DNA from: Candidatus Bathyarchaeota archaeon
GTDB lineage: Archaea > Thermoproteota > Bathyarchaeia > 40CM-2-53-6
Direction of reading: 5' to 3'
DNA: 64,000 nt
Assembly (NCBI GenBank): GCA_963726255.1
Contig: CAVSBL010000002.1
Location: forward strand, 192,001 to 256,000
Under the pieces are notes generated by a model. The model did no database searches. It was not told the origin of the DNA and was given only the letters and a program-made list of their open reading frames with translations. Positions within the stretch are counted from its first letter, which is position 1, and every line of letters begins with the position of its first letter. Below are positions 1 through 64,000 of the stretch, in pieces. The position numbers and the translations under genes were made by a program.

Positions 1-582
1 CAAGACGCGATGCAGGCCCTCATTGCGGGAGACATGGACTTAGCGGCACAGGTCGTTAAGATTGACGACGAAATAGACAGGTTCAGCCTCTACATAATCA
101 GGCAACTCAAATGGGCAGTGCAACATCTACCGCTACTGGAACGAATAGGCCTGAAATCTCCAGTCGAGTGCCTGGGGTACAGGATAATCACCAAAAGCGT
201 CGAGCGCTCAGCAGACCACGCCTGCCGAGTGGCGCAGAATTCACTGGCCCTAAACCATCCACTTGAACCTGCGGTTACAAAGGAGACTAATGCTCTTGCA
301 CAATTCTCGTACAAAGTGATGGAAAGCGCATTGCGCGCCCTTTTCTCGCATGACTATGAGCTTGCAGAGAAGACGCTCCTTGAGAAGGACAAGATGGCAG
401 TACTCGAATCTAAGCTTCTGGAACGCCTTGTTAAGGAGAGAATGCCTGCTGCTGATCTGTCTGCAACGACCCTGATCTCGGACAGCCTTAGGAGAATTGG
501 CGAGTACGCCAGCGATGTTGCGGAAGTTGTGCTAAATCTCACAGTGGTAGAAGCAACACAACAGAGTGCAAAGAAGCAATGA
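1..582 (+). CDS. PhoU-family phosphate uptake regulator (5'-truncated by window edge)
   Basis: Open frame from base 1; two PhoU-type repeats (DDEIDR...SVERSADHA; ESKL...SLRRIGEYASDVAE). Confidence 0.85.
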   Translation, partial: QDAMQALIAGDMDLAAQVVKIDDEIDRFSLYIIRQLKWAVQHLPLLERIGLKSPVECLGYRIITKSVERSADHACRVAQNSLALNHPLEPAVTKETNALAQFSYKVMESALRALFSHDYELAEKTLLEKDKMAVLESKLLERLVKERMPAADLSATTLISDSLRRIGEYASDVAEVVLNLTVVEATQQSAKKQ

Positions 583-904
583 TGCTATGGATGTAATGGA
601 ATCATATAGCTTACATGAATCGTAGCGACCACACAAATAGACCTCATATCCAGACAAAGCGTTTTGAAGGTGGTGAAGACATGAAAAAAGAAAAGCCAAG
701 ACGGATGTCAGAAGAGGAGACTTCTGCGGAACCCTATTTCTGGTTCCAAGAGTAGCCAAAATCAAACCGACTGATTCTCAGATAATTTGGCCTGCGTCTG
801 TCGAATCGATTCGTTTCATCTTTTCTGCTGATGGCCCACCGGTCCAAAGTGTTCTTGTTGATGCAGCACAGCCTTGATGCCTTGTCGAGCTCATCGCGAG
901 CCAT

Positions 905-3697
905 CTATGAAATCTTAGCTCTGTCCTTCAGAGCTTTCGTAAAGTATTTCCTGCCTTCTTCAATCAACAGCACCAAAGGCGCTAGACTGTAGAGCATAAC
1001 CCAATCCATCAAAGTGAGCGAAGCAGTGTGGAATAAGGGCTGAAGGAATGGAGCGTAGACTATTGAGACGAGGATGGCAAGTTGCGCCAATAAGCCAGGA
1101 AATAGCCACCGGTTTCTCAGAGGGTTGAGTCGAAAGGCAGACTCGGAGCTTGTCCGTGCGGAGAAGAAATTGCCAAGCTGACCTGCCATAATGCCTGCCA
1201 GGACTACTGTCGTCCCCTTGGCGTAAATCCACGGATCATTGACTGCCACCTGACCAAAGCTCCATCCTCCAGTCATCCAAGTGCGAAACGCCCACAGGAG
1301 AGTCCCAATCGATGCTATAACGCCAACATAAAGCGAGCGAAGCAGGACCGGAGCGTCAATCAGTCTGCTGCCCAGTCGTCTCGGCGGTCTTTTCATTACT
1401 CCAGGTTCTGGCGGTTCAAGGATTAGGGCTAACGATGGGAAGACATCCATCCCTAAGTCAATCGCGAGTACCTGTACTACTAGTAATGGTAATGGGACTT
1501 GGAGCAGCACGAATGCGACGAAGGTTACCAATTCTGCCCAATTGTGAGTGAAAACGTAGTACACGAATTTCTTCAGGTTATCGAACATGCCCCTTCCAAG
1601 TTTCACGCCTTCGACGATTGAGGCAAAGTTGTCGTCGAGCAAGACCATGTCTGCGGACTCTCTGGCGACATCTGTTCCACCGACCCCCATTGCGATCCCG
1701 ACCTCGGCCTCCATCAATGCAGGCGCGTCATTTACGCCGTCGCCTGTCACGGCTACTGTTTCTCCTTCAGCTTTGAGAGCCCTAACTACCCGTAGCTTCT
1801 GCTCCGGCGTCGTTCGCGCGAAGACGATTTCTCGTTTGTCGAGCACCTCGGACAATTCCTTGTCGGAGAGTGCTGATAGCTCGTGACCTGAAACCACTAG
1901 ATATTCCGGCGACGTGATGATTCCAATTCTCTTGGCAATCGACTCAGCCGTAAGCTCGTGATCTCCCGTTACCATGATTACGCGCATTCCCGCACTCCTA
2001 GCCTCAGATACAGCCGACTCGATCATTGGTCTGGGCGGGTCAAACAATGCCGCTAAGCCGAGAAACGTGAGGCTGTTCTCGACTGCTTCCGATGCAAACT
2101 CGGTCATCTCGTTGGGGAGGACTCGCATGGCCATTGAGAGGACTCTAAATCCTTCGGCTGCAAAATCATCGTACTGACGTTTCACTGCGCTTTTCTTATC
2201 ATCATCGAGTGGGACAGGTTCATTTTGTAGGAATATTGTCGAACATCTGGAGAGAAGTTCGTTGGGTGCTCCTTTGGTGTATGCGATTAGCGTGCCGTCA
2301 GGTGTCCTATGAATGCTTGTCATCAATCGCCTCTTTGAATCGAAGGGGATTAGCGCTACCCTGGGGTTCTGTGCTAGAGCTTCGCTTACGTTGAAGTCAC
2401 CTTTACCGGCGAACACTAGGAACGCGCCGTCTGTTGGATCGCCAAGCACGGTCCACCTGGGGATTCTGTCAGATGGCGCGTTCAGTTTGGCGTTGTTACA
2501 GAATGCTGCAACCTCAAAGAGTCTGTAGACGTGTGGTCGTTCGACGCTGTTAACTCTCCTGTTTTCGACAGTCACGAATCCCTCAGGACTATATCCGTCG
2601 CCAGTTACTTCAAACATCTCCCCATTGGCCCAGAGTTTCTTCACCATCATCTCGCCGCTTGTTATGGTGCCCGTCTTGTCGACGCACATCACCGTGGTCG
2701 AGCCAAGTGTCTCAACAGACGAGAGTCGTTTTACGACGACATTCTTCTTGGACATCGCGAGAGCCGTTAGGGCCAGGGATAATGAGACGGTGAGTTGGAA
2801 TCCTTCTGGTACTAGCGATACCATTACTCCGATCGCAAAGAGGAGGCTGTCGATCATCTGCAGGTTCACGAATATCTTGGCCACAAGAAAGAAGATCGCA
2901 GCGACCAAGATGGCGACAAGAGAATTGATCTTTGCAGTGTAGTCGATCTCTCTTTGGAGGGGACTTGGGGGTTCCTTTATTTCGCGAGATAGAGAGACTA
3001 TTTTGCCGAATTCTGTCTCCTTGCCCGTTTTGATGACGACACCTCTTCCAACGCCCGAGACGATTGTGGTTCCTGCGAAAACGATGGTCTGGTAATCGGT
3101 TGGGTTATCGACTGTGGCGCCTGGGGTCATTGTGGCGAAGCGTCGCTGAGGATCAGATTCCCCCGTCAACATGGAATTGTCAACAGAAACCTCGAACGCA
3201 TTCGTCAGTCTAACATCCGCGGGGACTCTGTCACCTTCCTCTAATGCGATGAGATCGCCGGGGACAATCTCGGCGACGTTGACTTCGTTCAGCTGGTGGT
3301 CTCTCATCACTTTAGCGTTGGCCGGGACCAGCTTGGAGATGGCTTGTACGGCTTGTTCTGCTCGGTACTCCTGAATCATGCTGAAGAATGAGTTCAGTAT
3401 CACGACGCCGAGAATCGCGAGCCCCATTGAGGTCGAGCCAGGGTCTCCGTAGTACCAGCCGGTCGCGAACGAGAGCAGTGAGGCTACGAGTAGCAGTACA
3501 TTGAATAAGTTCTTGAATTGAGCAAAGAACTTCTGTGCAGCGCTTACCTTCCTAGCTGAAGGAATGGCGTTCGGTCCGAATTTTCGGAGCCTTAACTTTG
3601 CTTGTTCGCTAGAAAGGCCTTCGGGGGTTGTTTCAAGTTCAGCAAGTAACCCCTCGGGGTCTGCGAAGGCTTCTCGGTCATATGGCAAGTTGTGCAC
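905..3697 (-). CDS. Cation-transporting P-type ATPase (type II, Ca2+/Na+/K+-like)
   Basis: 930 aa; TGES, PEGF, DKTGT phosphorylation site, KGAP, TGDH and TGDGVNDAPAL motifs; multiple TM helices. Confidence 0.95.
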   Translation of the reverse strand: MHNLPYDREAFADPEGLLAELETTPEGLSSEQAKLRLRKFGPNAIPSARKVSAAQKFFAQFKNLFNVLLLVASLLSFATGWYYGDPGSTSMGLAILGVVILNSFFSMIQEYRAEQAVQAISKLVPANAKVMRDHQLNEVNVAEIVPGDLIALEEGDRVPADVRLTNAFEVSVDNSMLTGESDPQRRFATMTPGATVDNPTDYQTIVFAGTTIVSGVGRGVVIKTGKETEFGKIVSLSREIKEPPSPLQREIDYTAKINSLVAILVAAIFFLVAKIFVNLQMIDSLLFAIGVMVSLVPEGFQLTVSLSLALTALAMSKKNVVVKRLSSVETLGSTTVMCVDKTGTITSGEMMVKKLWANGEMFEVTGDGYSPEGFVTVENRRVNSVERPHVYRLFEVAAFCNNAKLNAPSDRIPRWTVLGDPTDGAFLVFAGKGDFNVSEALAQNPRVALIPFDSKRRLMTSIHRTPDGTLIAYTKGAPNELLSRCSTIFLQNEPVPLDDDKKSAVKRQYDDFAAEGFRVLSMAMRVLPNEMTEFASEAVENSLTFLGLAALFDPPRPMIESAVSEARSAGMRVIMVTGDHELTAESIAKRIGIITSPEYLVVSGHELSALSDKELSEVLDKREIVFARTTPEQKLRVVRALKAEGETVAVTGDGVNDAPALMEAEVGIAMGVGGTDVARESADMVLLDDNFASIVEGVKLGRGMFDNLKKFVYYVFTHNWAELVTFVAFVLLQVPLPLLVVQVLAIDLGMDVFPSLALILEPPEPGVMKRPPRRLGSRLIDAPVLLRSLYVGVIASIGTLLWAFRTWMTGGWSFGQVAVNDPWIYAKGTTVVLAGIMAGQLGNFFSARTSSESAFRLNPLRNRWLFPGLLAQLAILVSIVYAPFLQPLFHTASLTLMDWVMLYSLAPLVLLIEEGRKYFTKALKDRAKIS

Positions 3698-3813
3698 CTA
3701 TTTGAGGGGTATCTCATGCTTTGTTGCCCTTTCGTTTCCGACCCATGATTTTCGCTGCTTTAAGATTTCCGTGGGCCTAGTGGTGCACCACCACACGGTG
3801 AGGTGGTTGTTGT

Positions 3814-4013
3814 TCTTTCCTGGATAGTGTGATAGTTGCTTCACTAGCGTTGATGGGGTTCGTAACGTACGAGCTATGGACCGCCGCCTTGGTGACGCAT
3901 TGACGATTCTTGTGGCCGCTGTTAATGCGCTATTGTTGATTCGTTTTCGCGTTAATTCCGGTTGGCTAGTCCCGGCAGGAGCGGTGATAGGGCTGGTGAG
4001 ATTTGCCGTTTGA
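3814..4013 (+). pseudogene. 3' fragment of a chromate-efflux (CHR/ChrA) transporter with a frameshift
   Basis: Reads SFLDSVIVASLALMGFVTYELWTAALV, then after a frame change near 3893 DALTILVAAVNALLLIRFRVNSGWLVPAGAVIGLVRFAV*; resembles the ChrA C-terminus; no 5' part present. Confidence 0.7.
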
Positions 4014-4400
4014 ATCGGTAGCATTAGCGGTGCGCGCACGCTTGGAGGTACCCCTAGAGGGGCGGGTCCCTTCTTGGGGTCAATCGGGGCTGATTTTGCG
4101 GTTTTCTGGTTGTGTCTGCAAGTGTAGTGGTACCAAATGGTCCCACCCTTCATCGGGTGGTCCCACCCCTGATGAACTAACTACAAGGTAGTCGGGGAGT
4201 GGAAGGTAAGATTCGGCACTAGCTGAATTCGAATACGAAGAACTATGCCTACTACTCTCTTTGCTTTTACGGCTGATGTCGCCAGAACGGCCTCTTTCTT
4301 TCTGCGAGTTCATTCTGATTGCGAATTGACGTTATCGTAAGGAGATTCGTTGTGTGTCCACACTGCAACGGCATTCGGTTACGGGGTGGGCTAAGTTTCG

Positions 4401-4799
4401 CTACTCTGTGGTTTGCCCGTCGAAGTGCTCTTCACTTGCCATGGCTTCTCCTTTCGTATGGCGGACCACACCATCCTTGTGTTCAGGTGGGGAGTAAATC
4501 GTGTAGAGTCTAAGGGTCGCTCGCTTAGAGGTATTGATTACATTATGTCTAGCGCCCGCGGGGACGATGATTCCGTTCCCGTCCCTAACACGGTGTTCTA
4601 CGCCGTCAATGACTACTTTTCCTTCTCCCCGTTCAAATCGAAAGAATTGATCGTGGTCCTCGTGTGTCTCTGCACCTATTTCTTCTGATGGTCTTAGGCT
4701 CATGAGTACGAGCTGACAGTGCTTCCCAGTATACAACACCCGCCGAAAATCTGCATTCTTCCTCGTCTCTTTCTCAATTTGAATTATGTATCCTTTCAT
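4401..4799 (-). CDS. Cupin-domain protein (mannose-6-phosphate-isomerase-like)
   Basis: FRRVLYTGKHCQLVLMSL..EEIGAETH...DQFFRFE..G and VPAGARHNV cupin motifs; likely start ATG at 4799. Confidence 0.88.
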   Translation of the reverse strand: MKGYIIQIEKETRKNADFRRVLYTGKHCQLVLMSLRPSEEIGAETHEDHDQFFRFERGEGKVVIDGVEHRVRDGNGIIVPAGARHNVINTSKRATLRLYTIYSPPEHKDGVVRHTKGEAMASEEHFDGQTTE

Positions 4800-5133
4800 T
4801 TTCTCACACTCATTCACGTACACCTCGTGTTCATGAATCTGTCGTATACGATGCATTCTTGAAAGGATCTAGAACTATGTCAAGAAACCAAGAGAAGGTC
4901 CTCATGAAAGCAGAATGATTCAACAGTAGGTTGGGGAGATGGTTGGCGCGCTACCATGCAAGCTATGATTTACTTCGCGATGAGGCGGCCAATTATCGTA
5001 AGCATGATGCCCAGCACGTACCCCCACGTCGATGAGACATACCCTTTGATCAATTCGTTGATTGGTATTCCTTGGTGCCACGCGAGGCTCATGATGATCA
5101 TGAAACCGAAGAGATTCATGGGGTGATTTCAAG

Positions 5134-5253
5134 ATGGCGAAGAAAAGTAGAGGAGGAAGAATGACTGCGGCTAAGAGGCGTGCCGCTAAGTCAGCTGGTG
5201 GACGCGGTCCTGTAAGAAAACGTCGAGCGGGCCGAAACATCATGAGAACTTAA
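5134..5253 (+). CDS. Small very basic protein (39 aa)
   Basis: MAKKSRGGRMTAAKRRAAKSAGGRGPVRKRRAGRNIMRT*; GGGGTGA SD-like motif 7 nt upstream; below ORF-track cutoff. Confidence 0.6.
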   Translation: MAKKSRGGRMTAAKRRAAKSAGGRGPVRKRRAGRNIMRT

Positions 5254-5485
5254 GCGTAAAGGGGCCTAGAATTGTTACAGACCCTTCCCTGAACGGATAT
5301 TCATTTTTTCGTAGTCCGGTAGACCAAACGGAGGCTTCACACAACCCAAATTCATGCAGGTCTATGATGCAAAAGAAAAAATGTACAGCCATTCAATGAA
5401 GGGGGCGGCCACCGGATGAGTTGAACCCAATCGGGAACAGAAACGTTTATCGGAGCAAGCTTCTGGTTTTACCAGCCGAAAGGTT

Positions 5486-5995
5486 TTGTCGGCTCAAGCG
5501 AAACAAGATATTAGAATCAGGCCGAGTCTTGTGCCGTTCGCTTGGAAAGGTTTTGTCGTAGTGTTATTGGGTATCGTGGTTTACGGTGTAAGCTTTGTCT
5601 TCATGTTTCCATTACCATCTGCTAATTCTCTCCTACGCTATGCAGGCTTGGCAGTGATTGGCATAGGTCTCCTGGGTGTGTTGATTGGTGCTGTTCGTAG
5701 GAACGCGTTCACGTATCTGATTACTGACTCTGATGTTGTTGTGAAGCGGCAGTTGTTGCGTCGTAGTGTTCGGCGCATTCCGTTCTCGTCTATTAGTGAT
5801 GTGCAGGTCTCGCAGAGTATTGTGGGTCGATTGGCGAGGTATGGGGACGTTGTTCCTGTGACAAAGAGTGGCTACGGCTTAGTTCGCGGGACGGAGCCTG
5901 GTGAAAACATAGTCGCAGAGATGGCCGACGTCCCGAACCCGGACAAGGTGGCTGATTTGGTCATGTCCAGATTACGCGCCAGCAAAGTCACTTAG
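5486..5995 (+). CDS. Membrane-flanked bacterial PH-domain protein
   Basis: Two N-terminal TM helices then YLITD...RRIPFSSISDVQVSQSIVGRL..YGDV bPH_2-like pattern. Confidence 0.8.
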   Translation: MSAQAKQDIRIRPSLVPFAWKGFVVVLLGIVVYGVSFVFMFPLPSANSLLRYAGLAVIGIGLLGVLIGAVRRNAFTYLITDSDVVVKRQLLRRSVRRIPFSSISDVQVSQSIVGRLARYGDVVPVTKSGYGLVRGTEPGENIVAEMADVPNPDKVADLVMSRLRASKVT

Positions 5996-6090
5996 CACCC
6001 GCGACCTTTGGATTATTGGCGACGGGAAAAGGGTACTTCTCTTTCATTCTAATTGTGTATTCGCACCTTTAGACCTGTGTGGGAGTATTA

Positions 6091-6275
6091 TGGTGCGGGG
6101 AGTGGGATTCGAACCCACGAAGGCCTACGCCACGGGATAGCTCACCCGCGCACGTGAACCCTCGCGCCGAGCGCGAATCTTGAGTGTAGCGCGCGTGGCC
6201 AAGCGTAGGCATTAGCATGCCGCACGCGTTCGCAGCACGCGACCCGCCCATTTGACCTGGCTCTGGTATCCCCGC
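6091..6275 (-). tRNA. tRNA-Leu(CAA) with two introns (30/31: 6186-6242; 37/38: 6139-6178), encoded CCA
   Basis: Removing both introns yields an 88-nt tRNA GCGGGGA...CGGGA-CTCAAGA-TCCCG, long variable arm, GTTCGAAT T-loop, ...CCCCGCACCA; both introns have BHB-type junctions. Confidence 0.92.
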
Positions 6276-6360
6276 ACCGGGAACCCATACAAACCTCTGC
6301 GCCAAATTAAAGTGATGTACAGACGCAAAAACTGTTTGAACGGATAGTTCTGAGACTGCC

Positions 6361-7017
6361 CTACAAGTAGATGTTTCCGGACGCTTGGTCGAAACTTATG
6401 TTAATCTTTTCTAACGGGTAAGGGGCTGGCCCCGCGAGGACTCGTGCATTGTTGCTTGGGTCGTAGATGGCACCGTGGCATGGGCACGAAATGTCCTGCG
6501 CGCTAGGGTCAAATTGGACCTGGCAACCAGCATGCGTGCATATTGCGCTGTAGGCCACGAATTGCCCATTCGTCAGGTGAATCAGGAGCATAGGTCCGTA
6601 TATCGGGTCGTTTAGCGTCAGCGATTGCCCCGACCGAATGTTGGCAGCGTTCGCCAGCAGCCGTTGCCCTGATTGCGGGCCGGGGTTCGATACGTACGAT
6701 GGTGTTTGGGCTTGGGGCGAGAAGAACGCAACTTTAACCCATAAGAGGAATGGCAGGGAAACCGCGGCTACGCCCAGTACATTTCGAAGGAAGTTCCGTC
6801 GTTCCCTCCGAAGCCTAACCTCCGGCGCGGTTCTAACTGCGTCAGCTCGGAATGCCGCACGCGACAGCAAAGCGGGAATTTTCGGTTTCGAAGCGTAGAT
6901 CGACGCAACAACGTCAGCTGAAACCTTTAGCTCATATTTCCGTGCTAGTGTCTCAGCGAACTTCTGCGCATTCTCTTCTTCTGCCAACTTAATCACTCGG
7001 TTTGTGGCTGCTGCCAA
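6361..7017 (-). CDS. Rieske [2Fe-2S] protein with internal twin-arginine/TM segment
   Basis: CTHAGC and CPCHG boxes; RRNFL followed by hydrophobic helix; exact start uncertain (7017/6996/6987). Confidence 0.88.
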   Translation of the reverse strand: MAAATNRVIKLAEEENAQKFAETLARKYELKVSADVVASIYASKPKIPALLSRAAFRADAVRTAPEVRLRRERRNFLRNVLGVAAVSLPFLLWVKVAFFSPQAQTPSYVSNPGPQSGQRLLANAANIRSGQSLTLNDPIYGPMLLIHLTNGQFVAYSAICTHAGCQVQFDPSAQDISCPCHGAIYDPSNNARVLAGPAPYPLEKINISFDQASGNIYL

Positions 7018-7790
7018 GTGTCTCTTTCTACCAGCGTCCGTAGGCCGTTCAGTATTTTGGCTGAGTCGTTTCGGTCCACGCCCACGCTGATGACGAAGGC
7101 TCGTACGAATTCGAGTATCGTCTGCGTTTCGTCATGCGAAACGAATTGCGAATCAATTCGGTCAAAGGCTCGGTTCACTTCAGCCACTTGCCTAGGGTAG
7201 AGTTTCGCCCTCTCGGGCGGTTGAATCCTAGTCTCGGGTGGTTCCATCTCCTGTTGGGCTGGCTCTGCAGCGACTGGTAACTGGACTGGAGCTGGGGCAA
7301 GCCATCGCAATTTGGGAGCGCGCTTGGCTATTGCTGCGTCTATGCTCAGGCCCTGTTGCGGACCTGCCAAGAGGAGCGTCAACCAGCACAGTACGAACAC
7401 TATGTCAGAACCGAAGTAGAACGGAAAAGCGTTCCACGTGGCTGAAAGGAAGAACGTGAAATTAAGCAACAGCCCTGCAAACGCTGCGATTCGGTAGAGA
7501 AATCCAAGCAGCACGGCAACCCCGATGAGTGATTCCCCTACCGCGACCATATACCCGAACATGACTGCATTTGGTGCAACGACGCCCAACAGGAAGTCAT
7601 GGATCGGGGATCCTACCGCGTATTGAGCAACGAGGTGTCCAATGTATCCAGGTTTCGAGGGGTCAAAGTACGATGGGTCTGTGAGGTGTTGTAGGCCAGC
7701 GTACAGGAAGGTTGCACCCATGAATATGCGTAGGGGGAGAATCAGGTTCGCGGGCAGACCCGGTAGTTGCCTCTTACCTGAGGCTTTCAA
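6993..7790 (-). CDS. DoxD/DoxX-family membrane protein (thiosulfate:quinone oxidoreductase DoxD-like)
   Basis: LPLRIFMGATFLYAGLQHL, GESLIGVAVLLG, FFLSATW..PFYFGSDI motifs. Confidence 0.8.
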   Translation of the reverse strand: MKASGKRQLPGLPANLILPLRIFMGATFLYAGLQHLTDPSYFDPSKPGYIGHLVAQYAVGSPIHDFLLGVVAPNAVMFGYMVAVGESLIGVAVLLGFLYRIAAFAGLLLNFTFFLSATWNAFPFYFGSDIVFVLCWLTLLLAGPQQGLSIDAAIAKRAPKLRWLAPAPVQLPVAAEPAQQEMEPPETRIQPPERAKLYPRQVAEVNRAFDRIDSQFVSHDETQTILEFVRAFVISVGVDRNDSAKILNGLRTLVERDTWQQPQTE

Positions 7791-7932
7791 TTCAGAATTC
7801 GAACCCCATCACCTAATGCCGACCGGCTGAGCATTCAGTACTTGATAAAGACCACTCCGGCAGTCGATACCGTCACGGCATGCTAGTTGAATCTAAATAT
7901 CTCCACGAAGAAATCCCGGCCTCTGACAGGAA

Positions 7933-8244
7933 TTGAGGCTAAGCAAACGTCGAATCAAACTCCAACTCGCAAAAACGAGCGGTTGGCGGCTTACGGGCAG
8001 GGAAATTTCAAGAGCATTTGTGTTCGAGGATTTCGCTCAGAGCATTCGGTTCGTATCCCGAATCGCAAAGTATGCTGAATCGATGAATCATCACCCAGAC
8101 ATCCTAATCCGATACAACAAAGTCCGCCTTACGCTGACAACGCATGACGAAGGCGGCTTAACGATGAAGGATTTCAGGTTAGCCCAGAAAATCAACAGAA
8201 TCGTGAAGTACCAGCCGCGAACTAGAGAAGTTCAATCTCGATAA
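7933..8244 (+). CDS. Pterin-4-alpha-carbinolamine dehydratase
   Basis: [10 protein letters not shown] and [12 protein letters not shown] motifs. Confidence 0.92.
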
Positions 8245-8530
8245 AGACTTTCTCAGGGGTCTGAATCCGCATCAACCGTTTGAGAAAACGTTCGTTCGGG
8301 TCCACGTCGATCAAGCGTTTGTGGATCCGCATTTCCCAACTATCCCATGTATGTGTCCCTTCGCCACATGGGCTCTTTCGCGTCGGCACCCAAAGCCTCT
8401 TAGTCGGGAGCGGAATGGGCCCGCGCAGTTTCACACCCGTGCGGTCGGCGATCTTCATGATCTCGCTGCAAATGCTGTTCAAGCCCTGCGGGTCAGTGCT
8501 TGAAAGCCGAATTCTTGCCTTGTTTGCCAA
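8222..8530 (-). CDS. rpsJ: 30S ribosomal protein uS10
   Basis: [27 protein letters not shown] archaeal S10 motifs; follows EF-1alpha. Confidence 0.97.
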
Positions 8531-8639
8531 CCGAGTCTTCCGTCCTTCTAGGTGCGAAACAGCTCCCTAGGCCGGTGGGGCCAATAAAAAGCGTTCGCTA
8601 GCCGGAGTGGACTTGAAAAATAAATTCGGCCTGAGAAGC

Positions 8640-9965
8640 TTACGCTTTCTTCTCAGGTATCTGCGCTTTCTGAGTGATCTCCTGAACTACGCCGACCGCG
8701 ATCGTGCTGCCCATATCGCGAATTGCGAACCGCCCAAGTTGCGGAATGTCGGAATATGATTCCACTGACAGCGGACGAAGCGGCTTTATCTTTACAAGGG
8801 CAGCGTCCCCAGTCTTTAAGAAGTCAGGCTTTTCTTGCGTGACTTGGCCGGAGCGCGCATCGATCTTCTGCAGCAGCTCGGTTAGGGTGGCTGAGGTGGT
8901 TGCCGTGTGCGCGTGAAGGACCGGTGTGTAGCCTGCAGCTATGGCGGTTGGGTGGAATACTACGATGATTCTGCCTATGAATTCGGCTGCAACCGTGGGT
9001 GGCTTGTTAGCGTGTCCCGCTACGTCGCCCCTGTGTATGTCCGTCTTTCCGATTCCCCTCACGTTGAAGCCAATGTTGTCTCCAGGGACGGCCTGTGGAA
9101 TCTTCGTGTGGTGGGTTTCAATGTCTTTGCATTCGCCTGTGGCGTTGGGTGGCATGAAGATGATGTTATCGCCAACCTTCATGACCCCTGTCTCAACCCG
9201 CCCTACTGGCACCGTTCCTATGCCAGTGATCGAGTAAACGTCTTGAACCGGAATCCGCAGAGGCTTGTCTGTTGGTTTCAGTGGCTCGGTGAATCCGTTC
9301 AACACTTCCAGTAATGTTGGGCCCTTGTACCAGGGCATCTTGGGTGACGGCTTCACGAGATTGTCGCCAAGCCACCCTGATACGGGGATGAATTTTATTT
9401 TTGATGTGTCGTACCCGACAACCTTCAGGAGGGCCTCCATTTCCTTACTGCACTCCTTGTACCTCTCCTCAGAATAGTTTGTTGTGGCGTCGTCCATTTT
9501 GTTGATGGCGACGGCTAGTTGGGCGACGCCTAAGGTTCGGGCTAGGTATGCGTGCTCTCGGGTCTGGCCTCCTGGGCCGACCCCGACTTCGAACTCGCCC
9601 TTCTTAGAGGACACGACGAGTATTGCAGCGTCGGCTTGGCTTGTGCCCGTAATCATGTTCTTGATGAAATCACGATGGCCAGGGGCGTCGATGATGGTGA
9701 AGAAGACCTTGTCGGTCTCGAATTTCTCGAACCTAAGGTCAATCGTGACACCACGTTCCCTCTCTTCCTTGAGCGTGTCGAGAACCCACGCGAACTTGAA
9801 AGTCTCCCCAGCTCCGAGTTTGTTTGACTCGTCAGCGTACTTGGCGATGGTCTTCTCGTCCACGTTCCCCGTATCAAAGAGTAGGTGGCCTGTCATCGTG
9901 CTCTTTCCATGGTCAACGTGACCGATGATGATCAGGTTCAGATGCGGCTTTTTGGCTGCAGACAT
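8640..9965 (-). CDS. tuf: Elongation factor 1-alpha
   Basis: [29 protein letters not shown] motifs. Confidence 0.98.
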
Positions 9966-10093
9966 GCTTCATCTTTCCAATTTGTCTGATGATTTGCTAG
10001 TCAAGACTGGCACCCGTATTTAAGGGTTAGAATATTACGAAAGAGGAAAAGTGCCCGGCCGGGGAATTTAGGAAAACCTTCGTCGGGATTTGA

Positions 10094-10678
10094 TTAACGC
10101 GATGCTAAAGCCACTCGTTCCATTTCATCTCGCTTTCTTACGGCGAAGCTTCTGTTGTCGCGTTGGGCGGCGTAGGTGATTTCTTCTGCGAGGCATTCAT
10201 CAATAGTCCTAGGGTTGCTGTAGGCTGCTTGGCGCGCGCCGTCAGTCATGAAGCGCAAGGACATGTCGATTCTTCTAAGAGGGGCTATGTCAATGGAGAT
10301 GGGGTAGACAATTCCACCATAAGCTATTCGGGTGACATCCTCCGCCGGGGCTGTATTCTCCACGGCCTTCACGAGAACTTCTACCGGGTTCTTGCCGGTC
10401 TTCAGGCTGATTATGTCAAGCGCGTTTCGAACAATGCCAATTGCTTTGGTCTTCTTACCGCCTACCCTGCCGTGGCGCATCATGTTGTTGACAAGGCGTT
10501 CCACAATGTTGAGGGAGGCCTTTCGAAAGCGTTTATGCTCATGTCGCCCGCCGCTGTGCGGAAAAAGAATGGGTGTGACTGAGAGATATTTCTCGAGGCC
10601 CGGGTCTATAACTTCAATATTATCAGTGCTCCATTTCTCGAAGATCTTGATTTCCGGTGGCTTACGACTCATGGGCAC
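10094..10678 (-). CDS. rpsG: 30S ribosomal protein uS7
   Basis: PHSGGRH, IVERLVN, RTIDECLAEE, ERVALASR archaeal S7 motifs. Confidence 0.97.
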   Translation of the reverse strand: MPMSRKPPEIKIFEKWSTDNIEVIDPGLEKYLSVTPILFPHSGGRHEHKRFRKASLNIVERLVNNMMRHGRVGGKKTKAIGIVRNALDIISLKTGKNPVEVLVKAVENTAPAEDVTRIAYGGIVYPISIDIAPLRRIDMSLRFMTDGARQAAYSNPRTIDECLAEEITYAAQRDNRSFAVRKRDEMERVALASR

Positions 10679-10759
10679 AGACCTGATGTGAACTGAATTT
10701 TCGATAGCCTACAATCGGTCGCCGTATTAAGCGTTAACGATTTGAGGGGAGAACAAAAT

Positions 10760-11085
10760 GGCGATGGCAGCATCCCCGTTGAATTGGCATTCCACGCCCT
10801 AGCGGTTTCTCCAAAACCTCCTAAACTCTGTTATCCCATCAGCGCCTTGGCGCTCGCCTTACGACTGCTCTCTTCCGAGCCTCATCGGGTTCGACGATGA
10901 AGAGATGAATTCTTCCCTTCAGAAGGATTCTCCCCTGCGCTGGCCCGGTGGGGCAGAGTCTCATTGTTGGCTTTGGAAGCCTACTAAGGTTAGGAGATGA
11001 CTCTCCCTCGGGTTAACGGGTCCCCGCGTATAGCCGATTTCGGGTCACAGGGAACGGCTGGCTCCCCGATCCTCCTGCCATCGCC
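10760..11085 (-). ncRNA. ffs: Archaeal signal recognition particle (7S) RNA
   Basis: About 326 nt; ends pair (GGCGATGGCAG / CTGCCATCGCC); helix-8 signature GAACCCGATGAGGCTCGGAAGAGAGCAG; TATA upstream and T-tract downstream. Confidence 0.92.
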
Positions 11086-11108
11086 GGATGATTCTCAACT
11101 TAGTTGTC

Positions 11109-11115
11109 ATATAAA
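11109..11115 (-). promoter_or_regulatory. TATA box of SRP RNA gene
   Basis: TTTATAT about 24-30 nt upstream of the predicted 5' end. Confidence 0.65.
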
Positions 11116-11148
11116 TGCGGCAGTGATGGCGCACGGGGTTGGTTAAGC

Positions 11149-12072
11149 TCAAGCTGCGATGGCTTCGAGCATTATGCATGCTTCGCATAGCTGGTGCGGC
11201 GTTGGGTCGCCGCATTTCTCGCATTGATGCAACTCCAAGAGCGGTACTGTCTCAGCCAATGCGTCCCGTAGCCTCTCGGCGGTCCTTTGCAAGGTGAACT
11301 TGCTTCCCGGATGCTTCTGCTCCAGCTGGTTGAGGAAGGAGCGAATGTCGTTTCTTAGGGCATCATGCCCATGTGGGCATTCGATACTCTGAAATTCAAT
11401 CCCGCTCAAGTATGCGTAGAGAACTACTTCCTTCTCAGGCATGTCGCAAAGGGGCTTGAGCCGCGGAAGGAATTTACCCCTAGGGTCTCGAAGGACTGGG
11501 CCCGAGCGAACAATCCTCATCGGGTCGCCATGCAACATGTTCAGAAGAACCGTCTGTACTTCATCATCCAGGTTATGCGCGGTCGCGATTTTTGTGGCCC
11601 CAATATTAACGGCGGCTTTGTTGATGGCCTTACGCCTAAGTACGCCGCAGAATGAGCACGGGGTCTGACCCATCTTCATTCTTACGATCTCGTCGGTCGT
11701 AACACCGAAGAGTTCACGGTACGATACCACGACGTGTTCGACGTTGAGCTGCCGACAGGCGTTACGAGCGAGTTCGAGGCCCTCATCCCTGTATCCTTCG
11801 ATGCCTTCGTCCACGCTGATGGCGGTGAGATGGCTTTTGGGAAACCGCCCTTCCAACTTCACCAGGACATTGAGCAGAGTTAAGCTGTCTTTGCCACCGG
11901 ACACGGCGACAGCGACATGGTCGTCGTACTCTAGCATGTGGTTGTGTGTGATTGTTTTGCGTACCTTCTCTTCTAGGGCTTGGCGAAAGCACTTGCAGCA
12001 GAAGGAAACGCCTTCATACTGGCGAGTGTAGACCGCGCTTCCTGAACAGAATGTGCAAGTTGCAACTTGCAA
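11149..12072 (-). CDS. tRNA 2-thiolation protein (TtuA/Ncs6/CTU1 family)
   Basis: N- and C-terminal CxxC pairs, SGGKDS PP-loop, PCSFCGVLRR, TAHNLDDE. Confidence 0.92.
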   Translation of the reverse strand: MQVATCTFCSGSAVYTRQYEGVSFCCKCFRQALEEKVRKTITHNHMLEYDDHVAVAVSGGKDSLTLLNVLVKLEGRFPKSHLTAISVDEGIEGYRDEGLELARNACRQLNVEHVVVSYRELFGVTTDEIVRMKMGQTPCSFCGVLRRKAINKAAVNIGATKIATAHNLDDEVQTVLLNMLHGDPMRIVRSGPVLRDPRGKFLPRLKPLCDMPEKEVVLYAYLSGIEFQSIECPHGHDALRNDIRSFLNQLEQKHPGSKFTLQRTAERLRDALAETVPLLELHQCEKCGDPTPHQLCEACIMLEAIAA

Positions 12073-12076
12073 CTGC

Positions 12077-13249
12077 TTAGAACCTCAGGAAACCAAACCT
12101 GAGAAATGAGAACGCAATATTCAGAGCAAGGATGGAGTAAGCTGCGAGATTTGCTGCCGTACGAATTTCCTTCCTTCTACTAACTCCGAATACGTTGAGG
12201 GCTGTATCTAGGAATTTGTCTCCATCGAACGGGTACATGGGAAGCATGTTGATCAATGCGACGCTGACGAGGACGATTGAAAGCCAGAATTCCGCATGCT
12301 GAAGTATTGGAGGAAAGTCGCTTGAAAGGCCTGGGACCTTCGGGTTGTAGACTATGTTGTCTGTCAACCCGCTTATTCCGATGAGGGCATGGCTTGAGTT
12401 GGTTTGGTCCACGCCTGTTGTTACCGGGAAGCTGCCGCGTTGCGTCCCAACAACAATCTCTTGCCCAGGAACCACATTCGACATGTACTGACGTAGGTCA
12501 TTGATGCTCGTGATTCTTGTCCCATTTATGCTGGTCACTACATCACCGTCTTGCAATCCGGAAGAATGCGCGGGGAGGTTCGCCGGGACCGAGCCGATGG
12601 CAACGCCTGTTGAAGCAACGGTGTAGAATGGGGTAATTGTCGCCGAGAAGTTCACCAAAAGAAGAATGCAAAGTACTCCGAGTACGGCGTTTGTGAACGA
12701 ACCTGCCGCGAAGACCCGTAGCTTTGTTATGTCCTTAGCCTGGTTCAATTTCTCCTCGTCGGGTTCAACGAACCCTCCCATCAGTACGTGTGCGAAGAAG
12801 GCACCGGTGGATTTGAGCGGAACGTGGTCGGCAAGGCTCGCAATTCCGTGAGAGAGCTCATGAGTCACCACCACAACCGACAGGGCAAAGACAAGGTACG
12901 GAAAGGTTTCGAAACTCACGAAAACACCGGGGAGTGGGACTATGGGTTGAATCGAGACGGCCTGTTGCGTTCGATAGAAGAGGTTGAGCAGGTTAGTTAC
13001 AAGCTGGTAGAAGATGAAAGCCATTGCGCCTACCACAGTTACGACGCCAATGTTCCAGAAGGTTCGCCAGACCTTGGGCTTTGAATTCGAAATCCTCTCA
13101 ATTACGTTGTTCAACCGTGTCGTTCGGTAAATTATGTAGAATGGTAGGCCAGAGACGCCGAACCTCTCCGCTTTGAACGCCCACCACGCAATGGTAATGA
13201 TGACCCATATCGCGATGTAGACGGCGAAGAAGGAAAAAACGGATGCCAT
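12077..13249 (-). CDS. Site-2 protease (M50) with PDZ domain
   Basis: HELSH, GGFVEPD, NMLPMYPFDG motifs; PDZ-like GLQDGDVVTSING. Confidence 0.92.
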   Translation of the reverse strand: MASVFSFFAVYIAIWVIITIAWWAFKAERFGVSGLPFYIIYRTTRLNNVIERISNSKPKVWRTFWNIGVVTVVGAMAFIFYQLVTNLLNLFYRTQQAVSIQPIVPLPGVFVSFETFPYLVFALSVVVVTHELSHGIASLADHVPLKSTGAFFAHVLMGGFVEPDEEKLNQAKDITKLRVFAAGSFTNAVLGVLCILLLVNFSATITPFYTVASTGVAIGSVPANLPAHSSGLQDGDVVTSINGTRITSINDLRQYMSNVVPGQEIVVGTQRGSFPVTTGVDQTNSSHALIGISGLTDNIVYNPKVPGLSSDFPPILQHAEFWLSIVLVSVALINMLPMYPFDGDKFLDTALNVFGVSRRKEIRTAANLAAYSILALNIAFSFLRFGFLRF

Positions 13250-13306
13250 TCGAATTCTTCGGCAGTGAAATTAGGGTGTTCAACTAAAACCTTTCTGGGG
13301 CGCAAA

Positions 13307-13621
13307 ATGCCGCGAATCATCGTCCTCTCGACATGTGGAAGCACGCAAGAAGCCCGCATGATAGCGCGGGATTTGCTCGAAAGGAAACTTGCTGCTTGTG
13401 TCAACATTCTCCAAGTCAGTTCTTGCTACAGATGGAAGCGAAAGATAGTGAAAGAGCACGAATGGCTGATGATAATCAAAACAAACTCGAAGATTTTCCC
13501 AAAGGTGAAACAGCGAATTCTTGCTCTGCATAGCTATGAGGTACCAGAGGTGGTATCTCTTAAAATCGACAGCGGCTCTCAACCATACCTTGCATGGCTG
13601 GACAGGGAGCTACTTAGCTAA
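13307..13621 (+). CDS. cutA: Divalent-cation tolerance protein CutA
   Basis: KLAACVNI, YRW, HSYEVPE motifs; ATG at 13307. Confidence 0.92.
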   Translation: MPRIIVLSTCGSTQEARMIARDLLERKLAACVNILQVSSCYRWKRKIVKEHEWLMIIKTNSKIFPKVKQRILALHSYEVPEVVSLKIDSGSQPYLAWLDRELLS

Positions 13622-13713
13622 GAGTAGTTTCACGGTTGGAACTTCGGCACTTGGTCGATTTTTTCTTCTGATGTTTGAGAAATTCGGGGAACGCTTAATA
13701 GGCCGCCGCAAAT

Positions 13714-13890
13714 ATGCGCGAGCCCTTAGTCGGGAAAAAACCATTGACGCCGGAAGAAGAAGACAAAGTAGTCGAAGCGCTTGAGGAGTTGCGAATAAAC
13801 TATAACCTTAGACAGTGGCGTGTCTGTTCACTGATATGCGAGTCACTCGCAGACAAGTTCCGTTCAGTAGCTAAGACTGAGAACAAGTAA
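13714..13890 (+). CDS. Small hypothetical protein (58 aa)
   Basis: MREPLVGKKPLTPEEEDKVVEALEELRINYNLRQWRVCSLICESLADKFRSVAKTENK*; fills intergenic gap; CTTAATA TATA-like just upstream. Confidence 0.55.
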   Translation: MREPLVGKKPLTPEEEDKVVEALEELRINYNLRQWRVCSLICESLADKFRSVAKTENK

Positions 13891-13899
13891 CCTGGGCTG

Positions 13900-14178
13900 C
13901 TAGAGTTCCTTCAGCCTCTTGTAGAAATCTATTAACGCCTTAGTTTTCTCTTCGGCTTCGTTAAGCGTAAAAATCTTCATACCTTTATCGAATCTCTCGT
14001 AGAGAATTATCTTCTCCTTAACTAGTGGCTGAACAATTCTGGCGATTGTTGAAGGGGACAAGCCGAGAAGGTTCGCTAGGACTGCCTGGTTGAATACACG
14101 CTGCGCCCCTGCGTTCTCCAAGAAATATTCCAGGAGCTTGACCTGCGCTTTGGATTGGAAGACGTCGCTTAGTTTCAA
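13900..14178 (-). CDS. Winged helix-turn-helix transcriptional regulator
   Basis: NQAVLANLLGLSPSTIARIVQPLVKE HTH followed by wing. Confidence 0.8.
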   Translation of the reverse strand: MKLSDVFQSKAQVKLLEYFLENAGAQRVFNQAVLANLLGLSPSTIARIVQPLVKEKIILYERFDKGMKIFTLNEAEEKTKALIDFYKRLKEL

Positions 14179-14190
14179 GGAGCTGACCGC

Positions 14191-14868
14191 CTAGCCTGGC
14201 ACAACGCGAGTTCCTACCTGTTCGTTCCTTAACGCCCGGGTGACATTTGCTGGGGTTCGACCATCCAGGATTACTGTCGGGATCTTTGAGCGGGCTATGA
14301 TGCGTAGGGCGAGGGGGTCCATGAGGTCGTAGGCGCCGGCCGTCATGTCGGCGTTGGACAGGATTTGTGTTAGTTCGCTGACGGTGACTTCTTCCAGTTT
14401 CTTAGCTTTCTTATCCTTGCTTGGGTCGGTGGTGAAGACGCCTTCAACATTTGTGGCGTTCACGAAGAGCTCTGCACCGACCGTTTCGGCAGCGATTGCA
14501 GCCACTGCGTTGGTCGAGTGGCCAGGTGTGAGTCCGCCCATGGCCACGATTTTTCCGGATGCAAAGTAATGTTTCAACTCGCCGATGTTCACAGGGATTT
14601 CCGGAAAGGCGTACTCCCCCAAACCATCTACCAAGAGCCGTGCGTTCAGCCTGCTTACGAGTATGCCTATTTGATCGCATAGCGATTCCGAGACGCCCAT
14701 GTCACGAGCGGCTTTGATGTATGTGCGAGCGATTCTGCCTCCACCGGTGACAACTACGAGGTCGTATTCCCCAATCAGTTGCTTTAGCAGCTTCACGTAT
14801 TCGTTAACGAGAAGCTTTCCGGGTTCACCTGGAAAGGCGAATCCGCCGAGCTTCACGACCGCTTTCAA
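14191..14868 (-). CDS. pyrH: UMP kinase
   Basis: VVKLGG, VTGGG..AR, PGHSTNAVAA, NVEGVFTTDP. Confidence 0.95.
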   Translation of the reverse strand: MKAVVKLGGFAFPGEPGKLLVNEYVKLLKQLIGEYDLVVVTGGGRIARTYIKAARDMGVSESLCDQIGILVSRLNARLLVDGLGEYAFPEIPVNIGELKHYFASGKIVAMGGLTPGHSTNAVAAIAAETVGAELFVNATNVEGVFTTDPSKDKKAKKLEEVTVSELTQILSNADMTAGAYDLMDPLALRIIARSKIPTVILDGRTPANVTRALRNEQVGTRVVPG

Positions 14869-14982
14869 AATTCAGACCCGTCTTCATACTATTTCCTGGG
14901 TGTTATTTGATTTCTGAAGCTCGGCGTGATTAACCAACCTATATAAAATCCCGAAGGCTACCCATGCGCAAACGTGTTTCCA

Positions 14983-16245
14983 ATGTCGAATACGGCCATT
15001 TCGGATTCTGTGTCCCGTTTTAGGCTGAAACGGACATTGGAAATGCTGGATTCGAAGGAAGGGCGGGGCACCGAGCTCATAAGCCTCTACGTTCCGCCGG
15101 GGCGAAGGATCCACGAGGTGATGGCTAACCTGCGTGAGGAGTACGGTACGGCCTCCAACATCAAATCACGTACAACGCGAAAGAACGTTATGGAGGCGAT
15201 TGAAAGGGTGCAGCAACGCCTGAAACTGTTCAGAGAACCGCCGAAGAATGGGTTGGTTATCTTCTGCGGCGCAATTCCACATGGCGGCCCCGGGACGGAG
15301 AAGATGGAAACCTATGTTCTGGAGCCACCCGAGCCAATCAACGTTTACTTCTACCGATGCGACGCGAAGTTTCACATTGAACCTTTAGTGGAGATGGCTA
15401 CGGAGCGGGATGCTTTCGGGGTCATAGTCATTGATTCCACCGAGGCCGTTGTCGGCATGGTAAGGGGCCAAAGGATGGAGGTTCTGCGGGAATTCACCTC
15501 AGGCATACCGGGCAAGCATCGAGCGGGCGGCCAATCAGCCAGGCGTTTCGAGCGTATCCGGGAGCAGGCTATGAACGATTACTTCAGAAGGGTTGGAACA
15601 CACGCCTACGAGCTGCTAGTTAAGGTTCAGGGTTTGAAAGGCCTGATCATAGGTGGGCCGGGTCCGACGAAGCAGGACTTCGTGGAAGGGGACTACTTGA
15701 ACTACATGCTGAAGGAGAAGATTATGGCCACTGTTGACACGTCCTACGTTGGCGAGCAGGGCGTCGAAGAGATAATTTCCAAGAGCCAAGACGTCCTCAA
15801 AGGCGTCAGGTACCTGGAAGAAAAACGCCTCGTCCAGAAATTCCTCTATGAAATCGGCCATGAAACTGGCCTAGGGGTTTACGGGGAGACCCAGGTTAGA
15901 AAATTCCTGAACGCAGGAATAGTTGAGCTTCTGCTCGTTTCCGAGAAGATGAACATTCTGCACGTCTATACGAAATGTAAGAACTGCGGTGCCGTTGATG
16001 ATTCGCTGATACCGCAAGCAAACCTGGTTAAATTCGAACAGGACCTGATGGGTAGTCCCTGCAAGAAGTGCAACGCAACAGCCCTCTACATTGAGAATAC
16101 CAAAGATCTGGTTGACGAACTTATCGAGATTGCGGAGAAACAGAACGCCAACATCGCTGTTATATCGACCGAAACCAATGAGGGTGTGATGTTGAAGGAT
16201 TCCTTTGGTGGAATCGCCGCGATCCTTCGCTACAAAGCGTCTTAA
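14983..16245 (+). CDS. prf1: Peptide chain release factor aRF1
   Basis: GTELISLY, ASNIKS, GGQSARRF; Zn-ribbon insert in domain 3. Confidence 0.97.
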   Translation: MSNTAISDSVSRFRLKRTLEMLDSKEGRGTELISLYVPPGRRIHEVMANLREEYGTASNIKSRTTRKNVMEAIERVQQRLKLFREPPKNGLVIFCGAIPHGGPGTEKMETYVLEPPEPINVYFYRCDAKFHIEPLVEMATERDAFGVIVIDSTEAVVGMVRGQRMEVLREFTSGIPGKHRAGGQSARRFERIREQAMNDYFRRVGTHAYELLVKVQGLKGLIIGGPGPTKQDFVEGDYLNYMLKEKIMATVDTSYVGEQGVEEIISKSQDVLKGVRYLEEKRLVQKFLYEIGHETGLGVYGETQVRKFLNAGIVELLLVSEKMNILHVYTKCKNCGAVDDSLIPQANLVKFEQDLMGSPCKKCNATALYIENTKDLVDELIEIAEKQNANIAVISTETNEGVMLKDSFGGIAAILRYKAS

Positions 16246-17444
16246 GTGAAGCGTACCGAAGGGAATTCGCGCCTCAAACGTCGGACTTCCTTTCTGACCT
16301 TACTTGGGTCTTCGTTTCCAATCCACACTCGTGAAATCAATTCAGCTATTTCACCCATCTGGGTCTCGCGCATGCCCCGTCGCGTTTCCTCACTCGTCCC
16401 AACCCTTATTCCTACGTCGACGATGATGTTCGCCTCTTCAAGTTTCCTAGCCAAGCGGAAGCCCTCGGCTTCGGATGGCACGTCGACTACGACCTGGTGG
16501 GATTGGGTGAACCCAAGTTCCTTTCCAAGCAGCCTGACGCCGTGTTCATCCAGGGCTTTTGCGAGTGCTTTGCTGTTGCGCACTACCTGCTGTGCATAAC
16601 GTCTGCCAAACCTTTTCATTTCGTTGAGGGCAACCTGAAGCGCCGCGATCCGGTTCCAGTGGGCGTTGTCCACGATGGCTGGATGAACAGCATCCCGGAG
16701 TTTTTCCTCGTACGCGTTTGAGAGGATGATTCCGCCCTGTGGGCCGAAGAAACTCTTGTGTGTAGAACCAATCAGAACCTCCGCACCCTCTCGAAGCGGA
16801 TCCTGGAACTGGCCACCCGCAATCAGCCCTAGCACGTGGGAGCCGTCGAAGACGACCTTTGCGCCAACCTGCTGACAGACTCCGGTCAGCGCTCTGACGG
16901 GGTGTGGAAAGAGGATCATACTGGCTCCGAAGACTACGACGCTGGGTCGTTCCTGCTCTATAGCGGTGTTTGCTCGTTCCGCGTCGATATTGAAGATTCG
17001 TCTGTTGAAAGGAAATTCAAGAACTTGCAGCTGGTAGATTTTCGGATAACCCTCACTTGAGATGCCTGGATATCCACCGTTGTCCTTTCCCACCACCATG
17101 ATCTTGTCTCCACGGTTTGCCAACGCGGTTAGGGCGATCATGTCTGCGGAGTGGCCTGAGATTGGCCTAACATCCGCGTACTTGGCCCCGAAGACCTCTT
17201 TCGCGAGGTCCTCGGTTTCGGCCTGTATCTGGTCAGTGTACCTTGTTCCCATGTAGTAGTGTTCGTGGGACGTGTACCTATTTGCGAGGTCGCAGCTGAG
17301 CATCTGGCGTACTGCGGGGCTGGAGAAGTTCTCTGAAGGAAGTAGGTTTAGGCAGCTTTTCACTCGCCAATCTTCATGTTGACGGAGGAGCTTCTTCAGA
17401 GAGGATGGGACGGGGGCTCTTCCTGTGGTGGCATGGCGTTTCAA
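16242..17444 (-). CDS. glyA: Serine hydroxymethyltransferase
   Basis: LNLLPSEN, DGSHVLGL, GSTHKSFFGPQGG PLP-lysine motif. Confidence 0.95.
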   Translation of the reverse strand: MKRHATTGRAPVPSSLKKLLRQHEDWRVKSCLNLLPSENFSSPAVRQMLSCDLANRYTSHEHYYMGTRYTDQIQAETEDLAKEVFGAKYADVRPISGHSADMIALTALANRGDKIMVVGKDNGGYPGISSEGYPKIYQLQVLEFPFNRRIFNIDAERANTAIEQERPSVVVFGASMILFPHPVRALTGVCQQVGAKVVFDGSHVLGLIAGGQFQDPLREGAEVLIGSTHKSFFGPQGGIILSNAYEEKLRDAVHPAIVDNAHWNRIAALQVALNEMKRFGRRYAQQVVRNSKALAKALDEHGVRLLGKELGFTQSHQVVVDVPSEAEGFRLARKLEEANIIVDVGIRVGTSEETRRGMRETQMGEIAELISRVWIGNEDPSKVRKEVRRLRREFPSVRFT

Positions 17445-17485
17445 CGAAGCATTCCCAACACGGTGAGATGCAGTCGCCCCGCTGA

Positions 17486-17887
17486 TCAGACTCGTCTGCC
17501 GCGTCGACCGCCGGGCCGGCGTGTACCGTCATGGGGGATCGGTGTGACGTCCTCGATTCTGCCGATCCTGAACCCTGATCGGGCAAGCATTCTAATCGCC
17601 GCTTGCGCACCTGGGCCTGGGGTTCTCGCTTTGTGCCCACCGGGGGCCCTAACTCTGATGTGGAGGGATGTGATTCCTCTGTCTTTCGCTACCCGGGATG
17701 CTGCAGCGGCAGCTTGCATTGCAGCGTAAGGGGACCCTTGGAGACGGTCCGCCTTCACATGCTGTCCCCCTGCGCTTCGGGATATGGTTTCAGCGCCGCT
17801 GAGGTCGGTTATGTGGACTAGGGTATTGTTGAATGATGAATAGATGTTGGCTATGCCCCAGCGTTGAGGTATTTTCTTCTCGGACAG
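17486..17887 (-). CDS. rpsK: 30S ribosomal protein uS11 (apparent CTG start)
   Basis: Frame extends upstream of the ORF call: (M)[33 protein letters not shown]...SPYAAM...PGPGAQ...DVTPIPHDG...GGRRGRRV. Confidence 0.95.
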
Positions 17888-18026
17888 TGGTCACACATCC
17901 ACGTGAACTTTCGAAGTTGGTCAACCCAGTTCGCCATATTTAACTTTGGGGCGAATAAACTGAAGGAATTCTGAGAAGTTTTTGTGGTGGAGCTGGACGA
18001 TAGGCGAATTAGAATTTGAAGGAAGG

Positions 18027-19115
18027 TTAGAGCTGAACACTGTACCGCGCCGGCTGTCCACTTAGGACCCTAGTGAACTCTTCAACGACCTTCCTCTGCT
18101 TCTCCTTAATTGAACGCTCCGAATAGAACGCACTGTGTGGCGAAACTATGATGTTGGGTAAAGTGAACAGTGGATCTGAAGGGCTTGGCGGTTCCTCCTC
18201 AAGGACGTCTAATGCGGCGCCTGCGATCCAACCCTCCTTTACTGCTCTATAGACAGCCTGCTGGTCAACAACTTTCCCACGGCAAGTGTTTACGAGGTAA
18301 GCTGTCTTCTTCATTATGCGTAGCTGCGGTTCCCCGATCATATGGTAAGTTTCTGGAGTTAGAGGGACCTCAAGGTTCACAACGTCACTCTCCTTAAGCA
18401 GAGTCCCGAGGTCTACTGCTTCAGCGCCGAAGATTTTCTCGCACCCTAGCGGGATGTATGGGTCGCATTCTAAGACCCGCATCCCAAACGCGTGCGCTCG
18501 CAGTGCGACGACTGAGCCTATCCGCCCAAGCCCGATGATTCCAATCACACTGTCCCGCAGAGCCTTCGTGGGCCTGAGGCGAGGCCAATCCCAAATCCCA
18601 CTTTTCACATCAGAATTTCCCTGGAACAGTTTCCTCATGAGCGCAAGCGCCATTGTTACAGCGTGGTCCGCTACCTCTTCTACGCAGTAGTCAGGCATGT
18701 TCGAAACGCTGATTCCACGTCTCTGTGCGGCCGCAATATCGACGTAGTCGTAGCCGGTACTGTAAAGTACGATGGCTTTGCACTTCGGCAGCTGATCAAT
18801 CGTATTTCCATCTATGGGCAATAGGTCTACGAATACCCCGTCGGCGTCCTTTGCGATCTTAACCAGTTCATCGCCATTGTTGCAAGCTTTCATAACTACA
18901 TCAAAATGCTCAGCGAGCATGTCGCGCAATTCTTCGGTGGATTCGTCCACAGAACCCATGGCTATCTTCAACCGAGAAGGACTCGTTCCTCTCACCACAT
19001 GCCGCTCTTCTACAGAGACGCCTATCAGCGTTGTTATGACAGCAATCGTGTCTGCGCCGAGGGCATGGGCAAGTCTTATCAAAACTTCAAGCGCACGGTT
19101 CTGACAAAACCGCAT
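18027..19115 (-). CDS. D-2-hydroxyacid dehydrogenase (CtBP-like)
   Basis: PDYCVEEVADH, GIIGLGRIG, NTCRG, ALDVLEEEP, SPHSAFYS; real start probably downstream of 19115. Confidence 0.9.
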   Translation of the reverse strand: MRFCQNRALEVLIRLAHALGADTIAVITTLIGVSVEERHVVRGTSPSRLKIAMGSVDESTEELRDMLAEHFDVVMKACNNGDELVKIAKDADGVFVDLLPIDGNTIDQLPKCKAIVLYSTGYDYVDIAAAQRRGISVSNMPDYCVEEVADHAVTMALALMRKLFQGNSDVKSGIWDWPRLRPTKALRDSVIGIIGLGRIGSVVALRAHAFGMRVLECDPYIPLGCEKIFGAEAVDLGTLLKESDVVNLEVPLTPETYHMIGEPQLRIMKKTAYLVNTCRGKVVDQQAVYRAVKEGWIAGAALDVLEEEPPSPSDPLFTLPNIIVSPHSAFYSERSIKEKQRKVVEEFTRVLSGQPARYSVQL

Positions 19116-19172
19116 ACGTAATTAACTTTCCTCGGACGTAGGCTAATTGAAACATGGGCAGATGGCCTTCCC

Positions 19173-19652
19173 TTGAAGAATTTGCGAATCCGGCCTGCAT
19201 CGCCATCAGACCTTCCGGGCATTTGCCTGATCGAAGATAATTCATTCTCTGACCCATATCCCCCCTACCTCCTAGAGAGACTGTTGCAGGAAATTGGGAA
19301 GGGCTTCTTAGTGGCAGAGGAAGCGCCTGACAAACTGGTCGGATATTGTGTGTCATCTATAGAAGGAAGAATGGCCCACCTGATTTCAATCGCCGTTCTG
19401 ACAAAGAGTCGCAGGAAGGGCGTGGCGACATCGCTAGTACGGGACCTCATCGAATACTTACAAGCGCACAGGGTCGATGAGCTCTGGCTTGAAGTGAAAC
19501 AAGGGAACAAGGAGGCCATCAAACTCTACGAGAAATTCGGGTTTGCAAAGGTCATGATTTTGGAAAATTACTATTCAGACGGTTCACCAGCTCTCCGGAT
19601 GCGAACGAGCTTGAGAAAACAGGTTCTGAAGGTCAAACGTAACAAAAGGTAA
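19173..19652 (+). CDS. rimI: N-terminal acetyltransferase (RimI/Ard1 family)
   Basis: HLISIAV..RRKGVA, LEV..N..AIKLYEKFGF, YYSDG. Confidence 0.9.
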   Translation: MKNLRIRPASPSDLPGICLIEDNSFSDPYPPYLLERLLQEIGKGFLVAEEAPDKLVGYCVSSIEGRMAHLISIAVLTKSRRKGVATSLVRDLIEYLQAHRVDELWLEVKQGNKEAIKLYEKFGFAKVMILENYYSDGSPALRMRTSLRKQVLKVKRNKR

Positions 19653-19659
19653 TTGCCTA

Positions 19660-21993
19660 ATGAAATCTAGATTCTACCTTCTCGATGATAATGAGATTGA
19701 GTGGAAAGGGAAACCTTGCGTTAGATTCTGGGGCATAGGCGAAAAGGGCAAGAGAATTTGCGTTCTTAGCAACCAAATAATGCCATACTTCTACTTTCTA
19801 CCCAACGAGCAGGACAACCTCGAGACAAGTAGGCAAAGGATCCTTGAAGACAAGAAGCGTTTTCCAAAAATCCTCAGCGTCTCAATTGAAAGTAAGAAAC
19901 TCCTCGGACAAGAACGTAGGGCGTTGAAAATAACCTGCGAAGAGTCTGAAGTCCGATCAAGCTACTCGAAGGAACTGCAAAAGCTCCTCGGCAAGGGCGA
20001 AGGCTTTGAGGGCGATCTCAGGCTTTCAGCCAGGTACATAACCGATCTGATGTTGACGCCATGCGGCTGGAACGAATGTGAAGTCAGTAAATTGGCATTC
20101 GACGGACCGTACGATGCCTACGTAGCAACAGAAGCTCCTCGGGGTGTTGTCGATGACTCGGTTCCCAACCTCCGGATTCTCGCATGCCACACGCTGACTG
20201 CTGGAATGAAAGGGTCAGCGAAACCGGAAAGGGACCCAATACGGGCGATAGCTGCAGTAACTAACTCGGGGAAGTCAACGACTCTTGTCTCCGGAGAAGG
20301 GAAGGAGGGTGATGTCAACGTCCTGAAGGACTTCGTTGAATTCGTAAACAGCTTCGACCCCGACATCATCGTTGGCTTCGAAAGCAACACGCAAGACTGG
20401 CCATACATGATTCAACGGTCAAAGGTGCTCAAGCTGAAGCTTTCCGTGGGGCGGGATTCGAGCGAGCCCCATACAAGCGTCTACGGCCACGTATCAGTAA
20501 CTGGCAGGGCAAACGTAGACCTATCCGATGTCGCAGGCGGCATCCCTGAAATCAAAGTGAAAACGCTTGAGAACGTTTCCAAATACCTTCAACTTCCCTC
20601 CGCAGGAAAGTTCACCACGGTCGAAGAATGGGACAGATACGACTTGTGGATGGAAGAGGCGAGGAGGAAAAGGCTGCTGCAGAACGGGCGGATGATGGCA
20701 CAAGCCTCACTGGAACTGGCTGAGGCGACGTTGAATTTTCCAATGCAGCTTTCTGCTTTGACGGGCTTGCCCCTTGACCAGGTCATGGCGGCGGCCGTTG
20801 GATTCCGAGTTGACTCGTACTTGGTCCGGCAGGCGAACCGAATTGGGGAACTTATACCTGCAAGGAACGACCAGCCTTACTTCACCTACCGGGGAGCAAT
20901 CGTGCTCGAGCCCAAAACCGGGCTCCATGAGGATGTTGTCGTACTAGACTTCGCTTCTATGTACCCAACGCTGATGGAGAAGTACAATCTTTCACCAGAT
21001 GCACTAGTGAAACCTGAGGAACACCCTTCAGAAGACTCGGTCTTTGTCATCCCCGACGTACAACATAAGTTTCGGAAAAAACCCGACGGGTTCTATCGAA
21101 CCGTTCTCTCACAGCTAATTCATGAGCGGTCCGAAATCAAAGCTGAGTTGAAAGAAACTGGCTCAGCTTCAACTCGGAGCAAGGTTCTGAAGGAACGTGA
21201 ACGGGCCTTGAAGGTGATTACGAACGCATGCTATGGCTATGCTGGATGGGCGGGAGCCCGTTGGTATGCAAGGGAAGTTGCAGAGTCCGCAACCGCCCTA
21301 GGACGCGAAACGATTACGAAGACCATAGCAAAAGCAGAATCCCTAGGGCTCACAATAATCTACGGCGACACAGACTCCCTCTTCGTCAAGAATGAACGTT
21401 CTAGGATTGCACAGCTTCTTGATTGGGTTCACAAGGATCTCGACCTGGAGATCCGAGTTGAGCGGGAGTACCGGCGAATCCTATTCACGGAGGCGATGAA
21501 GCGATACGCCGGGCTACTTACGGACGGAAGCCTAGACATAGTCGGCTTAGAAGTTGTTCGCGGCGACTGGTCTGAAATCGCACGCCAAGTGCAAGAAGAA
21601 GTTCTGGAGAAAATTCTTCAAGACCAATCACCTGAGAAAGCTGTTGAAGCAGTGCGGACGATAATCCGCAAACTAGAAAACGGCGAAGTCCCAATTGCTG
21701 AATTGACTATTCGAAAGACATTGACCAAGCCGATCGAGAAGTACGCTGTCAGGGTACCTCATGTCGAAGTCGCAAGGAAACTCTTGAAGGAGGGTTGGAC
21801 TCTAATGGTCGGTGACAAGGTTGCCTACGTCATCGTAAAGGGATCCGGCAAACTATTCCAGAAAGCTAAGCCCTACAATCAAGTGAAACAGGAAGAAGTT
21901 GATAAGGAGTACTACCTGGAAAACCAAATCAAGCCTGCCGCGATGCGAATCCTAGAACGATTCGGCGTGAACGCCAAACAATTGGAGGTTTAG
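19660..21993 (+). CDS. polB: Family B DNA polymerase (PolB3-like) with degenerate 3'-5' exonuclease motifs
   Basis: Polymerase motifs DFASMYP, KVITNACYG, YGDTDS intact; Exo motifs altered. Confidence 0.93.
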   Translation: MKSRFYLLDDNEIEWKGKPCVRFWGIGEKGKRICVLSNQIMPYFYFLPNEQDNLETSRQRILEDKKRFPKILSVSIESKKLLGQERRALKITCEESEVRSSYSKELQKLLGKGEGFEGDLRLSARYITDLMLTPCGWNECEVSKLAFDGPYDAYVATEAPRGVVDDSVPNLRILACHTLTAGMKGSAKPERDPIRAIAAVTNSGKSTTLVSGEGKEGDVNVLKDFVEFVNSFDPDIIVGFESNTQDWPYMIQRSKVLKLKLSVGRDSSEPHTSVYGHVSVTGRANVDLSDVAGGIPEIKVKTLENVSKYLQLPSAGKFTTVEEWDRYDLWMEEARRKRLLQNGRMMAQASLELAEATLNFPMQLSALTGLPLDQVMAAAVGFRVDSYLVRQANRIGELIPARNDQPYFTYRGAIVLEPKTGLHEDVVVLDFASMYPTLMEKYNLSPDALVKPEEHPSEDSVFVIPDVQHKFRKKPDGFYRTVLSQLIHERSEIKAELKETGSASTRSKVLKERERALKVITNACYGYAGWAGARWYAREVAESATALGRETITKTIAKAESLGLTIIYGDTDSLFVKNERSRIAQLLDWVHKDLDLEIRVEREYRRILFTEAMKRYAGLLTDGSLDIVGLEVVRGDWSEIARQVQEEVLEKILQDQSPEKAVEAVRTIIRKLENGEVPIAELTIRKTLTKPIEKYAVRVPHVEVARKLLKEGWTLMVGDKVAYVIVKGSGKLFQKAKPYNQVKQEEVDKEYYLENQIKPAAMRILERFGVNAKQLEV

Positions 21994-23171
21994 GCGGTCG
22001 GTGGACCAGCGACTTCCGGGAGGGTCATGATCTTAACGGAGGCTGCCCTACGTGCTAGGTCCGCAATTCGGTCACCCACGATCAGCTTGACGCCCTTTTC
22101 TTCGGCCAAATCTACTAACCTCTGGGTAACTACTCCGTCGAAGACAATCGTATCAACGCCCTGATAGTCGCCGAGTTTGCCAGCAAGTTCACTCACAGGT
22201 AGCCTAGCGAGTTCGCTCATATTCTGGTCAAGCAATACCCCCTCTAGGGACCCGCGCAATTCGCGGGCTTTGACCACAACGTTCTGGGGGAGTTGTGGGG
22301 GAGGTGCCCGTGGAACCGGAATTGGTGCTGGGCGCGTGCCCGGAGGTCTTCCAGATTCGACCGGCACTTTCTCGCGCAGGGCCTTAATGATTTCCTTCGG
22401 TACGAGGTCTTCGACCTCCTTCCCCAAAGGCGCTCGTGCAACATAGTCAACGGGCGCTACCTGCATCAACTCTTTCAGGATGAGGTCTCCACCCCTATCG
22501 CCATCTAGGAAGGCTGTCGTTTCCTTAGTCTTGGAAAGCTCCATTATCGTTCGGGGGATCTTCGTTCCTTCAATCGCTACCGCGTTCCTAATTCCGCATC
22601 GCAGAAGGTTGATGATGTCTGCCCTACCTTCCACGAAGATTACGTCTGCGCTAGTGGCAACGTCGGGGCCTGCGGGGAGATGGTCCGTCCCATATTCAGC
22701 GACGTCCGCTGACCGTATCACTCCTGATACGTCTTTGACCATTTCCTCTGTGCTTGGCGATTCTTCTATGACCCAGGTGCGTAGGATATCCTTCGCCTTG
22801 TCAAGAATTACCTTACGTTTTTCTTCCCTGATGTCAGCGACTTTATCTAGTGTTACCTTGGCGATGCATGGGCCTATTCGGTCTACGCTTTGGACCGCGG
22901 CCGCAATGATGGCTGTCGAGGTCTTGTCAAGGCTCGACGGGATGGTTATTACTCCAACTGTCTTATCCTGTTTGGAATCTAGTTGAATTTCTATGCGCCC
23001 GATTCGACCTGATTTTTGAAGCTCGCGTAGGTCCAGGTCCGGACCAAACAATCCTTCTGTTTGACCGAATATGGCGCCTATCACGTCAGGCTTCTCTACG
23101 ACGCCCTCCACTTCGAAACGGGCGACGATCATATACTTTGTCGTAGGTGCATACTGTGAATTTGCTCCCAA
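21990..23171 (-). CDS. dnaG: Archaeal DnaG (primase-like, exosome-associated)
   Basis: GVVEKPDVIGAIFGQTEGL, VEGRAD, FLDGDRGG TOPRIM. Confidence 0.96.
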   Translation of the reverse strand: MGANSQYAPTTKYMIVARFEVEGVVEKPDVIGAIFGQTEGLFGPDLDLRELQKSGRIGRIEIQLDSKQDKTVGVITIPSSLDKTSTAIIAAAVQSVDRIGPCIAKVTLDKVADIREEKRKVILDKAKDILRTWVIEESPSTEEMVKDVSGVIRSADVAEYGTDHLPAGPDVATSADVIFVEGRADIINLLRCGIRNAVAIEGTKIPRTIMELSKTKETTAFLDGDRGGDLILKELMQVAPVDYVARAPLGKEVEDLVPKEIIKALREKVPVESGRPPGTRPAPIPVPRAPPPQLPQNVVVKARELRGSLEGVLLDQNMSELARLPVSELAGKLGDYQGVDTIVFDGVVTQRLVDLAEEKGVKLIVGDRIADLARRAASVKIMTLPEVAGPPTA

Positions 23172-23358
23172 TTACTCGTGAACCTCCTAATTTGCTCACG
23201 TTTACGAAAGTAAGTGACATGAGCATCCGAAACGTACCATCGGAAGTTCCCAATATAAACTGTGTGCACTCGAACGAGTTCGAAATCCATGAACACGTAT
23301 TACCTGGAAAACATCTTATTCAGACCTCATTCTGTCTCAGAACTGGTGCATTAGACTC

Positions 23359-24357
23359 GTGACAAGAATCGGAATTAACGGGTTCGGAAGAATCGGCCGC
23401 TGCTTTTTCAGGGCTGCCACAGAGGCTGGTTTGCAAATAGTCGCTGCCAACGACATAATGGATCCGAAGACGGCGGCTCACCTCCTCAAGTACGACTCCG
23501 TGTTCGGTAAGCTGCAGAACACCATTAATGTTGAGACTGACGGTTTCAAAGTCGATGGAAAGGAAGTCAAAATTCTCTCAGTTAGGGATCCCGGCGAGAT
23601 TCCTTGGTCCAAGTACGGCGTCGAGATTGTGGTCGAATCCACCGGACTGTTCACAAACAGGGAGACGGCTGCGAAGCACATGATAGGCGGAGCTAAGAAA
23701 GTGCTCATTTCCGCCCCAGCCAAGAACCCTGACATCACGATTGTCCCGGGCGTCAACCTGGACAAGTACGACCCGAAGAAACATGATGTTGTTTCACTTG
23801 CATCCTGCACTACAAACTGTGTAACGCCAGTAGTCAAAGTGCTAAACGATGCGTGTACGATAAAGCATGGTTTCATGACCACGGCCCACGCGTATACTGG
23901 CGACCAGCGACTTCAGGACCTGCCCCATAGCGATTTGAGGCGGGCTAGAGCTGCAGCACTCTCGATCATCCCGACTTCCACAGGTGCCGCCATCTCCACA
24001 ACCGAGGTAATCCCTGAACTGAAAGGCAAGATTCACGGCGTGGCACTGCGCGTTCCGGTCCCAGACGGGTCGATTGTCGACTTTGTCGCTGAAGTAGGCC
24101 GTGACGTAACCGTCGACTTCGTGAACAAGGCATTCCATGCAGCGGCGAACGGCCCGATGCAGCATATACTCGAATACTCCGAAGAACCGTTGGTTTCCGC
24201 CGACATTATCGGGAACCCACATTCAGCCGTCTTCGATTCACTCACAACAATGGTTCTAGAAAACAGGCTGGTCAAAGTCTTCGCATGGTACGACAACGAG
24301 TGGGGATACTCGAATAGGCTTGTAGACATGGTGCAAACCATGTCAAAATACCTCTGA
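23359..24357 (+). CDS. gap: Type I glyceraldehyde-3-phosphate dehydrogenase
   Basis: GINGFGRIG, ASCTTNC, WYDNEWGYS class I motifs. Confidence 0.96.
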   Translation: MTRIGINGFGRIGRCFFRAATEAGLQIVAANDIMDPKTAAHLLKYDSVFGKLQNTINVETDGFKVDGKEVKILSVRDPGEIPWSKYGVEIVVESTGLFTNRETAAKHMIGGAKKVLISAPAKNPDITIVPGVNLDKYDPKKHDVVSLASCTTNCVTPVVKVLNDACTIKHGFMTTAHAYTGDQRLQDLPHSDLRRARAAALSIIPTSTGAAISTTEVIPELKGKIHGVALRVPVPDGSIVDFVAEVGRDVTVDFVNKAFHAAANGPMQHILEYSEEPLVSADIIGNPHSAVFDSLTTMVLENRLVKVFAWYDNEWGYSNRLVDMVQTMSKYL

Positions 24358-24402
24358 GGCGTCTGAGGAAATCGATCGGGCGGTTAACTCGCCTGACATG
24401 AC

Positions 24403-25065
24403 TCACTTCTGGCCGTGCTTGATGTGTTTCCTTACGAGTAAGTACAACGCGATTGCGGCTATGAAGACAAGAGGCACTATTGCTTCTGATATGATGTTTG
24501 ATGAAGAATTCTGTGGTATTTGTGAAGTGGCAGATTGTGGAGGTTGAGGCATCTGAAGTGAATTGGTCGTTGGAGGGTATGACGTATAGGGCGTAAGACT
24601 GACTTGCGTCGTGGTATTAGTTGCAGGAGTACCGTTCATCGTAATTGTTGCAGTTGCGCCGTCGATAGTCGCAGGGTTGCCCCAAGCAACGAGAAATATG
24701 AAATATTTCGATCCGGTTGTGAGATTCTGGTCAGCCTCAAGGCTTGTCGCATTCCAATCAGCGAATATGCCTCCATTTGAGGTTAGGTCCTGGACTTGAA
24801 GATGTTCTCCGCACGGAATGTAGTTGAGAGTTTGAAATATGTAGAAATCCATCGGCACGGCCGAACGGAAGCTTATGTGAACTGGCCCCGTGAACGGGAT
24901 GGCAACCGAATCCACGCCACAATAGTTGCCTGTTCCCAGTGGGTAGATGGTAGTTAGAGTCGCCGTCGTCGTCGAACTATCCTTTGGGGCAGGGCCGAGG
25001 GATGCTTGTATTCCAACTACCGAGGCCACGACTAGAATGCAGGCCAGAAGAATGTGGAATCGCAT
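24403..25065 (-). CDS. Secreted, C-terminally membrane-anchored hypothetical protein
   Basis: Signal peptide, S/T/Q-rich linker, C-terminal TM plus basic tail. Confidence 0.7.
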   Translation of the reverse strand: MRFHILLACILVVASVVGIQASLGPAPKDSSTTTATLTTIYPLGTGNYCGVDSVAIPFTGPVHISFRSAVPMDFYIFQTLNYIPCGEHLQVQDLTSNGGIFADWNATSLEADQNLTTGSKYFIFLVAWGNPATIDGATATITMNGTPATNTTTQVSLTPYTSYPPTTNSLQMPQPPQSATSQIPQNSSSNIISEAIVPLVFIAAIALYLLVRKHIKHGQK

Positions 25066-25133
25066 AATCAGCTAAGGTTAGGATTCATGGATCGTAATAA
25101 AACGGTTTGCATCGATATCTAATCAACAGAACT

Positions 25134-25631
25134 TCAAATTCGACTTGCTCTTCGAAACCGGCCTCGCTCTTTGTCCCGTCGAGGCTGGTATCGTGTTTCA
25201 TATTCCCGCCGGGCTGATATGGGGCCGAAAAATACTTCAGCCCTAAGCCGACTGTGGAATTTCGGCAGTTCTTCGATGCTGCGAACGTCTGACCTCGTTA
25301 GTCCACGCAGTTCGCGCCATAAGACTAGGTTTGCGTGAATCTTCTGGTAATTCAAGCTGCGAGCCAGACGCTTCGCCAAGGACACGCCTTCGCGGTCAAA
25401 ATCCGTGAGAACTATTACCTTTCTCCCAGCGTCCAGCTCTTCAACGAAACCTAGGGGATTCTTTCGGCTGCTCTGCAAACAGAGGATTGTTCCTGGGATT
25501 CCCATATTACGAAGGGAGTCTCGGTCGCGAGTTCCTTCAACTACGATGATGCCCCCTTGTTCCGACTCGTGGGTGACTCTTTGAATGAGTTTCTCTAGCC
25601 GATCTAGCCTAACTTCGGCTGGGGCGCGCAT
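25134..25631 (-). CDS. Small TOPRIM-domain protein (RNase M5/primase-like)
   Basis: IVVEGTRD and VLTDFDREG motifs. Confidence 0.88.
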   Translation of the reverse strand: MRAPAEVRLDRLEKLIQRVTHESEQGGIIVVEGTRDRDSLRNMGIPGTILCLQSSRKNPLGFVEELDAGRKVIVLTDFDREGVSLAKRLARSLNYQKIHANLVLWRELRGLTRSDVRSIEELPKFHSRLRAEVFFGPISARREYETRYQPRRDKERGRFRRASRI

Positions 25632-25640
25632 TTCGAGTTG

Positions 25641-26729
25641 TTACCTTGTAATTTCTATCTGTTCCATCTTGTGAAGTAGCTCGGGATGTTTCTCGAATTC
25701 TTCTCTAACTGGTTCGAGGATTTTGATGAGGCTTTCCGCTACTGAGACCTTAAGGTCTTGCGGGTGAATCTTCCCCGCTCGGTACTCTGATTCCAGTTCC
25801 TTATACGTAGTGAAAGTCGCGGGGCCACCGTACTTGCTCGGCCTATCCAGCGAAACTGAATTGGACCACGGAAAGATGATGTGGCGAGCGATTTCAAGGA
25901 CTGGATTGTTCTCTGTCTCCTTCTGGGGGCAGTAGGCGCCTTTGAGTTTGTGTTTGATTGCTTCTGGTTCATCGTGGACGATTATCCCGGTTTCCGTGAT
26001 GCTCTTTGACATCTTAGAAGAGATTTGGGAGCTGACATCTCGATTTTCATCGAACTTGGCCGTGTCCATCCTTTTCGCCCCCGCTAGTCCTATGAGCAGA
26101 GGTGTGTGCAGACTCGTTGGTTTCGGCCAGCCTAGCTTGTCTGCGACATCGCACGCTAAGGCGTGAGCTTTCCTCTGGTCTATGCCTGCACATGCGACAT
26201 CTAGCTTTAGTTCGAATATGTCGGCTGCTTGCATGCATGGGTAGAAGGTTGACGCGGCTTCGAGGTCTTTGGTATCCATCTCCCTGCCCATTATTGGAAG
26301 CGCACGCCAAACGCGGTTTACGTTGATCGACTTGCCAATCCGCACCACCCTTTCCCAGTACTCCCGTTTTGATGCTAGGTCAGACGCCCATGAGTACGTG
26401 GCCTTTGATGGCGGAATTCCTATCGCAGTGAAGCATTGTTTGATGTATTCTCCACAGGTGCGAATATTCTCCATCTGGCCCCCCAGCTTGTTGTTGATCC
26501 AAGCGTGCCAGTCGGCGAGGAAGACGGTGTAATCGAAACCAGCCTCAATCATATCTATGATTTTCCTGCCGCACAGTAGACCCATTCCTATGTGCATCAT
26601 GCCACTCGACTCGAAGCCCCAGTAGGCGCGCGGACGAGTCTTGGTCTCTAGAATCGTCCGCAGTTCTTCGCGGGTGATGATTTCTTCTGTATCTCTGGCG
26701 ACGAGCTCAAGCCGTGTTTCCAGGTCCAA
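25641..26729 (-). CDS. tyrS: Tyrosyl-tRNA synthetase
   Basis: YWGFE.SG..HIG, FLADWHAWIN, MQAAD, GIDQRKAH, KMSKS. Confidence 0.96.
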   Translation of the reverse strand: MDLETRLELVARDTEEIITREELRTILETKTRPRAYWGFESSGMMHIGMGLLCGRKIIDMIEAGFDYTVFLADWHAWINNKLGGQMENIRTCGEYIKQCFTAIGIPPSKATYSWASDLASKREYWERVVRIGKSINVNRVWRALPIMGREMDTKDLEAASTFYPCMQAADIFELKLDVACAGIDQRKAHALACDVADKLGWPKPTSLHTPLLIGLAGAKRMDTAKFDENRDVSSQISSKMSKSITETGIIVHDEPEAIKHKLKGAYCPQKETENNPVLEIARHIIFPWSNSVSLDRPSKYGGPATFTTYKELESEYRAGKIHPQDLKVSVAESLIKILEPVREEFEKHPELLHKMEQIEITR

Positions 26730-26776
26730 CTTTCCTTCCTTCAGGTTTTCCCTTCAGTTCGGGCTATTATTCTTCT

Positions 26777-26933
26777 TTCGTTGGAGGGGATTCGCCGCAG
26801 GGTCGGAGCGCCGGTATTACCAGCGATCCGGCCCCTTTCGCCCACGACACTAACACGCAAACTTCACTGGAGGGCTTCGCCCCACTCAGTTGGCTCTCTC
26901 GGAGGTGGGCGGCTCTGGTGCCTCTCCAACGAA
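26777..26933. ncRNA. Putative structured RNA/cis-element between pheT and tyrS
   Basis: 13-bp terminal stem 26777-26789/26921-26933 enclosing further helices (26800-26807/26827-26834; 26840-26845/26905-26910). Confidence 0.5.
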
Positions 26934-26934
26934 C

Positions 26935-28647
26935 CTATCGTCTCTGCAACTGGAAGAGTTGGTCAAGGTCTAGCTCCATTCCGGCTACAGGGTTTTCCAG
27001 TCTCCAGTTTTCGAGGACTTGGGGGTGAACCTCTCCTATTATCCCAACCTCCCGGTCGCCAATAAGTATGCTACCAACGCGCCCCTCCAAGTAGCTCGGG
27101 TCGACGGTTGGCTTGAGAGTGAACTCGAAGCCGAGATTGAGCATAAGCGGTTGGAGGCTGGCTTTCATTTCCGTGAAGTTGGCTTTCGAGTGGCTTGAGA
27201 CACAGGCCAGCTTTCTAGCGTCTCTCGCCCGGTTGGGTACGGCCGGGTCCCAAATTGCACAGTCTCCGACCTCGAACACTCTCTGAGGGTATTCGACGTG
27301 AGTGTTGTTCGCCAGGAAGTCCATCAGGCTAGGTAAGAGCGAAGGGCGTAGGCATGTCATTGTCATGATTTTCGGGTTTGCAATCTCCACTGCCAGACCA
27401 GGTTGCCTGTTCATCTTCGTAAACAACTTCTCTTGGTTCCCCATCATGAAGCCGAGCATTTCTTGGAAACCAAGTCCCACCATGAGTTCTCTCACCGAAT
27501 CTGAGAACTCTTCCATAGGTGACAGGCCGCCGATTGTTAGGTCAGATGGCCATTTCGGTTCCATTTTGTTTAGGCCGTAGGCGATGGCGACATCTTCGAA
27601 GATGTCAACAGGGTGTAGGATGTCCAATCGGTAGCATGGGACGCGAACGGTGAGTTGTTTGCCGGTCGAATTCGCTACCTCATACCTTGCGCGGCGAAGA
27701 AGGGACACTATCTGGGCGCCGCTGAGGTCCAGCCCGATCATGCCTCTAAGGCTGTCGAGCGATAGTTTGACTCGGCGCTCGTTGAGGTCTGGCGTTTTGA
27801 CTGTCCGTGGTTTGCCGTACTCGTAATGTACTACGGCTGGTGAGATTTCAGCGCCTCGGTCGGCTAGGGTGGTTGTGAGTATGGTTACGGCGTTCATGAC
27901 CGTTTCGTCAGAGGTGCCCGTGACTTCGACAAGGATGTTCTTGGTTTCGGGCGTTACTCGGCCTAGGTCATCGGAGTTAATGATGGGTGGGAAAGAGAGC
28001 ACTTTGTGTTTCGAATCCAGCAGGATGGGCATTCTTTCATGTTCCTTTACGATGTGGCCGTACTCTAGCCCCTTCGGGTGCGCTTCGAGAATTTCGCGTA
28101 GCGACATTTCCTTCTCGCCTTCCAAGGGTACGAATTTCACGTCATCCGGACCCACCGCGCCGTACGTGAGTGGTGGATCAATCAAATCGAAATCGTAGAA
28201 CCCTATGGATGACCTTCGGCGCTTTCTCCCGTAGCTCTGGTCAAGCTTCTCTTGGAGGTGGATTAATCCCCGAATAATCACGTCATTCAGCTTGATGCGG
28301 CGGGCGACTACGCACGCAATAAACGGCCTAATCTCTTTCAGTTCTTTATCCACTTGGATTTCGACAGCAGGTTTCTTTGCAAGCGGGTAGGTCTTGAGGC
28401 CCACTTCGATTCCCAGCAACCCCCTTAGCGCTCGGGCTATGCCTTCAGTGCTCCAGGTGTCCGGCCGGTTGGTGTCTTTGTTTTCCAACTGAAGTTCGGA
28501 ATCTTCCGAGATGTCTTCCGTGCGGCTTAGGCCGGAGAGTTCGCACTTCACGGAGTAAAGTATCTCATCGAGTTGCTCGTGGTCCCTAGGCAGCTTCCTC
28601 CCGACTAGTTGTTCCAAGTCGTCTATTCGGGTGAAGATTGTGACCAT
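26935..28647 (-). CDS. pheT: Phenylalanyl-tRNA synthetase beta subunit
   Basis: NRPD, LQEKL...GRKRR, SFPPIINS, YRLDILHPVDIFEDVAIAYG. Confidence 0.96.
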   Translation of the reverse strand: MVTIFTRIDDLEQLVGRKLPRDHEQLDEILYSVKCELSGLSRTEDISEDSELQLENKDTNRPDTWSTEGIARALRGLLGIEVGLKTYPLAKKPAVEIQVDKELKEIRPFIACVVARRIKLNDVIIRGLIHLQEKLDQSYGRKRRRSSIGFYDFDLIDPPLTYGAVGPDDVKFVPLEGEKEMSLREILEAHPKGLEYGHIVKEHERMPILLDSKHKVLSFPPIINSDDLGRVTPETKNILVEVTGTSDETVMNAVTILTTTLADRGAEISPAVVHYEYGKPRTVKTPDLNERRVKLSLDSLRGMIGLDLSGAQIVSLLRRARYEVANSTGKQLTVRVPCYRLDILHPVDIFEDVAIAYGLNKMEPKWPSDLTIGGLSPMEEFSDSVRELMVGLGFQEMLGFMMGNQEKLFTKMNRQPGLAVEIANPKIMTMTCLRPSLLPSLMDFLANNTHVEYPQRVFEVGDCAIWDPAVPNRARDARKLACVSSHSKANFTEMKASLQPLMLNLGFEFTLKPTVDPSYLEGRVGSILIGDREVGIIGEVHPQVLENWRLENPVAGMELDLDQLFQLQRR

Positions 28648-28648
28648 G

Positions 28649-30166
28649 TCAGAGCACCTTCTGTTTTCTCATCCAGTCTAGGTCTTGGGCGAAGAGTAGG
28701 CGTATGTCGTCGATTCCTGCACGCATCATGTAGAGCCTATCGACGCCTATGCCCCATGCGATGACAGGCACCTTGATTCCCAACGGGAGCGTCAGTTCAG
28801 GCCTAAAGATTCCTGACCCGCCGAATTCGAGCCACCCATATCCCTCTTTGTACGCTTGCAGCTCGACGCTTGGTTCGGTGAATGGGAAATAATCTGGCCT
28901 AAAGCGGACTTTGTCTGCACCCGCGATGTCGATGGCAAAGCGCTCAAGCACGCCCAAGAGGTCCCTTAATGATAAGTCAGCGCCGACCACGATGCCTTCT
29001 GCTTGGTTGAATTCTGTAAGGTGAGTGCGGTCCACTTGGTCGGGTCTAAAGCATCTTGCGAGTGAGAAGTATTTTCCAGGTATCTTCAATTGCTTGCTAA
29101 CAAGTGTTCGAGCGCTGAGAGCGGTTCCTTGGCTTCTCAATATCAGTTTCAGGGCTTCGCTACGCGAGTAGGAGTATTTCCATCCGGTTGATCCGGTCTT
29201 CCAACCATTTTCATGGGTCTTTGAAACCGGATCCATGAAACGTTCGTATTCTCCAAGGCTTCCCCTTTCTTGTGTCTTGACGAAGTAAATGTCATGTATC
29301 TCACGCGCGGGGTGGTCTTGTGGCATGAAGAGCGCGTCGCAGTTGAAGAACATCAGTTCGACTGTTGGGCCTGTCATCTCCTTGAAGCCTAGGTTGACAA
29401 GTTTCGTTTTTAAGTTGTCGAGGAAGAGGCGGTATGGTTGCTTCTTTCCCGGCCAGGCCGAAGTGACTGGGGCTGCGATGTTGTACTTGCGAAATGCTAC
29501 TGCCTTCCATTGCTGGGATGTGATCATTTCGGGTGTGAGGTCGCTTATTTCTTCGGGGACAGTGATTCCTTCTTCGAGTGCTTTCCAACCCTGCGGCGTC
29601 AGTTCGACGTAGCGCTTCGTTTGCCTTCTGCTTGTGACCAGCTGTCGCCTCTTCAAGGTCTCGACGTTTCCGCGAACAGATGGTGCTAATTCCTCTAGGG
29701 AGGTTTCGGGTTTTGTTGCGAGGAGTTCGAGTGTTCGTTCCGTGTCGGTCTTGTCGGGTATGCCGGCTGCTTTCAGGACTACGCTCTGGAGCTGGGTTGT
29801 AACCTCGCACCAGCCTGCGACCTTGACCCAGCCTAGCGCGACTGAAGCGAGGTTCGGGGGAATGTTAGCGCGTCTCGCTGCTTGGTCGAGAGTTGCTTCG
29901 CCGCCGAGTTCAAGTACGGCCTGAAGAAGCCGTCTTTCGGGCAAACCTTGCTTTGCATGATTCATTGCTTCTTCTGTGAGTTTGAGGACTGTTCGTTCAG
30001 CTTCCGTTACTCGAACAAGCTGTCGCTCTTGTAGGGTTGTTAAGGCTCGCGTGACGGCGGCACTGCTTTGTTTCGTGTTCACAACTAGCTCTTCGAAGGA
30101 GCAGTTGCCGCCGGAGGATTGCAACGAGTGCATTACGGCCGCTTCGTTCTCACGCATCTGAATCAA
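28649..30166 (-). CDS. pheS: Phenylalanyl-tRNA synthetase alpha subunit
   Basis: DALFMPQDHPARE.HD, FRPD..D.THL.EF.Q, YFPFTEPS. Confidence 0.96.
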   Translation of the reverse strand: MIQMRENEAAVMHSLQSSGGNCSFEELVVNTKQSSAAVTRALTTLQERQLVRVTEAERTVLKLTEEAMNHAKQGLPERRLLQAVLELGGEATLDQAARRANIPPNLASVALGWVKVAGWCEVTTQLQSVVLKAAGIPDKTDTERTLELLATKPETSLEELAPSVRGNVETLKRRQLVTSRRQTKRYVELTPQGWKALEEGITVPEEISDLTPEMITSQQWKAVAFRKYNIAAPVTSAWPGKKQPYRLFLDNLKTKLVNLGFKEMTGPTVELMFFNCDALFMPQDHPAREIHDIYFVKTQERGSLGEYERFMDPVSKTHENGWKTGSTGWKYSYSRSEALKLILRSQGTALSARTLVSKQLKIPGKYFSLARCFRPDQVDRTHLTEFNQAEGIVVGADLSLRDLLGVLERFAIDIAGADKVRFRPDYFPFTEPSVELQAYKEGYGWLEFGGSGIFRPELTLPLGIKVPVIAWGIGVDRLYMMRAGIDDIRLLFAQDLDWMRKQKVL

Positions 30167-30171
30167 GGCAT

Positions 30172-31305
30172 CTAGGCATCCTTGGGATTGAAGAGATACT
30201 CTTCGAAGTTATCTTTGGCTTTCTCCCGTTTCGCCTGGAATTCTTTGAGGAACCTTTCCACGCGCTCCGCGAGTATCAGTTTGCAGTCTCCACACATGAT
30301 GTTTCCGGCGAGGCAGTTGTATCGAAGGTCTTCGATCTCCTTGTCGTTCATAAAGAGGAAGTAATCGTAAGCGAAGACCGAGCATATGTCGGGGTTGGCT
30401 CCAAGTCGTTTTTGTTCCTCGACCGTAGCCCGTCCTCCCGTGAAGGCGTTCATAACTTTCTTTTTCGCTTGCTGTGGGTCGTCTACCGTAAAGATGGCTG
30501 TTTCGGGCATTGAGGCAGACATCTTGCCACCGCGCCCGAGTCCCGGCACGAAGCGGCAGTGGATCTGGGCGGGTTTGTAGTATCCTAGCTTAGGGGCGAC
30601 GTCCCGAGTTATCCTCCAGTACGGGTCTTGGTCAATGGCTGCCGGGATCAAGCATGGGACATTGTGTCCCACTAGGGCCGATTCCAAGAAGGCTGGAACT
30701 GCTTGGATAGCGGGGTAGAACGCCATGCCTATGTTCGTGCTCTCTCGGAAGCCAAACACTGCTTTGGCTGTTGAGAAAGTCACATGTTTCGCGACCTTGA
30801 TTGCCAAGCCGTAGAGAGCGCCCATGTTCTTCGTGTCGGTGATGATTCGTGTTTTCTTCGGGTCGAAACCGACGGCGATTATGTCAAGGGCGTTCTCGTA
30901 CGCCCATTTCGTTGGTTCATCCATCGAGAACTCGTCATGTTGGAGAAATCTCTCGTCGTCCGTTATCTGGAAGTAGAGTTTGGCGCCGAACTTGTCCTGG
31001 AGGTATTTCGTGAATATCCAGGGGACCAAATGGCCGATGTGGACCGGCCCAGAAGGGCCTCGACCTGTATAGAGTATAAATTTCTCTCCCGCCTCATACC
31101 TCTGAAGAATCCAATCGAAATCCCTGTGTGAGAAGAAAATTCTTCTTGCGAGTTGTGGGTGTAATTCGCCGGTAAGTTTCGTGACCTTCTCTAGGATTTC
31201 TGGGGTGAGGGGTTGTGTTCCAAATTCCCTTATCAGCTTGTCATAATCGATCTTGCCCGTGACTTCCCACGGCGTTACAACCATTTCTTCGTTGTTGACT
31301 GACAC
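30172..31305 (-). CDS. trpS: Tryptophanyl-tRNA synthetase
   Basis: VTPWEV, YTGRGPSG..HIGH, IDQDPYWR, KMSAS. Confidence 0.97.
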   Translation of the reverse strand: MSVNNEEMVVTPWEVTGKIDYDKLIREFGTQPLTPEILEKVTKLTGELHPQLARRIFFSHRDFDWILQRYEAGEKFILYTGRGPSGPVHIGHLVPWIFTKYLQDKFGAKLYFQITDDERFLQHDEFSMDEPTKWAYENALDIIAVGFDPKKTRIITDTKNMGALYGLAIKVAKHVTFSTAKAVFGFRESTNIGMAFYPAIQAVPAFLESALVGHNVPCLIPAAIDQDPYWRITRDVAPKLGYYKPAQIHCRFVPGLGRGGKMSASMPETAIFTVDDPQQAKKKVMNAFTGGRATVEEQKRLGANPDICSVFAYDYFLFMNDKEIEDLRYNCLAGNIMCGDCKLILAERVERFLKEFQAKREKAKDNFEEYLFNPKDA

Positions 31306-31416
31306 GGCTCAGATTCTCCCGCCTTCAGAAACGACTCTCCGACTTGGTTGCTTCCCCACAACTCATGCTCGTACTGTGCATTGTCTTTCTGAATCCTAAA
31401 TAAACAGCTAGGGACA

Positions 31417-32343
31417 GTGGTTTCATCTAAAGAAGGTTTAGCCACAGTGAGCCAGCAACTGGAAATGTTCGCGAAATCCGGGAGAATCCTAGCACAGGTT
31501 CGAGAATTCGTGAAAACCCTTCCCCTGGCTGGCAATAGCGTGTTGGAATTATGTGAGCAAGTTGAGGGAAAGATACGAGGATTAGGCGGTGAGCCGGCCT
31601 TCCCATGCAATGTCGGAATCAACGAGATCGCAGCTCACTACACTAGCCCGTGGAACGACGCGAGCTCAGTTCCTGATGGTTGCATCGTGAAAGTGGATTT
31701 TGGCGTGGCGCTCGATGGGTTCGTTACAGATAGCGCGATAACAGTTTCGCTTAATCCTGCTTACGACTCTATGAAAGTAGCCGCTGAGTCCGCCCTTGAG
31801 GAAGCACTTGCCGCTGTGGCTCCCGGGCGAAGGCTTTCGGAAATCGGGACCGTCGTCGAACGCTGCATAGTGAGATATGGTTTCAGACCGATCAGAAACT
31901 TGACCGGTCACAAAATCGACCGCTATACGATTCATGCGGGAAAGTCGGTTCCTAATGTTTCGGGGATGGAGAGCGGTCGTTTTGAGGTTGGGGAAGTCTA
32001 CGCTATCGAACCTTTTGTTACGTTGAAGAATGCTGAGGGCGCCGTCCGCGATGGCGATTCCGCATACATCTACCGCTTTGTTAAAGTTAAAGGCGCCAAA
32101 TCAAGTGACGCAATCAAACTAGCGGAGTTTGTTAGGGAAACGTACAAGACCCTGCCTTTCGCTTCACGTTGGGCGCACAACTCTTGGAGTGGGGCCAATC
32201 TCAGCGAGGCGTTTGAAGAACTGGTTAAGCGCCGCTGTATTGTTGGTTATCCTGTACTAGTTGAGGCGAGCGGCCATGTTGTTGCTCAGGCTGAGCACAC
32301 AATAGTGGTAACTGAGAATGGCTGCCGGGTTCTGACTGCCTAG
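31417..32343 (+). CDS. map: Type II methionine aminopeptidase
   Basis: AFP.N...AAHYT, KVDFGV..DG...DSA.T, NLTGH, YAIEPF, QAEHT. Confidence 0.95.
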   Translation: MVSSKEGLATVSQQLEMFAKSGRILAQVREFVKTLPLAGNSVLELCEQVEGKIRGLGGEPAFPCNVGINEIAAHYTSPWNDASSVPDGCIVKVDFGVALDGFVTDSAITVSLNPAYDSMKVAAESALEEALAAVAPGRRLSEIGTVVERCIVRYGFRPIRNLTGHKIDRYTIHAGKSVPNVSGMESGRFEVGEVYAIEPFVTLKNAEGAVRDGDSAYIYRFVKVKGAKSSDAIKLAEFVRETYKTLPFASRWAHNSWSGANLSEAFEELVKRRCIVGYPVLVEASGHVVAQAEHTIVVTENGCRVLTA

Positions 32344-32732
32344 GTTTTCTTGGGCTTCAGGTCCTCGGCGTAGATGGTGTCAACGCGCATGTTGCCCTTG
32401 CACTGTTGGCATTCTCCAACCTGTTTGGTCACATAGTCGCCTGCGCTGAATGTCCTAACAACTTTGAACCCGCAGTTCGCGCAGATGACGACACTAAGTA
32501 CTTTGGCGGCGAGGGTTTGGAGCACTACCATTCGCCGGCGCATTTGGGTGATCGAAGAGATGGACAGCACAGTTCCAACGGACGCCATTATGCCGTACAC
32601 GAAGAATTGTGGAAACTGTCCAGCTTCATAGTAGGTGAGGGCTTGGACCATTGCCCACATTGAGATTGCTAGAATGACTAGAGCGAAGGCGATGAGTAAG
32701 TATGCGTAGTACGTTGACGGCTTGTTACTCAT
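32340..32732 (-). CDS. Membrane protein with C-terminal Zn ribbon
   Basis: Two TM helices, CANC...CQQC; downstream of DUF1512 gene. Confidence 0.75.
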   Translation of the reverse strand: MSNKPSTYYAYLLIAFALVILAISMWAMVQALTYYEAGQFPQFFVYGIMASVGTVLSISSITQMRRRMVVLQTLAAKVLSVVICANCGFKVVRTFSAGDYVTKQVGECQQCKGNMRVDTIYAEDLKPKKT

Positions 32733-32742
32733 TAGCGCTCGC

Positions 32743-33876
32743 CTAGGGTGCTATGCCGGCGGTATTGCCAATGCCGGCGATTATGACGAGTTCGCCTTCT
32801 TTGGTGCGTTCGAGAATTAGCCGCTTAATTCTATCCAATACGGGCTCAGCGGCCTCAGCGATTTCCTTTTTCATTGTGGTAACTGCTTCTTGTATGCTCT
32901 GTTTGATTACGATGGCGTAGACCGGAATGCCGAATTTCGTAGCCTCCTCTTCTATCTTGAACCGCTCTGTTCCGATTCCACCGATCGCAGCGCCAATCCC
33001 TTCGCTAACTTCGCCAGTCTTCTCTCCCTCTAACTTCAGGGCAGCGTCGACCATGATTATCATCGATGCTTTGCCGTTGTTTTCTTCCAGGACTATGCGT
33101 ATCGCGTCACCTGGCTTTCCAACGTTACCGCCTGGGCCTTCTGCCTTGAGTGCAATGACTTTGCGGCCTTCAATGGTCGTTTCGGCCGCTACCATGTCCT
33201 TCTCCACTTTTCTAGTTTCGTGGCCACGCATCAGTTTCGAGGCTACGAGTGCGCCGGCACCGTCACCTATCGGGTGCCCTTCTGCGAAGGCCTTCGTCGC
33301 GCCTTGGTAGGCGTCGGCTTCCATCATGATTAACGGTAGGAAGGCTTGGAGTTGGAATATTACGAAAATGCTGAACGTCTTCTTACCCAGTAAGTACAAG
33401 TGGCGAACAACTTTGAACATGAAGTTCAATGCCCAAGTCGCTTCAACCAAGTTCTCGAGATTGTTAACTTGTGTAGGGGTCGCTTCGGGCGCAATCCTAG
33501 CCACGTCCGCCTTGAACTTCGTCTCACGAACATCGAGCAGGTGATCAAACTTATTGACAACTCCCGATGGATCCATGTTAACAGGCTCGATTAGGAATTG
33601 CTCGAGGAGTGAGTTCAACCGCGGTGCCGGGTCATCTTTGGGCTTGCCTATGTCTCGGATTATTTTGAGTGTGAGTGATGCTGCGTCGTTTCTCATGTGT
33701 TCGAGTTTTCTGACCGCGCCGTCAATTTGCATAAGAGCGATTCGGCTCTGAATTTGTTGCCCAAACACCATGAAGGCAAGGAACGAGACGACGAAAAGTA
33801 TGTTCAGTATGTTGTTGACTCCGCTTGCCCCGAAGATTCCGGTTTCAAGTACTATTGTGAGTAGCTGAGATAGCAA
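32743..33876 (-). CDS. DUF1512-family protein
   Basis: PIGDGAG, KAEGPGGNVG, MVDAALKLEGE, GIGNT.GI motifs. Confidence 0.85.
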   Translation of the reverse strand: MLSQLLTIVLETGIFGASGVNNILNILFVVSFLAFMVFGQQIQSRIALMQIDGAVRKLEHMRNDAASLTLKIIRDIGKPKDDPAPRLNSLLEQFLIEPVNMDPSGVVNKFDHLLDVRETKFKADVARIAPEATPTQVNNLENLVEATWALNFMFKVVRHLYLLGKKTFSIFVIFQLQAFLPLIMMEADAYQGATKAFAEGHPIGDGAGALVASKLMRGHETRKVEKDMVAAETTIEGRKVIALKAEGPGGNVGKPGDAIRIVLEENNGKASMIIMVDAALKLEGEKTGEVSEGIGAAIGGIGTERFKIEEEATKFGIPVYAIVIKQSIQEAVTTMKKEIAEAAEPVLDRIKRLILERTKEGELVIIAGIGNTAGIAP

Positions 33877-33972
33877 TAATATTCCTCTAACTCTTTTGAT
33901 TAGCGGAGCCGACCATGTAATAAACGTTCATTCAACTGACTAAGCGCCGATGAATCAAGTCACAAAATTAAT

Positions 33973-34099
33973 GGAGTCGGCAGCGGTCCGGGGCTCGCAT
34001 GGCCTTTCGGAACATACTACTACCCGAATCGCCTGAGAGATTCACTTCCGTGTTCGGAATGGGAACGGGTCCTAGCCCTCAGCTATGGCCGCCAACTCC
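33973..34099 (-). rRNA. rrf: 5S rRNA (stand-alone)
   Basis: GGCGGCCATAGC...CCCGTTCCCATTCCGAACACGGAAGT...; paired ends GGAGTTGGCGG/CTGCCGACTCC; TTTATTTA upstream. Confidence 0.95.
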
Positions 34100-34160
34100 A
34101 AGCCAACTGCGGCCCAGCGAATAAATAAACATAGAGCCTGCAAGATATGCTGCGTTCAGC

Positions 34161-35324
34161 TTGACAACCCTACGTGACGTCGCCATAATCGGAGTCGGAA
34201 TGACACCGGTTACGGCAGGCTCCGGAAAGAGCCTAACAGAACTATTCGTCGAAGCCGCTACTGAAGCGATAGAAGATTCTGGAGTCGACAAAATCGACTC
34301 CATCTACGTCGGAAACATGATGTCAGGGTTTCTACAGAACCAAGAACATTTGGGCGCTTTAATGGCGACGGCGCTTGGAAAGGAAGGTGTCCCAACTTAC
34401 AAGGTTGAAGGTGCTTGCGCCTCGGGTGGCGTGGCCGCCAACGCTGGCGTGAAGGGTGTGTTGTCGGGCTTGGAGGAGGTTGCCCTCGTGGGAGCTGTTG
34501 AGAAGATGTCGGGTTACACGACGCCTGAGGTGACTTCGGGCCTTATGATGGCTGAGGACAAGGCCCGGGTTGGCGCTACAGGTGTCACCTTCGTTGGCCT
34601 CAACGCGATGATTGCGCGGGAATATATGCGCAAGTACAATGTCCCGCACGAACTCCTCGCGGAGTTTCCCGTCCTCTGCCACGAAAACGCCCTCGACAAC
34701 CCGAAGGCCCAATTCCACAAGAGCATTACCGTAGAAGACGTTCTCAACTCGCCTCTGGTGGCCGACCCATTGCGGCTATACGATTGTTCCGCCATTGGAG
34801 ACGGCGCAGCCGCCCTTATCTTAACGACGGTGAAGAGAGCGAAGCAATTCACGGATTCGCCAGTAAAGATCGTCGCTTCAACCGTAGCGTCAGACAGGCT
34901 CAGCCTCTACCAGCGCCCAGACCTCACCACATTTGAAGGGTCGAGGAAAGCTGCTCAACGAGCTTACGAGGTTGCGGGTGTGAAGCCCAAAGAAATCGAC
35001 CTATTGGAAGTCCACGACGCCTTCTCCGTTCTTGGTATCATGGCCTTAGAAGACTTGGGTTTCGCATCGAAGGGGTCCGGGAGTCAACTAGTCAAGGATG
35101 GCGTATGCGCGCGGGATGGTCGTTTGCCTACAAACACGTTTGGAGGCTTGAAGGCTAGAGGCCATCCTGTTGGGGCCAGTGGAATGTACCAAATCGCCGA
35201 GTTAGCCCTTCAATTGGCCAAGAAAGCTAGGAAATGCCAAGTCCCAGAGGCCCACATAGGTATGTCACAGAGCGTGGGCGGGATTGGTGGTACGGTCGCG
35301 GTGCACATACTCAGAAGCGATTAG
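34161..35324 (+). CDS. Thiolase (archaeal acetyl-CoA acetyltransferase/SCP2-type)
   Basis: EGACASGG, DCS.I.DGAAA, EVHDAF, GHPVGASG. Confidence 0.93.
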   Translation: MTTLRDVAIIGVGMTPVTAGSGKSLTELFVEAATEAIEDSGVDKIDSIYVGNMMSGFLQNQEHLGALMATALGKEGVPTYKVEGACASGGVAANAGVKGVLSGLEEVALVGAVEKMSGYTTPEVTSGLMMAEDKARVGATGVTFVGLNAMIAREYMRKYNVPHELLAEFPVLCHENALDNPKAQFHKSITVEDVLNSPLVADPLRLYDCSAIGDGAAALILTTVKRAKQFTDSPVKIVASTVASDRLSLYQRPDLTTFEGSRKAAQRAYEVAGVKPKEIDLLEVHDAFSVLGIMALEDLGFASKGSGSQLVKDGVCARDGRLPTNTFGGLKARGHPVGASGMYQIAELALQLAKKARKCQVPEAHIGMSQSVGGIGGTVAVHILRSD

Positions 35325-35327
35325 TCA

Positions 35328-35651
35328 ATGGGCGAAACCAAAGGCGTCCAAGGCTACCGTTGCCCAAAATGTCACTGGTCTGACTTCTTCGAAACCAAAA
35401 CGTGCCCACAATGCCACAGCAAAGTGAGTGAGGTCTTGTTGTCGGGTAGGGGAAAGATTGCGACCTTCACTGTAATCAGATATCCCCCCAAGGGGTTCGA
35501 GAAAGACGCACCGTATATTGTCGGGCTCGTAGACCTCGAGAATGGGCCCAGAGTAATCGGTAGATTCACGGCGAACCCTGAAGAACTCAAAATTGCCAAA
35601 GTCGTACAATATACTGGGAAGACCCAGGACGCGTTGTGGTTTCGAATCTGA
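35328..35651 (+). CDS. DUF35 Zn-ribbon/OB-fold thiolase partner
   Basis: CPKC...CPQC then G.IATFTVI..PP.GF...PY. Confidence 0.9.
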   Translation: MGETKGVQGYRCPKCHWSDFFETKTCPQCHSKVSEVLLSGRGKIATFTVIRYPPKGFEKDAPYIVGLVDLENGPRVIGRFTANPEELKIAKVVQYTGKTQDALWFRI

Positions 35652-35713
35652 AATCACTCTTCGTGCCGGAAAACTTCGAAAGGCCTAATTCATTTCAAAG
35701 CCAATCCCTAAGA

Positions 35714-37192
35714 TTATCGACTCTCTTTGACTTGGAAGGCTCTCTCGATATGTTTTGCTCGGTAGTATTGCCATTTGATCTGGCGAACCACGTTAGCCAG
35801 AAAGACTTCACCTTGATGGTATGCCCGATCCAGTATTGCATCTCTAGAGAGAAAGTCCTTCTTCAGGTCGCGTAGTTCTTTCTTCGGCGCGAAGAACACG
35901 AAAACTGGAACGCCCATGACAAATACTGTCGCTGCGACTAGAATTTGTTGAGCATTTACTGAAATCATCAACAGAACGGAGAAAATCACGCCCAGAACCG
36001 GTACCACGATTCTCTCCCAGATGCTAAGCCGGCCCTTAGCATAATCCTTCTCGAGCCGAACGGCCGATATGCACGTTGCCAGGTAGGCAAACGAAAGAAG
36101 GAAAACCGAACTGTTGATCAGCGCAGAGATACCATTAGTTACGCTAGCAACAAACGCCGTAGAACATATCACGATTACCGCAACGTACGGGGTTTGATAC
36201 GCCTTCTGCAACTTACTGAAAACTTTGGGTAAGAGCCCGTCAATTGACATTGCAAACGCTAGTCTGGTAGTTCCGATGCTCGCTGATTCATCCGCCCCTA
36301 GGATTGATACGAGAGCGCCGACGGCGAGAATCAAACCGCCGAAGACGGCTAGGCCTGGTGAGAAGTTTAGCACATTTGATGCAGCCACGGTCAAAGGCGC
36401 AGGTGAAGCAGCCAAGGTTTTCTGGTCTACGACACCGACAACAACAAAGTTCGTGATCACGTAGAAGGCTGTAACAATTAGCATTCCAAACAGCAGGGCC
36501 TTCGGGAGCGTCTTCCTCGGATTCTGAACCTCATCCGCAGGGAGACTTGATAGTTCGAATCCTGCGTAGGCCCAGAAGATGAGTACCAGTGCTGGACCCA
36601 CATTCATTAGACTGCCTTTGAGAAACGGTTGAAAGTTTGCAGCACTCGAAGCCGGATGTAAGCCCATGAAAACTGAACCCAAACATATGAGAAGGAAGAG
36701 GGGACCTAATTTCAAGATCGTCAAGACGTCGTTGAGTCTTCCTGCAGTCTTAACACCATAAATGTTAGTCACGGTGATGACTACTATGAAGATCACTTTC
36801 AATAGTAGCTGAGTAAGTGGGTTCAAGCCCGGTATTATGGCGAGAAAGTATTGCGCAAAGGCTCCAGGGTATACGGAGAGCGTGAACCATTCCGCCAGCA
36901 AAAGTGCCCAGCCAACCATGAAACCAGGAAAGGGTCCTGCCACTCTCGTTGCGTAGGCATAGGAACCGCCCACTTTTGGCAAGAACGAGGCACAATAGGC
37001 GAAACAGAGGGCGATCACGATAGAAAGCCCTCCCGCTATCACCCATATCACGAGTGAAGCTGGACCAAGGAGTTTGGCGCTGAGGGCGGGTACTACGAAG
37101 ATGTCGGCTCCAATCGCTGAGCCGACCACCAGGTTTGTCGTGTCAAAAGTGTTCAGTTGCCGTTTCAGAATGATTTTTCGATTCGTTTTCAA
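35714..37192 (-). CDS. APC-family amino acid permease
   Basis: GSAIGADIF, GGSYAY, WAYAGFE, multiple TM helices. Confidence 0.92.
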   Translation of the reverse strand: MKTNRKIILKRQLNTFDTTNLVVGSAIGADIFVVPALSAKLLGPASLVIWVIAGGLSIVIALCFAYCASFLPKVGGSYAYATRVAGPFPGFMVGWALLLAEWFTLSVYPGAFAQYFLAIIPGLNPLTQLLLKVIFIVVITVTNIYGVKTAGRLNDVLTILKLGPLFLLICLGSVFMGLHPASSAANFQPFLKGSLMNVGPALVLIFWAYAGFELSSLPADEVQNPRKTLPKALLFGMLIVTAFYVITNFVVVGVVDQKTLAASPAPLTVAASNVLNFSPGLAVFGGLILAVGALVSILGADESASIGTTRLAFAMSIDGLLPKVFSKLQKAYQTPYVAVIVICSTAFVASVTNGISALINSSVFLLSFAYLATCISAVRLEKDYAKGRLSIWERIVVPVLGVIFSVLLMISVNAQQILVAATVFVMGVPVFVFFAPKKELRDLKKDFLSRDAILDRAYHQGEVFLANVVRQIKWQYYRAKHIERAFQVKESR

Positions 37193-37460
37193 TCATGTTC
37201 ACAGCCGTTTACGGTTTCATCCCAATCTGCTGATAGCCGACGGTAACGAACCGAGCTATACATGCTCAGGTTTGGTTCAACGCTGATTTCAAACTCACCC
37301 GAAAGGGGCATAAGCCGATTTTTATAGTAGTCCAGCCTCTTATGGCGGCAGTATACTGGAGATGTTACGTGCGGGATGATGGAAGGGCCTACTGGCCCGT
37401 GCCGATTGTCGCGGGTACTATCTTTTGTATAACTAGAAAATAGGGAAGGTGGAAAACAAA

Positions 37461-37613
37461 ATGGGTTATCAGAATAGAAGTTACGGTGCCCCAAGGCAAA
37501 TGACGAAAGTCAAATGCTCTGAATGCGGCGCAGACACAGAAGTACCATTCGTGCCAACGTCGGGTAAACCGGTCTACTGCAGAGAGTGCTACCAGAAGCA
37601 CCGAAGATACTAG
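37461..37613 (+). CDS. CxxC-x17-CxxC zinc-ribbon small protein (50 aa)
   Basis: MGYQNRSYGAPRQMTKVKCSECGADTEVPFVPTSGKPVYCRECYQKHRRY*; below ORF-track cutoff. Confidence 0.88.
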   Translation: MGYQNRSYGAPRQMTKVKCSECGADTEVPFVPTSGKPVYCRECYQKHRRY

Positions 37614-37836
37614 GACAAACGTCCTAGGACCGAGAATGACCGGAATTTCTCTATTTTTCTTATATTACCTACGTCCCACACCCTGGGACTGTTTCTTTCG
37701 TGTATGTCATACCACTGTTGAGCGGTAGTACCACGTTCAGCGCTTTGTGGGAAGCTTAAGGTGAAATTTTGGCTCCTCGTGAATCTAGGTGTGAAATCGG
37801 GTAGGTGATAACTGTTTTTATGTCATTCGCAAACGC

Positions 37837-38793
37837 TTGGTGCTTCTGAATCATGGGAATGATGGTGTGAACCAGTTGGATTCGAGCTTGGTCGGGGAAG
37901 CGGCCGCGGTAATCACTTCAGGCCTCTGGACCTTTAGTTCAGTGTTTTTCACGGCCGCTGGGCGAAGGATCGGTTCGCTTAGCGTGAACGCTTACCGCAC
38001 CGTTATGGCGGTGGGTTTTCTCCTGGTTGCACATGTTGTTTTGCTCGGGAGCATCTTTCCCTTGGCGAGTGTTGGGCAATGGTTCTGGATGGGGGCGAGC
38101 GGGGTTGTGGGCTTGGGGATTGGTGATTCTGGGTTGTTCGCGGCGTATGTGATGATTGGCCCGAGACGTTCTCTGCTACTGATGGCTTTGGCGCCTATCT
38201 TCGCCTCGTTGGGCGCGTACATCATGCTGGGGGAAACTCTTCCAGCAGTAGCTGTACTTGGCATTGCTTTGACCTTAGGTGGGGTTGTGTTAGTGATCCT
38301 GGAACGGGAGGAGCGCTCTGGTGAGGCTCCTGTCTCAGGGAAATTGAAGAAGTATGGCGCCTTCTGCGGATTGGTCGCTGCAATTGGGCAGGGGGTGGGA
38401 TTGGTTTTGGCGAAGAAAGGGATCGAGCTTAACCCGGCGGTAACCTTGAACCCACTTTCGGCCACGTTAATGCGCATGGTTCTTGGGGCCTTTTCGCTTT
38501 GGCTCCTTATGTTGACTACCGGAAGGTTGGCCGACCTCCAGAAGGCCTTCACGAATACGGAAGGGATGCGTCAGACCGCCGCCGCTGCGTTTCTGGGGCC
38601 TTTCCTTGGTGTCACGCTCTCAATGGTTGCCGTGACCTTCGCCGAAACAGGTATCGCACAGACCCTACTCTCATTGATGCCTGTCATGATCATCCCAGTA
38701 GTCTGGATCCTTTACCGCCAGAAGACAAGTTGGCGAGGAATCTTGGGGGCAGCAATTGCAGTAATCGGGGTCTCGATTCTCTTCCTGGTTTAA
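37837..38793 (+). CDS. DMT/EamA-family transporter
   Basis: Two EamA-like repeats, about 10 TM helices; start may be slightly downstream. Confidence 0.88.
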   Translation: MVLLNHGNDGVNQLDSSLVGEAAAVITSGLWTFSSVFFTAAGRRIGSLSVNAYRTVMAVGFLLVAHVVLLGSIFPLASVGQWFWMGASGVVGLGIGDSGLFAAYVMIGPRRSLLLMALAPIFASLGAYIMLGETLPAVAVLGIALTLGGVVLVILEREERSGEAPVSGKLKKYGAFCGLVAAIGQGVGLVLAKKGIELNPAVTLNPLSATLMRMVLGAFSLWLLMLTTGRLADLQKAFTNTEGMRQTAAAAFLGPFLGVTLSMVAVTFAETGIAQTLLSLMPVMIIPVVWILYRQKTSWRGILGAAIAVIGVSILFLV

Positions 38794-38853
38794 GATTCGG
38801 TCGTCAGGGCTCTTGGTTGATATAGTTGTGAACTGCTAGTTGGACTTGAGATT

Positions 38854-41598
38854 ATGATGGAGCATACGGAACGAACTGGCGCGCCTCAGCGACTTTTCGC
38901 CTTTTCAGGCTTGATTATTGTAGCGTTGGTCTTCGTCGGCGTGATCTTCTACGGGCTTTCAGTGTACTTGGATTGGATTGTACTCCAGTACATGTACCTT
39001 TCCAAGGCGGGGCTCAACTGGTTCTCGATAAACTTCTATCACAACAACACATTCATCGTCGCCGCTGTGCTAGCGCTTCTCTTCGTCAACCCGATTCCCA
39101 GGAGGAGTCATCTCTTTGAGTGTTTGTCGGCGCTAGGCGGCGCATTCGCCCGCGTCAGAGGCGAAGAGGAAACAGTCTCGCTCGGCTTCGGCAAGGTTGT
39201 CTGGTTGTTCTGGCAGGTGGCGAAGTGGGGTGTTGCATTTTCGGTGATCACAACCGCGAATGGCATACCAGGCTTCGACAACATGACGCTCGTGATCACA
39301 ATGCTACAAAGCGGATTAGGCAACTGGCACCAGGTCTTGAGCGTCTTTCAGCTTCCGATGGTTCCAGTTTCAGGAACCGAGCTTGTTGCGCTGATGCCCA
39401 CTATGGAAGTTCAGTATCGTCTAATCTATGACATCGTTATTGCGGTCGTTTTTGTCGCGGTACTCAGGCTCGTTCTGATGAGCCTCCGCGACTTCACTCG
39501 CATGAAGACAAACGCTTGGATGAGGGATCTATTCCTGATCCTATCTCTATTGGTTCTCGTAGTGGTTGTAGGTGCCCCATATTGGGTCATGAACATTGTA
39601 ACACCCAACGATTATCTGATCGCAGTCACAGTCTTGATAGGCTTCCTTCTCATCGCAGCGTCTTTCCAATTCGGAGTCATACGACGAACTATAGGCATGA
39701 AGCGCCGCAAACGCTGGGCAGTCTACGTCCTTGGCTTGCTGTTTCTCGCCATCCTCATCGTGAACATAGGCTTCGTCGCAGGCTACTCCCTGAACTGGAA
39801 CAATAACTGGACGAACTATGAATGGAAACCCATGACGATGAAGGAGATCGAGGTCACGCGGTGGGCGGCAGGAATCCAGAACGTCACTGAGGCGCCCCTC
39901 TCAAGCCTTCCCGCAGGCAACACTAGTATAATCGTCTCGCTGGTTCGACAATGGGACCACGATGCATCTTATACGAAGATGAAAAATCAGATAGGCGTTA
40001 ATTGGATGCAGCTCAGCGCGTCGCAGATAATCTACCTTAACGGCCATGAGTACTGGGCTGCTCCTACTACGATCAACTACCCGACCGATGACTGGATAAG
40101 CCATCACCTGATTTACACTCACGCTGCCAAAATTATCGTAATCGATAGCCACACGGGCGATTACGTTTCGGTTCAGAAGGCATTCGGAGTCAACGCGGAA
40201 CCTTCGATCTACTATGGCGAGCAACTCGCAGATGATGTCTACGTTCATGTAAGAGGCTTCGAGGAAATAGGAAACGCCTCCTACACCGGCGAGCCTGACT
40301 ATGTTCTGTCAGGCTGGCAACGGATGTTGTGGTTCCTCGTGAAGCAAGGTCAGGTTGGCTTCGCATTCAGCCCTCCCCAGGAGGATATCATGATGCTGCA
40401 CAACCGTGACGTTTACCAGAGAGTGCAAGGCATACTCATTAATGGACTGACAACGGACCGCGCAAGCTACCTCGTCACAGACGGTACCCGCATCTATTAC
40501 CTCGTGCAAGTCTATACAGATTACCCGATTCATTCCGGATTCTCCGGAAGCAATTACCTCCGATTTTTCGGTGTAGTTCTGGTGGACGTTGAAGACGGAC
40601 GCATGTATCCTTATGTTATTGCGAAACCGGACGGTTTTCTAGTCGACTTCTACAGGCAATATTATTCTTCATGGAAAGCACCGCCGGACTGGCTTGTCGC
40701 CCAGCTGCGTTATCCTGAGGACCTGCTCGGGACTGCCGACAACCCTGGACAATTGGATGTAGCTTTCAGATACCACGTGAGCGACCCATTCATCTGGCGA
40801 TCAGGATCTGACTTCTATGAGCGACCAGAAGCCACGGAAGTGCTCTATATTCTAGCCACATCCGGAAACCGTGCAGACTTTGTAGGGCTACAGCTCGTAG
40901 AATACCAACTATCTCCCGGCAGAAATCTTGCCGGGATGTTCATCGCGTATGGTAGTGATCAGTTGGGAAGGTTGAATCTCTACAGAATATCAAATTCAAC
41001 GACACAGCTGATCGGGCCATCCGCCGCTCTCCAAGCCGTTGAAACCGACGACTACGTACGCCAACAGTTAACGCTGTTACCGAACTACAGGCTGGGCAAC
41101 ATCTTGCTGTATCTGATCGGCGACCACCTGTACTATTTCATTCCAGTCTACATCAACACACAAGTCGAGAATGCTGTAATCACAAAAATGGCGTTCGTGA
41201 CGATCATCGACGCATCGACAGGCGCTAGGGTGGCGGTTGGAGAAGACTCAGCTCAAGCATACTACGCAATCTCCGGCGGGACTCCCCTCATACTGGGGTC
41301 TGCGGAGCGTCAGACGAAACTCAACTCCGTATTCACAAACAAGGGATACTCACTAATCAGCCCGAATAAGATAAACGCGAATGTCGAAATTCAAGTCGGT
41401 AACATCACCTTCACCGATGAGACACAGTGGACTTCCGTCAATGCTACAGTGAACAATTTCATCGCAAGTTACTCTCAGAAATACAAAGTGTCAGAAATCT
41501 ACTATTGGACCTCGCCAGACGGGAGCATCAACTATGGGGTACTCATCTCCGATAGCGGAGTCGTGAAACTCTACTATATCAGCATCCAGATCAGGTAG
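38854..41598 (+). CDS. UPF0182-family membrane protein
   Basis: N-terminal TM bundle; VRQWD, HLIYTH, IYYGE, QLRYPEDL, GNILLY motifs. Confidence 0.82.
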   Translation: MMEHTERTGAPQRLFAFSGLIIVALVFVGVIFYGLSVYLDWIVLQYMYLSKAGLNWFSINFYHNNTFIVAAVLALLFVNPIPRRSHLFECLSALGGAFARVRGEEETVSLGFGKVVWLFWQVAKWGVAFSVITTANGIPGFDNMTLVITMLQSGLGNWHQVLSVFQLPMVPVSGTELVALMPTMEVQYRLIYDIVIAVVFVAVLRLVLMSLRDFTRMKTNAWMRDLFLILSLLVLVVVVGAPYWVMNIVTPNDYLIAVTVLIGFLLIAASFQFGVIRRTIGMKRRKRWAVYVLGLLFLAILIVNIGFVAGYSLNWNNNWTNYEWKPMTMKEIEVTRWAAGIQNVTEAPLSSLPAGNTSIIVSLVRQWDHDASYTKMKNQIGVNWMQLSASQIIYLNGHEYWAAPTTINYPTDDWISHHLIYTHAAKIIVIDSHTGDYVSVQKAFGVNAEPSIYYGEQLADDVYVHVRGFEEIGNASYTGEPDYVLSGWQRMLWFLVKQGQVGFAFSPPQEDIMMLHNRDVYQRVQGILINGLTTDRASYLVTDGTRIYYLVQVYTDYPIHSGFSGSNYLRFFGVVLVDVEDGRMYPYVIAKPDGFLVDFYRQYYSSWKAPPDWLVAQLRYPEDLLGTADNPGQLDVAFRYHVSDPFIWRSGSDFYERPEATEVLYILATSGNRADFVGLQLVEYQLSPGRNLAGMFIAYGSDQLGRLNLYRISNSTTQLIGPSAALQAVETDDYVRQQLTLLPNYRLGNILLYLIGDHLYYFIPVYINTQVENAVITKMAFVTIIDASTGARVAVGEDSAQAYYAISGGTPLILGSAERQTKLNSVFTNKGYSLISPNKINANVEIQVGNITFTDETQWTSVNATVNNFIASYSQKYKVSEIYYWTSPDGSINYGVLISDSGVVKLYYISIQIR

Positions 41599-41608
41599 GT
41601 GCAGGTCA

Positions 41609-41902
41609 TTGGAAGTCGTGCGGGAAGAGTTTGAACTGTGGCTGACGAGCAGGTATTCGAACCCTTTCTGGCTTGGACATCACAGATTCGAGAAAACCGC
41701 AACGGGCGAGATCCGCGTAGACAACGGCATATTCAACAGAGAAGAAGCGGTTATACTCTTCCGGATGCTCAAGTCACGCGACCCGTTCACCCGTCTCAAC
41801 GCTAAGTTTGTGATCTGGGAGAGAAACCGAACTCTCCTTATTCTCCTCTTGGTTGGAACGATCTTGCTGCTTGCACTTGTAGTCATAAGGATCCGAAGAT
41901 AG
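41609..41902 (+). CDS. Hypothetical protein with C-terminal TM helix
   Basis: 97 aa, 10 nt after UPF0182 stop, GGTG SD-like. Confidence 0.65.
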   Translation: MEVVREEFELWLTSRYSNPFWLGHHRFEKTATGEIRVDNGIFNREEAVILFRMLKSRDPFTRLNAKFVIWERNRTLLILLLVGTILLLALVVIRIRR

Positions 41903-41948
41903 CGCATCCAATCCCGTTGGAAAACATCAGTTCCCACGTGGTGATGTG

Positions 41949-43670
41949 TTAGGCTGCTGATTGGTTCGGGGGTTGAAACGTTGGTGGTAGCGCTTCCTTG
42001 AACCAGTCGGGTATGTATGGCCAGCAGTCTATGACGAGTTTCTGGAAGTTTCCGTCCACCACATAGAAACCTGCCTTGTCATCGTCGGCTCTAATCGCCC
42101 GCCCATACGCCTGAATTACCTCCATCATTGCTTGGTTCTCATACCACCTCCTGTGACCCAACTCCAGACGGCGGCTCGTTCGTCGATCACTGAGGTCCCC
42201 GAAAGGGACCTTCAAAAGGATCTGAGCGTCGCAGAGCTCGTACTTCCAGTCTTGGCCTTCGTTGAAGGCGACGGAGACGAATACTTTTCCTCGGGAGCGC
42301 ATCCACTCCCGGAGTTTCTCTTCTCGGTTACGGTTCGTGTGTACAATTAGGCGTGGTTTCAGGTCTGCGGGAAGGTGCTCGACTAGCGCTCGTTGGTGGC
42401 GGTAGCTATGTGAATGGATTGCTACCTTGCCTTTTTCCTTCCTGAGGATCGCCGCGACCATCTTGACTGCCTGGGGCATGTTCTTCTCCCATTCTTGTCT
42501 TGACAGGGGGCCGACGGTTGCATCGATTATCGGGCGGTTCTTGACTGGGAAGGTGCTTGGCGCCTGGAGAACGCAAATCTCGTCCCGTTCGAGAATCGTT
42601 GTGAGGCCGGTCAACTCGACGAATTTCTCCGGGTCAAGGATGGTGGCGGAGGAAATTATGTAATACTCAGCTCGCTTCCAGATGAGTTGCTTCATGAATT
42701 CCTTCGCGAATACCGGTTGTAGGAGTAGTTGGTCGTTCCTGATCTGCCAGACCCATTCTGACTGCGAGTTCATGTAGAGGTAGTAGCTGGCGACGTATCG
42801 CTCAATGAGTTCCTTGTTCTCGGTTTGTATTACAGAGAGTCCTGAGGCCTCGGATTTATGTTTCAGCTGCTCCAAGAGTTTGCTTAGTTTCGACTCCAAG
42901 TTTTCCAGGAATCTTCCTAGGCCTACGTCCGACTCCACTTCGCGGAGGGCGGGGAGTATTTCGTCGTAGATGTCGTACGGTATCGAGAACGGGGATAGGC
43001 GAACTGAGATGTGGTTGAGGCATTGCTCTTCCAAGTTGTGTGCTTCGTCCAGAACCATCAAGGGCCTGGTTCCGAGGTAGGTTTCACTTCGGCCCTCCGT
43101 CTGGCCCTCCGAAATGAGGTATGCGAGGCTGAGGAGGACGCTCGGAGCTTTGAGCGCGCGCATCTTCTGCATCCAGTACGGGCAGATGTCCACGCGTTCG
43201 TTGCAGGGGTACTGCTCGGTCTCACATTTCCCGACCTGCACACCTCTACTCGGGTTGTAGTAGCATCGGTAGTTCTGTCTGCCTTTGATCTCCACAAATC
43301 GCTTCTCCAAAAAGGGGTCTCGCATGATCTGGTCAATTAAGGCGAGTTGGGGTGTTGCATAGAAGGAACGGGTGGCCGATGTGAAGGAGGCGTTTACGTA
43401 GGATTTTCCAGCGCCTGTCGGGGCTACGAGGAGTATGCACTTTACGCCGGAAGTGAACGCTTCGACCATCTTAGTAATAGTTTCCTTTTGGTGTTGGCGA
43501 AAAGTTCGGCTCGGAAATAGGTCAAGCACGTCCTGCGGAGTTAGTTGGTTTGGATTAATCTCCTTCGAGTGGACGGGCGGTCTGCTCCTTGGCCCACAAG
43601 TTGCGCATTGCGTGAGGCCCGCTGGGATGTAAGCTCCACAGTCTCGGCAGAAATCAACCATCACTAGCAC
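41949..43670 (-). CDS. DinG/XPD/Rad3-like SF2 helicase with Fe-S cysteines and N-terminal Zn ribbon
   Basis: APTGAGKS, four-Cys cluster after KGRQNY, DEAH, SAT, QAYGRAIR. Confidence 0.88.
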   Translation of the reverse strand: MLVMVDFCRDCGAYIPAGLTQCATCGPRSRPPVHSKEINPNQLTPQDVLDLFPSRTFRQHQKETITKMVEAFTSGVKCILLVAPTGAGKSYVNASFTSATRSFYATPQLALIDQIMRDPFLEKRFVEIKGRQNYRCYYNPSRGVQVGKCETEQYPCNERVDICPYWMQKMRALKAPSVLLSLAYLISEGQTEGRSETYLGTRPLMVLDEAHNLEEQCLNHISVRLSPFSIPYDIYDEILPALREVESDVGLGRFLENLESKLSKLLEQLKHKSEASGLSVIQTENKELIERYVASYYLYMNSQSEWVWQIRNDQLLLQPVFAKEFMKQLIWKRAEYYIISSATILDPEKFVELTGLTTILERDEICVLQAPSTFPVKNRPIIDATVGPLSRQEWEKNMPQAVKMVAAILRKEKGKVAIHSHSYRHQRALVEHLPADLKPRLIVHTNRNREEKLREWMRSRGKVFVSVAFNEGQDWKYELCDAQILLKVPFGDLSDRRTSRRLELGHRRWYENQAMMEVIQAYGRAIRADDDKAGFYVVDGNFQKLVIDCWPYIPDWFKEALPPTFQPPNQSAA

Positions 43671-43881
43671 CTAATCTAACTGTGGAAGCCGTTAGTTTCC
43701 CCTGTGTTCTGTTCGTGTGCGAGACATGGTTCTTAGTTAAATTTCTTGAGGGCTGTAGGATTGTCGATGTTTTCGTTCCTCGGTCTCCCTCATTCGTCCC
43801 CAACGGGGATGGGACGCAACCGTAAAGAATGTCGAACTAAATTGCTGGTTTGAACTTGATGCTCATGCATCGGTTGGTGGT

Positions 43882-45063
43882 ATGTCCCGCTTGTTGAATC
43901 CGAGTTTTCGTCGGGTGCTCCCAGCCTATGTTACTCTGTTTCTGTGGAGTGTTTCTTGGTCTGTTACAATCACGGGCCCTGTGCTGCCTCTCTACATTGA
44001 ATCGCTTGGAATTGGAATCGTCGGATGGAGCACGTTGGCCGCTGCGTTCGCTTTGGGGATGTTTCTTTTCGAATGGATGTGGGGGAACCTAAGTGACAGA
44101 ACTAATCGGAAACATCTCATGATTTTTTCGCTGATATGCATGAGTGCAATCCTTGTACTCTACACGCATCACGGTTCCTTTTTCTTCTTCCTAATTCTGC
44201 AACTACTTACAGGAGCGGTTGGAGTCGTAATCGGACCAACAACCAGAACATCTGTTTCGGAGGAATCTTCCTCGAACTCCGCCGGGCTCTATGCGAGTCT
44301 TTGGTGGGTTTTTCTCTCAATCGGCAGCATCATAGGCCCTTTAATCGGCACGTACATTGCCCAAACCTGGTCGTTTGAATACTCGTTCTACGCCTCATCT
44401 GCGCTGAGTATTCTCTTGATTTTCATTGTGCTCTGGTCGTTTCCTCGTAGCCGCCAATTAGCAGGCACCGTCAAGAGTATGAGCTATGGCCTTACTTCCA
44501 CCTTGCACAGGCGTTCGGCACAATTACTTTTTCTGTCAGCGATTCTTGCTTTCATGGGATTCTCTATTGTCCGCTCATTTCTTCCCCTCTACGTGTCAGG
44601 GCGGATGGGGATGTCAACCGTTCAGGTTGGGACGCTCATTTCAACTGTTGCTACTTCTCAGTTGGTTGCAATCCTGTTTCTCGGCTGGGTTTCCGACAGG
44701 TTTGGCCGAAAGCCCATGACTATCGTTGCGTTCTTGCTTTGTTCGGGCTCATTCTTGCTCTATCTTGTCGCGGACACCGCGTTCCAGGTTTTCCTTGTTT
44801 CCATTGCCGCAGGCCTAGGCCTGTCAGCATCGCTAATGTTGCTCTCCCTCGTACCGGATGTCACGCCCAAGAGAATGTATGGCACAGTCGTAGGCATCTA
44901 TGGCTCGTGTGAAGACCTGGGTATAATCATGGGGCCACTCGTCTATGGCTTAGTGTGGACTGCTATTGGGCCCATCTACATTTTTGTTGCAAGCTCAATA
45001 ACGCAAATCCTCGCGGCCACCCTAGTATTTGCAATTAGGCAACAGCGCTCCAGCAACCGATAG
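43882..45063 (+). CDS. MFS transporter
   Basis: G.LSDRTNRK and GWVSDRFGRK loop motifs; about 12 TM. Confidence 0.9.
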   Translation: MSRLLNPSFRRVLPAYVTLFLWSVSWSVTITGPVLPLYIESLGIGIVGWSTLAAAFALGMFLFEWMWGNLSDRTNRKHLMIFSLICMSAILVLYTHHGSFFFFLILQLLTGAVGVVIGPTTRTSVSEESSSNSAGLYASLWWVFLSIGSIIGPLIGTYIAQTWSFEYSFYASSALSILLIFIVLWSFPRSRQLAGTVKSMSYGLTSTLHRRSAQLLFLSAILAFMGFSIVRSFLPLYVSGRMGMSTVQVGTLISTVATSQLVAILFLGWVSDRFGRKPMTIVAFLLCSGSFLLYLVADTAFQVFLVSIAAGLGLSASLMLLSLVPDVTPKRMYGTVVGIYGSCEDLGIIMGPLVYGLVWTAIGPIYIFVASSITQILAATLVFAIRQQRSSNR

Positions 45064-45282
45064 CGGATCGAAATGATGTCTAGAATATCTTATACACTAC
45101 CATTCGGGGCGGAACAGTAATCTGGGTCAATGGCTTATCTAGAGCACGGGCCGGTAATGACAGCGTTCTCCTATCCAATCCGGTTCATGCGGAGAATAGT
45201 CGCACCCTTATAGTTCGCAACCACAGCGAATCTCTCTTCATATACTCAACCGAGCCCTGGGGGAAGCTAGGCGTGGTGTAGT

Positions 45283-45753
45283 TTGGTGAATCCAATAGCG
45301 GTTCTGGAGACGAGCATGGGCGTGATCAAGTTGGAGTTGTTCACCACTGAAACTCCGATCACAGTTCAAAACTTCATGAAACTCTGCAAGAACGGCTTCT
45401 ATGATAACCTAACCTTCCACCGTGTTATTGACGGTTTCATGATTCAAGGCGGCTGTCCACGCGGAGACGGGTCAGGCGGCCCAGGCTATGTTATCAAGGA
45501 CGAGTTTGTGGCAAGCCTGAAACATAACGCGCCAGGTATGCTATCAATGGCAAACGCCGGGCCAAACACTGGCGGCTCACAATTCTTCATCACACTCGCA
45601 CCCACACCCTGGCTCGACGGAAAACACACCATATTCGGAAAAGTCATCGAGGGCATGGATGTCGTGCAATCAATCGGCAAAGTTCGAACGGACAATCACG
45701 ACCGGCCTCTCGAAGCCGTGAAGCTAAAATCCGCCAACATCATTGAACCATAG
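45283..45753 (+). CDS. Cyclophilin-type peptidyl-prolyl isomerase
   Basis: [39 protein letters not shown]. Confidence 0.96.
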
Positions 45754-45804
45754 GCATCGATCTCTCTCTACGTCATGTTCCTCAGTTGGCGTGCGATACG
45801 CGCT

Positions 45805-46515
45805 CTATCGTGTCAGAGAGGCTTTTCTTTTCAGGTATTGGATGAAATGTGGCGGGTCAATTGACTTCGGGCAGGCGTCCGCGCAGTTGAAGACGGTGTG
45901 GCATCGCCAGACGCCATCTTCGCATCCGACCAACATGAGGCGCTCGCGTTTGGCGGTATCCCTGCTGTCAGCAATGAAACGTGCGGCTTTCACGAGTGCG
46001 GCGGGGCCGGGGTACGATGGGTCGGTCCATGTCATGGGGCAAGATGAGAAGCAGGCTGCGCAATCGATGCAGTCGATGGCGACGTCAATCGCTTGCCTTT
46101 GCTTCTGTGATTGTAAGAATTCTCTTTCCGGGTACGGTTCATGGCTTTCGAAGTAGGGTTTCACCATGCCCATCTTTTGGAAGAAGGGGTGAAGGTCAAC
46201 TACCAAGTCGCGGATGATAGGTAGATGCGGTAAGGGTCCGATGGTGATCGTTGAACCTAGCGTGTCGATCTGGGTTTTGCACGCGAGTCGTTGCCGTCCG
46301 TTGATGTAAGTGGTGCAGCTTCCGCATACCGCGCTTCTACACGAATAGCGGAAAGCAAGCGTCCCGTCTTCTTTCTCAAGGACCTGGAACAACGCATCTA
46401 GAACGGTCATGCCGGGTTTTGTGGGGACATCGAAGGCGTCATAGTGTGGTTCCGCTTCGTTCTTCGGATCGTAGCGTTGAATCCTTAGGCGAACGGTGTT
46501 AGACCGGGGCGTCAA
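45805..46515 (-). CDS. sdhB: Succinate dehydrogenase/fumarate reductase Fe-S subunit
   Basis: SCRSAVCGSC..LAC; CIDCAAC...CP; CHTVFNC...CP. Confidence 0.95.
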   Translation of the reverse strand: MTPRSNTVRLRIQRYDPKNEAEPHYDAFDVPTKPGMTVLDALFQVLEKEDGTLAFRYSCRSAVCGSCTTYINGRQRLACKTQIDTLGSTITIGPLPHLPIIRDLVVDLHPFFQKMGMVKPYFESHEPYPEREFLQSQKQRQAIDVAIDCIDCAACFSSCPMTWTDPSYPGPAALVKAARFIADSRDTAKRERLMLVGCEDGVWRCHTVFNCADACPKSIDPPHFIQYLKRKASLTR

Positions 46516-48209
46516 TACTTTCTCTCCTCCGGTTGGTACCGAGTTATCGTCACAGGTGAGAAGTCGATTCGGGCGCCGTCGGCCGTCTTGTAGACGAGCG
46601 TATGCTTCAAGAAGTTAACATCGTCCCGCTGCGGAAAATCAAGGCGCACGTGTGAGCCACGTGATTCTTTACGACTCAAGGCGGAGGCAACTATTACTTC
46701 ACTCAGTTCCAGCATATCTTCAAGTTCGATTGTGCGGATTAGGTCGAGATTGTACACCTTATGGCCATTTACTGGCCTGAGGTTGCGAAGCCTCACCTTC
46801 AGCTCCTTTATCGCCGAGGCTGCCTCCTCGAGCCCCTGTCTGTTCCTGAACAGGAATACCTTGTCGACCATTAGGCTTCGCATTTCTTCGCGAATAGTCC
46901 ATGGGTCTTCTTCTCCTCCTCCGTTGAAGAGCGCGGAGAAATGTTGCTGCTCTCTTCTCAGCGCGTCCCTGCAGCTTATTTCGTCTGTCCCATCGACAGG
47001 AATACTCTTTGCGAATTTTCCTGCTTCTTCCCCGGCTATTTTTCCGAAGACAACCGTTTCAAGCAGTGAGTTTCCGCCCAACCTGTTTGCGCCGTGAACG
47101 CTGACGCATGCGCATTCGCCCGCGGCGTAGAGGCCTTTGATTGTGGTTTGGCATCTTATGTTGCAATCCACTCCGCCCATTGTGTAATGCTGGGCTGGCT
47201 GGACGGGGATCGTTTTCGTGATCGGGTCGACGGCAGCAAAATCCATCGCAATGTCGCGTATGCCGGGGAGGTTGCTGAGAATCTTCTTCTTTCCGAGGTG
47301 GCGAACGTCTAGCTCAACATAGAGGCCATTTACACCTCGTCCCGCATCGATCTCTTTCTGAATTGAGCGGCTGACAATGTCGCGGGGAGCAAGCTCCATA
47401 GCCTTAGGGGCGTAGCGTTGCATGAAGCGCTCGCCTTGGGAGTTCACGAGGTAGCCGCCCTCGCCGCGGGCTCCCTCAGTAATCAAAATACAGGTCGGGT
47501 AGAGCGCGGTGGGGTGGAATTGTACAAATTCCATATCTTTCAACGCGACCCCTGCCCGGTACGCCATAGCCATTCCGCTGCCGGTGTTGATCATCGAGTT
47601 AGTTGATTTCCCGTAAATCCAGCCTGCACCACCCGTAGCTAAAATGACCGCTTTCGCCCGGAAGGCCTCTACTTCGCCGGTCAGGATATCGAGGGCTACG
47701 AGGCCTTTGACGGCGTCGTTCTCAACGATAAGGGAAGTGACGAGCCATTCCTCGTATACCTTCACATTTCGCTTTAGGACCTGCTCATAGGCTGTGACGA
47801 GTAGGTAGTGTCCCGTTTTATCGGCTGCGAAGCACGTTCGAGGGTAACCTGCCCCACCGAACGGCCTTTGTGCGATTTTACCGTTCTCGGTTCGGCTGAA
47901 GGGGCAACCCCAGTGTTCCATTTCAATTATCCGGGACGGGGCTTCCTTCGTCATGAGTTCGACGGCGTCTTGGTCGGCTAGGAAGTCGCTGCCCTTGATT
48001 GTATCATATGCATGCTTCTCCCAGTTGTCGTCGCGGTTCGCCTCAATGTTACCCAGCGCTGCGTTGATACCGCCCTGCGCCGCCCCCGTGTGTGATCTTA
48101 GCGGGTGGACTCGACTGAAGATACACGTGTCCGCGTAACGGGACGATTCGATTGCTGCACGGAGGCCTGCGAGGCCACCGCCAACTATGATCACATCATG
48201 CGATATCGT
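46512..48209 (-). CDS. sdhA: Succinate dehydrogenase/fumarate reductase flavoprotein (start 48194 GTG or 48209 ACG)
   Basis: GGGLAG, SHTGAAQGGI covalent-FAD His, QFHPT, ELAPRD, HYTMGG, HGANRLGGNSL. Confidence 0.96.
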   Translation of the reverse strand, partial: TISHDVIIVGGGLAGLRAAIESSRYADTCIFSRVHPLRSHTGAAQGGINAALGNIEANRDDNWEKHAYDTIKGSDFLADQDAVELMTKEAPSRIIEMEHWGCPFSRTENGKIAQRPFGGAGYPRTCFAADKTGHYLLVTAYEQVLKRNVKVYEEWLVTSLIVENDAVKGLVALDILTGEVEAFRAKAVILATGGAGWIYGKSTNSMINTGSGMAMAYRAGVALKDMEFVQFHPTALYPTCILITEGARGEGGYLVNSQGERFMQRYAPKAMELAPRDIVSRSIQKEIDAGRGVNGLYVELDVRHLGKKKILSNLPGIRDIAMDFAAVDPITKTIPVQPAQHYTMGGVDCNIRCQTTIKGLYAAGECACVSVHGANRLGGNSLLETVVFGKIAGEEAGKFAKSIPVDGTDEISCRDALRREQQHFSALFNGGGEEDPWTIREEMRSLMVDKVFLFRNRQGLEEAASAIKELKVRLRNLRPVNGHKVYNLDLIRTIELEDMLELSEVIVASALSRKESRGSHVRLDFPQRDDVNFLKHTLVYKTADGARIDFSPVTITRYQPEERKY

Positions 48210-48220
48210 ACCCTATCCCC

Positions 48221-48553
48221 TCATCTAGTGAACACCAATGGCCAGAAACCGTACACCCCAAAAAGAAAAGCGGCAAACCCTAACATCACCAGGCTTACGG
48301 ACAAGTAATGTCTCCCTTGTGACCCAAGTCCGAAATCCAGTACTATTGACCTCACACCGTTGAGGCCGTGAAATAGAGCCAGGCTCAGTAGGGTGAGGTC
48401 GACGAGCGCTCTCAAAGATGTGGCCCAATCAGTCGAAAAGTTCGACACCCACAGGTGCAGTCCCAGAAAGACCACGAGAAGTACCGCTGTGATTCGTTGA
48501 AGAATCCAGAGGCCGACACTTTTCCGCAAACTCTGTTTCATCTCTCGTTTCAC
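48221..48553 (-). CDS. sdhD: Succinate dehydrogenase membrane anchor
   Basis: WILQRITA..HL..; FHGLNGVR. Confidence 0.85.
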   Translation of the reverse strand: MKREMKQSLRKSVGLWILQRITAVLLVVFLGLHLWVSNFSTDWATSLRALVDLTLLSLALFHGLNGVRSIVLDFGLGSQGRHYLSVSLVMLGFAAFLFGVYGFWPLVFTR

Positions 48554-48972
48554 CCACCGTGCAGCATTGGCAGGGCGAACGTGATGACGTAGGCCGTTGT
48601 GAGGATGGCTATGACCATCGTTACCCAGAAGAACAGCCTATGTTTCCGAACGCCAATGCCCAAGTCCAACAACACAATTCGGACACCGTTCAATCCGTGA
48701 AAAGCAACAATGCCTAGGATTATCAAGTCGAAAGCTACCGTGGTGGAGCCGCCTGCCCAAAACGGGTTTCTAAGCACGTCGAACACCTCGGTCATAGAAC
48801 CAGTCGTAATGCCAAAGTTCGCTTGGGCAATCGCCATGATGTGGGTGAGCAGGAAAAAGACCAAGTAGAGTCCAGACACACGTTGAATCACCCAAGCATA
48901 CATTCCAAGCCTCATGTTTCGCGGGTTCAGGTCACTACTTCTGTCAACGAGCTTCCTCGTCCATCTAACCAA
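48550..48972 (-). CDS. sdhC: Succinate dehydrogenase cytochrome b subunit
   Basis: GMYAWVIQRVSG..THI; FHGLNGVRIVLLD. Confidence 0.87.
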   Translation of the reverse strand: MVRWTRKLVDRSSDLNPRNMRLGMYAWVIQRVSGLYLVFFLLTHIMAIAQANFGITTGSMTEVFDVLRNPFWAGGSTTVAFDLIILGIVAFHGLNGVRIVLLDLGIGVRKHRLFFWVTMVIAILTTAYVITFALPMLHGG

Positions 48973-48989
48973 ATTGATTCACTCTCCCC

Positions 48990-49199
48990 TCAATCCCAGC
49001 CGTAGAACACAACAGAAGCTGCATAGAGTAAAGCGGCGAAGCAGAGTATTGCCAATCCCGCGAATGCTGCGAAGATTTTCTCGTACCCGCCCATGTCAGC
49101 AACCATAGCTTCATATAGAAAGGCGAATTCGAGGATAATGAGCAACACAGCCAACGCTACCCAACCCTGGGAAATATTATCCGTACTGTGACCACTCAC
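48990..49199 (-). CDS. Small two-TM hypothetical protein
   Basis: 69 aa, abuts upstream ORF, within respiratory cluster. Confidence 0.7.
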   Translation of the reverse strand: MSGHSTDNISQGWVALAVLLIILEFAFLYEAMVADMGGYEKIFAAFAGLAILCFAALLYAASVVFYGWD

Positions 49200-49460
49200 T
49201 TACTCGAACCATCCAACTCTGTTGTGTATGCGCTCCGCCCGCTTGTCCACTCTATAGACCTCTCGTGCCAGATAGGCCACTGATGCAATTACGACGACTA
49301 GGTCGCCAACAATCGAGGCCGCGTTCGATGCGTTCAAGCCGGTTCTGGCGGCATGAAGGAGAAGCGGCATCAAGTTCGAAACCGCATACGTACCGACGAC
49401 AAACGCTACGGCAAGAAGAAGCATACGTGCGGCGCGCCTAGTCGAAGAATTAACTTTCAT
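49200..49460 (-). CDS. Small two-TM hypothetical protein
   Basis: 86 aa, ATGA overlap with subunit IV gene. Confidence 0.7.
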   Translation of the reverse strand: MKVNSSTRRAARMLLLAVAFVVGTYAVSNLMPLLLHAARTGLNASNAASIVGDLVVVIASVAYLAREVYRVDKRAERIHNRVGWFE

Positions 49461-49987
49461 TTTTCGAGGCTCCTTCTTATTCTTCGATTGGCATAAAGAA
49501 CCAAGAACACTAACACGGCCGCCGCCATGTTGGTCACGAGGAAAGCCGTAGCAAACCCAGGGTCAGTAAAGGAACCTACTTGGCCCGGCGAGAGGTAGCC
49601 GTAAATCGTCAGGCCTAGAAATTCAGCGGCCACGACGAATGCAACTGCAGCAAAGATGGGCCTTCTCAGCGGGCGGCGTTCCGAACCTCGGTCGATGAAG
49701 GGAACCGCTAGCAAGAAAATTCCGAGACATGCAAGTATCAAGACGCCGTAGAGGGGTTGGACGCCTTGGGTCTTTAGAAACTGGTATACCCCCATGAAAT
49801 ACCATTCAGGTTCAAGAATTGCCGGCGGATGGAGGGGGTCGAACTTTTTCCCAAGTTGGAGAGGAAAGAGGGCTACGAAGATTGCGAGTAGTCCGATTAC
49901 GGCGAATGCGAGGCTCATTTCCGCCAATAAGACATTTGGGAAGAATGGAACGTTCTCCCGGGGTTCTTCCTCAGAGGGGTCTTGCAA
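49457..49987 (-). CDS. Cytochrome b6-type complex subunit IV (C-terminal half of cytochrome b)
   Basis: PFFP, PEWYF Qo motif, VPFIDR...RP. Confidence 0.92.
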   Translation of the reverse strand: MQDPSEEEPRENVPFFPNVLLAEMSLAFAVIGLLAIFVALFPLQLGKKFDPLHPPAILEPEWYFMGVYQFLKTQGVQPLYGVLILACLGIFLLAVPFIDRGSERRPLRRPIFAAVAFVVAAEFLGLTIYGYLSPGQVGSFTDPGFATAFLVTNMAAAVLVFLVLYANRRIRRSLEK

Positions 49988-50621
49988 TTCTATGCCTCCG
50001 AATCATCCAAAAGTGAAACGCCATCAATAGGACAAGTAATCCTGGGATGAGCAGTATGTGGCTGGCGAAGAAGCGGCCAAGCGTGTCCGTGTAGTTGTTT
50101 CCCCAGAAAAGGTAGGTTATGGTGCTTCCGAGTTGCGGAATCGAATCAGCGAGCCCTAAACCCACGCCGGCGGCGCCCACTGCTTCCTGATCCCAACGGA
50201 GAACGTACCCTGTGAAGCCAGCCATCACGGTGAAGGCGCCGAGTCCGATCCCAATGATCCAGTTGAGTTCTCTCGGTTTCTTGTATGCGCCGGTGAAGTA
50301 GACGCGAAGCATGTGTAGAATTGAAGTGATTATCATTCCGTTAGCTGAATAGAAATGGATCCCACGTATCAGCCAGCCGTACTTCACATTCATAGTGATA
50401 ACTTGGACGCTATCGTAGGCGCTGTCTGGTATCGGCTTGTAGTACATCGCAAGCATGATGCCTGTTACGGTTAGGAGAACGAAGAAGAGGAATGTGAGGC
50501 CGCCAAGGCAATACATCGGGTTGAGGGCTCGTTCGGTGATCTTCGTATTCAAGATTGGTTCGATTCTGGTTCGTTCCACAAACCAATGCCAAATCCTCTG
50601 GGAGAATGGGCGACGGCGCAT
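49971..50621 (-). CDS. Cytochrome b6-like N-terminal cytochrome b
   Basis: YCLGG; His pairs in RGIH..LHM and ASH..FH; KPRELNW; TGYVL.WDQ. Confidence 0.94.
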   Translation of the reverse strand: MRRRPFSQRIWHWFVERTRIEPILNTKITERALNPMYCLGGLTFLFFVLLTVTGIMLAMYYKPIPDSAYDSVQVITMNVKYGWLIRGIHFYSANGMIITSILHMLRVYFTGAYKKPRELNWIIGIGLGAFTVMAGFTGYVLRWDQEAVGAAGVGLGLADSIPQLGSTITYLFWGNNYTDTLGRFFASHILLIPGLLVLLMAFHFWMIRRHRIARPL

Positions 50622-50627
50622 TCCTTC

Positions 50628-51128
50628 TCAAGCCTCACCATAGAGGGGAAGCCCACTCTCGTAACCGTCCGCGTAAATGTCCCCCTGATTGTCAATTTCG
50701 AGCTTGATCTTTGGTAAAGGCCGCGGCGGAGGACCGCCCAAAACGTTTCCCGTCTCGGGGTCGAAAACACCCCCATGGCACGAGCAGAAGTTCTGGTCTG
50801 GTTTACTCTCCCATCCTGCTACGACAGTTTTGTCGTAGTGTACTTGACATCCGAGGTGCGTGCATATCGAATCGAATGCCACAAAACCGTCGGACAAGTG
50901 AATGAGAACGGCCGGTCGGTCTTTGTGCGGATATTCAAACAGCAGGCTCGTGTTGACGGGCACATCGTTCGTATTGGCAACCCGCAGTCTAGGGTAAGTT
51001 AGAGGGCCGGTTTCATGGGGAACGAACAGAAACTGCCCAAGCCTCTCTAGCGGAAAGAGCAGCGCAACTGCTCCAAACAGGGCTGTCCCCTTTAGGAAAC
51101 TACGCCTACTGAGTCTGCGGTTTGGCAA
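50628..51128 (-). CDS. Rieske iron-sulfur subunit of Rieske/cytochrome b complex
   Basis: Tat signal SRRSFLK; CTHLGC and CSCHGG boxes; GPPPRPL. Confidence 0.94.
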   Translation of the reverse strand: MPNRRLSRRSFLKGTALFGAVALLFPLERLGQFLFVPHETGPLTYPRLRVANTNDVPVNTSLLFEYPHKDRPAVLIHLSDGFVAFDSICTHLGCQVHYDKTVVAGWESKPDQNFCSCHGGVFDPETGNVLGGPPPRPLPKIKLEIDNQGDIYADGYESGLPLYGEA

Positions 51129-51199
51129 TGGTCGTACATGATGAGAGGGTAACGGTCTCTGTTTATTGGTATGGGATTAACAGAAAATACTATTCATAC

Positions 51200-51219
51200 T
51201 TGGTGGGGCCGAAGGGACT
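51200..51219 (-). repeat. 20-bp direct repeat copy 1 (tRNA 3'-end-like att site)
   Basis: TTGGTGGGGCCGAAGGGACT, identical at 57488-57507; minus strand reads AGT-CCCTT-CGGCCCC-A-CCA. Confidence 0.85.
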
Positions 51220-51362
51220 GGCAAAACAGGCTACATAAGAATGAACTGCTGAGCCATCAAATATCCAAACGCGGTGGCGTAATGCGCGTAAGAGTTGGAG
51301 ACAAACGGGTGTTCATCGGCGGCAAAGCCGTAACGATTCTCCACGCCGAACTTCATGAATAA
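51219..51362 (+). pseudogene. 3' fragment of PhzF-family protein
   Basis: WQNRLHKNELLSHQISKRGGVMRVRVGDKRVFIGGKAVTILHAELHE* resembles the PhzF C-terminus; begins at the repeat. Confidence 0.7.
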
Positions 51363-51407
51363 CCACTTAAAGAATGCACCATAGTTCATTCGTCAAACTA
51401 TGAGTGG

Positions 51408-52364
51408 GTGGCTCCGATGAAACTAGTCGTAGTAGACCATGTGCACCTTACAGACCGTCACATTCAACAACTTCGCCGAATGGGCGAGCTGCAGGTCTTC
51501 GGTGACCCGCCGAAATCCGATGAAGAATTGAGGGAGAGAATGCGGGGAGCCGACATCGTGATAGTTGGCTGGAGCAATATTACGAAAGAAATTCTCGAGT
51601 CGGTCCCAAACCTCAAGATGTTAGCGATCTGGGCTACGACCTGTCATTACGTAGACCTCGAAGCTGCTAAGAAACGAGGCATCGTCGTCACACACGTCCC
51701 AGGCTACGGTACCGAAGCAGTGGCTGAACACGCCTTCGTCCTGCTGCTCGCGACAATTAGAAAATTGTTGCTGGCTGACCATCAGATCAGAGAGGGAAAG
51801 TTTGATTGGCGGCCGCTCAAAGGAGCAGAACTTGCTGACAAAACCATAGGAATCGTTGGTACCGGTGCAATCGGCTGCAGAGTCGGCGAGATAGCCAAAG
51901 GTTTTCGAATGCGCATCCTAGGCTATGACATCACGCCAAACCACAAGAAGGCCCAAGAAATCGGGATGAAATACGTTGACCTTCAAACCTTGCTGAAGGA
52001 AAGTGACATCATAAGCCTGCATGTCACCCTAACCGCCAATTCAGAACATCTAATCGGAAAGAAGGAGTTTGAAATGATGAAGAACGGCGCTATCTTGATC
52101 AACACTTCTCAAGGCAAGGTGGTTGACGAGAAAGCGATAGTCGACGCACTTATTTCAGGCAAATTGTCCTGCGCTGGGCTAGACGTTTTCTCGCAGGAAC
52201 CTCCAGCCCGAGACAATCCACTGTTCAAACTTGACAACGTGGTTCTCACGCCTCACATAGGCTTCCACACAGGCGAAGCCGTGGAGAGATGCAGTGACAT
52301 ATGCGTTGACAACGTCGCGAAATTCTTGGAGGGACGCCCGCAGAACATCTGCGCGTCACCTTGA
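51408..52364 (+). CDS. D-2-hydroxyacid dehydrogenase (glycerate/glyoxylate reductase-like)
   Basis: EAVAEH, GIVGTGAIG, GLDVFSQEP, TPHIG. Confidence 0.9.
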   Translation: MAPMKLVVVDHVHLTDRHIQQLRRMGELQVFGDPPKSDEELRERMRGADIVIVGWSNITKEILESVPNLKMLAIWATTCHYVDLEAAKKRGIVVTHVPGYGTEAVAEHAFVLLLATIRKLLLADHQIREGKFDWRPLKGAELADKTIGIVGTGAIGCRVGEIAKGFRMRILGYDITPNHKKAQEIGMKYVDLQTLLKESDIISLHVTLTANSEHLIGKKEFEMMKNGAILINTSQGKVVDEKAIVDALISGKLSCAGLDVFSQEPPARDNPLFKLDNVVLTPHIGFHTGEAVERCSDICVDNVAKFLEGRPQNICASP

Positions 52365-52506
52365 AACATCAAAAGCCTATCAGGCCCTTCGCTTCACACT
52401 CATCTGAACCGGTTACGATTCGAGGCAAATTGGTTCCTAGTCGTGAAAATAAGTAGATTAGCAATAAATACGTTCATAACCGATATCAATCATCGAGGCA
52501 AGACTA

Positions 52507-53340
52507 TTGTCTGAGAAAAAATCTCGTAGAGGATTCGTCAAAACTGTCGGCGTTGGCGTCGGCGGCCTAATTGTCGGCGCACTTGCAGGTACGGCCGTCG
52601 CACCGATGATGACGCCACCTCCACCCAAAGCCAAATGGGCCGATATGCCCCCCGCCGGGTCTACGATTGTTCACGGTATGGACGCAGCCTATCCTCCTTT
52701 CACACAGATTGACCCTTCCGGCAACGCAGTAGGGTTCGACGTTGATGTCGTGAACATGATCGGGCAAAAATACAGTTGGAACATCGTGCACAAACCATGG
52801 GACTGGTCAGCAATTATCACAGCGGTCCAGTCTGGCGACCTAGACTTTGTCGCGTCAGGGATGACCGACACCGCAGCTAGATCAGAGATCGTGTGGTTCA
52901 GTGTTCCCTACTACAGTTACATTCACGAGCTGATCGCACTAGTAACCGACACTAGGACAAAAGACCAAATTCTCAATTCGGGATCATACGTAGCGTGCCA
53001 AACAGGTGCCACATCAGACGAGTGGGCTACGAAACTCTTAGCCAAAGGCTACACCTTCCAAAAACTCGGGCTTGATTCCTACGAACTCGCTTTCAAGGCA
53101 GTAACAGACGGCAGGGCGGTCGCCGTGATCAGCGACAGTGCCTTCACTGGGCCATACTTCAAGAGCCAACCGGACCAAGCGGCCAAGTTCAGAGTGGTTT
53201 CAACTATTGGGGGCGATGCAACGTACGGATACGCCACAAGGCCAGGCGACTTTGGGCTTAGAAATGCAATCAACCACGCACTAGAGGACATAATGGCGAC
53301 TACCGACTGGCAGGATTTAAGGGACAAGTGGAGCGTCTAA
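52507..53340 (+). CDS. Polar amino acid ABC transporter substrate-binding protein (Tat signal)
   Basis: SRRGFVK; DAAYPPF, GFDVD, GMTDT..R. Confidence 0.9.
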   Translation: MSEKKSRRGFVKTVGVGVGGLIVGALAGTAVAPMMTPPPPKAKWADMPPAGSTIVHGMDAAYPPFTQIDPSGNAVGFDVDVVNMIGQKYSWNIVHKPWDWSAIITAVQSGDLDFVASGMTDTAARSEIVWFSVPYYSYIHELIALVTDTRTKDQILNSGSYVACQTGATSDEWATKLLAKGYTFQKLGLDSYELAFKAVTDGRAVAVISDSAFTGPYFKSQPDQAAKFRVVSTIGGDATYGYATRPGDFGLRNAINHALEDIMATTDWQDLRDKWSV

Positions 53341-53416
53341 GCAAACCCAAGACTGAGCTTCCTCACTCCCACATGAATGGGAGAAAACACCGCGAACTGT
53401 CTTTGGCCGTGAGTTA

Positions 53417-54079
53417 ATGGCGGCGTTTGCGGAATTTCTCCCGTACATTCTTTCTGGTACTGTTTGGACTCTTGGTTTAGTCGCGGGCGGCATAGGGATA
53501 GGATTCGTAATCGGTCTCGTCATGGCCATTGAGCAAATCTACGGCGGCCAGGAAGCAAGGGCAATTATTCATGCATATGTCTGGTTTTTCAGAAGCATTC
53601 CACTTCTAGTGCTTCTCTTCCTATTCTACTGGGGTGTATTTCCAGCAACCGGTTTCAAGCTCGATCCTTTGGCGTGTGGCATTGTGGTTCTTGGGCTGCG
53701 AAGCGGGGCGTACCAATCTCAGATTTTCCGCGGGGCCATATTGTCGCTTGGCGATACTCAACTACTAGCTGCGCGAGCTTTGGGCATGAGCAAGCCGAGA
53801 GGCGTATTTCATATTGTCTTGCCTCAAGCGCTTCGAATCTCAATGCCGGGCTGGTCGAACGAATATTCTACCATGATCAAAGACTCGGCGATTACCTTTG
53901 CCTTGGGTGTCCTTGAAATCTTAACGAGGACAAGGTACGTTGTTAGCGCGACACATGAAGCGCTTATACCGTATTTCTTTGCCGGGGGACTCTTTCTAGT
54001 CCTTACGTACGCCGGGACCAAAGCCGTCAACATGGTCTACGAACGAACAAAGATACCCGGCTTGGTTGGGAGGCTGTGA
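53417..54079 (+). CDS. Amino acid ABC transporter permease
   Basis: FRSIPLLV, AYQSQIFRG, VLPQA, IKDS. Confidence 0.92.
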   Translation: MAAFAEFLPYILSGTVWTLGLVAGGIGIGFVIGLVMAIEQIYGGQEARAIIHAYVWFFRSIPLLVLLFLFYWGVFPATGFKLDPLACGIVVLGLRSGAYQSQIFRGAILSLGDTQLLAARALGMSKPRGVFHIVLPQALRISMPGWSNEYSTMIKDSAITFALGVLEILTRTRYVVSATHEALIPYFFAGGLFLVLTYAGTKAVNMVYERTKIPGLVGRL

Positions 54080-54080
54080 A

Positions 54081-54845
54081 ATGGCTGAAACAAATGTGGT
54101 GCTGAAGGTTGAGGGTCTGGAAAAGAGCTTCGCAGGCAACAGAATTCTCAACGGTGTGTCCTTCGAAATCGACCGAGGGCAGATTAAGGTAATATGTGGC
54201 CCAAGTGGCTCTGGGAAAAGCACGCTTCTCAGATGTTTGAATCTCATAACCCAACCCGATAAGGGGCAAGTATGGCTCGAAGGCCGGGAAATAACGAATG
54301 AGAAGGGCGACGTAAACAGGGTCAGGCAGAGAATTGGTTTCGTCTTTCAGGAATTCAACCTATTCAACCATCTCACAGCGCTGAAAAACGTCAGCATAGC
54401 CTTGGAGAAAGTCAAGAAGATGAGTAAGGACGAGGCGAACGACCTCGCCATGAAGGAGTTGGCAAGGGTCAACCTAGAGAACGACGCACACAAATACCCA
54501 GCCGAACTTTCGGGGGGACAGAAGCAGCGGGTTGCGATAGCCAGGGCTCTCGCAATGAACCCGGTAATAATGTTCTACGATGAACCGACATCCGCTCTCG
54601 ATCCTCACTTGATCGGCGAAGTTCTCGACGTCATGAAGAAGCTGGCGCAGGAGAAACTGACCAGTCTCGTCGTGACACATGAGATAGGATTCGCTCGTTC
54701 GGTCGCCGATGAAATCATGTTCATGGGGGAAGGTAAGATACTCGAACATGGGCCACCCAGTGAAATCATCGAGAACCCCAAGCATGAGGTTGTTAGACAA
54801 TTCTTCAAACGCATCAATGAACTCTACAGGAGGGACCAGCAATAG
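54081..54845 (+). CDS. Amino acid ABC transporter ATP-binding protein
   Basis: GPSGSGKST, LSGGQKQRV, DEPTSALDP. Confidence 0.94.
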   Translation: MAETNVVLKVEGLEKSFAGNRILNGVSFEIDRGQIKVICGPSGSGKSTLLRCLNLITQPDKGQVWLEGREITNEKGDVNRVRQRIGFVFQEFNLFNHLTALKNVSIALEKVKKMSKDEANDLAMKELARVNLENDAHKYPAELSGGQKQRVAIARALAMNPVIMFYDEPTSALDPHLIGEVLDVMKKLAQEKLTSLVVTHEIGFARSVADEIMFMGEGKILEHGPPSEIIENPKHEVVRQFFKRINELYRRDQQ

Positions 54846-55501
54846 CATTCTGGGACACCTACATTCCGCAGCTGCTTGCTGGGGCTCTAGTAACAGTCGA
54901 ATTGATCGTCGTATCCATCCCGATCGGCGTTGCGCTAGCAATCGTTCTAGGGGTGGCTCGGGTCTATGGAAACAAAGCTGTTTCCCTAGTCGCAACAAGC
55001 ATCGTGGGAGTTTTCAGGGGATTCCCAGCCATAGTGACCCTGTTCATAATTTTCTTCGCTCTTCCTGAAGTCAGAATTTATTTTTCACCGTACTGGTCGG
55101 CCGTTTTAGGATTCGTGCTTGTGACTGGCGCGTACCAGTCGGAGTATATCAGGGGATGCATACAATCAGTTCAGACTGGGCAATCGCTTGCAGCTCAAGC
55201 GCTCGGGATGAGTAAACCACAGGAAGTGATCCATATCATTCTACCCCAAGCGCTGAGAGCAGCGCTCCCGGGGATTACCAACGAAATCATTTATCTGATT
55301 CTCTACTCCTCGCTAGCGTCTTACATAGGCGTCCAAGAGATGTTCGGCGTAGCGAGGACGTTCAATTCTCTAAATTTTAGGCCGATAGAGATTTTTCTCA
55401 CGGCCGGCTTAGTCTACGCGGCTATTGCCACCGTCTGTTTTGTAGGTTTTAGATTAATCGAAAGGAGAGTCCGCATTCCCGGGTTGGAAGCCGCACGCTA
55501 A
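54842..55501 (+). CDS. Amino acid ABC transporter permease (probable ATA start overlapping upstream stop)
   Basis: FRGFPA, AYQSEYIRG, ILPQA; frame extends to (M)AFWDTYIPQLLAGALVTVEL. Confidence 0.9.
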   Translation: MAFWDTYIPQLLAGALVTVELIVVSIPIGVALAIVLGVARVYGNKAVSLVATSIVGVFRGFPAIVTLFIIFFALPEVRIYFSPYWSAVLGFVLVTGAYQSEYIRGCIQSVQTGQSLAAQALGMSKPQEVIHIILPQALRAALPGITNEIIYLILYSSLASYIGVQEMFGVARTFNSLNFRPIEIFLTAGLVYAAIATVCFVGFRLIERRVRIPGLEAAR

Positions 55502-55514
55502 GGAGTGAGGCCGC

Positions 55515-56714
55515 ATGCATCTAACTCGTGAGGACGAGCAGATCCTGAAAGGAGAATTCGGGGCCGGCAGACAGGCTGCGATGGAACTGCTCGTGGCCAT
55601 AGGAGAAGCCTTTGACGCTCCAAGAATGATTCCCATCAACCGTGCACATGCTGCCTCCAGCGGCCAAGAAGGCGACCTGTACTTTGTTGAAATCCTAGCC
55701 AAAGGCGGCGCCTCATGCAAAGTAACTACAACAACAAACCCGATCGTGGACTTTGATTATTTTCAGCAAATCATGAACATGGCCGAGGAACACGATGAAG
55801 CCTCGGTGGCTTGGAAGACGAAAAACTATTACAAGCAAATTGGCGCAGTCATGAGCCAGTCTTGCATTCCTTACCTCGCTGAGAACATTCCAGAATATGG
55901 AGAACACGTAGCCTTCTCCGAATCCAGCGCAACCCCGTACGTGAATTCAGTTATAGGTGGACTAACGAACCGTGAGTCCATTCAGACAGCTCTAGCAGCG
56001 GGTGTACTTGGTGAGACACCTGAATACGGAATGCACCTGAAAGAAAACCGAAGGGGCACAGTCCGTGTCAAAGTTGAAGCCAACCTAAATGATGGATATA
56101 GCTACTCACTTCTGGGGCAATATGTGGGAAAGAAAATTGCTTCCGGAATCCCCGTCTTCACGGGCATTCTAAAGCGGCCCAGGATTGATCAATACATCAA
56201 CCTATGCGCCATGTTGAACGTGACAGGTGCGATACCAATGTTCCACATACCCAGCATAACGGTTGAGGCGAGAACTGAGGAAGAAGCTTTCGCCGGAGAC
56301 ATACCAATCGAGAGGATCACGGTCACCAACCGCGAACTTTGCCAAACTCAGGACGAACTTCAAACGGCAACTGGCTCAGTAAGTGTCGTTATCCTCGGGT
56401 GCCCTCATTACAACCTGGACCAATTGGCCGAGCTAGCCGGGCTCGTGAAAGGTAAGAAGGTTCGCGATGGCATGACTTTCTGGGTTAATACGTCCGCAAC
56501 GACTAAGCTCATGGCCGACAGGGCTGGCCACACTAATACCATCCAAGAATCAGGAGTCCACCTCGTAGTGGACACCTGCATAGACATGTTCTGCTGGAAC
56601 AACCTTCGGGACAAGACCGGAATGACCGACTCACCAAAATGCGCATACTACCGAAGGTTCGGTCCAGTCAAGGTTGGCACGATGGAAGAATGCGTTGCCG
56701 CGGGCATGGAATAG
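55515..56714 (+). CDS. Aconitase X large (catalytic) subunit, DUF521
   Basis: MHLT.E....L.GE.G, SCIPY, AFSESSA, NRES, ILGCPH, DTC, TDSPKCAYY. Confidence 0.9.
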   Translation: MHLTREDEQILKGEFGAGRQAAMELLVAIGEAFDAPRMIPINRAHAASSGQEGDLYFVEILAKGGASCKVTTTTNPIVDFDYFQQIMNMAEEHDEASVAWKTKNYYKQIGAVMSQSCIPYLAENIPEYGEHVAFSESSATPYVNSVIGGLTNRESIQTALAAGVLGETPEYGMHLKENRRGTVRVKVEANLNDGYSYSLLGQYVGKKIASGIPVFTGILKRPRIDQYINLCAMLNVTGAIPMFHIPSITVEARTEEEAFAGDIPIERITVTNRELCQTQDELQTATGSVSVVILGCPHYNLDQLAELAGLVKGKKVRDGMTFWVNTSATTKLMADRAGHTNTIQESGVHLVVDTCIDMFCWNNLRDKTGMTDSPKCAYYRRFGPVKVGTMEECVAAGME

Positions 56715-56718
56715 GGCG

Positions 56719-57141
56719 GTGCCGGAGTTCGTAGAAATCAGCATTAAGTGTCACAAGCTCGCGAAAGGATTTGGAGAAGGAGAAGCTTTGGTCTCCAAGG
56801 ATCCTATCTGCTTCTACCTAGTCGAGCCGAAGACCGGTATCGTTAGAGAGAAGGGGCATCAACTCGAGGGCAAGTCGATCGCGGGTAAAGTGCTAGTGTT
56901 TCCGACGGGAAAGGCGAGTTCCGCAGTCCAAATGGACGGGCTCGTCAAGTTGTTAATCTATAAGAACGCACCTCGGGCCATGATTGTAACGGATGTGGAG
57001 CCAGTTCTCTTGGGAAGCGCGGTTCTGACTAAGATCCCGCTCGTTGACAAACTGGAAAGGAACCCATTCGAGGCCATTAGCTCCGGGGACTTCGTGAAAG
57101 TGGACGCTGAGAAGGGTTCAGTTATCGTGACAAAAGGCTAA
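56719..57141 (+). CDS. Aconitase X small (swivel) subunit, DUF126
   Basis: GEGEALVS..PI.F, GIV.E.GH.L.GKSIAGKVLVFP.GKASS. Confidence 0.9.
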   Translation: MPEFVEISIKCHKLAKGFGEGEALVSKDPICFYLVEPKTGIVREKGHQLEGKSIAGKVLVFPTGKASSAVQMDGLVKLLIYKNAPRAMIVTDVEPVLLGSAVLTKIPLVDKLERNPFEAISSGDFVKVDAEKGSVIVTKG

Positions 57142-57487
57142 TCGAGAATTTCTCGCAAACCAAATGTTAGGACAGGCCATCAGCCCTACTGTTTCTTTGT
57201 GGACTTGATGGTGAGGCCGAAGGCTTTTAGTCCTCTTTTGAAGGCAGAGCGGTCGGCTCGCACCGCGCGTCTTCCGTGCGGGAGACAGCTCAAACCTTGT
57301 GCAAGAGTCCTCATACTTGGATCAAAAAACAATTCTTCATTGGCCCAAGTCATCCTGTTCATACCCGGATTTCTCCACCATCATTCGGGATGAGTAACAT
57401 AGTTTGCTCCTAAACAGGCGACACCCCCATCCCTCAGGGCTTGAGGGCACGGAGAAGATTTTCAGCACATGTTATACACGTGCAGGA

Positions 57488-57507
57488 TTGGTGGGGCCGA
57501 AGGGACT
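57488..57507 (-). repeat. 20-bp direct repeat copy 2 (tRNA 3'-end-like att site)
   Basis: Identical to 51200-51219; partial third copy TGGTGAGGCCGAAGG at 57209-57223. Confidence 0.85.
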
Positions 57508-58065
57508 CACTGCGTATACGAAGTGGGTGTTACTCAATTGGGCCGTATTTCCTATGAGCAAGGCATGTCACTCCTTGAGCGACGATATACGCGGTCTTCC
57601 TCTTAGTGTTTGCGCGGCTGTCGGGCAATGTTGAGTTCAAATTGGTCTGCTCGCACCACTAGACCCACACACACAATTACTTGAACGACCGCGGGAGTTC
57701 AAATTCGGACGCCCGCGCCAAAATACCGCACACAAATGCTGCAACATGCTTGACAATCAAAGAGTGATCGGGCGCTAGCGACTTCGAAGGCCAGGATAGT
57801 TCTTGATTGCGAAAACCGAAAGTTGGTCGTCGCGAAGGCTTTCCAGTTCCCACGGTAAATTCGTCATTGGTGTTGCGGTTCCGAACGCTACCCATGATGG
57901 AGCAGCAGTTCCTCCAGTAGTTCTCTGAACGGCGTTGGCGACATTCTTTCCGAGCTTCTTCAAGATAAGTCAGATCGTCTGGCTGAGTGGTCGCCCCCAG
58001 CAGGAAAGTTTGAATCTGCAGATCACTGCTTAGTTAGACCCTGGAAGTACAGAGAGGAGAGCACG

Positions 58066-58410
58066 ATGAGCAACGAACAGGTGGCACCTGAGACGAAAGG
58101 TGTTACGGTGAAGTTACTTGCAACGGTTGACCTTGGCCCTGAGATCGAGGGCATGGCAGGGCGCCAACTTCGAATGCGTATGGTGACCATCGAGCCTGGA
58201 GGCGTCATCGGCCCGATTCACGACCATAAAGACAGACCAGGCACCGTCTACATACTGCAAGGAACGATCACTGACCATCGAAATGGAGTCGCTACGGACT
58301 ATGGGCCGGGAGTGGGCTGGCCCGAGGATAGGAACACCACACACTGGCTTGAGAACAGAGGAACGATTCCGGCGGTGGAGATCTCGGTCGACATAGTCAG
58401 GCAAGAGTAA
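58066..58410 (+). CDS. Cupin-domain protein (cargo)
   Basis: VTIEPGG..GP.HDH..RPG.VYILQG, HWLEN; GGAG SD. Confidence 0.88.
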   Translation: MSNEQVAPETKGVTVKLLATVDLGPEIEGMAGRQLRMRMVTIEPGGVIGPIHDHKDRPGTVYILQGTITDHRNGVATDYGPGVGWPEDRNTTHWLENRGTIPAVEISVDIVRQE

Positions 58411-58523
58411 GCTCAGGCCCTCTGGATCATACTACTGGGACTCACACTACTCACCGATCTTCGGATGGATGTTCACTGCCTGTCCGGGACTACTGAACTT
58501 TGCAGTTGTCGTTCGTCGTTCAT

Positions 58524-58567
58524 GAAATTGTGTGTGTGGGGTATGCTGGTGCGCACACACACTTTTC
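58524..58567. repeat. Back-to-back element ends separated by a target-like 15-mer
   Basis: GAAATTGTGTGTGTG-GGGTATGCTGGTGCG-CACACACACTTTTC. Confidence 0.75.
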
Positions 58568-58596
58568 TAACGAAGGACGTACAACGACAGTTCAAG

Positions 58597-59874
58597 TCAT
58601 TTCTTTACTAGCCCGTACCTGCTCTTGAAGTCGAATACGTTCACTACATAACTCGGACTGACAGCTTTCGCAATCCGTTCACTAGTCGAATCAGTTCTGA
58701 GTTCGAGCATCTTTTCTCCTATATTATAGCCGAGAGCCGCGAGAAGACCACCTACTGCGCCTATAGGACCAGCCGCAACTGTTCCCAATACTGCTATTCC
58801 AATCGTTATCCCTCCACGAATGAATCCTGTCTTTGATCCAATTGAGTCTGCTTCCTCCCATAATTTGTCCAAGATGTCTCCGAGTTTCTTCCCATTGGAT
58901 AGAATGTCCGAGTATTCTTCACTCTTGACTGCTTGGAGAAGGGAGGTTGATACTCCGTACAAATCGGTCTCACTGAACTTGTCACACATAGCTCTGCAAG
59001 CTTCATAGCTTGTAGGATAGGGAGCGAGCTTTTCCATGAGAAACTTGCCAATCTCTGCTAGGTTTGGGCTTGGAGCTTGTGAAACAAGAAGAGCCATGCC
59101 ATCTGGTGTCTTCATTGCAAGTTGTTCATGGCTTACGTTGTGAATTGCTCCAAAAATATCGAATGTTGGCTCCAATATCAATTGTACGCACAAGTTCGTA
59201 ACGTCCGCCAATTCTCCGAATTCGTCGTAGACCAATCTATCGCGAATGAATTCTTTCAAGTCGCGATAGCCCAAAAGCTCTAGCGCTGCGTATGTATCTG
59301 CAAATTTCTCCCACGCGGTTTTTGTTATATCGACTGCAGGGCCATATTTCCGCATGTAACGAGGGTCGAGATTTCGTCTGTTTGCGGTTGGGTATATGCG
59401 AATTCTGCAGAGAGTATCATATTCAATCAAAGCATCCCTATATCTTACCAGATCTGATGCGGAAAACTCTTCCTTATGAATTACGCCGTACCACTTTCGC
59501 GGCTTCAGGTCTAGAACCGGATCAAGGAAGTCCAATCCCGCATATTCCTCCGGGTCGCCGTTTAGAACAAATGCAACTCGCCCGGTATCCTTGGCAAAGT
59601 CTGCTAGACGGTCGACATCAGATGCATCAAACCCATGATATTTACTGAAATCGCCTTCTGAGTATGGCGCTACCGGAATTAGAAGGGTTCCAAAGAGCGG
59701 GATTTGCGGCCAAATACTCTCGCAGATCGCGCTCCATGCTATTGGTTCCCGAAGTTTAGGGTATCTCTGCGTGTAGTATGCTTTCATTTCAAATGGATCC
59801 ATTGATGACTTACTTAGTCGTGCGATTTCTTCACGTTCTTTGGCTGAGTAGTCTAACAACGATTCTTTATCCAA
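58597..59874 (-). CDS. Hypothetical protein with C-terminal Gly-rich hydrophobic hairpin (cargo)
   Basis: 425-aa ORF; GGITIGIAVLGTVAAGPIGAVGGLLAALG near C-terminus; family not recognised. Confidence 0.75.
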   Translation of the reverse strand: MDKESLLDYSAKEREEIARLSKSSMDPFEMKAYYTQRYPKLREPIAWSAICESIWPQIPLFGTLLIPVAPYSEGDFSKYHGFDASDVDRLADFAKDTGRVAFVLNGDPEEYAGLDFLDPVLDLKPRKWYGVIHKEEFSASDLVRYRDALIEYDTLCRIRIYPTANRRNLDPRYMRKYGPAVDITKTAWEKFADTYAALELLGYRDLKEFIRDRLVYDEFGELADVTNLCVQLILEPTFDIFGAIHNVSHEQLAMKTPDGMALLVSQAPSPNLAEIGKFLMEKLAPYPTSYEACRAMCDKFSETDLYGVSTSLLQAVKSEEYSDILSNGKKLGDILDKLWEEADSIGSKTGFIRGGITIGIAVLGTVAAGPIGAVGGLLAALGYNIGEKMLELRTDSTSERIAKAVSPSYVVNVFDFKSRYGLVKK

Positions 59875-60057
59875 GAGGTTGAGCCATTAGCCTCATCGAC
59901 TCAACACACTAAATAACTATTTTTCGTCGTCGGTATCCTAGTCCGCACGCCACGATGACGGTTCGATTTCTGTCGCTCGCACCATTGATACCACACACAC
60001 TAAATGACGGCAACTCAAATTACGCTACTCGCACCATTGGAATAGCCTGAAGGCGAA

Positions 60058-60350
60058 ATGAGCAATGAAGGAGAGCTAGTGGCCCAACGCATGTCAAAGA
60101 ATCAAGAATCAATTGATAATGCTTTTCTATTCTTGTTGACTTCGTTGACTTTGCTATTCGGAGTCTTGAACGACGCTGTTGACGGATTGCGAGCTGTTCT
60201 TCTTCAGATCCCGCTAATTATCTCAGGTTTCTTTTTTCCATTCTATATTGGCTACGTGCGAGGAGTAATAGACCCCGGTTCCAACGTAGAAAGGGTTCGA
60301 GGATGGATATTCTTTACATTTGGAGTTGCCACCTACGCATGGATGTTCAC
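60058..60350 (+). pseudogene. Probably truncated membrane-protein gene
   Basis: About 95 codons with three TM-like segments, then the frame runs into GC-rich hairpins and element-end repeats; 3' boundary approximate. Confidence 0.5.
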
Positions 60351-60805
60351 GGACTTCCGGGTTGTATGTTTCCGGGCCCGATTTCTGCTATGCGACACAT
60401 GCGGCCGGGTCCGGCGAAGGACCCTTGGCGGGTCTGACTCCGGAGGCCGGGCCGGAGAGGGGTTGTTAGGGGACACTTCCCCTAAACAGCAAACACCTAC
60501 ACCAACCGTTTCAAAGTGTGTGTGGATCTCTTGGTGCGACCGGCGCAATTTGAACCGCAGGGTCAAACGTAATTGTGTGTGTGCGCACCACTAGACCGGG
60601 GGTATAACATAGGGGCGGTTTTGGGGTGTCCACGTGGATGGGTTGGTGGGGACGTGGAAGTCCACGTGTACGCGAGATAATGAGACCTGCTTGACTACCA
60701 ATTGAATCGCTGTTACCAAAGTTTCGAAAAGCATGGAACACTACAGGTATGTTGATCTTTAGCCAAACCTCTAGGTGAGCTATAGAAAAGAACCTGTTCA
60801 GTCCC

Positions 60806-61198
60806 ATGGCGGCTTTGGATATGAGGAAGTCAACGATAATCTACGCCCTTCTATGGTTCCTAACTATTGTAGCGTTTTCTGTTCCATGGTACACAGTTGG
60901 TGGGCACACGTTTACCGGCTGGAATTTTGTCATTCCATTCTCAGCCAGCTATCTGATAGGCATCCTTCTGGGTCTCATAGTCCTGATTACTAAGCGATGG
61001 GCGTTTGGTCTTACCATTGTTGCAGGAATCTTGATGATACTGGGAATAGTAGGTGCGGGCATTGGCGGTGGAATAAGCGAAGCACTTAGCGGAGTAAGCG
61101 GTCAGACCACCACGGCCCAAGGTGGAATAGGTTTTGCTTTCGTGATTAGTTTGGTATACCTTGTCGGCGGAGCTGTTCTAGGTAAGCGAATGGAGTAG
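60806..61198 (+). CDS. Small multi-TM hypothetical membrane protein
   Basis: 130 aa, four hydrophobic segments, PWYT motif. Confidence 0.7.
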   Translation: MAALDMRKSTIIYALLWFLTIVAFSVPWYTVGGHTFTGWNFVIPFSASYLIGILLGLIVLITKRWAFGLTIVAGILMILGIVGAGIGGGISEALSGVSGQTTTAQGGIGFAFVISLVYLVGGAVLGKRME

Positions 61199-61341
61199 CG
61201 ACTCGACAAACAACGGAAATAGGTTTAGCATGAGACATGGGGATTAAGGGTCCTTCCGCTGTCGTCGGATCTATTGGTGAGGTCCACGGGTACAACCGAG
61301 CAGAAATTCGTCGACTATCAAGTTGACTCTATGAATAGATG

Positions 61342-64000
61342 TTAGCCGCGTGGAGTCGAAAATTTCTCGTCATCCGATAATTCAAGCTTAATCATTTCAT
61401 CGATATCATGTATGCAAGAGTCAGCAATTACTCGGACAGTTTCTGAAGATACCTGATCATCCTTGATTTTCTGAAAGATCGCCTTACGTCGGACCAGCTC
61501 AGGCGGAGGTTCACCGGGTCTCGCCGTATATGCATGAGGCGGATGCGTCTTTCGGTAGAACATTGACTCAACTTGATTTCTTAATCCAGCTGAGATGCCC
61601 TCAGATCCAACCCTCGCGAAGATATTCGAATTATCTTCTTTGAGTTCTAGAAATTCACATGCGGTTAACGCGTTCTCGATTCTATGAGCGTTCAGCTGTC
61701 TATCGATGTATGTCGTAAGACTCGCCTGCATTTGAAGTCGATTCGGGTCTGCGAAGGGTAGGAAGAGATTGCGTAGGCACATTTGGTAGATTGCGTCTTT
61801 GCTGTACCATGCTATGACTGCGTCCATTAGTTTGTCGAATGCCTCGACTGATTTCGTCAAACTCGCTACTGCGTCGATTCCATCTCCAGGTATTGGCTCA
61901 TACTGGTAATCTTTCATGCGAATTGTTGAGAGGCGTTCCTGAAGGAGAAAGATTACTGACTGTATATCAGAGCACACAAACGAGATGATTCGTTGAGAAT
62001 CGTAGTCTAAGTTGGGCATCTCAACTAGTCGGTTCAGTAATGCCCTTCGCAGTAGTACAAGCTCATGTGAAGGAAGTGCCCCAATGATGTTTCCCTTCCG
62101 CAGGAGAACCAAAGACACAGCGAAGCTTAGCTGCTGATAATCATCCTCCATAGAAACTCCAAGACGCAATAGCTTAGTGAGTAAGTACACACTCTGAAAC
62201 TTGTCGAATAAGAAATCGAGATAGCTAATTACTTGATATTTGGTGCCGGAGCTTCCGAACGTCAGTAATTTGTGGAGCCAAAGGTATAAACTGAAAGAGG
62301 AAATTGTGTTCTTGGTAGTCGATTTAGTTCTGTTGTCGTCAATACGACTGAACTTGTCAAAGACGGCCGCAACGATCGTTTGATACCCTCCTTTGTCAAG
62401 TAATTCTATGAATCTACTATAGGTTCGAGACCTTGTAAATTGAAACCTGCATGTACATGCTAAAAAGGCCTGCACTTTTGACTCGGAAGTTCTCGGAAGT
62501 TCTGAAATAGTCTCCTCAGCCATCATTCGAAGGAAGCGCCCATCGAGTTCTGCAAGAGCTGCTTGCATTTCGTCCTTGAAGCGAGTCGGGGTGTCGGCCC
62601 AAAGTGCATTGTTGCTTCTAATTTCCGCGAACACTGGTCTCTGTTGATGAACCCATGAGGTTAGTATCGGAGCGGTCACACGGTTGGGCGGCTCCCGCAG
62701 CGATTTGTCCAATGACTTAAGAAATCGCAAAACGTCGCCAGGTGTAGGATACTTCTCTGGCAAAGTGGAGGTTATTTTGTCGAATTCTTCCGGTAAGAAT
62801 ACTCGTCTAGACGTGAATGACTGAATGAACCATTTCCAACGCCCATCCTGTGGTGCGTTTTTCCTCAGATTCTCGAAGCTCTCTGAGATGTAATATGGCG
62901 ATAGGTAGTGACTGAACATCAAATATTCAGAAGATCTAGGCATCGCTTCCAAGAACTTCTCAGTTTCCTCTGTACCAGGAGTGCTCTGTGCCCACCAAGT
63001 CAAGAACAGGTTCTCAATTTTGTTCAGAACTGCAAAATCCATATCTGATCTGATTGTGTTTCCTATTAGTCGAGTTACATGTCTCCTTTCTTGAGCAATT
63101 CTTGATTCAAGTGGCAAGGCACTCTCACTAACCCTTTGCAATCGAGTCTTTCCGAGAACTTCAGCAACATCTAGTGCTGCAATTCTTGCCTTTGGTGAAG
63201 AATGTTCGATCATAAGCGAGAGAACTCTAAGGGCTTCGTCTCTAATCGCTGTCACCTCGGCGGTTTGTGAAAGAATCTTTTCTCCGAACGTCACCCTGAG
63301 TGTCCTGGATTCTGAATATTCATGGGAACCAGCGAGAACCTCCGAAAGAGCTGGAAAGAGCAGCTCGACTTGTGTGTCCGATCCGTTTATCCAAGTTTCT
63401 AGGATCGACAGCGCCTCGCAGATCTGAGATGCGCTGTTCTGCAAAGGAGAGACGCATGAACGTATCAATGATTTTGTCTTGTAGTTGTCGTATCTGCCTG
63501 GAATGTTCTTCCTGTGAAGTAGATTGATGATGTCAAGTATTGTTGATCGAGATTGACGTGTTGAGATTAATTGCGCAATGACAGGTCCGTAGTCATCCGT
63601 TGATAGTGGCAGACGAGGGTCGTCGTCATCTCTTTCTATGTAACATCGAAGAAGGCGTGCACATTCGGTCGGAACGATCGGGGTTATGCTAGGAATCGCG
63701 TTGAGGACTCCTCGCATAGATCGGTGAGGTCCTTCGTTCGGATGTAATGACCAATGTAAAACATGTCCCGCCAATACTCGTCTAAGGCTTGGAACTTCTG
63801 CGTATTTAGCGGCTGATGCTAAGTTGTTCAGTGCGTTCTCAGGGGCGGTTTGAAGCCAGGGGTCAACCAACGAAATCAGGTTTTCTACATTCATGTTCTG
63901 AATCTGTCGCAAAAGGTACAGGTCGCCCTTCATGTCAGGGTTGAACCGGACCGTGTCGCCAATTTCTCTCAGTATTCCTGCTCTGATCATTCGATTCAAT
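61342..64000 (-). CDS. Large helical hypothetical protein (5'-truncated by window edge)
   Basis: >885 aa open frame reaching the window end; no catalytic motif visible in this part. Confidence 0.75.
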   Translation of the reverse strand, partial: LNRMIRAGILREIGDTVRFNPDMKGDLYLLRQIQNMNVENLISLVDPWLQTAPENALNNLASAAKYAEVPSLRRVLAGHVLHWSLHPNEGPHRSMRGVLNAIPSITPIVPTECARLLRCYIERDDDDPRLPLSTDDYGPVIAQLISTRQSRSTILDIINLLHRKNIPGRYDNYKTKSLIRSCVSPLQNSASQICEALSILETWINGSDTQVELLFPALSEVLAGSHEYSESRTLRVTFGEKILSQTAEVTAIRDEALRVLSLMIEHSSPKARIAALDVAEVLGKTRLQRVSESALPLESRIAQERRHVTRLIGNTIRSDMDFAVLNKIENLFLTWWAQSTPGTEETEKFLEAMPRSSEYLMFSHYLSPYYISESFENLRKNAPQDGRWKWFIQSFTSRRVFLPEEFDKITSTLPEKYPTPGDVLRFLKSLDKSLREPPNRVTAPILTSWVHQQRPVFAEIRSNNALWADTPTRFKDEMQAALAELDGRFLRMMAEETISELPRTSESKVQAFLACTCRFQFTRSRTYSRFIELLDKGGYQTIVAAVFDKFSRIDDNRTKSTTKNTISSFSLYLWLHKLLTFGSSGTKYQVISYLDFLFDKFQSVYLLTKLLRLGVSMEDDYQQLSFAVSLVLLRKGNIIGALPSHELVLLRRALLNRLVEMPNLDYDSQRIISFVCSDIQSVIFLLQERLSTIRMKDYQYEPIPGDGIDAVASLTKSVEAFDKLMDAVIAWYSKDAIYQMCLRNLFLPFADPNRLQMQASLTTYIDRQLNAHRIENALTACEFLELKEDNSNIFARVGSEGISAGLRNQVESMFYRKTHPPHAYTARPGEPPPELVRRKAIFQKIKDDQVSSETVRVIADSCIHDIDEMIKLELSDDEKFSTPRG

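Follow-up and report, generated by a model that had tools for sequence, protein, structure and literature searches.

How a stretch of DNA without a recognisable mobility gene came to be framed by perfect repeats is the question raised by a 2.9-kb segment (positions 57652-60597) of the 64-kb archaeal DNA analysed here, which we call the window. The initial annotation of this locus proposed a non-autonomous mini-casposon mobilised in trans. Casposons are proposed ancestors of the CRISPR adaptation machinery. We consider it likely that the segment belongs, as a casposase-less (non-autonomous) element, to a casposon-type family that has multiplied in this genus; it is one of dozens of units that stack small genes at tRNA-like sites in this archaeal group.

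Ends, landing site and interior of the segment

The outer borders are made up of the following features (positions are those of the window):

57633-57651, plus strand: leader GAGTTCAAATTGGTCTGCT, tRNA T-loop-like, directly upstream of the duplication (repeat family D1)
57652-57665, plus strand: left copy of the 14-bp target-site duplication, CGCACCACTAGACC, identical to 60584-60597
57666-57680, plus strand: CACACACACAATTAC, left terminal inverted repeat, which serves as outer left end and as left end of sub-element A
60569-60583, plus strand: right terminal inverted repeat, GTAATTGTGTGTGTG, the exact reverse complement of CACACACACAATTAC (repeat family I10)
60584-60597, plus strand: right copy of the 14-bp target-site duplication, CGCACCACTAGACC, exact

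Both the exact 14-bp direct repeat and the exact 15-bp inverted repeats described in the initial annotation are present. The outer ends form a perfect pair (I10, 57666-57680 with 60569-60583, 15 nt, 100%), and their variant is confined to this locus within this genome. Across the 64-kb window there are exactly two perfect copies of the 14-mer and two of the 15-mer. At three mismatches or fewer, the 14-mer gives 11 matches against 4.53 expected and the 15-mer 6 against 1.11; 0 of 100 shuffles reached 11 and 0 of 100 reached 6. A third 15-mer end, with one mismatch, lies at 58524-58538 on the minus strand.

The initial annotation called the target a tRNA-like CGCACCA end, which holds for its layout and not for a tRNA gene. 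Upstream of the duplication, GAGTTCAAAT stands exactly 9 nt before the 14-mer, the spacing between the T-loop and the acceptor of a tRNA. The leader consensus cgGTTCAAATTc..tGCc is found 9 nt before CGCACCA in 30 of the 30 leader-bearing junctions, as is the motif GTTCAAAT (30/30), and the latter spacing is that of the genome's own CCA-encoding tRNA genes, four of which end in ...CGCACCA. No tRNA gene was detected at the locus by ARAGORN, or by Rfam at E ≤ 1, and the landing site is therefore a mimic. The target of the family is a dispersed, portable mimic of a tRNA 3' end, often carried inside the elements themselves.

The interior holds cargo genes, further ends and further landing sites:

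57695-57727, plus strand: internal leader-like GAGTTCAAATTCGGACGCC and degenerate 14-mer CGCGCCAAAATACC, then GCACACAAA (D1; 73% to the outer leader and 14-mer)
58066-58410, plus strand: cargo gene, 114-aa cupin (Pfam Cupin_2, E 1e-09)
58515-58539, plus strand: right inverted repeat of sub-element A (...CATGAAATTGTGTGTGTGG; repeat family I3)
58540-58553, minus strand: inverted internal 14-mer CGCACCAGCATACC; read on the minus strand, a typical tandem junction (GT)n-14-mer-(CA)n
58554-58595, plus strand: left inverted repeat of the second sub-element, CACACACACTTTTCTAACGAAGGACGTACAACGACAGTTCAAG, assigned by sequence pattern
58597-59874, minus strand: cargo gene, 425-aa protein without a family (no Pfam, NCBIfam or PADLOC match)
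59959-59991, plus strand: internal leader CGGTTCGATTTCTGTCGCT and 14-mer CGCACCATTGATAC, occupied, as CACACACAC comes next (repeat family D3)
59992-60043, plus strand: short left-end module CACACACACTAAATGACGG, then its own leader CAACTCAAATTACGCTACT and unoccupied 14-mer CGCACCATTGGAAT (D1, I6)
60058-60594, plus strand: 178-aa ORF whose 3' part runs through the terminal repeats (no Pfam family)
60420-60524, plus strand: element end of ~105 bp terminating in GTGTGTGTG, with homology in the long inverted repeats of an element that carries Cas1
60525-60558, minus strand: inverted internal landing site, leader GCGGTTCAAATTGCGCCGGT and 14-mer CGCACCAAGAGATC, occupied on the minus strand (I1, I2)

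Searches of the interior for mobility genes returned the cupin alone with Pfam and nothing with NCBIfam or PADLOC, in agreement with the earlier description of cargo lacking a recognisable transposase, integrase, cas1 or polB. In a protein atlas the 425-aa protein belongs to 'hypothetical protein' clusters only, with DUF6236 in 16% of the members of one cluster. The 178-aa ORF is probably a small membrane gene that has been truncated.

At least three cassettes make up the 2.9 kb, a composite in which three more 14-mer sites lie inside, one of them apparently carried along. Inside the left end, 57695-57727 is a landing site carried within the element. The left end also pairs with 58515-58540 (I3, 26 nt, 92%), which bounds cassette A, and the inverted 14-mer that follows appears to be a duplication brought along from an earlier location. 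The subterminal pattern of 58554-58595, CACACACAC-TTT.CTAACGACG.ACGACGGTTCAAAT, matches that of Cas1-bearing elements, and 60420-60524 is similar to both ends of a 16.3-kb Cas1-bearing element of the sister genome G015 (83% over 105 bp at one end, 89% over 75 bp at the other). None of the internal 14-mers (GCATACC, TTGATAC, AGAGATC) has a matching partner and two are inverted, so a simple insertion model needs extra steps, namely deletion or recombination.

The cassettes are much closer between species than are core genes. The cupin block (58033-58418) has 97-98% identity to its counterparts in two further species of the genus, where the adjoining AcnX genes reach 83% and 77%, and further cassettes are 94-98% identical between species. 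For the cupin block and for a 724-bp cassette, the borders of homology lie off the element ends.

Related junctions and Cas1-bearing elements in the genus

Further copies of the CGCACCA-N7 junction, for which the initial annotation had suggested a search, are plentiful: CGCACCA-N7-CACACAC has 42 matches with at most one mismatch (25 exact) in the 2.42-Mb genome, against 1 for the reversed control, and all 22 sister genomes of the genus have it as well. The flanking 14-mers differ between loci and agree within an element. Among 57 candidate left-right pairs within 20 kb, 8 have identical 14-mers (representing 5 loci) and 49 do not match; shuffled 14-mers gave 0.47 identical pairs on average and never more than 4, so that none of 2000 shuffles reached 8. 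One matched pair has the rare variant CGCAACA in common, and runs of up to three identical 14-mers occur, e.g. at C2:1359489, 1358981, and 1358112. The smallest copy is a 289-bp element (C2:1561431-1561719), and most copies enclose a complete gene, e.g. one for a cupin, glyoxalase, SnoaL, KaiC-like protein or TBP.

Empty sites, which the initial annotation had also proposed to look for, exist for a related insertion and were not found for the segment itself. A 739-bp insertion at C2:1561377-1562115 is missing in G021 and G015, where a single site (leader GATTCAAATT... and CGCGCCACCGTAGC) is present; the insertion lies exactly at the border of leader and 14-mer, with an imperfect duplication (11/14). 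For 57652-60597, no empty-site allele was found; synteny with G021 and G015 stops at window position 57196, well before the element. Other indels between G000 and G021 are not casposase-like, one of 2.2 kb having no repeats and two having repeats of 6-7 bp.

Which enzyme could act on these ends? No Cas1 was found in this genome (98.5% estimated completeness), either with PF01867 or with tblastn, whose best match over the whole genome had an E of 1.9; any mobilisation by a casposase must therefore have been in trans or in the past, or have relied on a copy that is lost or extrachromosomal. G021, the closest relative, likewise lacks Cas1, yet differs from this genome by an insertion. Cas1 occurs in 12 of the 22 sister genomes, one of which has as many as 11 matches. 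Of the 15 matches of at least 200 aa, 5 lie within elements of 7-16 kb bracketed by the same 14-mer, and 10 are not bracketed within the DNA fetched. The bracketed elements consist of leader, 14-mer, a (CA)n or (CCG)n end, the matching opposite end and the same 14-mer again.

The Cas1 proteins of the sister elements are 400-440 aa long. One of 416 aa aligns with PDB 6opm at E 6.7e-71 (residues 15-410 against 22-411 of 431), and its best match to a CRISPR Cas1 is 3e-25. According to the cited part of PMC8464041, 6opm is the family-2 casposase of M. mazei. Judged by this closest solved structure, the sister-genome Cas1 is a putative family-2-like casposase; casposases of that clade have a C-terminal extension. 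A search for Cas2 in 5 Cas1-bearing sister genomes gave none. PolB was found in neither L063 nor L065, the two fully annotated Cas1-bearing relatives, and the PolB matches in 5 sister genomes lie outside these elements. The annotated 16-kb copy L065 has defence-type genes on board.

The sister genomes thus contain what the initial annotation hoped to find, a candidate casposase whose own element has the same design (leader, CGCACCA-N7, (CA)n), including the (CA)n ends it had singled out as unusual. These Cas1-bearing elements, together with the lack of Cas1 in this genome, support a non-autonomous mini-casposon; the notion of a simple single element gives way to that of a composite. As in MITEs, the ends, the target and the duplication length are those of the autonomous partner and the element has no transposase of its own.

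Proposed insertion model and rival explanations

We derived a possible mechanism from the anatomy of the elements and from published casposase biochemistry; the enzyme (Cas1), trans-mobilisation and the order of events within the composite are what we infer in it, whereas the repeats, the family, its Cas1-bearing partners, the matched duplications and one empty/filled site are observed. For trans-mobilisation, the insertion polymorphism and the near-identity of cassettes across species are indirect evidence only. A family-2-like Cas1 integrase (casposase) encoded by a Cas1-bearing relative within the family would act in trans. It would recognise a site mimicking a tRNA 3' end, consisting of the T-loop-like leader GGTTCAAAT plus 9 nt and then CGCACCA-N7, and would join the 3' ends of ...GTGTG-3' DNA at both borders of the 14-bp segment, which would be duplicated through gap repair. 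Because the ends seem to require only a few terminal (CA)n/(GT)n bases, cassettes of 0.3-3 kb with a single gene could be moved, and because many elements carry their own leader and 14-mer just inside their ends, new insertions would nest and stack into arrays.

Under this scheme the composite would comprise cassette A with the cupin (57666-58539), the inverted 14-mer at 58540-58553 (apparently a tandem-junction duplication from a previous site), and a second cassette with the 425-aa gene and a nested, partly deleted third element (59992-60524). Most likely, the composite entered as a single piece by means of the CACACACACAATTAC repeat at either outer end, and the perfect duplication arose in that step.

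A plausible history, albeit one we lean against, keeps the family and the enzyme but holds that the 2.9 kb were never one mobile unit. A small element, either cassette A or a short double-ended element, would have inserted first, and the remainder would have accreted in place by nested insertions, deletions between repeated ends and array recombination. Such growth would fit the three extra internal sites, which occur in both orientations and without a matching partner, and the fact that the best inverted-repeat partner of the left end is 58515-58540 and not the outer right end (15 nt). It would also fit a soil metagenome run of another study (X5), which has cassette A (57670-58538) without the 425-aa gene (58631-59961), and the cassette order at another array, in which G000 is unlike G021. 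However, tandem insertion at the leader-proximal copy predicts a CTAGACC 14-mer after cassette A, where a different and inverted 14-mer is found, and piecemeal growth does not sit easily with outer 15-bp ends that form a perfect pair of a variant unique to the locus in this genome.

If the 14-mers were instead core sites of a tyrosine or serine recombinase, the cassettes would be integron-like and Cas1 a mere passenger of some larger elements. According to the cited part of PMC6563490, tyrosine-integrase elements typically have direct repeats at tRNA 3' ends; arrays of single-gene cassettes resemble integrons, and inverted arms could be read into the (GT)n-14-mer-(CA)n junctions. We nevertheless judge this improbable: Phage_integrase (PF00589, the only recombinase family searched) has 0 matches in this genome and is matched in 14 of 14 control genomes; the variable 7 bases are the same within a pair and unlike between pairs, as expected of a duplication and not of a fixed core; (CA)n and (CCG)n end classes use the same target and 14-bp repeat, each bracketing a casposase gene; and insertion takes place exactly at the leader/14-mer border.

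Very improbable is a structured intergenic repeat that does not move (REP-like, or a signal for transcription or RNA processing that mimics a tRNA end), two copies of which happen to flank a gene cluster. The motif is intergenic, genus-conserved and partly tRNA-like, and tandem junctions fold to long hairpins (58500-58600 as DNA, z = -3.9), but the leader region alone folds no better than shuffles (z = +0.6), there is no Rfam match, and such a repeat would explain neither the presence/absence polymorphism at the leader/14-mer border, nor matched 14-mers far above chance, nor casposase genes within bracketed elements. Mis-joining of repeats in this MAG (9.3% estimated contamination), whose simple-repeat ends break short-read contigs, with many loose ends at 57675, 58537-58562 and 60573-60590, is hardly credible, since independently built Logan contigs of X1 (57300-57687 and 60416-60900) and X2 (57617-58328 and 60243-60687), two runs of one study that possibly include the source sample, bridge both outer junctions without differences and speak against the assembly artefact that the initial annotation had named as a refutation, and since the window lies within a 2.36-Mb contig and the same architecture is repeated in many genomes.

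The casposon-type reading, with entry of the composite as a single piece, is the one we carry forward. Counting against it are the lack of Cas1 in this genome and in G021, the missing empty-site allele of this element, the partnerless internal 14-mers, the 49 unmatched pairs and 10 unbracketed Cas1 matches, the imperfect duplication at the empty/filled site, the homology borders and indels that do not fit casposase action, and the lack of PolB in L063 and L065. More tentatively, and with some doubt on our part, the family may go beyond decayed transposons and be a natural gene-capture platform, in which a Cas1-family integrase would stack nearly any gene-sized DNA with a few terminal (CA)n bases at portable units of tRNA-mimic leader and 14 bp, and the repeat-cassette-repeat arrays would be exchanged between species.

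Comparison with known systems

Casposons were defined by Krupovic et al. 2014, whose definition we take from parts of PMC9939771 and PMC8464041, by terminal inverted repeats, a target-site duplication of ~13-15 bp, a Cas1-family integrase and a family B DNA polymerase, which makes them self-synthesising. The 57652-60597 element has the first two, as a perfect 15-bp outer pair and an exact 14-bp duplication. The integrase is lacking in the element and in the genome and is present in the sister elements, and no polymerase was found in 57652-60597, L063 or L065.

A close likeness is to family 2 casposons (AciBoo-C1 of Aciduliprofundum boonei; Methanosarcina mazei), which share the terminal inverted repeats, the ~14-bp duplication (PMC8464041), a target like a tRNA 3' end, an upstream T-loop-type leader and tandem insertions at one site (cited parts of PMC8464041, PMC6614799, PMC9939771 and PMC6563490); the integrase of the sister elements is closest to the M. 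mazei structure 6opm. In the passages drawn on here, the A. boonei enzyme depends on a leader motif and, within the element, on no more than the five 3'-terminal residues (PMC6614799), and it recognises the T-psi-C-loop repeat of tRNA-Pro (PMC9939771). Unlike those casposons, the window element has neither cas1 nor polB, the two annotated Cas1-bearing relatives have no PolB, the target is a dispersed portable tRNA-end mimic and not one tRNA gene, and simple repeats, (CA)n or (CCG)n, form the ends. In the parts of the literature cited, casposons are rare and always described with their own cas1 and polB, and most are single-copy (PMC9939771), whereas here the sites run to dozens per genome and one genome has as many as 11 cas1 matches. 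A proliferating family of casposon type seems to be present in the genus, with dozens of landing sites in each genome and, unusually, with both solo-Cas1, PolB-less master copies and many casposase-less single-gene cassettes common to several species.

Laboratory mini-casposons also place a gene between short terminal repeats, next to a leader and a duplicated target segment. As described in parts of PMC8464041 and PMC9939771, the casposase acts in trans to integrate a resistance gene that has casposon inverted repeats on both sides, with constructs of ~1000-4000 bp and 20-bp repeats (PMC8464041) and an artificial A. boonei casposon (PMC9939771). Those are artificial, whereas the present elements are natural, numerous, varied in cargo and nested; our literature search found no published natural non-autonomous casposon. 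If our reading is correct, passenger DNA with minimal ends is moved by casposases outside the laboratory too, as expected from in vitro work, a mimic of a tRNA end can turn into an integration site that is portable, and the leader, the 14-mer and the (CA)n ends offer well-defined natural substrates for site-specific insertion tools.

Like MITEs and other non-autonomous DNA transposons, the elements have no transposase, share the ends and duplication length of a partner and are present in many copies; unlike MITEs, most copies hold a complete gene, insertion is site-specific, and the presumed enzyme is a Cas1 homologue and not a DDE transposase. Integron cassette arrays are similar in having mostly single-gene, promoter-poor cassettes with short conserved sites between them, and cassettes common to species at far higher identity than core genes. 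An integron has an IntI tyrosine recombinase with an attI site, and its cassettes end in attC. The difference is that here no IntI-type tyrosine recombinase is found (no PF00589 match in the genome), the junctions consist of duplicated 14-mers between (CA)n/(GT)n ends and not of attC hairpins, and sites occur in both orientations at many loci. Were the family a gene-capture platform, it would be an archaeal functional analogue of integrons.

CRISPR arrays have the same succession of leader, short repeat, insert and repeat, the repeat being duplicated at each insertion by a Cas1-family integrase. CRISPR repeats are ~23-50 bp long, with short spacers and Cas1-Cas2 adaptation genes. Here, in contrast, the repeats are 14 bp, the inserts are gene-bearing DNA of 0.3-16 kb, and no Cas2 was found in the Cas1-bearing sister genomes searched (0/5). 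If the casposon-type reading holds, leader-bearing repeat-insert-repeat arrays can arise by casposon activity alone, which is the postulated step from casposon to CRISPR array; and if the gene-capture platform is real as well, its leader, duplicated repeats, polar stacking and solo Cas1 without a polymerase would make it a living intermediate between the two.

Repeats and genes of the 2.9-kb unit

The unit at 57652-60597 had been described in the initial annotation as bounded by a 14-bp duplication and perfect terminal inverted repeats, with an interior lacking any recognisable mobility gene, and all three features were borne out. CGCACCACTAGACC is present at 57652-57665 and 60584-60597, CACACACACAATTAC lies at 57666-57680 with its reverse complement at 60569-60583, and neither word has another perfect copy within the window. 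On the minus strand, 58524-58538 forms a third end that differs from CACACACACAATTAC by one mismatch. Within the source genome (G000), the outer-end variant CACACACACAATTAC is confined to this locus. The interior holds three plausible genes, none of which encodes a recombinase, and several copies of CGCACCA followed by seven bases (CGCACCA-N7, hereafter the 14-mer).

Genes and internal 14-mers of the 2.9-kb unit
58066-58410: cupin gene
58597-59874, minus strand: gene for a 425-aa protein of no known family
60058-60594: 178-aa ORF, extending into the terminal repeats
58540-58553, minus strand: 14-mer adjoining (CA)n/(GT)n
59978-59991, plus strand: 14-mer adjoining (CA)n/(GT)n
60525-60538, minus strand: 14-mer adjoining (CA)n/(GT)n
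60030-60043: further 14-mer, unoccupied

No usable lead to the function of the 425-aa cargo protein came from Pfam, NCBIfam, PADLOC or the protein atlas. The reported tRNA-like CGCACCA end stood in part: it is tRNA-like in sharing the T-loop spacing described below, but ARAGORN, with introns allowed or not, found no tRNA gene at the left end of the unit, and Rfam gave no match over 57000-61400 at E ≤ 1.

Landing sites and target duplications

The junction pattern CGCACCA-N7-CACACAC, for which the initial annotation had proposed a search of the genome and its relatives, recurs in G000 and throughout the genus. The 2.42-Mb genome contains 25 exact sites and 42 with at most one mismatch (one for the reversed control), grouped in about a dozen arrays. 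Every one of the 22 other genomes in the genus has the pattern, as do 29 of the 41 genomes searched within the order, G000 included; the control matched once among these 41. To the left of the 14-mer we observed two contexts: either a tRNA T-loop-like leader (consensus cgGTTCAAATTc..tGCc) or, in tandem arrangements, a run of (GT)n that forms the right end of the preceding element. In a sample of 66 exact junctions from G000 and the fetched loci, GTTCAAAT stands exactly 9 nt ahead of CGCACCA in all 30 that bear a leader, the remaining 36 being without this motif. The tRNA genes of G000 encode CCA, four of them end in CGCACCA, and the distance from T-loop to CGCACCA is likewise 9 nt. Given this shared spacing and these gene ends, the landing site mimics in its sequence the last third of a tRNA gene, comprising the T-loop, the 3' acceptor strand, the discriminator A and CCA; the seven semi-conserved bases that follow have the consensus.tagacC. 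A reading of the site as an RNA was rejected, since the leader region showed no folding signal (z = +0.6) and Rfam returned no match; strong folding was limited to the tandem junction.

At 6091-6275 (minus strand) ARAGORN finds, solely with introns allowed, a tRNA-Ser(GCT) gene whose intron is 99 nt long. The gene ends ...CCCCGCACCA, followed by TAATACT, the 8-nt CCCACACA and an inverted CGCACCTTTAGACC at 6062-6075 (region 6062-6275, minus strand), and its 3' flank resembles a scar left when a casposon-type element inserted at a genuine tRNA gene. The window also contains, on the minus strand, an archaeal SRP RNA (10764-11081) and a 5S rRNA gene (33975-34096), which mark its source as an archaeon.

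Two further conserved sequences flank the unit. To its left lies a stretch of about 60 bp (57367-57428) that several genomes of the genus share at 87-97% and that has a second copy in G000, at C2:86839. Directly after the right 14-mer lies a sequence of about 85 bp (60598-60680, GGGGGTATAACATAGGGG...GTCCACGTG...), single-copy in G000 and kept at 77-89% in four other genomes (G006, G007, G008 and G018), always directly behind a 14-mer, itself preceded by a leader or by (GT)n. Because homology between G007 and G008 begins exactly past the 14-mer, although their 14-mers differ, the 85-bp sequence may mark where an element of yet another type ends.

The 14-mers appear to behave as target duplications. 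Their variable seven bases are unlike between loci and alike at both ends of one element: identical 14-mers occur in 8 of 57 left-right junction pairs (same strand, ≤ 20 kb), these 8 coming from 5 loci, and none of 2000 shuffles of the 14-mers reached this number (mean 0.47 identical pairs, maximum 4). The rare variant CGCAACA is common to both members of one matched pair, and at one locus three identical 14-mers have cassettes of 494 and 855 bp between them. The other 49 pairs are unmatched, which indicates that many arrays are rearranged.

In G000, the 14-mer-bounded elements are all without a recombinase and range from 289 bp up to the 2.9-kb unit, and their cargo consists of small accessory genes: glyoxalase, SnoaL-like, DUF998 and cupin genes and a weak TspO-like match. 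No multi-copy recombinase emerged among the 452 ORFs lying within 2.5 kb of the sites; compared all-against-all by BLAST, they yielded cargo paralogues alone (TBP, KaiC-like, aromatic lyase, glyoxalase and CBS). A tyrosine integrase was also rejected, on a search limited to Phage_integrase (PF00589): this family had no match at E ≤ 0.01 in G000, estimated to be 98.5% complete, and was detected in 14 of 14 control genomes, so that the Xer-type recombinase of G000 is either too divergent or missing.

Four TATA-binding-protein paralogues are encoded in G000, at C2:121096-121665, 438918-439514, 997378-997974 and 1773698-1774375; the first three proteins are 82-88% identical to one another, and the fourth shares about 55% identity with them. 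All of these genes but C2:997378-997974, which has no listed site nearby, lie directly beside 14-mer sites, and this adjacency suggests that transcription-factor paralogues travel as cassettes.

Cas1-bearing partners and mobility of the elements

A genome-wide search found no Cas1 in G000. A candidate integrase, which the initial annotation had called for, emerged in the relatives: Cas1 was found, in ORFs of 400-440 aa, in 12 of the 22 sister genomes, one of which has as many as 11 matches. Fifteen Cas1 regions were fetched, and 15 Cas1 matches reached 200 aa. Five of these matches lie inside elements of 7.2-16.3 kb that read leader, 14-mer, end, cas1, opposite end and the same 14-mer (≤ 1 mismatch). 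Three of these elements have (CA)n/(GT)n ends, and two have (CCG)n/(CGG)n ends and use the same leader and 14-mer target. A (CGG)n right end adjoining a 14-mer is also present in G000, at C2:455252. The other 10 matches showed no bracketing inside the DNA fetched; they include fragments as well as two members of a 40-43% clade that lacks leader or 14-mer sites nearby.

Cas1-bearing elements in relatives
L063, 5142-13784: 8.6 kb; NT5C-type nucleotidase, peptidase A4
L065, 4260-20570: 16.3 kb; AIPR, DndB-like protein, N6/N4 DNA methylase, HATPase-domain protein
L072 (G015:C3), 6566-17558: second class, (CCG)n/(CGG)n ends
L073 (G004:C45), 8078-15249: second class, (CCG)n/(CGG)n ends

The 416-aa reference Cas1 (L063, 7170-8417, minus strand) matches PDB 6opm, the family-2 Methanosarcina mazei casposase (PMC8464041), over nearly its full length (E = 6.7e-71; best CRISPR Cas1, 3e-25). 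Identity to this reference is 57-58% for casposases of the (CCG)n class and 64-73% for the other (CA)n-ended ones. Cas2 was found in none of five Cas1-bearing genomes. PolB is absent from both fully annotated Cas1 elements, L063 and L065, and its matches in five sister genomes are located outside annotated Cas1 elements. The cargo of L065 includes defence-type genes, and L063 contains a second, truncated cas1 in tandem.

Sequences inside the window unit resemble the ends of these elements. The 105 bp ending GTGTGTGTG at 60524 are 83% identical over 105 bp to one, and 89% over 75 bp to the other, of the two long inverted repeats of the 16.3-kb Cas1 element of G015, and the subterminal pattern CACACACAC-TTT.CTAACGACG.ACGACGGTTCAAAT of Cas1-bearing elements recurs at 58554-58595. 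These similarities tie the window unit directly to the Cas1-bearing elements.

Empty-site alleles, also proposed in the initial annotation, were recovered for a related insertion and not for 57652-60597 itself in the closest relative, G021, or in G015. A 739-bp stretch of G000 (C2:1561377-1562115), a decayed element with a nested 289-bp element, is missing from G021 (96-97% identical flanks) and G015, where the empty site, read on the minus strand, has the leader GATTCAAATT...ACCGGT and then CGCGCCACCGTAGC. In G000 the insertion separates leader from 14-mer precisely at their border, and a second 14-mer copy agrees at 11 of 14 positions. At the window unit, homology to G021 (97%) and G015 ends at 57196, the sequence beyond being unrelated or located elsewhere.

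Gene-sized blocks seem to be exchanged between cassettes, as the borders of cupin-block homology fall inside the cassette, away from the inverted repeats. This block (58033-58418) is 97% identical in G015 and 98% in G004, the adjacent AcnX genes being 83% and 77% identical; further cassettes are 94-98% identical between species. Cassettes thus diverge far less from one species to another than the core genes do. In G004 the cupin gene sits in a cassette between two copies of CGCACCATTAGACC, and in G015 two near-identical 14-mers enclose it, (CA)n ends being absent. Three differences between G000 and G021 in the vicinity of arrays depart from the casposase pattern: a 2.2-kb indel that has no repeats (G000 C2:870662-872869), a 318-bp insertion with a 7-bp direct repeat (G021:C14, locus L098, about 6866-7182), and an insertion of about 140 bp that starts with (CA)n and has 6-bp repeat flanks (G021:C171, locus L100, 3007-3139). 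Together with the homology borders, these indels indicate that recombination and deletion also shape the array regions.

Support for the junctions comes from Logan contigs rather than raw reads, and the genome is a MAG. In a soil metagenome from another study (run X5), 57670-58538, which is the cupin-bearing cassette A with its ends, is covered and the 425-aa gene is not; uncovered parts in this run and in X3 are no evidence of absence. Joints 57665->58532 (X5), 57674->60574 (X2) and 57676->59958 (X5) were not counted as empty sites or excision products, because their sides measure merely 24-29 letters and lie within repeats.

Proposed history of the composite and comparison with published casposases

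Cassette A spans 57666-58539, and its ends agree at 92% over 26 nt. It is followed by the inverted 14-mer 58540-58553, which on the minus strand reads (GT)n-14-mer-(CA)n and is a typical tandem junction. The second cassette, carrying the 425-aa gene, would span 58554-60583. Two elements may have formed a tandem pair at a different site, one with the 14-mer CGCACCAGCATACC, which is common in the genus; the pair would then have been mobilised as a single piece via its outer ends and have landed at the present site in the opposite orientation, duplicating CGCACCACTAGACC. The rival explanation is that the 2.9-kb unit was built by accretion in place; we infer transfer of a tandem pair as the simplest history. 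The second cassette contains a third element (59992-60524), which is enclosed by two convergent leader and 14-mer sites and has no matching duplication. Two related insertions with a deletion between them would fit this arrangement.

Published work on casposases underlies the proposed mechanism. In the available portions of these sources, family-2 casposons make duplications of roughly 14 bp and a family-1 enzyme duplicates 13 bp and uses a leader and a ruler motif (PMC8464041). The Aciduliprofundum boonei enzyme requires a leader motif that precedes the integration site and, of the element, just its five 3'-terminal residues (PMC6614799); in tRNA-Pro it recognises the T-psi-C-loop repeat, and casposons built artificially around a resistance gene integrate, frequently in tandem (PMC9939771). 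Every casposon in the available text of a thaumarchaeal mobile-element survey carries cas1 and polB, and non-autonomous forms go unmentioned there (PMC6563490); elsewhere, 'non-autonomous' refers to TnpB elements (PMC6452270) or IS derivatives (PMC13343696). In the literature searched, which covers subscription journals thinly, we found no account of casposon derivatives that naturally lack a casposase, of any casposon from Bathyarchaeia or of a tRNA-mimic target that is portable, and these absences are provisional. The elements described here, known from their sequence, resemble published casposase systems in their minimal (CA)n end, T-loop leader, 14-bp duplication and tandem stacking.

What the first reader, a model, noticed from the sequence alone, without database searches (positions are those of the whole stretch)
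57633..60556. Element ends carry their own tRNA-3'-mimic landing pads, allowing nested, self-renewing cassette accretion
Seen: five non-tRNA sequences keep exact tRNA spacing of T-loop(7)-N5-acceptor(7)-discriminator-CCA. They are TTCAAAT-TGGTC-TGCTCGC-A-CCA (ends 57658), TTCAAAT-TCGGA-CGCCCGC-G-CCA (ends 57720), TTCGATT-TCTGT-CGCTCGC-A-CCA (ends 59984), CTCAAAT-TACGC-TACTCGC-A-CCA (ends 60036) and, on the minus strand, TTCAAAT-TGCGC-CGGTCGC-A-CCA (60554-60532). The N5 and stem pairing drift while T-loop, CGCACCA and spacing are kept. Three of them lie 13-17 nt inside a TIR or CACACACAC end. At three pads a CACACACAC begins exactly 14 nt after the first C of CGCACCA (57652/57666, 59978/59992, 60538/60524). 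Inference: each inserted unit delivers fresh target sites, giving integron-like gene capture built on tRNA-mimic targets. I do not know of a described system with this architecture.
Basis: partly seen in the sequence, partly recalled or inferred. Interest (0 to 1): 0.88.

Follow-up and report, generated by a model that had tools for sequence, protein, structure and literature searches.

The report
Casposon landing sites and gene cassettes
The tRNA-end look-alikes are the landing sites of casposons, transposons moved by a Cas1-type enzyme; here they mark enzyme-less gene cassettes stacked inside one another, a pattern widespread in Bathyarchaeia.

Summary
All five pads, their spacing and the three "+14 nt CACACACAC" offsets are exact (6 pad matches in the window against 0.01 expected). 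None is a tRNA.

The pads are casposon targets. T-loop box to acceptor acts as "leader". [quoted passage not shown] CACACACAC/GTGTGTGTG are element termini. In same-genus genomes, two Cas1-encoding elements (16.3 kb and ~11 kb) sit at such pads with exact 14-bp TSDs. One enzyme's best solved relative is the Methanosarcina mazei casposase (E 3.9e-74), whose published target is a 14-bp TSD starting CGCA at a tRNA 3' end.

The window's own genome has no Cas1. Its elements are non-autonomous: a 2,918-bp composite (57666-60583) with 15/15 TIRs and an exact TSD, holding cargo cassettes, a solo long TIR and four inner pads.

Pads do sit inside element ends (49 of 126 occupied pads in other MAGs, against 3% of random positions). 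Cas1-less cargo elements with exact TSDs recur. I found neither feature in print.

Verdict: new variant of a known kind.

The parts
57636..57651 (+). Pad 1, 'leader' part: T-loop box TTCAAAT, N5, and the start of the acceptor-like box.
   Evidence: Same layout as the pad beside the Cas1 element in L061.
57652..57665 (+). Left copy of the 14-bp TSD CGCACCACTAGACC of the composite element.
   Evidence: The identical 14-mer recurs at 60584-60597.
57666..60583 (+). Composite Cas1-less element 'E1', 2,918 bp, with 15/15 terminal inverted repeats CACACACACAATTAC / GTAATTGTGTGTGTG.
   Evidence: I6, 100% complementary; exact TSD pair. No Cas1 in the genome.
57698..57727 (+). Pad 2 (variant CGCGCCA) plus its 14-mer. 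It starts 32 nt inside E1's left terminus and is followed by a decayed GCACACA.
57666..58539 (+). Cupin cassette. Its ends are 26-nt inverted repeats, 92% complementary. Its flanking 14-mers are inverted and not identical.
   Evidence: I3. Contigs of two other metagenome runs cover most of 57666-58553 at 95% or better and stop at its termini (table 8).
58066..58410 (+). Cargo gene: Cupin_2 protein, 114 aa.
   Evidence: PF07883, E 1e-9. 97-98% DNA identity in two other genus genomes, at other loci.
58540..58553 (-). 14-mer CGCACCAGCATACC lying between two element termini: GTGTGTGTG on one side, CCACACACAC on the other.
58554..59958 (+). Cassette that starts with CACACACAC and carries a 425-aa ORF (58597-59874, minus strand) with no Pfam match. 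Its right end is decayed.
59962..59991 (+). Pad 3 (TTCGATT...CGCACCA) plus the 14-mer CGCACCATTGATAC. It is occupied: CACACACAC starts at 59992.
59992..60043 (+). Element left end CACACACACTAAATGACGGCAA, then pad 4 (60014-60036) and its 14-mer CGCACCATTGGAAT. No terminus follows, so this pad is unoccupied.
60340..60524 (-). Solo long casposon TIR (CACACACACTTTGAAACGGTTGG...), homologous over about 160-190 nt to both TIRs of a Cas1-encoding element in a same-genus genome. Its inner limit is approximate.
60525..60554 (-). Pad 5 (60532-60554) and its 14-mer CGCACCAAGAGATC (60525-60538). The pad starts 29 nt inside E1's right terminus and is occupied by the solo TIR.
60584..60597 (+). Right copy of the TSD CGCACCACTAGACC.
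60598..60687 (+). Terminus of a second element type (GGGGGTATAACATAGGGG...). In another genus genome the same ~90 nt follow a pad plus 14-mer about 6 kb from a Cas1 gene. No partner end was found in this genome.
   Evidence: with the Cas1 position.
57371..57430 (+). Fragment related to the inner part of the long TIR. It also matches two other places in this genome.
   Evidence: (D6).
6091..6113 (-). 3' end of a tRNA-like gene (ARAGORN with introns: 6091-6275). Its CGCACCA+N7 is followed by CCCACACA and an inverted 14-mer-like sequence.
   Evidence: Rfam does not call it at gathering score.

Best explanation
The pads are integration targets of a casposon family. Casposons are transposons moved by a Cas1-type integrase, the casposase.

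The anatomy reads as follows. The stretch from the T-loop box to the acceptor-like box (often ACGACGG-TTCAAAT-N5-YGCY) acts as the 'leader'. The next 14 bp, CGCACCA plus 7, are cut with a stagger and end up duplicated on both sides of the insert. The insert's ends are CACACACAC...GTGTGTGTG.

The enzyme copies a real target. Genuine tRNA genes of these archaea encode CCA and some end in CGCACCA. Many elements carry a non-tRNA copy of this target 15-35 nt inside their own ends, or about 200 nt inside in the long-TIR type. Later elements therefore land inside earlier ones or beside them. This builds islands of one- to three-gene cassettes.

The window's genome has lost the casposase. What is seen at 57.6-60.7 kb is a non-autonomous composite (57666-60583, exact TSD, 15/15 TIR). 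It holds cargo cassettes, a solo long TIR and four inner pads, three of them occupied. It lies in tandem with the end of a second element type.

Shown: the anatomy, the TSDs, the association with Cas1 in relatives, use of real tRNA genes, and one empty-versus-filled site. Inferred: that casposases supplied in trans moved the Cas1-less cassettes, and that the inner pads serve as working targets rather than being relics.
For: (1) Two Cas1-encoding elements in same-genus genomes have both junctions intact. In L061, a 16.3-kb element has pad-CGCACCATTAGACC|CACACACACACACTTTGAAACGG on one side and ...GTGTGTGTG|CGCACCATTAGACC on the other, with Cas1 inside. In L065, an ~11-kb element with termini CCGCCCCCGCCGCC has the exact TSD CGCACCAGCATACC at a pad.

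(2) The L061 Cas1 matches PDB 6opm, deposited as a Cas1, at E 3.9e-74 over residues 4-402. CRISPR Cas1 proteins score E 5.9e-24 or weaker. That 6opm is the M. mazei casposase is my link to PMC6977970, not a tool result.

(3) Published passages on M. mazei casposons describe a 14-bp TSD beginning with conserved CGCA and overlapping the last 4 bp of tRNA-Leu, with about 30 bp of upstream tRNA sequence needed for targeting (PMC6977970). They also describe tandem copies sharing one TSD and solo TIRs (PMC4779613).

(4) Window 60524 down to about 60340 aligns with both TIRs of the L061 element.

(5) Duplications. In this genome, linked left and right junctions carry identical 14-mers in 7 of 37 pairs, against 26 of 1062 unlinked pairs. 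In other MAGs, 12 of 129 occupied pads have the identical 14-mer downstream within the 8-kb locus. Nine of those 12 follow a GTGTG-type or GAGAG-type end, and the N7 differs between them.

(6) Real tRNA targets. 6 of 132 occupied pads are 3' ends of ARAGORN tRNA genes. The tRNA at C2:925550-925644 is empty in this genome, while a 94-95% identical relative has GTGTGTGTGTGTG|CGCACCACTTCTTT|flank.

(7) Pads inside ends. A nested insertion with an exact TSD.

(8) Cargo is diverse and includes no transposase.
Against: This genome has no Cas1 at all. The Pfam search found none, and tblastn with five genus casposases gave a best E of 0.28. Nothing here can move on its own, and no movement was observed.

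Only 5 of 23 left junctions have an identical 14-mer at the nearest right junction.

Several units, the cupin cassette among them, are flanked by inverted, non-identical 14-mers. Simple insertion does not produce that. Later inversion or recombination has to be assumed and was not shown.

In two relatives only the cupin ORF plus about 30 nt is conserved, not the whole cassette. Genes may therefore also move between cassettes by another route.

11 of 23 genus genomes show no Cas1 match, and at least five of those still carry pad-sized matches.

No PolB, a defining casposon gene, lies near either Cas1 gene of G015.

The casposases of this group are untested.
Confidence: 0.85

Rival explanations
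1. The pads and 14-bp direct repeats are attL/attR remnants of islands integrated by tyrosine recombinases into tRNA genes.
For: Integration into tRNA 3' ends with short direct repeats is typical of archaeal integrases; short att sites, median 17 bp, are reported in passages of PMC6563490. PF00589 matches occur in 19 of 23 genus genomes.
Against: This genome has no PF00589 match yet holds 71 sites. The repeated 14-mer differs from site to site and follows the target: tRNA-specific N7 at real tRNA genes, and many different exact pairs. An att core would have to be carried by the element. The inserts have inverted termini directly abutting the repeat. Two complete elements with these junctions encode Cas1, and no integrase was seen among the ORFs tested.
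Confidence: 0.03
2. Another, unrecognised transposase moves the CACACACAC-ended cassettes, and the Cas1 elements merely share the same target islands.
For: Half of the genus genomes, this one included, have cassettes but no Cas1. Most cassettes share only about 9 terminal bases with the Cas1 elements.
Against: No multi-copy transposase-like ORF family exists in this genome. All cargo tested is non-transposase. A 14-bp duplication starting with CGCA next to a tRNA end is the casposase signature. The abstract of PMC6614799 states that only about five terminal residues of the end are critical for integration by the A. boonei casposase, so short shared termini suffice. I ran only two transposase-type family searches on this genome (Cas1 and PF00589), so this rival is not excluded by search.
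Confidence: 0.06
3. The motif is not mobile DNA but a regulatory or RNA-structural signal that flanks genes, for example the GTGTGTGTG-N14-CACACACAC hairpin or a tRNA-like RNA processing site.
For: Sites lie between genes. The G-C form can fold as a 9-bp hairpin. Several pads lie upstream of same-strand ORFs.
Against: There is an empty and a filled state of the same tRNA flank in close relatives. Exact 14-bp duplications bound variable inserts. The same cupin gene sits at other loci in other genomes. Pads show no conserved pairing and no Rfam match. Gene orientation relative to the pads varies.
Confidence: 0.02

Closest known systems
Family 2 casposons of Methanosarcina mazei (casposase structure PDB 6opm)
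   Same: The enzyme family is the same: best PDB match, E 3.9e-74. Both make a 14-bp TSD that begins with CGCA at the last acceptor bases plus discriminator of a tRNA gene, and both need upstream tRNA sequence. Both show tandem copies sharing one TSD, solo TIRs, and intergenic sites that resemble the tRNA target. An HTH/HEAT-repeat protein gene lies next to one of the Cas1 genes, and a family 2 core gene of that description is mentioned in a passage of PMC4779613.
   Different: The host is Bathyarchaeia, where tRNA genes encode CCA, so the TSD reads CGCA-CCA-N7. The termini are (CA)n. No PolB lies near the two G015 Cas1 genes. A copy of the target sits inside the element ends. Cas1-less elements carrying ordinary genes are many. 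I did not find these last two features in the passages I read.
Aciduliprofundum boonei casposon AciBoo-C1 and thaumarchaeal casposons
   Same: Site-specific insertion at a tRNA 3' end (tRNA-Pro), leader plus TSD logic, and only the last few end residues needed (abstract of PMC6614799; section 11 of PMC6563490).
   Different: Those are single large PolB-encoding elements. Thaumarchaeal family 1 casposons use protein-coding genes and a 13-bp TSD (PMC8464041).
Integrons (IntI, attI, attC cassettes)
   Same: Arrays of small, mostly one-gene cassettes with unrelated cargo, delimited by a repeated recombination signal and growing at a defined site.
   Different: There is no tyrosine recombinase and no attC-type hairpin signal. 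Cassettes have inverted termini and a 14-bp duplication. Gene orientation is mixed. The enzyme is of the Cas1 family.
MITEs and mobile insertion cassettes (non-autonomous TIR elements moved in trans)
   Same: TIR plus TSD, no transposase, dependence on an enzyme encoded elsewhere, passenger genes as in mobile insertion cassettes. This comparison is from general knowledge, not from a call.
   Different: The inferred enzyme is a casposase and the target is site-specific. The interiors are unique rather than a repeated family. A non-autonomous casposon is not in the papers found.
CRISPR arrays (leader-repeat-spacer)
   Same: A leader-like pad is followed by identical short repeats (14 bp) separating inserts. 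One example is pad + 4 x 14-mer around three inserts of about 0.5-0.9 kb at C2:1357360-1359489. The integrase is a Cas1 homologue.
   Different: The inserts are gene-sized with their own termini, the repeat is 14 bp, and there is no evidence of transcription into guide RNAs or of Cas2 or effector genes.

Membership tests
Casposon (Cas1-mobilised transposon) | Encodes a Cas1-family casposase. | tested here: not met
   For the window's elements and the whole genome there is no PF01867 match and no tblastn hit better than E 0.28. The feature is met in relatives' elements with the same ends and targets. The window's units are therefore non-autonomous derivatives, not casposons proper.
Casposon (Cas1-mobilised transposon) | Terminal inverted repeats. 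| tested here: met
   E1 has 15/15 TIRs (I6). The cupin cassette has 26 nt at 92% (I3). The long TIR is shared with the L061 element.
Casposon (Cas1-mobilised transposon) | Target-site duplication of about 14-15 bp. | tested here: met
   The exact 14-mer occurs at 57652-57665 and 60584-60597. There are further exact pairs in this genome, in L061 and L065 and in 12 of 129 pads of other MAGs.
Casposon (Cas1-mobilised transposon) | Family B DNA polymerase in the element ('self-synthesising'). | tested here: not met
   None of the 10 largest ORFs of the L061 element is a PolB. The PF00136 and PF03175 matches in G015 lie on another contig than its two Cas1 genes. One protein-primed PolB match lies 11 kb from a Cas1 gene in G018; I did not follow it up.
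Family 2-type casposon target | Insertion at a tRNA 3' end with the TSD starting at CGCA and dependence on upstream tRNA sequence. | tested here: met
   The register is identical. Real tRNA genes are used in 6 of 132 pads and in the empty/filled pair. Dependence on the leader is inferred from conservation only.
Casposon (Cas1-mobilised transposon) | Demonstrated integrase activity or mobility. | not testable with these tools
   Only comparative evidence is available: one empty/filled site and the same cassette in other contexts.
Integron | IntI tyrosine recombinase with attI, and attC-bounded cassettes. | tested here: not met
   No PF00589 match in the genome. The cassette boundaries are TIR plus 14-bp TSD, not attC.
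tRNA gene or tRNA pseudogene | Cloverleaf detectable by tRNA finders; T-stem pairing. | tested here: not met
   ARAGORN finds 0 tRNA genes in the window. Rfam finds nothing in 57400-60800 at E<=1. The N5 stretch does not pair with the bases before the T-loop.

The most novel reading that the evidence does not exclude
Bathyarchaeia host a casposase-driven gene-cassette system. Cas1-less mini-casposons carrying ordinary metabolic, transport and defence genes are moved in trans. Each brings a working copy of the tRNA-mimic target in its ends, so that insertion sites renew themselves and cassettes pile up into leader-repeat-insert arrays. That would be an archaeal counterpart of integrons built on a Cas1 enzyme. 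It would also be a living intermediate between casposon tandem insertion and a CRISPR array.
Probability: 0.45. Interest if true: 0.82.

Novelty: new variant of a known kind. Interest (0 to 1): 0.64.

Why it matters
Casposons are the proposed ancestors of the CRISPR adaptation machinery, but few are known and they are usually rare, large and solitary.

In this archaeal class the same chemistry seems to have produced hundreds of short, enzyme-less, gene-carrying inserts. They sit in arrays of identical 14-bp repeats behind a leader-like sequence, and the elements carry the target along with them.

If these are mobilised in trans, casposases are a major route of gene flux in Bathyarchaeia. They would explain the hypervariable islands there; the 17.5-kb island in this window is replaced by 4.3 kb in a 97% identical relative.

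The step from 'transposon with a TSD' to 'repeat array that stores inserts' would also become testable with natural substrates.

For annotation, these pads should not be read as tRNA fragments or integrase att sites.

Tried and rejected
I first guessed that the host was a Nitrososphaera-like thaumarchaeon, from GC content and intron-rich tRNA genes. That was wrong. The collection scan places the motif almost only in records titled Bathyarchaeia/Bathyarchaeota.

Looking for a repeated cargo or an autonomous copy in this genome found nothing. blastn of 57001-61500 against the genome gave only pad-sized hits. Clustering of all ORFs of 100 aa or more gave no multi-copy transposase-like family. The recurrent families near sites are TBP, KaiC-like and other paralogues, not enzymes of mobility.

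A first generic script for pairing termini missed the window's own pair because of offset handling. I replaced it with the CGCACCA-anchored pairing.

The idea that N5 pairs with N7 (GGTCT/AGACC in pad 1) does not hold in the other pads (read).

Retro-insertion, meaning mRNA-sized conserved units primed from a CCA end, was considered because only the ORF plus about 30 nt is conserved in two relatives. I dropped it. Contigs of two other runs cover nearly the whole cassette up to its termini, and the junctions fit a TSD. I did not search for a reverse transcriptase.

Synteny gave no clean empty site for the whole island. Three relatives lose synteny at about 57150 and carry no sites in the next 10 kb.

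L062 showed no inverted repeat within 16 kb, so that Cas1 element's far end was not found. L063 and L064 have rearranged or incomplete junctions.

Of the laid contigs, I do not use the listed joints. Their sides are 20-35 letters at 90% likeness, in repeats. I draw no conclusion from parts without cover, from depth, or from the habitat labels of the small-share runs.

Literature searches. Searches found no paper in the held library that has 'casposon' together with Bathyarchaeia, or that describes non-autonomous casposons. PMC11697101 has no passage on Cas1 or transposons. Supplements were closed and may hold TIR and TSD tables that bear on this, for example those of PMC4779613. Subscription papers were not searched.

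I ran no structure prediction and no complex prediction.


Full report

Yes. The five pads are at 57636-57658, 57698-57720, 59962-59984 and 60014-60036 on the plus strand, and at 60532-60554 on the minus strand. Each has the layout T-loop heptamer, N5, 7-nt acceptor-like box, one base, CCA.

The pattern YTCRAWT-N9-CGCRCCA occurs 6 times in the window against 0.01 expected from shuffles. The sixth match is the 3' end of a tRNA-like gene at 6091-6113(-).

None of the pads is a tRNA. ARAGORN finds none in the window. Rfam finds nothing in 57400-60800 at E<=1. The bases before the T-loop do not pair with N5.

**2. The pads belong to a genome-wide family with four junction forms.**

The window is C2:192001-256000 of a 2.42-Mb assembly. 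That genome has 29 matches to the pad pattern and 71 sites built on the core CGCACCA+N7. They come in four forms:
- T-loop pad + core + CACACACAC;
- GTGTGTGTG + core + CACACACAC;
- GTGTGTGTG + core + other sequence;
- pad + core + other sequence.

This is what a transposon with CACACACAC...GTGTGTGTG ends and a 14-bp TSD leaves behind: left junctions, tandem junctions, right junctions and empty targets.

In the window the 14-mer CGCACCACTAGACC stands at 57652-57665 and again at 60584-60597. The 2,918 bp between them start and end with a perfect 15-nt inverted repeat.

Elsewhere in the genome there are further exact pairs and tandem sets, each with its own N7:
- CCATGCC, three copies;
- GCTGACC, three copies, plus one copy with a single mismatch;
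- CTAGACC, two copies.

Linked junction pairs share the 14-mer in 7 of 37 cases, against 26 of 1062 unlinked pairs. But only 5 of 23 nearest partners are identical, so much of the family is decayed or rearranged.

**3. The cargo.**

The insides of the units are not repeated in the genome. They hold unrelated small genes:
- In the window: a Cupin_2 protein, a 425-aa protein with no family, and a small membrane-like ORF.
- In the densest cluster (C2:438-458 kb): an oxidoreductase, MFS transporters, a subtilase, hemerythrin, MarC, a hydrolase and others.
- In the arrays: glyoxalase and a SnoaL-like protein.

None of the ORFs tested is a transposase or integrase. The genome has no PF00589 match and no multi-copy ORF family of the kind an active IS would give.

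**4. The enzyme.**

This genome has no Cas1. tblastn with five genus casposases gave a best E of 0.28. But 12 of the 23 genomes of the genus have Cas1 matches, one of them 11 matches. Those matches lie among pad matches.

Two Cas1-encoding elements have both junctions intact:
- In L061, a pad (TTCAAATTCGAGCGCTCGCACCA) and the 14-mer CGCACCATTAGACC are followed by CACACACACACACTTTGAAACGG. 16.3 kb further on...CCGTTTCAAAGTGTGTGTGTGTGTG is followed by the same 14-mer. Inside are a 407-aa Cas1, an AIPR protein, a DNA methylase and a DndB-like protein.
- In L065, an ~11-kb element with termini CCGCCCCCGCCGCC lies at a pad with the exact TSD CGCACCAGCATACC. It holds Cas1 next to a TIR-domain protein.

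The L061 Cas1 matches PDB 6opm at E 3.9e-74 over nearly its whole length. CRISPR Cas1 proteins score E 5.9e-24 or weaker. That 6opm is the M. mazei casposase is my link to the paper below, not a tool result.

Passages of that structure paper (PMC6977970) state that M. mazei casposons make a 14-bp TSD with a conserved 5'-CGCA. The TSD overlaps the last 4 bp of tRNA-Leu, and about 30 bp of upstream tRNA sequence are needed for targeted integration.

In the genome studied here, 16 of the 17 tRNA genes found by Rfam are followed by CCA. The same register therefore reads CGC (acceptor) + A (discriminator) + CCA + 7.

**5. Real tRNA genes are used too.**

Among 132 occupied pads in other MAG records, 6 coincide with the 3' end of an ARAGORN tRNA gene (Gln, Arg, Leu twice, Gly, Pro). 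These mostly have proper T-stems and arbitrary N7.

The tRNA at C2:925550-925644 is followed directly by its flank in this genome. In a relative that is 94-95% identical there, the same flank is preceded by ...AAAAAGTGTGTGTGTGTG|CGCACCACTTCTTT. This is an empty and a filled state of one site, with homology starting exactly at the C of CGCACCA. The left junction of that insertion was not on the contig, so the duplication itself is not seen there.

**6. Anatomy of the window region (57.6-60.7 kb).**

- Pad 1 and the TSD come first.
- E1 (57666-60583) begins with CACACACACAATTAC. 32 nt from its terminus comes pad 2 (variant CGCGCCA), followed by a decayed CA end.
- The cupin cassette runs to 58539. 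Its ends are 26-nt inverted repeats.
- At 58540-58553 lies an inverted 14-mer, directly followed by CACACACAC of the next cassette, which carries the 425-aa ORF.
- Pad 3 (59962) is occupied at 59992 by an end that itself carries pad 4. Pad 4 starts 22 nt from that terminus and is unoccupied.
- From 60524 down to about 60340 on the minus strand lies a solo copy of the long TIR of the L061-type casposon. It is inserted at pad 5.
- Pad 5 starts 29 nt inside E1's right terminus.
- After the right TSD copy, a second type of terminus begins (60598-60687). In another genus genome the same ~90 nt follow a pad plus 14-mer about 6 kb from a Cas1 gene that is 43% identical to the L061 one.

The whole lies in a variable island. 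A 97% identical relative follows the window up to 57196 and resumes at C2:266665, with 4.3 kb of other sequence in place of 17.5 kb.

**7. Do element ends carry their own landing pads?**

Statistically, yes.
- In this genome, 4 of 40 CA-type termini have a full pad starting 20-32 nt from the terminus, against 0.035% of random positions. 6 of 40 have at least the T-loop heptamer. Many others show a decayed ACGACGG... remnant (read).
- In 113 stretches from other MAGs, 49 of 126 occupied pads have a CA-type terminus 15-50 nt upstream on the same strand, against 3% of random positions. 16 have the whole 14-mer + terminus within 100 nt, against 1.4%.
- The long-TIR Cas1 element carries a pad about 200 nt inside one end and a degenerate copy at the other.
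- A clean nested case is at C2:871039-872743. An end of about 50 nt carries a pad. A 1,627-bp insert with the exact TSD CGCACCACCATGCC follows, and then the host element continues.

Whether the inner pads are kept because they serve the element, or are only relics of how the ends arose, is open.

One lead: the box ACGACGG precedes the T-loop in many pads (GACGG in 32 of 130). CGACG-type pentamers are enriched 3.6-fold in the first 100 nt of inserts and are repeated in the L065 end. This suggests one DNA-binding specificity for both ends and target.

**8. Cas1-less elements with exact duplications are general.**

In other MAGs, 12 of 129 occupied pads have the identical 14-mer further on within the 8-kb locus. 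Nine of these 12 follow a GTGTG-type (or, once, GAGAG) end, and they bound inserts of 0.7-3.4 kb. Ten ORFs from eight of those nine inserts were tested (the ninth has only a 102-aa ORF, which I did not test). They are a KaiC-TPR protein, a methyltransferase, a multicopper oxidase, two glycosyltransferases, DUF4287, an MFS transporter and three with no match. None is Cas1.

The cupin gene of the window is 97-98% identical in two genus genomes whose core genes are 76-83% identical, and it sits at other loci there. Contigs of two runs from other studies cover most of 57666-58553 at 95% or better and stop at the termini (table 8).

**9. Host and range.**

The output lists 80 of them. Nearly all are in records titled Candidatus Bathyarchaeia or Bathyarchaeota. 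There is also one Hadesarchaea record, two contigs of an unclassified 'archaeon' MAG and two contigs labelled as bacterial MAGs. I take the host to be a Bathyarchaeia archaeon by inference. My first guess, Thaumarchaeota, was wrong.

**10. What is known and what is not.**

Known: casposons, their tRNA-end targets, the 14-bp TSD starting CGCA, tandem copies and solo TIRs (passages).

Not found in the held library:
- casposons in Bathyarchaeia;
- non-autonomous casposons carrying ordinary genes;
- a target copy inside the casposon ends.

Supplements and subscription journals were not available to me.

PolB, part of the usual definition of a casposon, is absent from the 10 largest ORFs of the L061 element and from the neighbourhood of both G015 Cas1 genes. 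One possible protein-primed PolB lies 11 kb from a Cas1 gene in G018.

**11. What speaks against the reading.**

- No casposase exists in this genome, and no movement was seen.
- Most junction partners are not identical.
- Several units have inverted, unlike 14-mers on their two sides, which needs later rearrangement that I did not reconstruct.
- Conservation of the cupin gene alone in two relatives hints at gene exchange between cassettes by another route.
- These casposases are untested.

**12. Verdict.**

The thing is a known kind (casposon target sites, TSDs, termini and solo TIRs) in a new variant: a self-carried target mimic and abundant enzyme-less gene cassettes forming leader-repeat-insert arrays in Bathyarchaeia. 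Confidence in the casposon reading is 0.85. Interest is 0.64.

Noticed in passing
Rfam does not call it at gathering score. Its end CGCACCATAATACT is followed by CCCACACA, then by an inverted 14-mer-like CGCACCTTTAGACC (6062-6075, plus strand), and then by AATACACAATTA. This looks like a casposon-type scar at a real or former tRNA gene.
   Followed up: partly
whole genome (G000); for example C2:662893-662970 and C2:925550-925644: The tRNA genes encode CCA: 16 of the 17 Rfam matches are followed by CCA. Most contain introns: ARAGORN finds 7 tRNAs without introns allowed and 35 with. This explains why the casposon TSD here includes CCA.
   Followed up: partly
window 57196 onward (to C2:266665, beyond the window): A relative that is 97% identical upstream has 4.3 kb of unrelated, site-free sequence where this genome has 17.5 kb of casposon debris and cargo. 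Three more distant relatives lose synteny at about 57150, just after the AcnX genes.
   Followed up: partly
window 60598-60687; L062:2365-2439: There is a second terminus type, GGGGGTATAACATAGGGG..GTCCACGTG. In another genus genome it lies next to a pad and about 6 kb from a Cas1 gene only 43% identical to the CA-type ones. A third type, CCGCCCCCGCCGCC, bounds the Cas1 element in L065 and also occurs at C2:455252. All three types use the same pad + CGCACCA-N7 target.
   Followed up: partly
L061:2554-18372; L065:8395-9159: The Cas1 elements of relatives carry defence-type cargo (AIPR, DndB-like, an N6/N4 DNA methylase, a TIR-domain protein). No PolB was found among the ORFs tested.
   Followed up: partly
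C2:911503-913137 and C2:977172-978710; C2:121096-122215 and paralogues: There are gene-sized duplications inside the genome: aromatic amino acid lyase at 90% DNA identity, a 124-aa protein family at 90-96%, and TBP paralogues at 73-84%. Their identity ends within about 15-130 nt of the ORF. Several lie beside pads, for example the pad at C2:913256-913307.
   Followed up: partly
contigs C1 and C5 against C2:2128403-2139091: The two small contigs are near-copies (at least 75% protein identity across 11 ORF families) of one 11-kb stretch of C2. They are probably strain variants, which fits the 9.34% contamination figure of the assembly.
   Followed up: no
window 10764-11081 and 33975-34096: Archaeal SRP RNA (163.6 bits) and 5S rRNA (83.4 bits), both on the minus strand. 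These are ordinary genes, useful as landmarks.
   Followed up: no
L063:1925-2005: Two pads face each other with only CACACACA between their 14-mers (pad, 14-mer, CACACACA, inverted 14-mer, inverted pad). The arrangement at window 6062-6113 is similar, though only its tRNA side has a pad. Simple insertion does not explain it. It may be a footprint or an inversion product.
   Followed up: no
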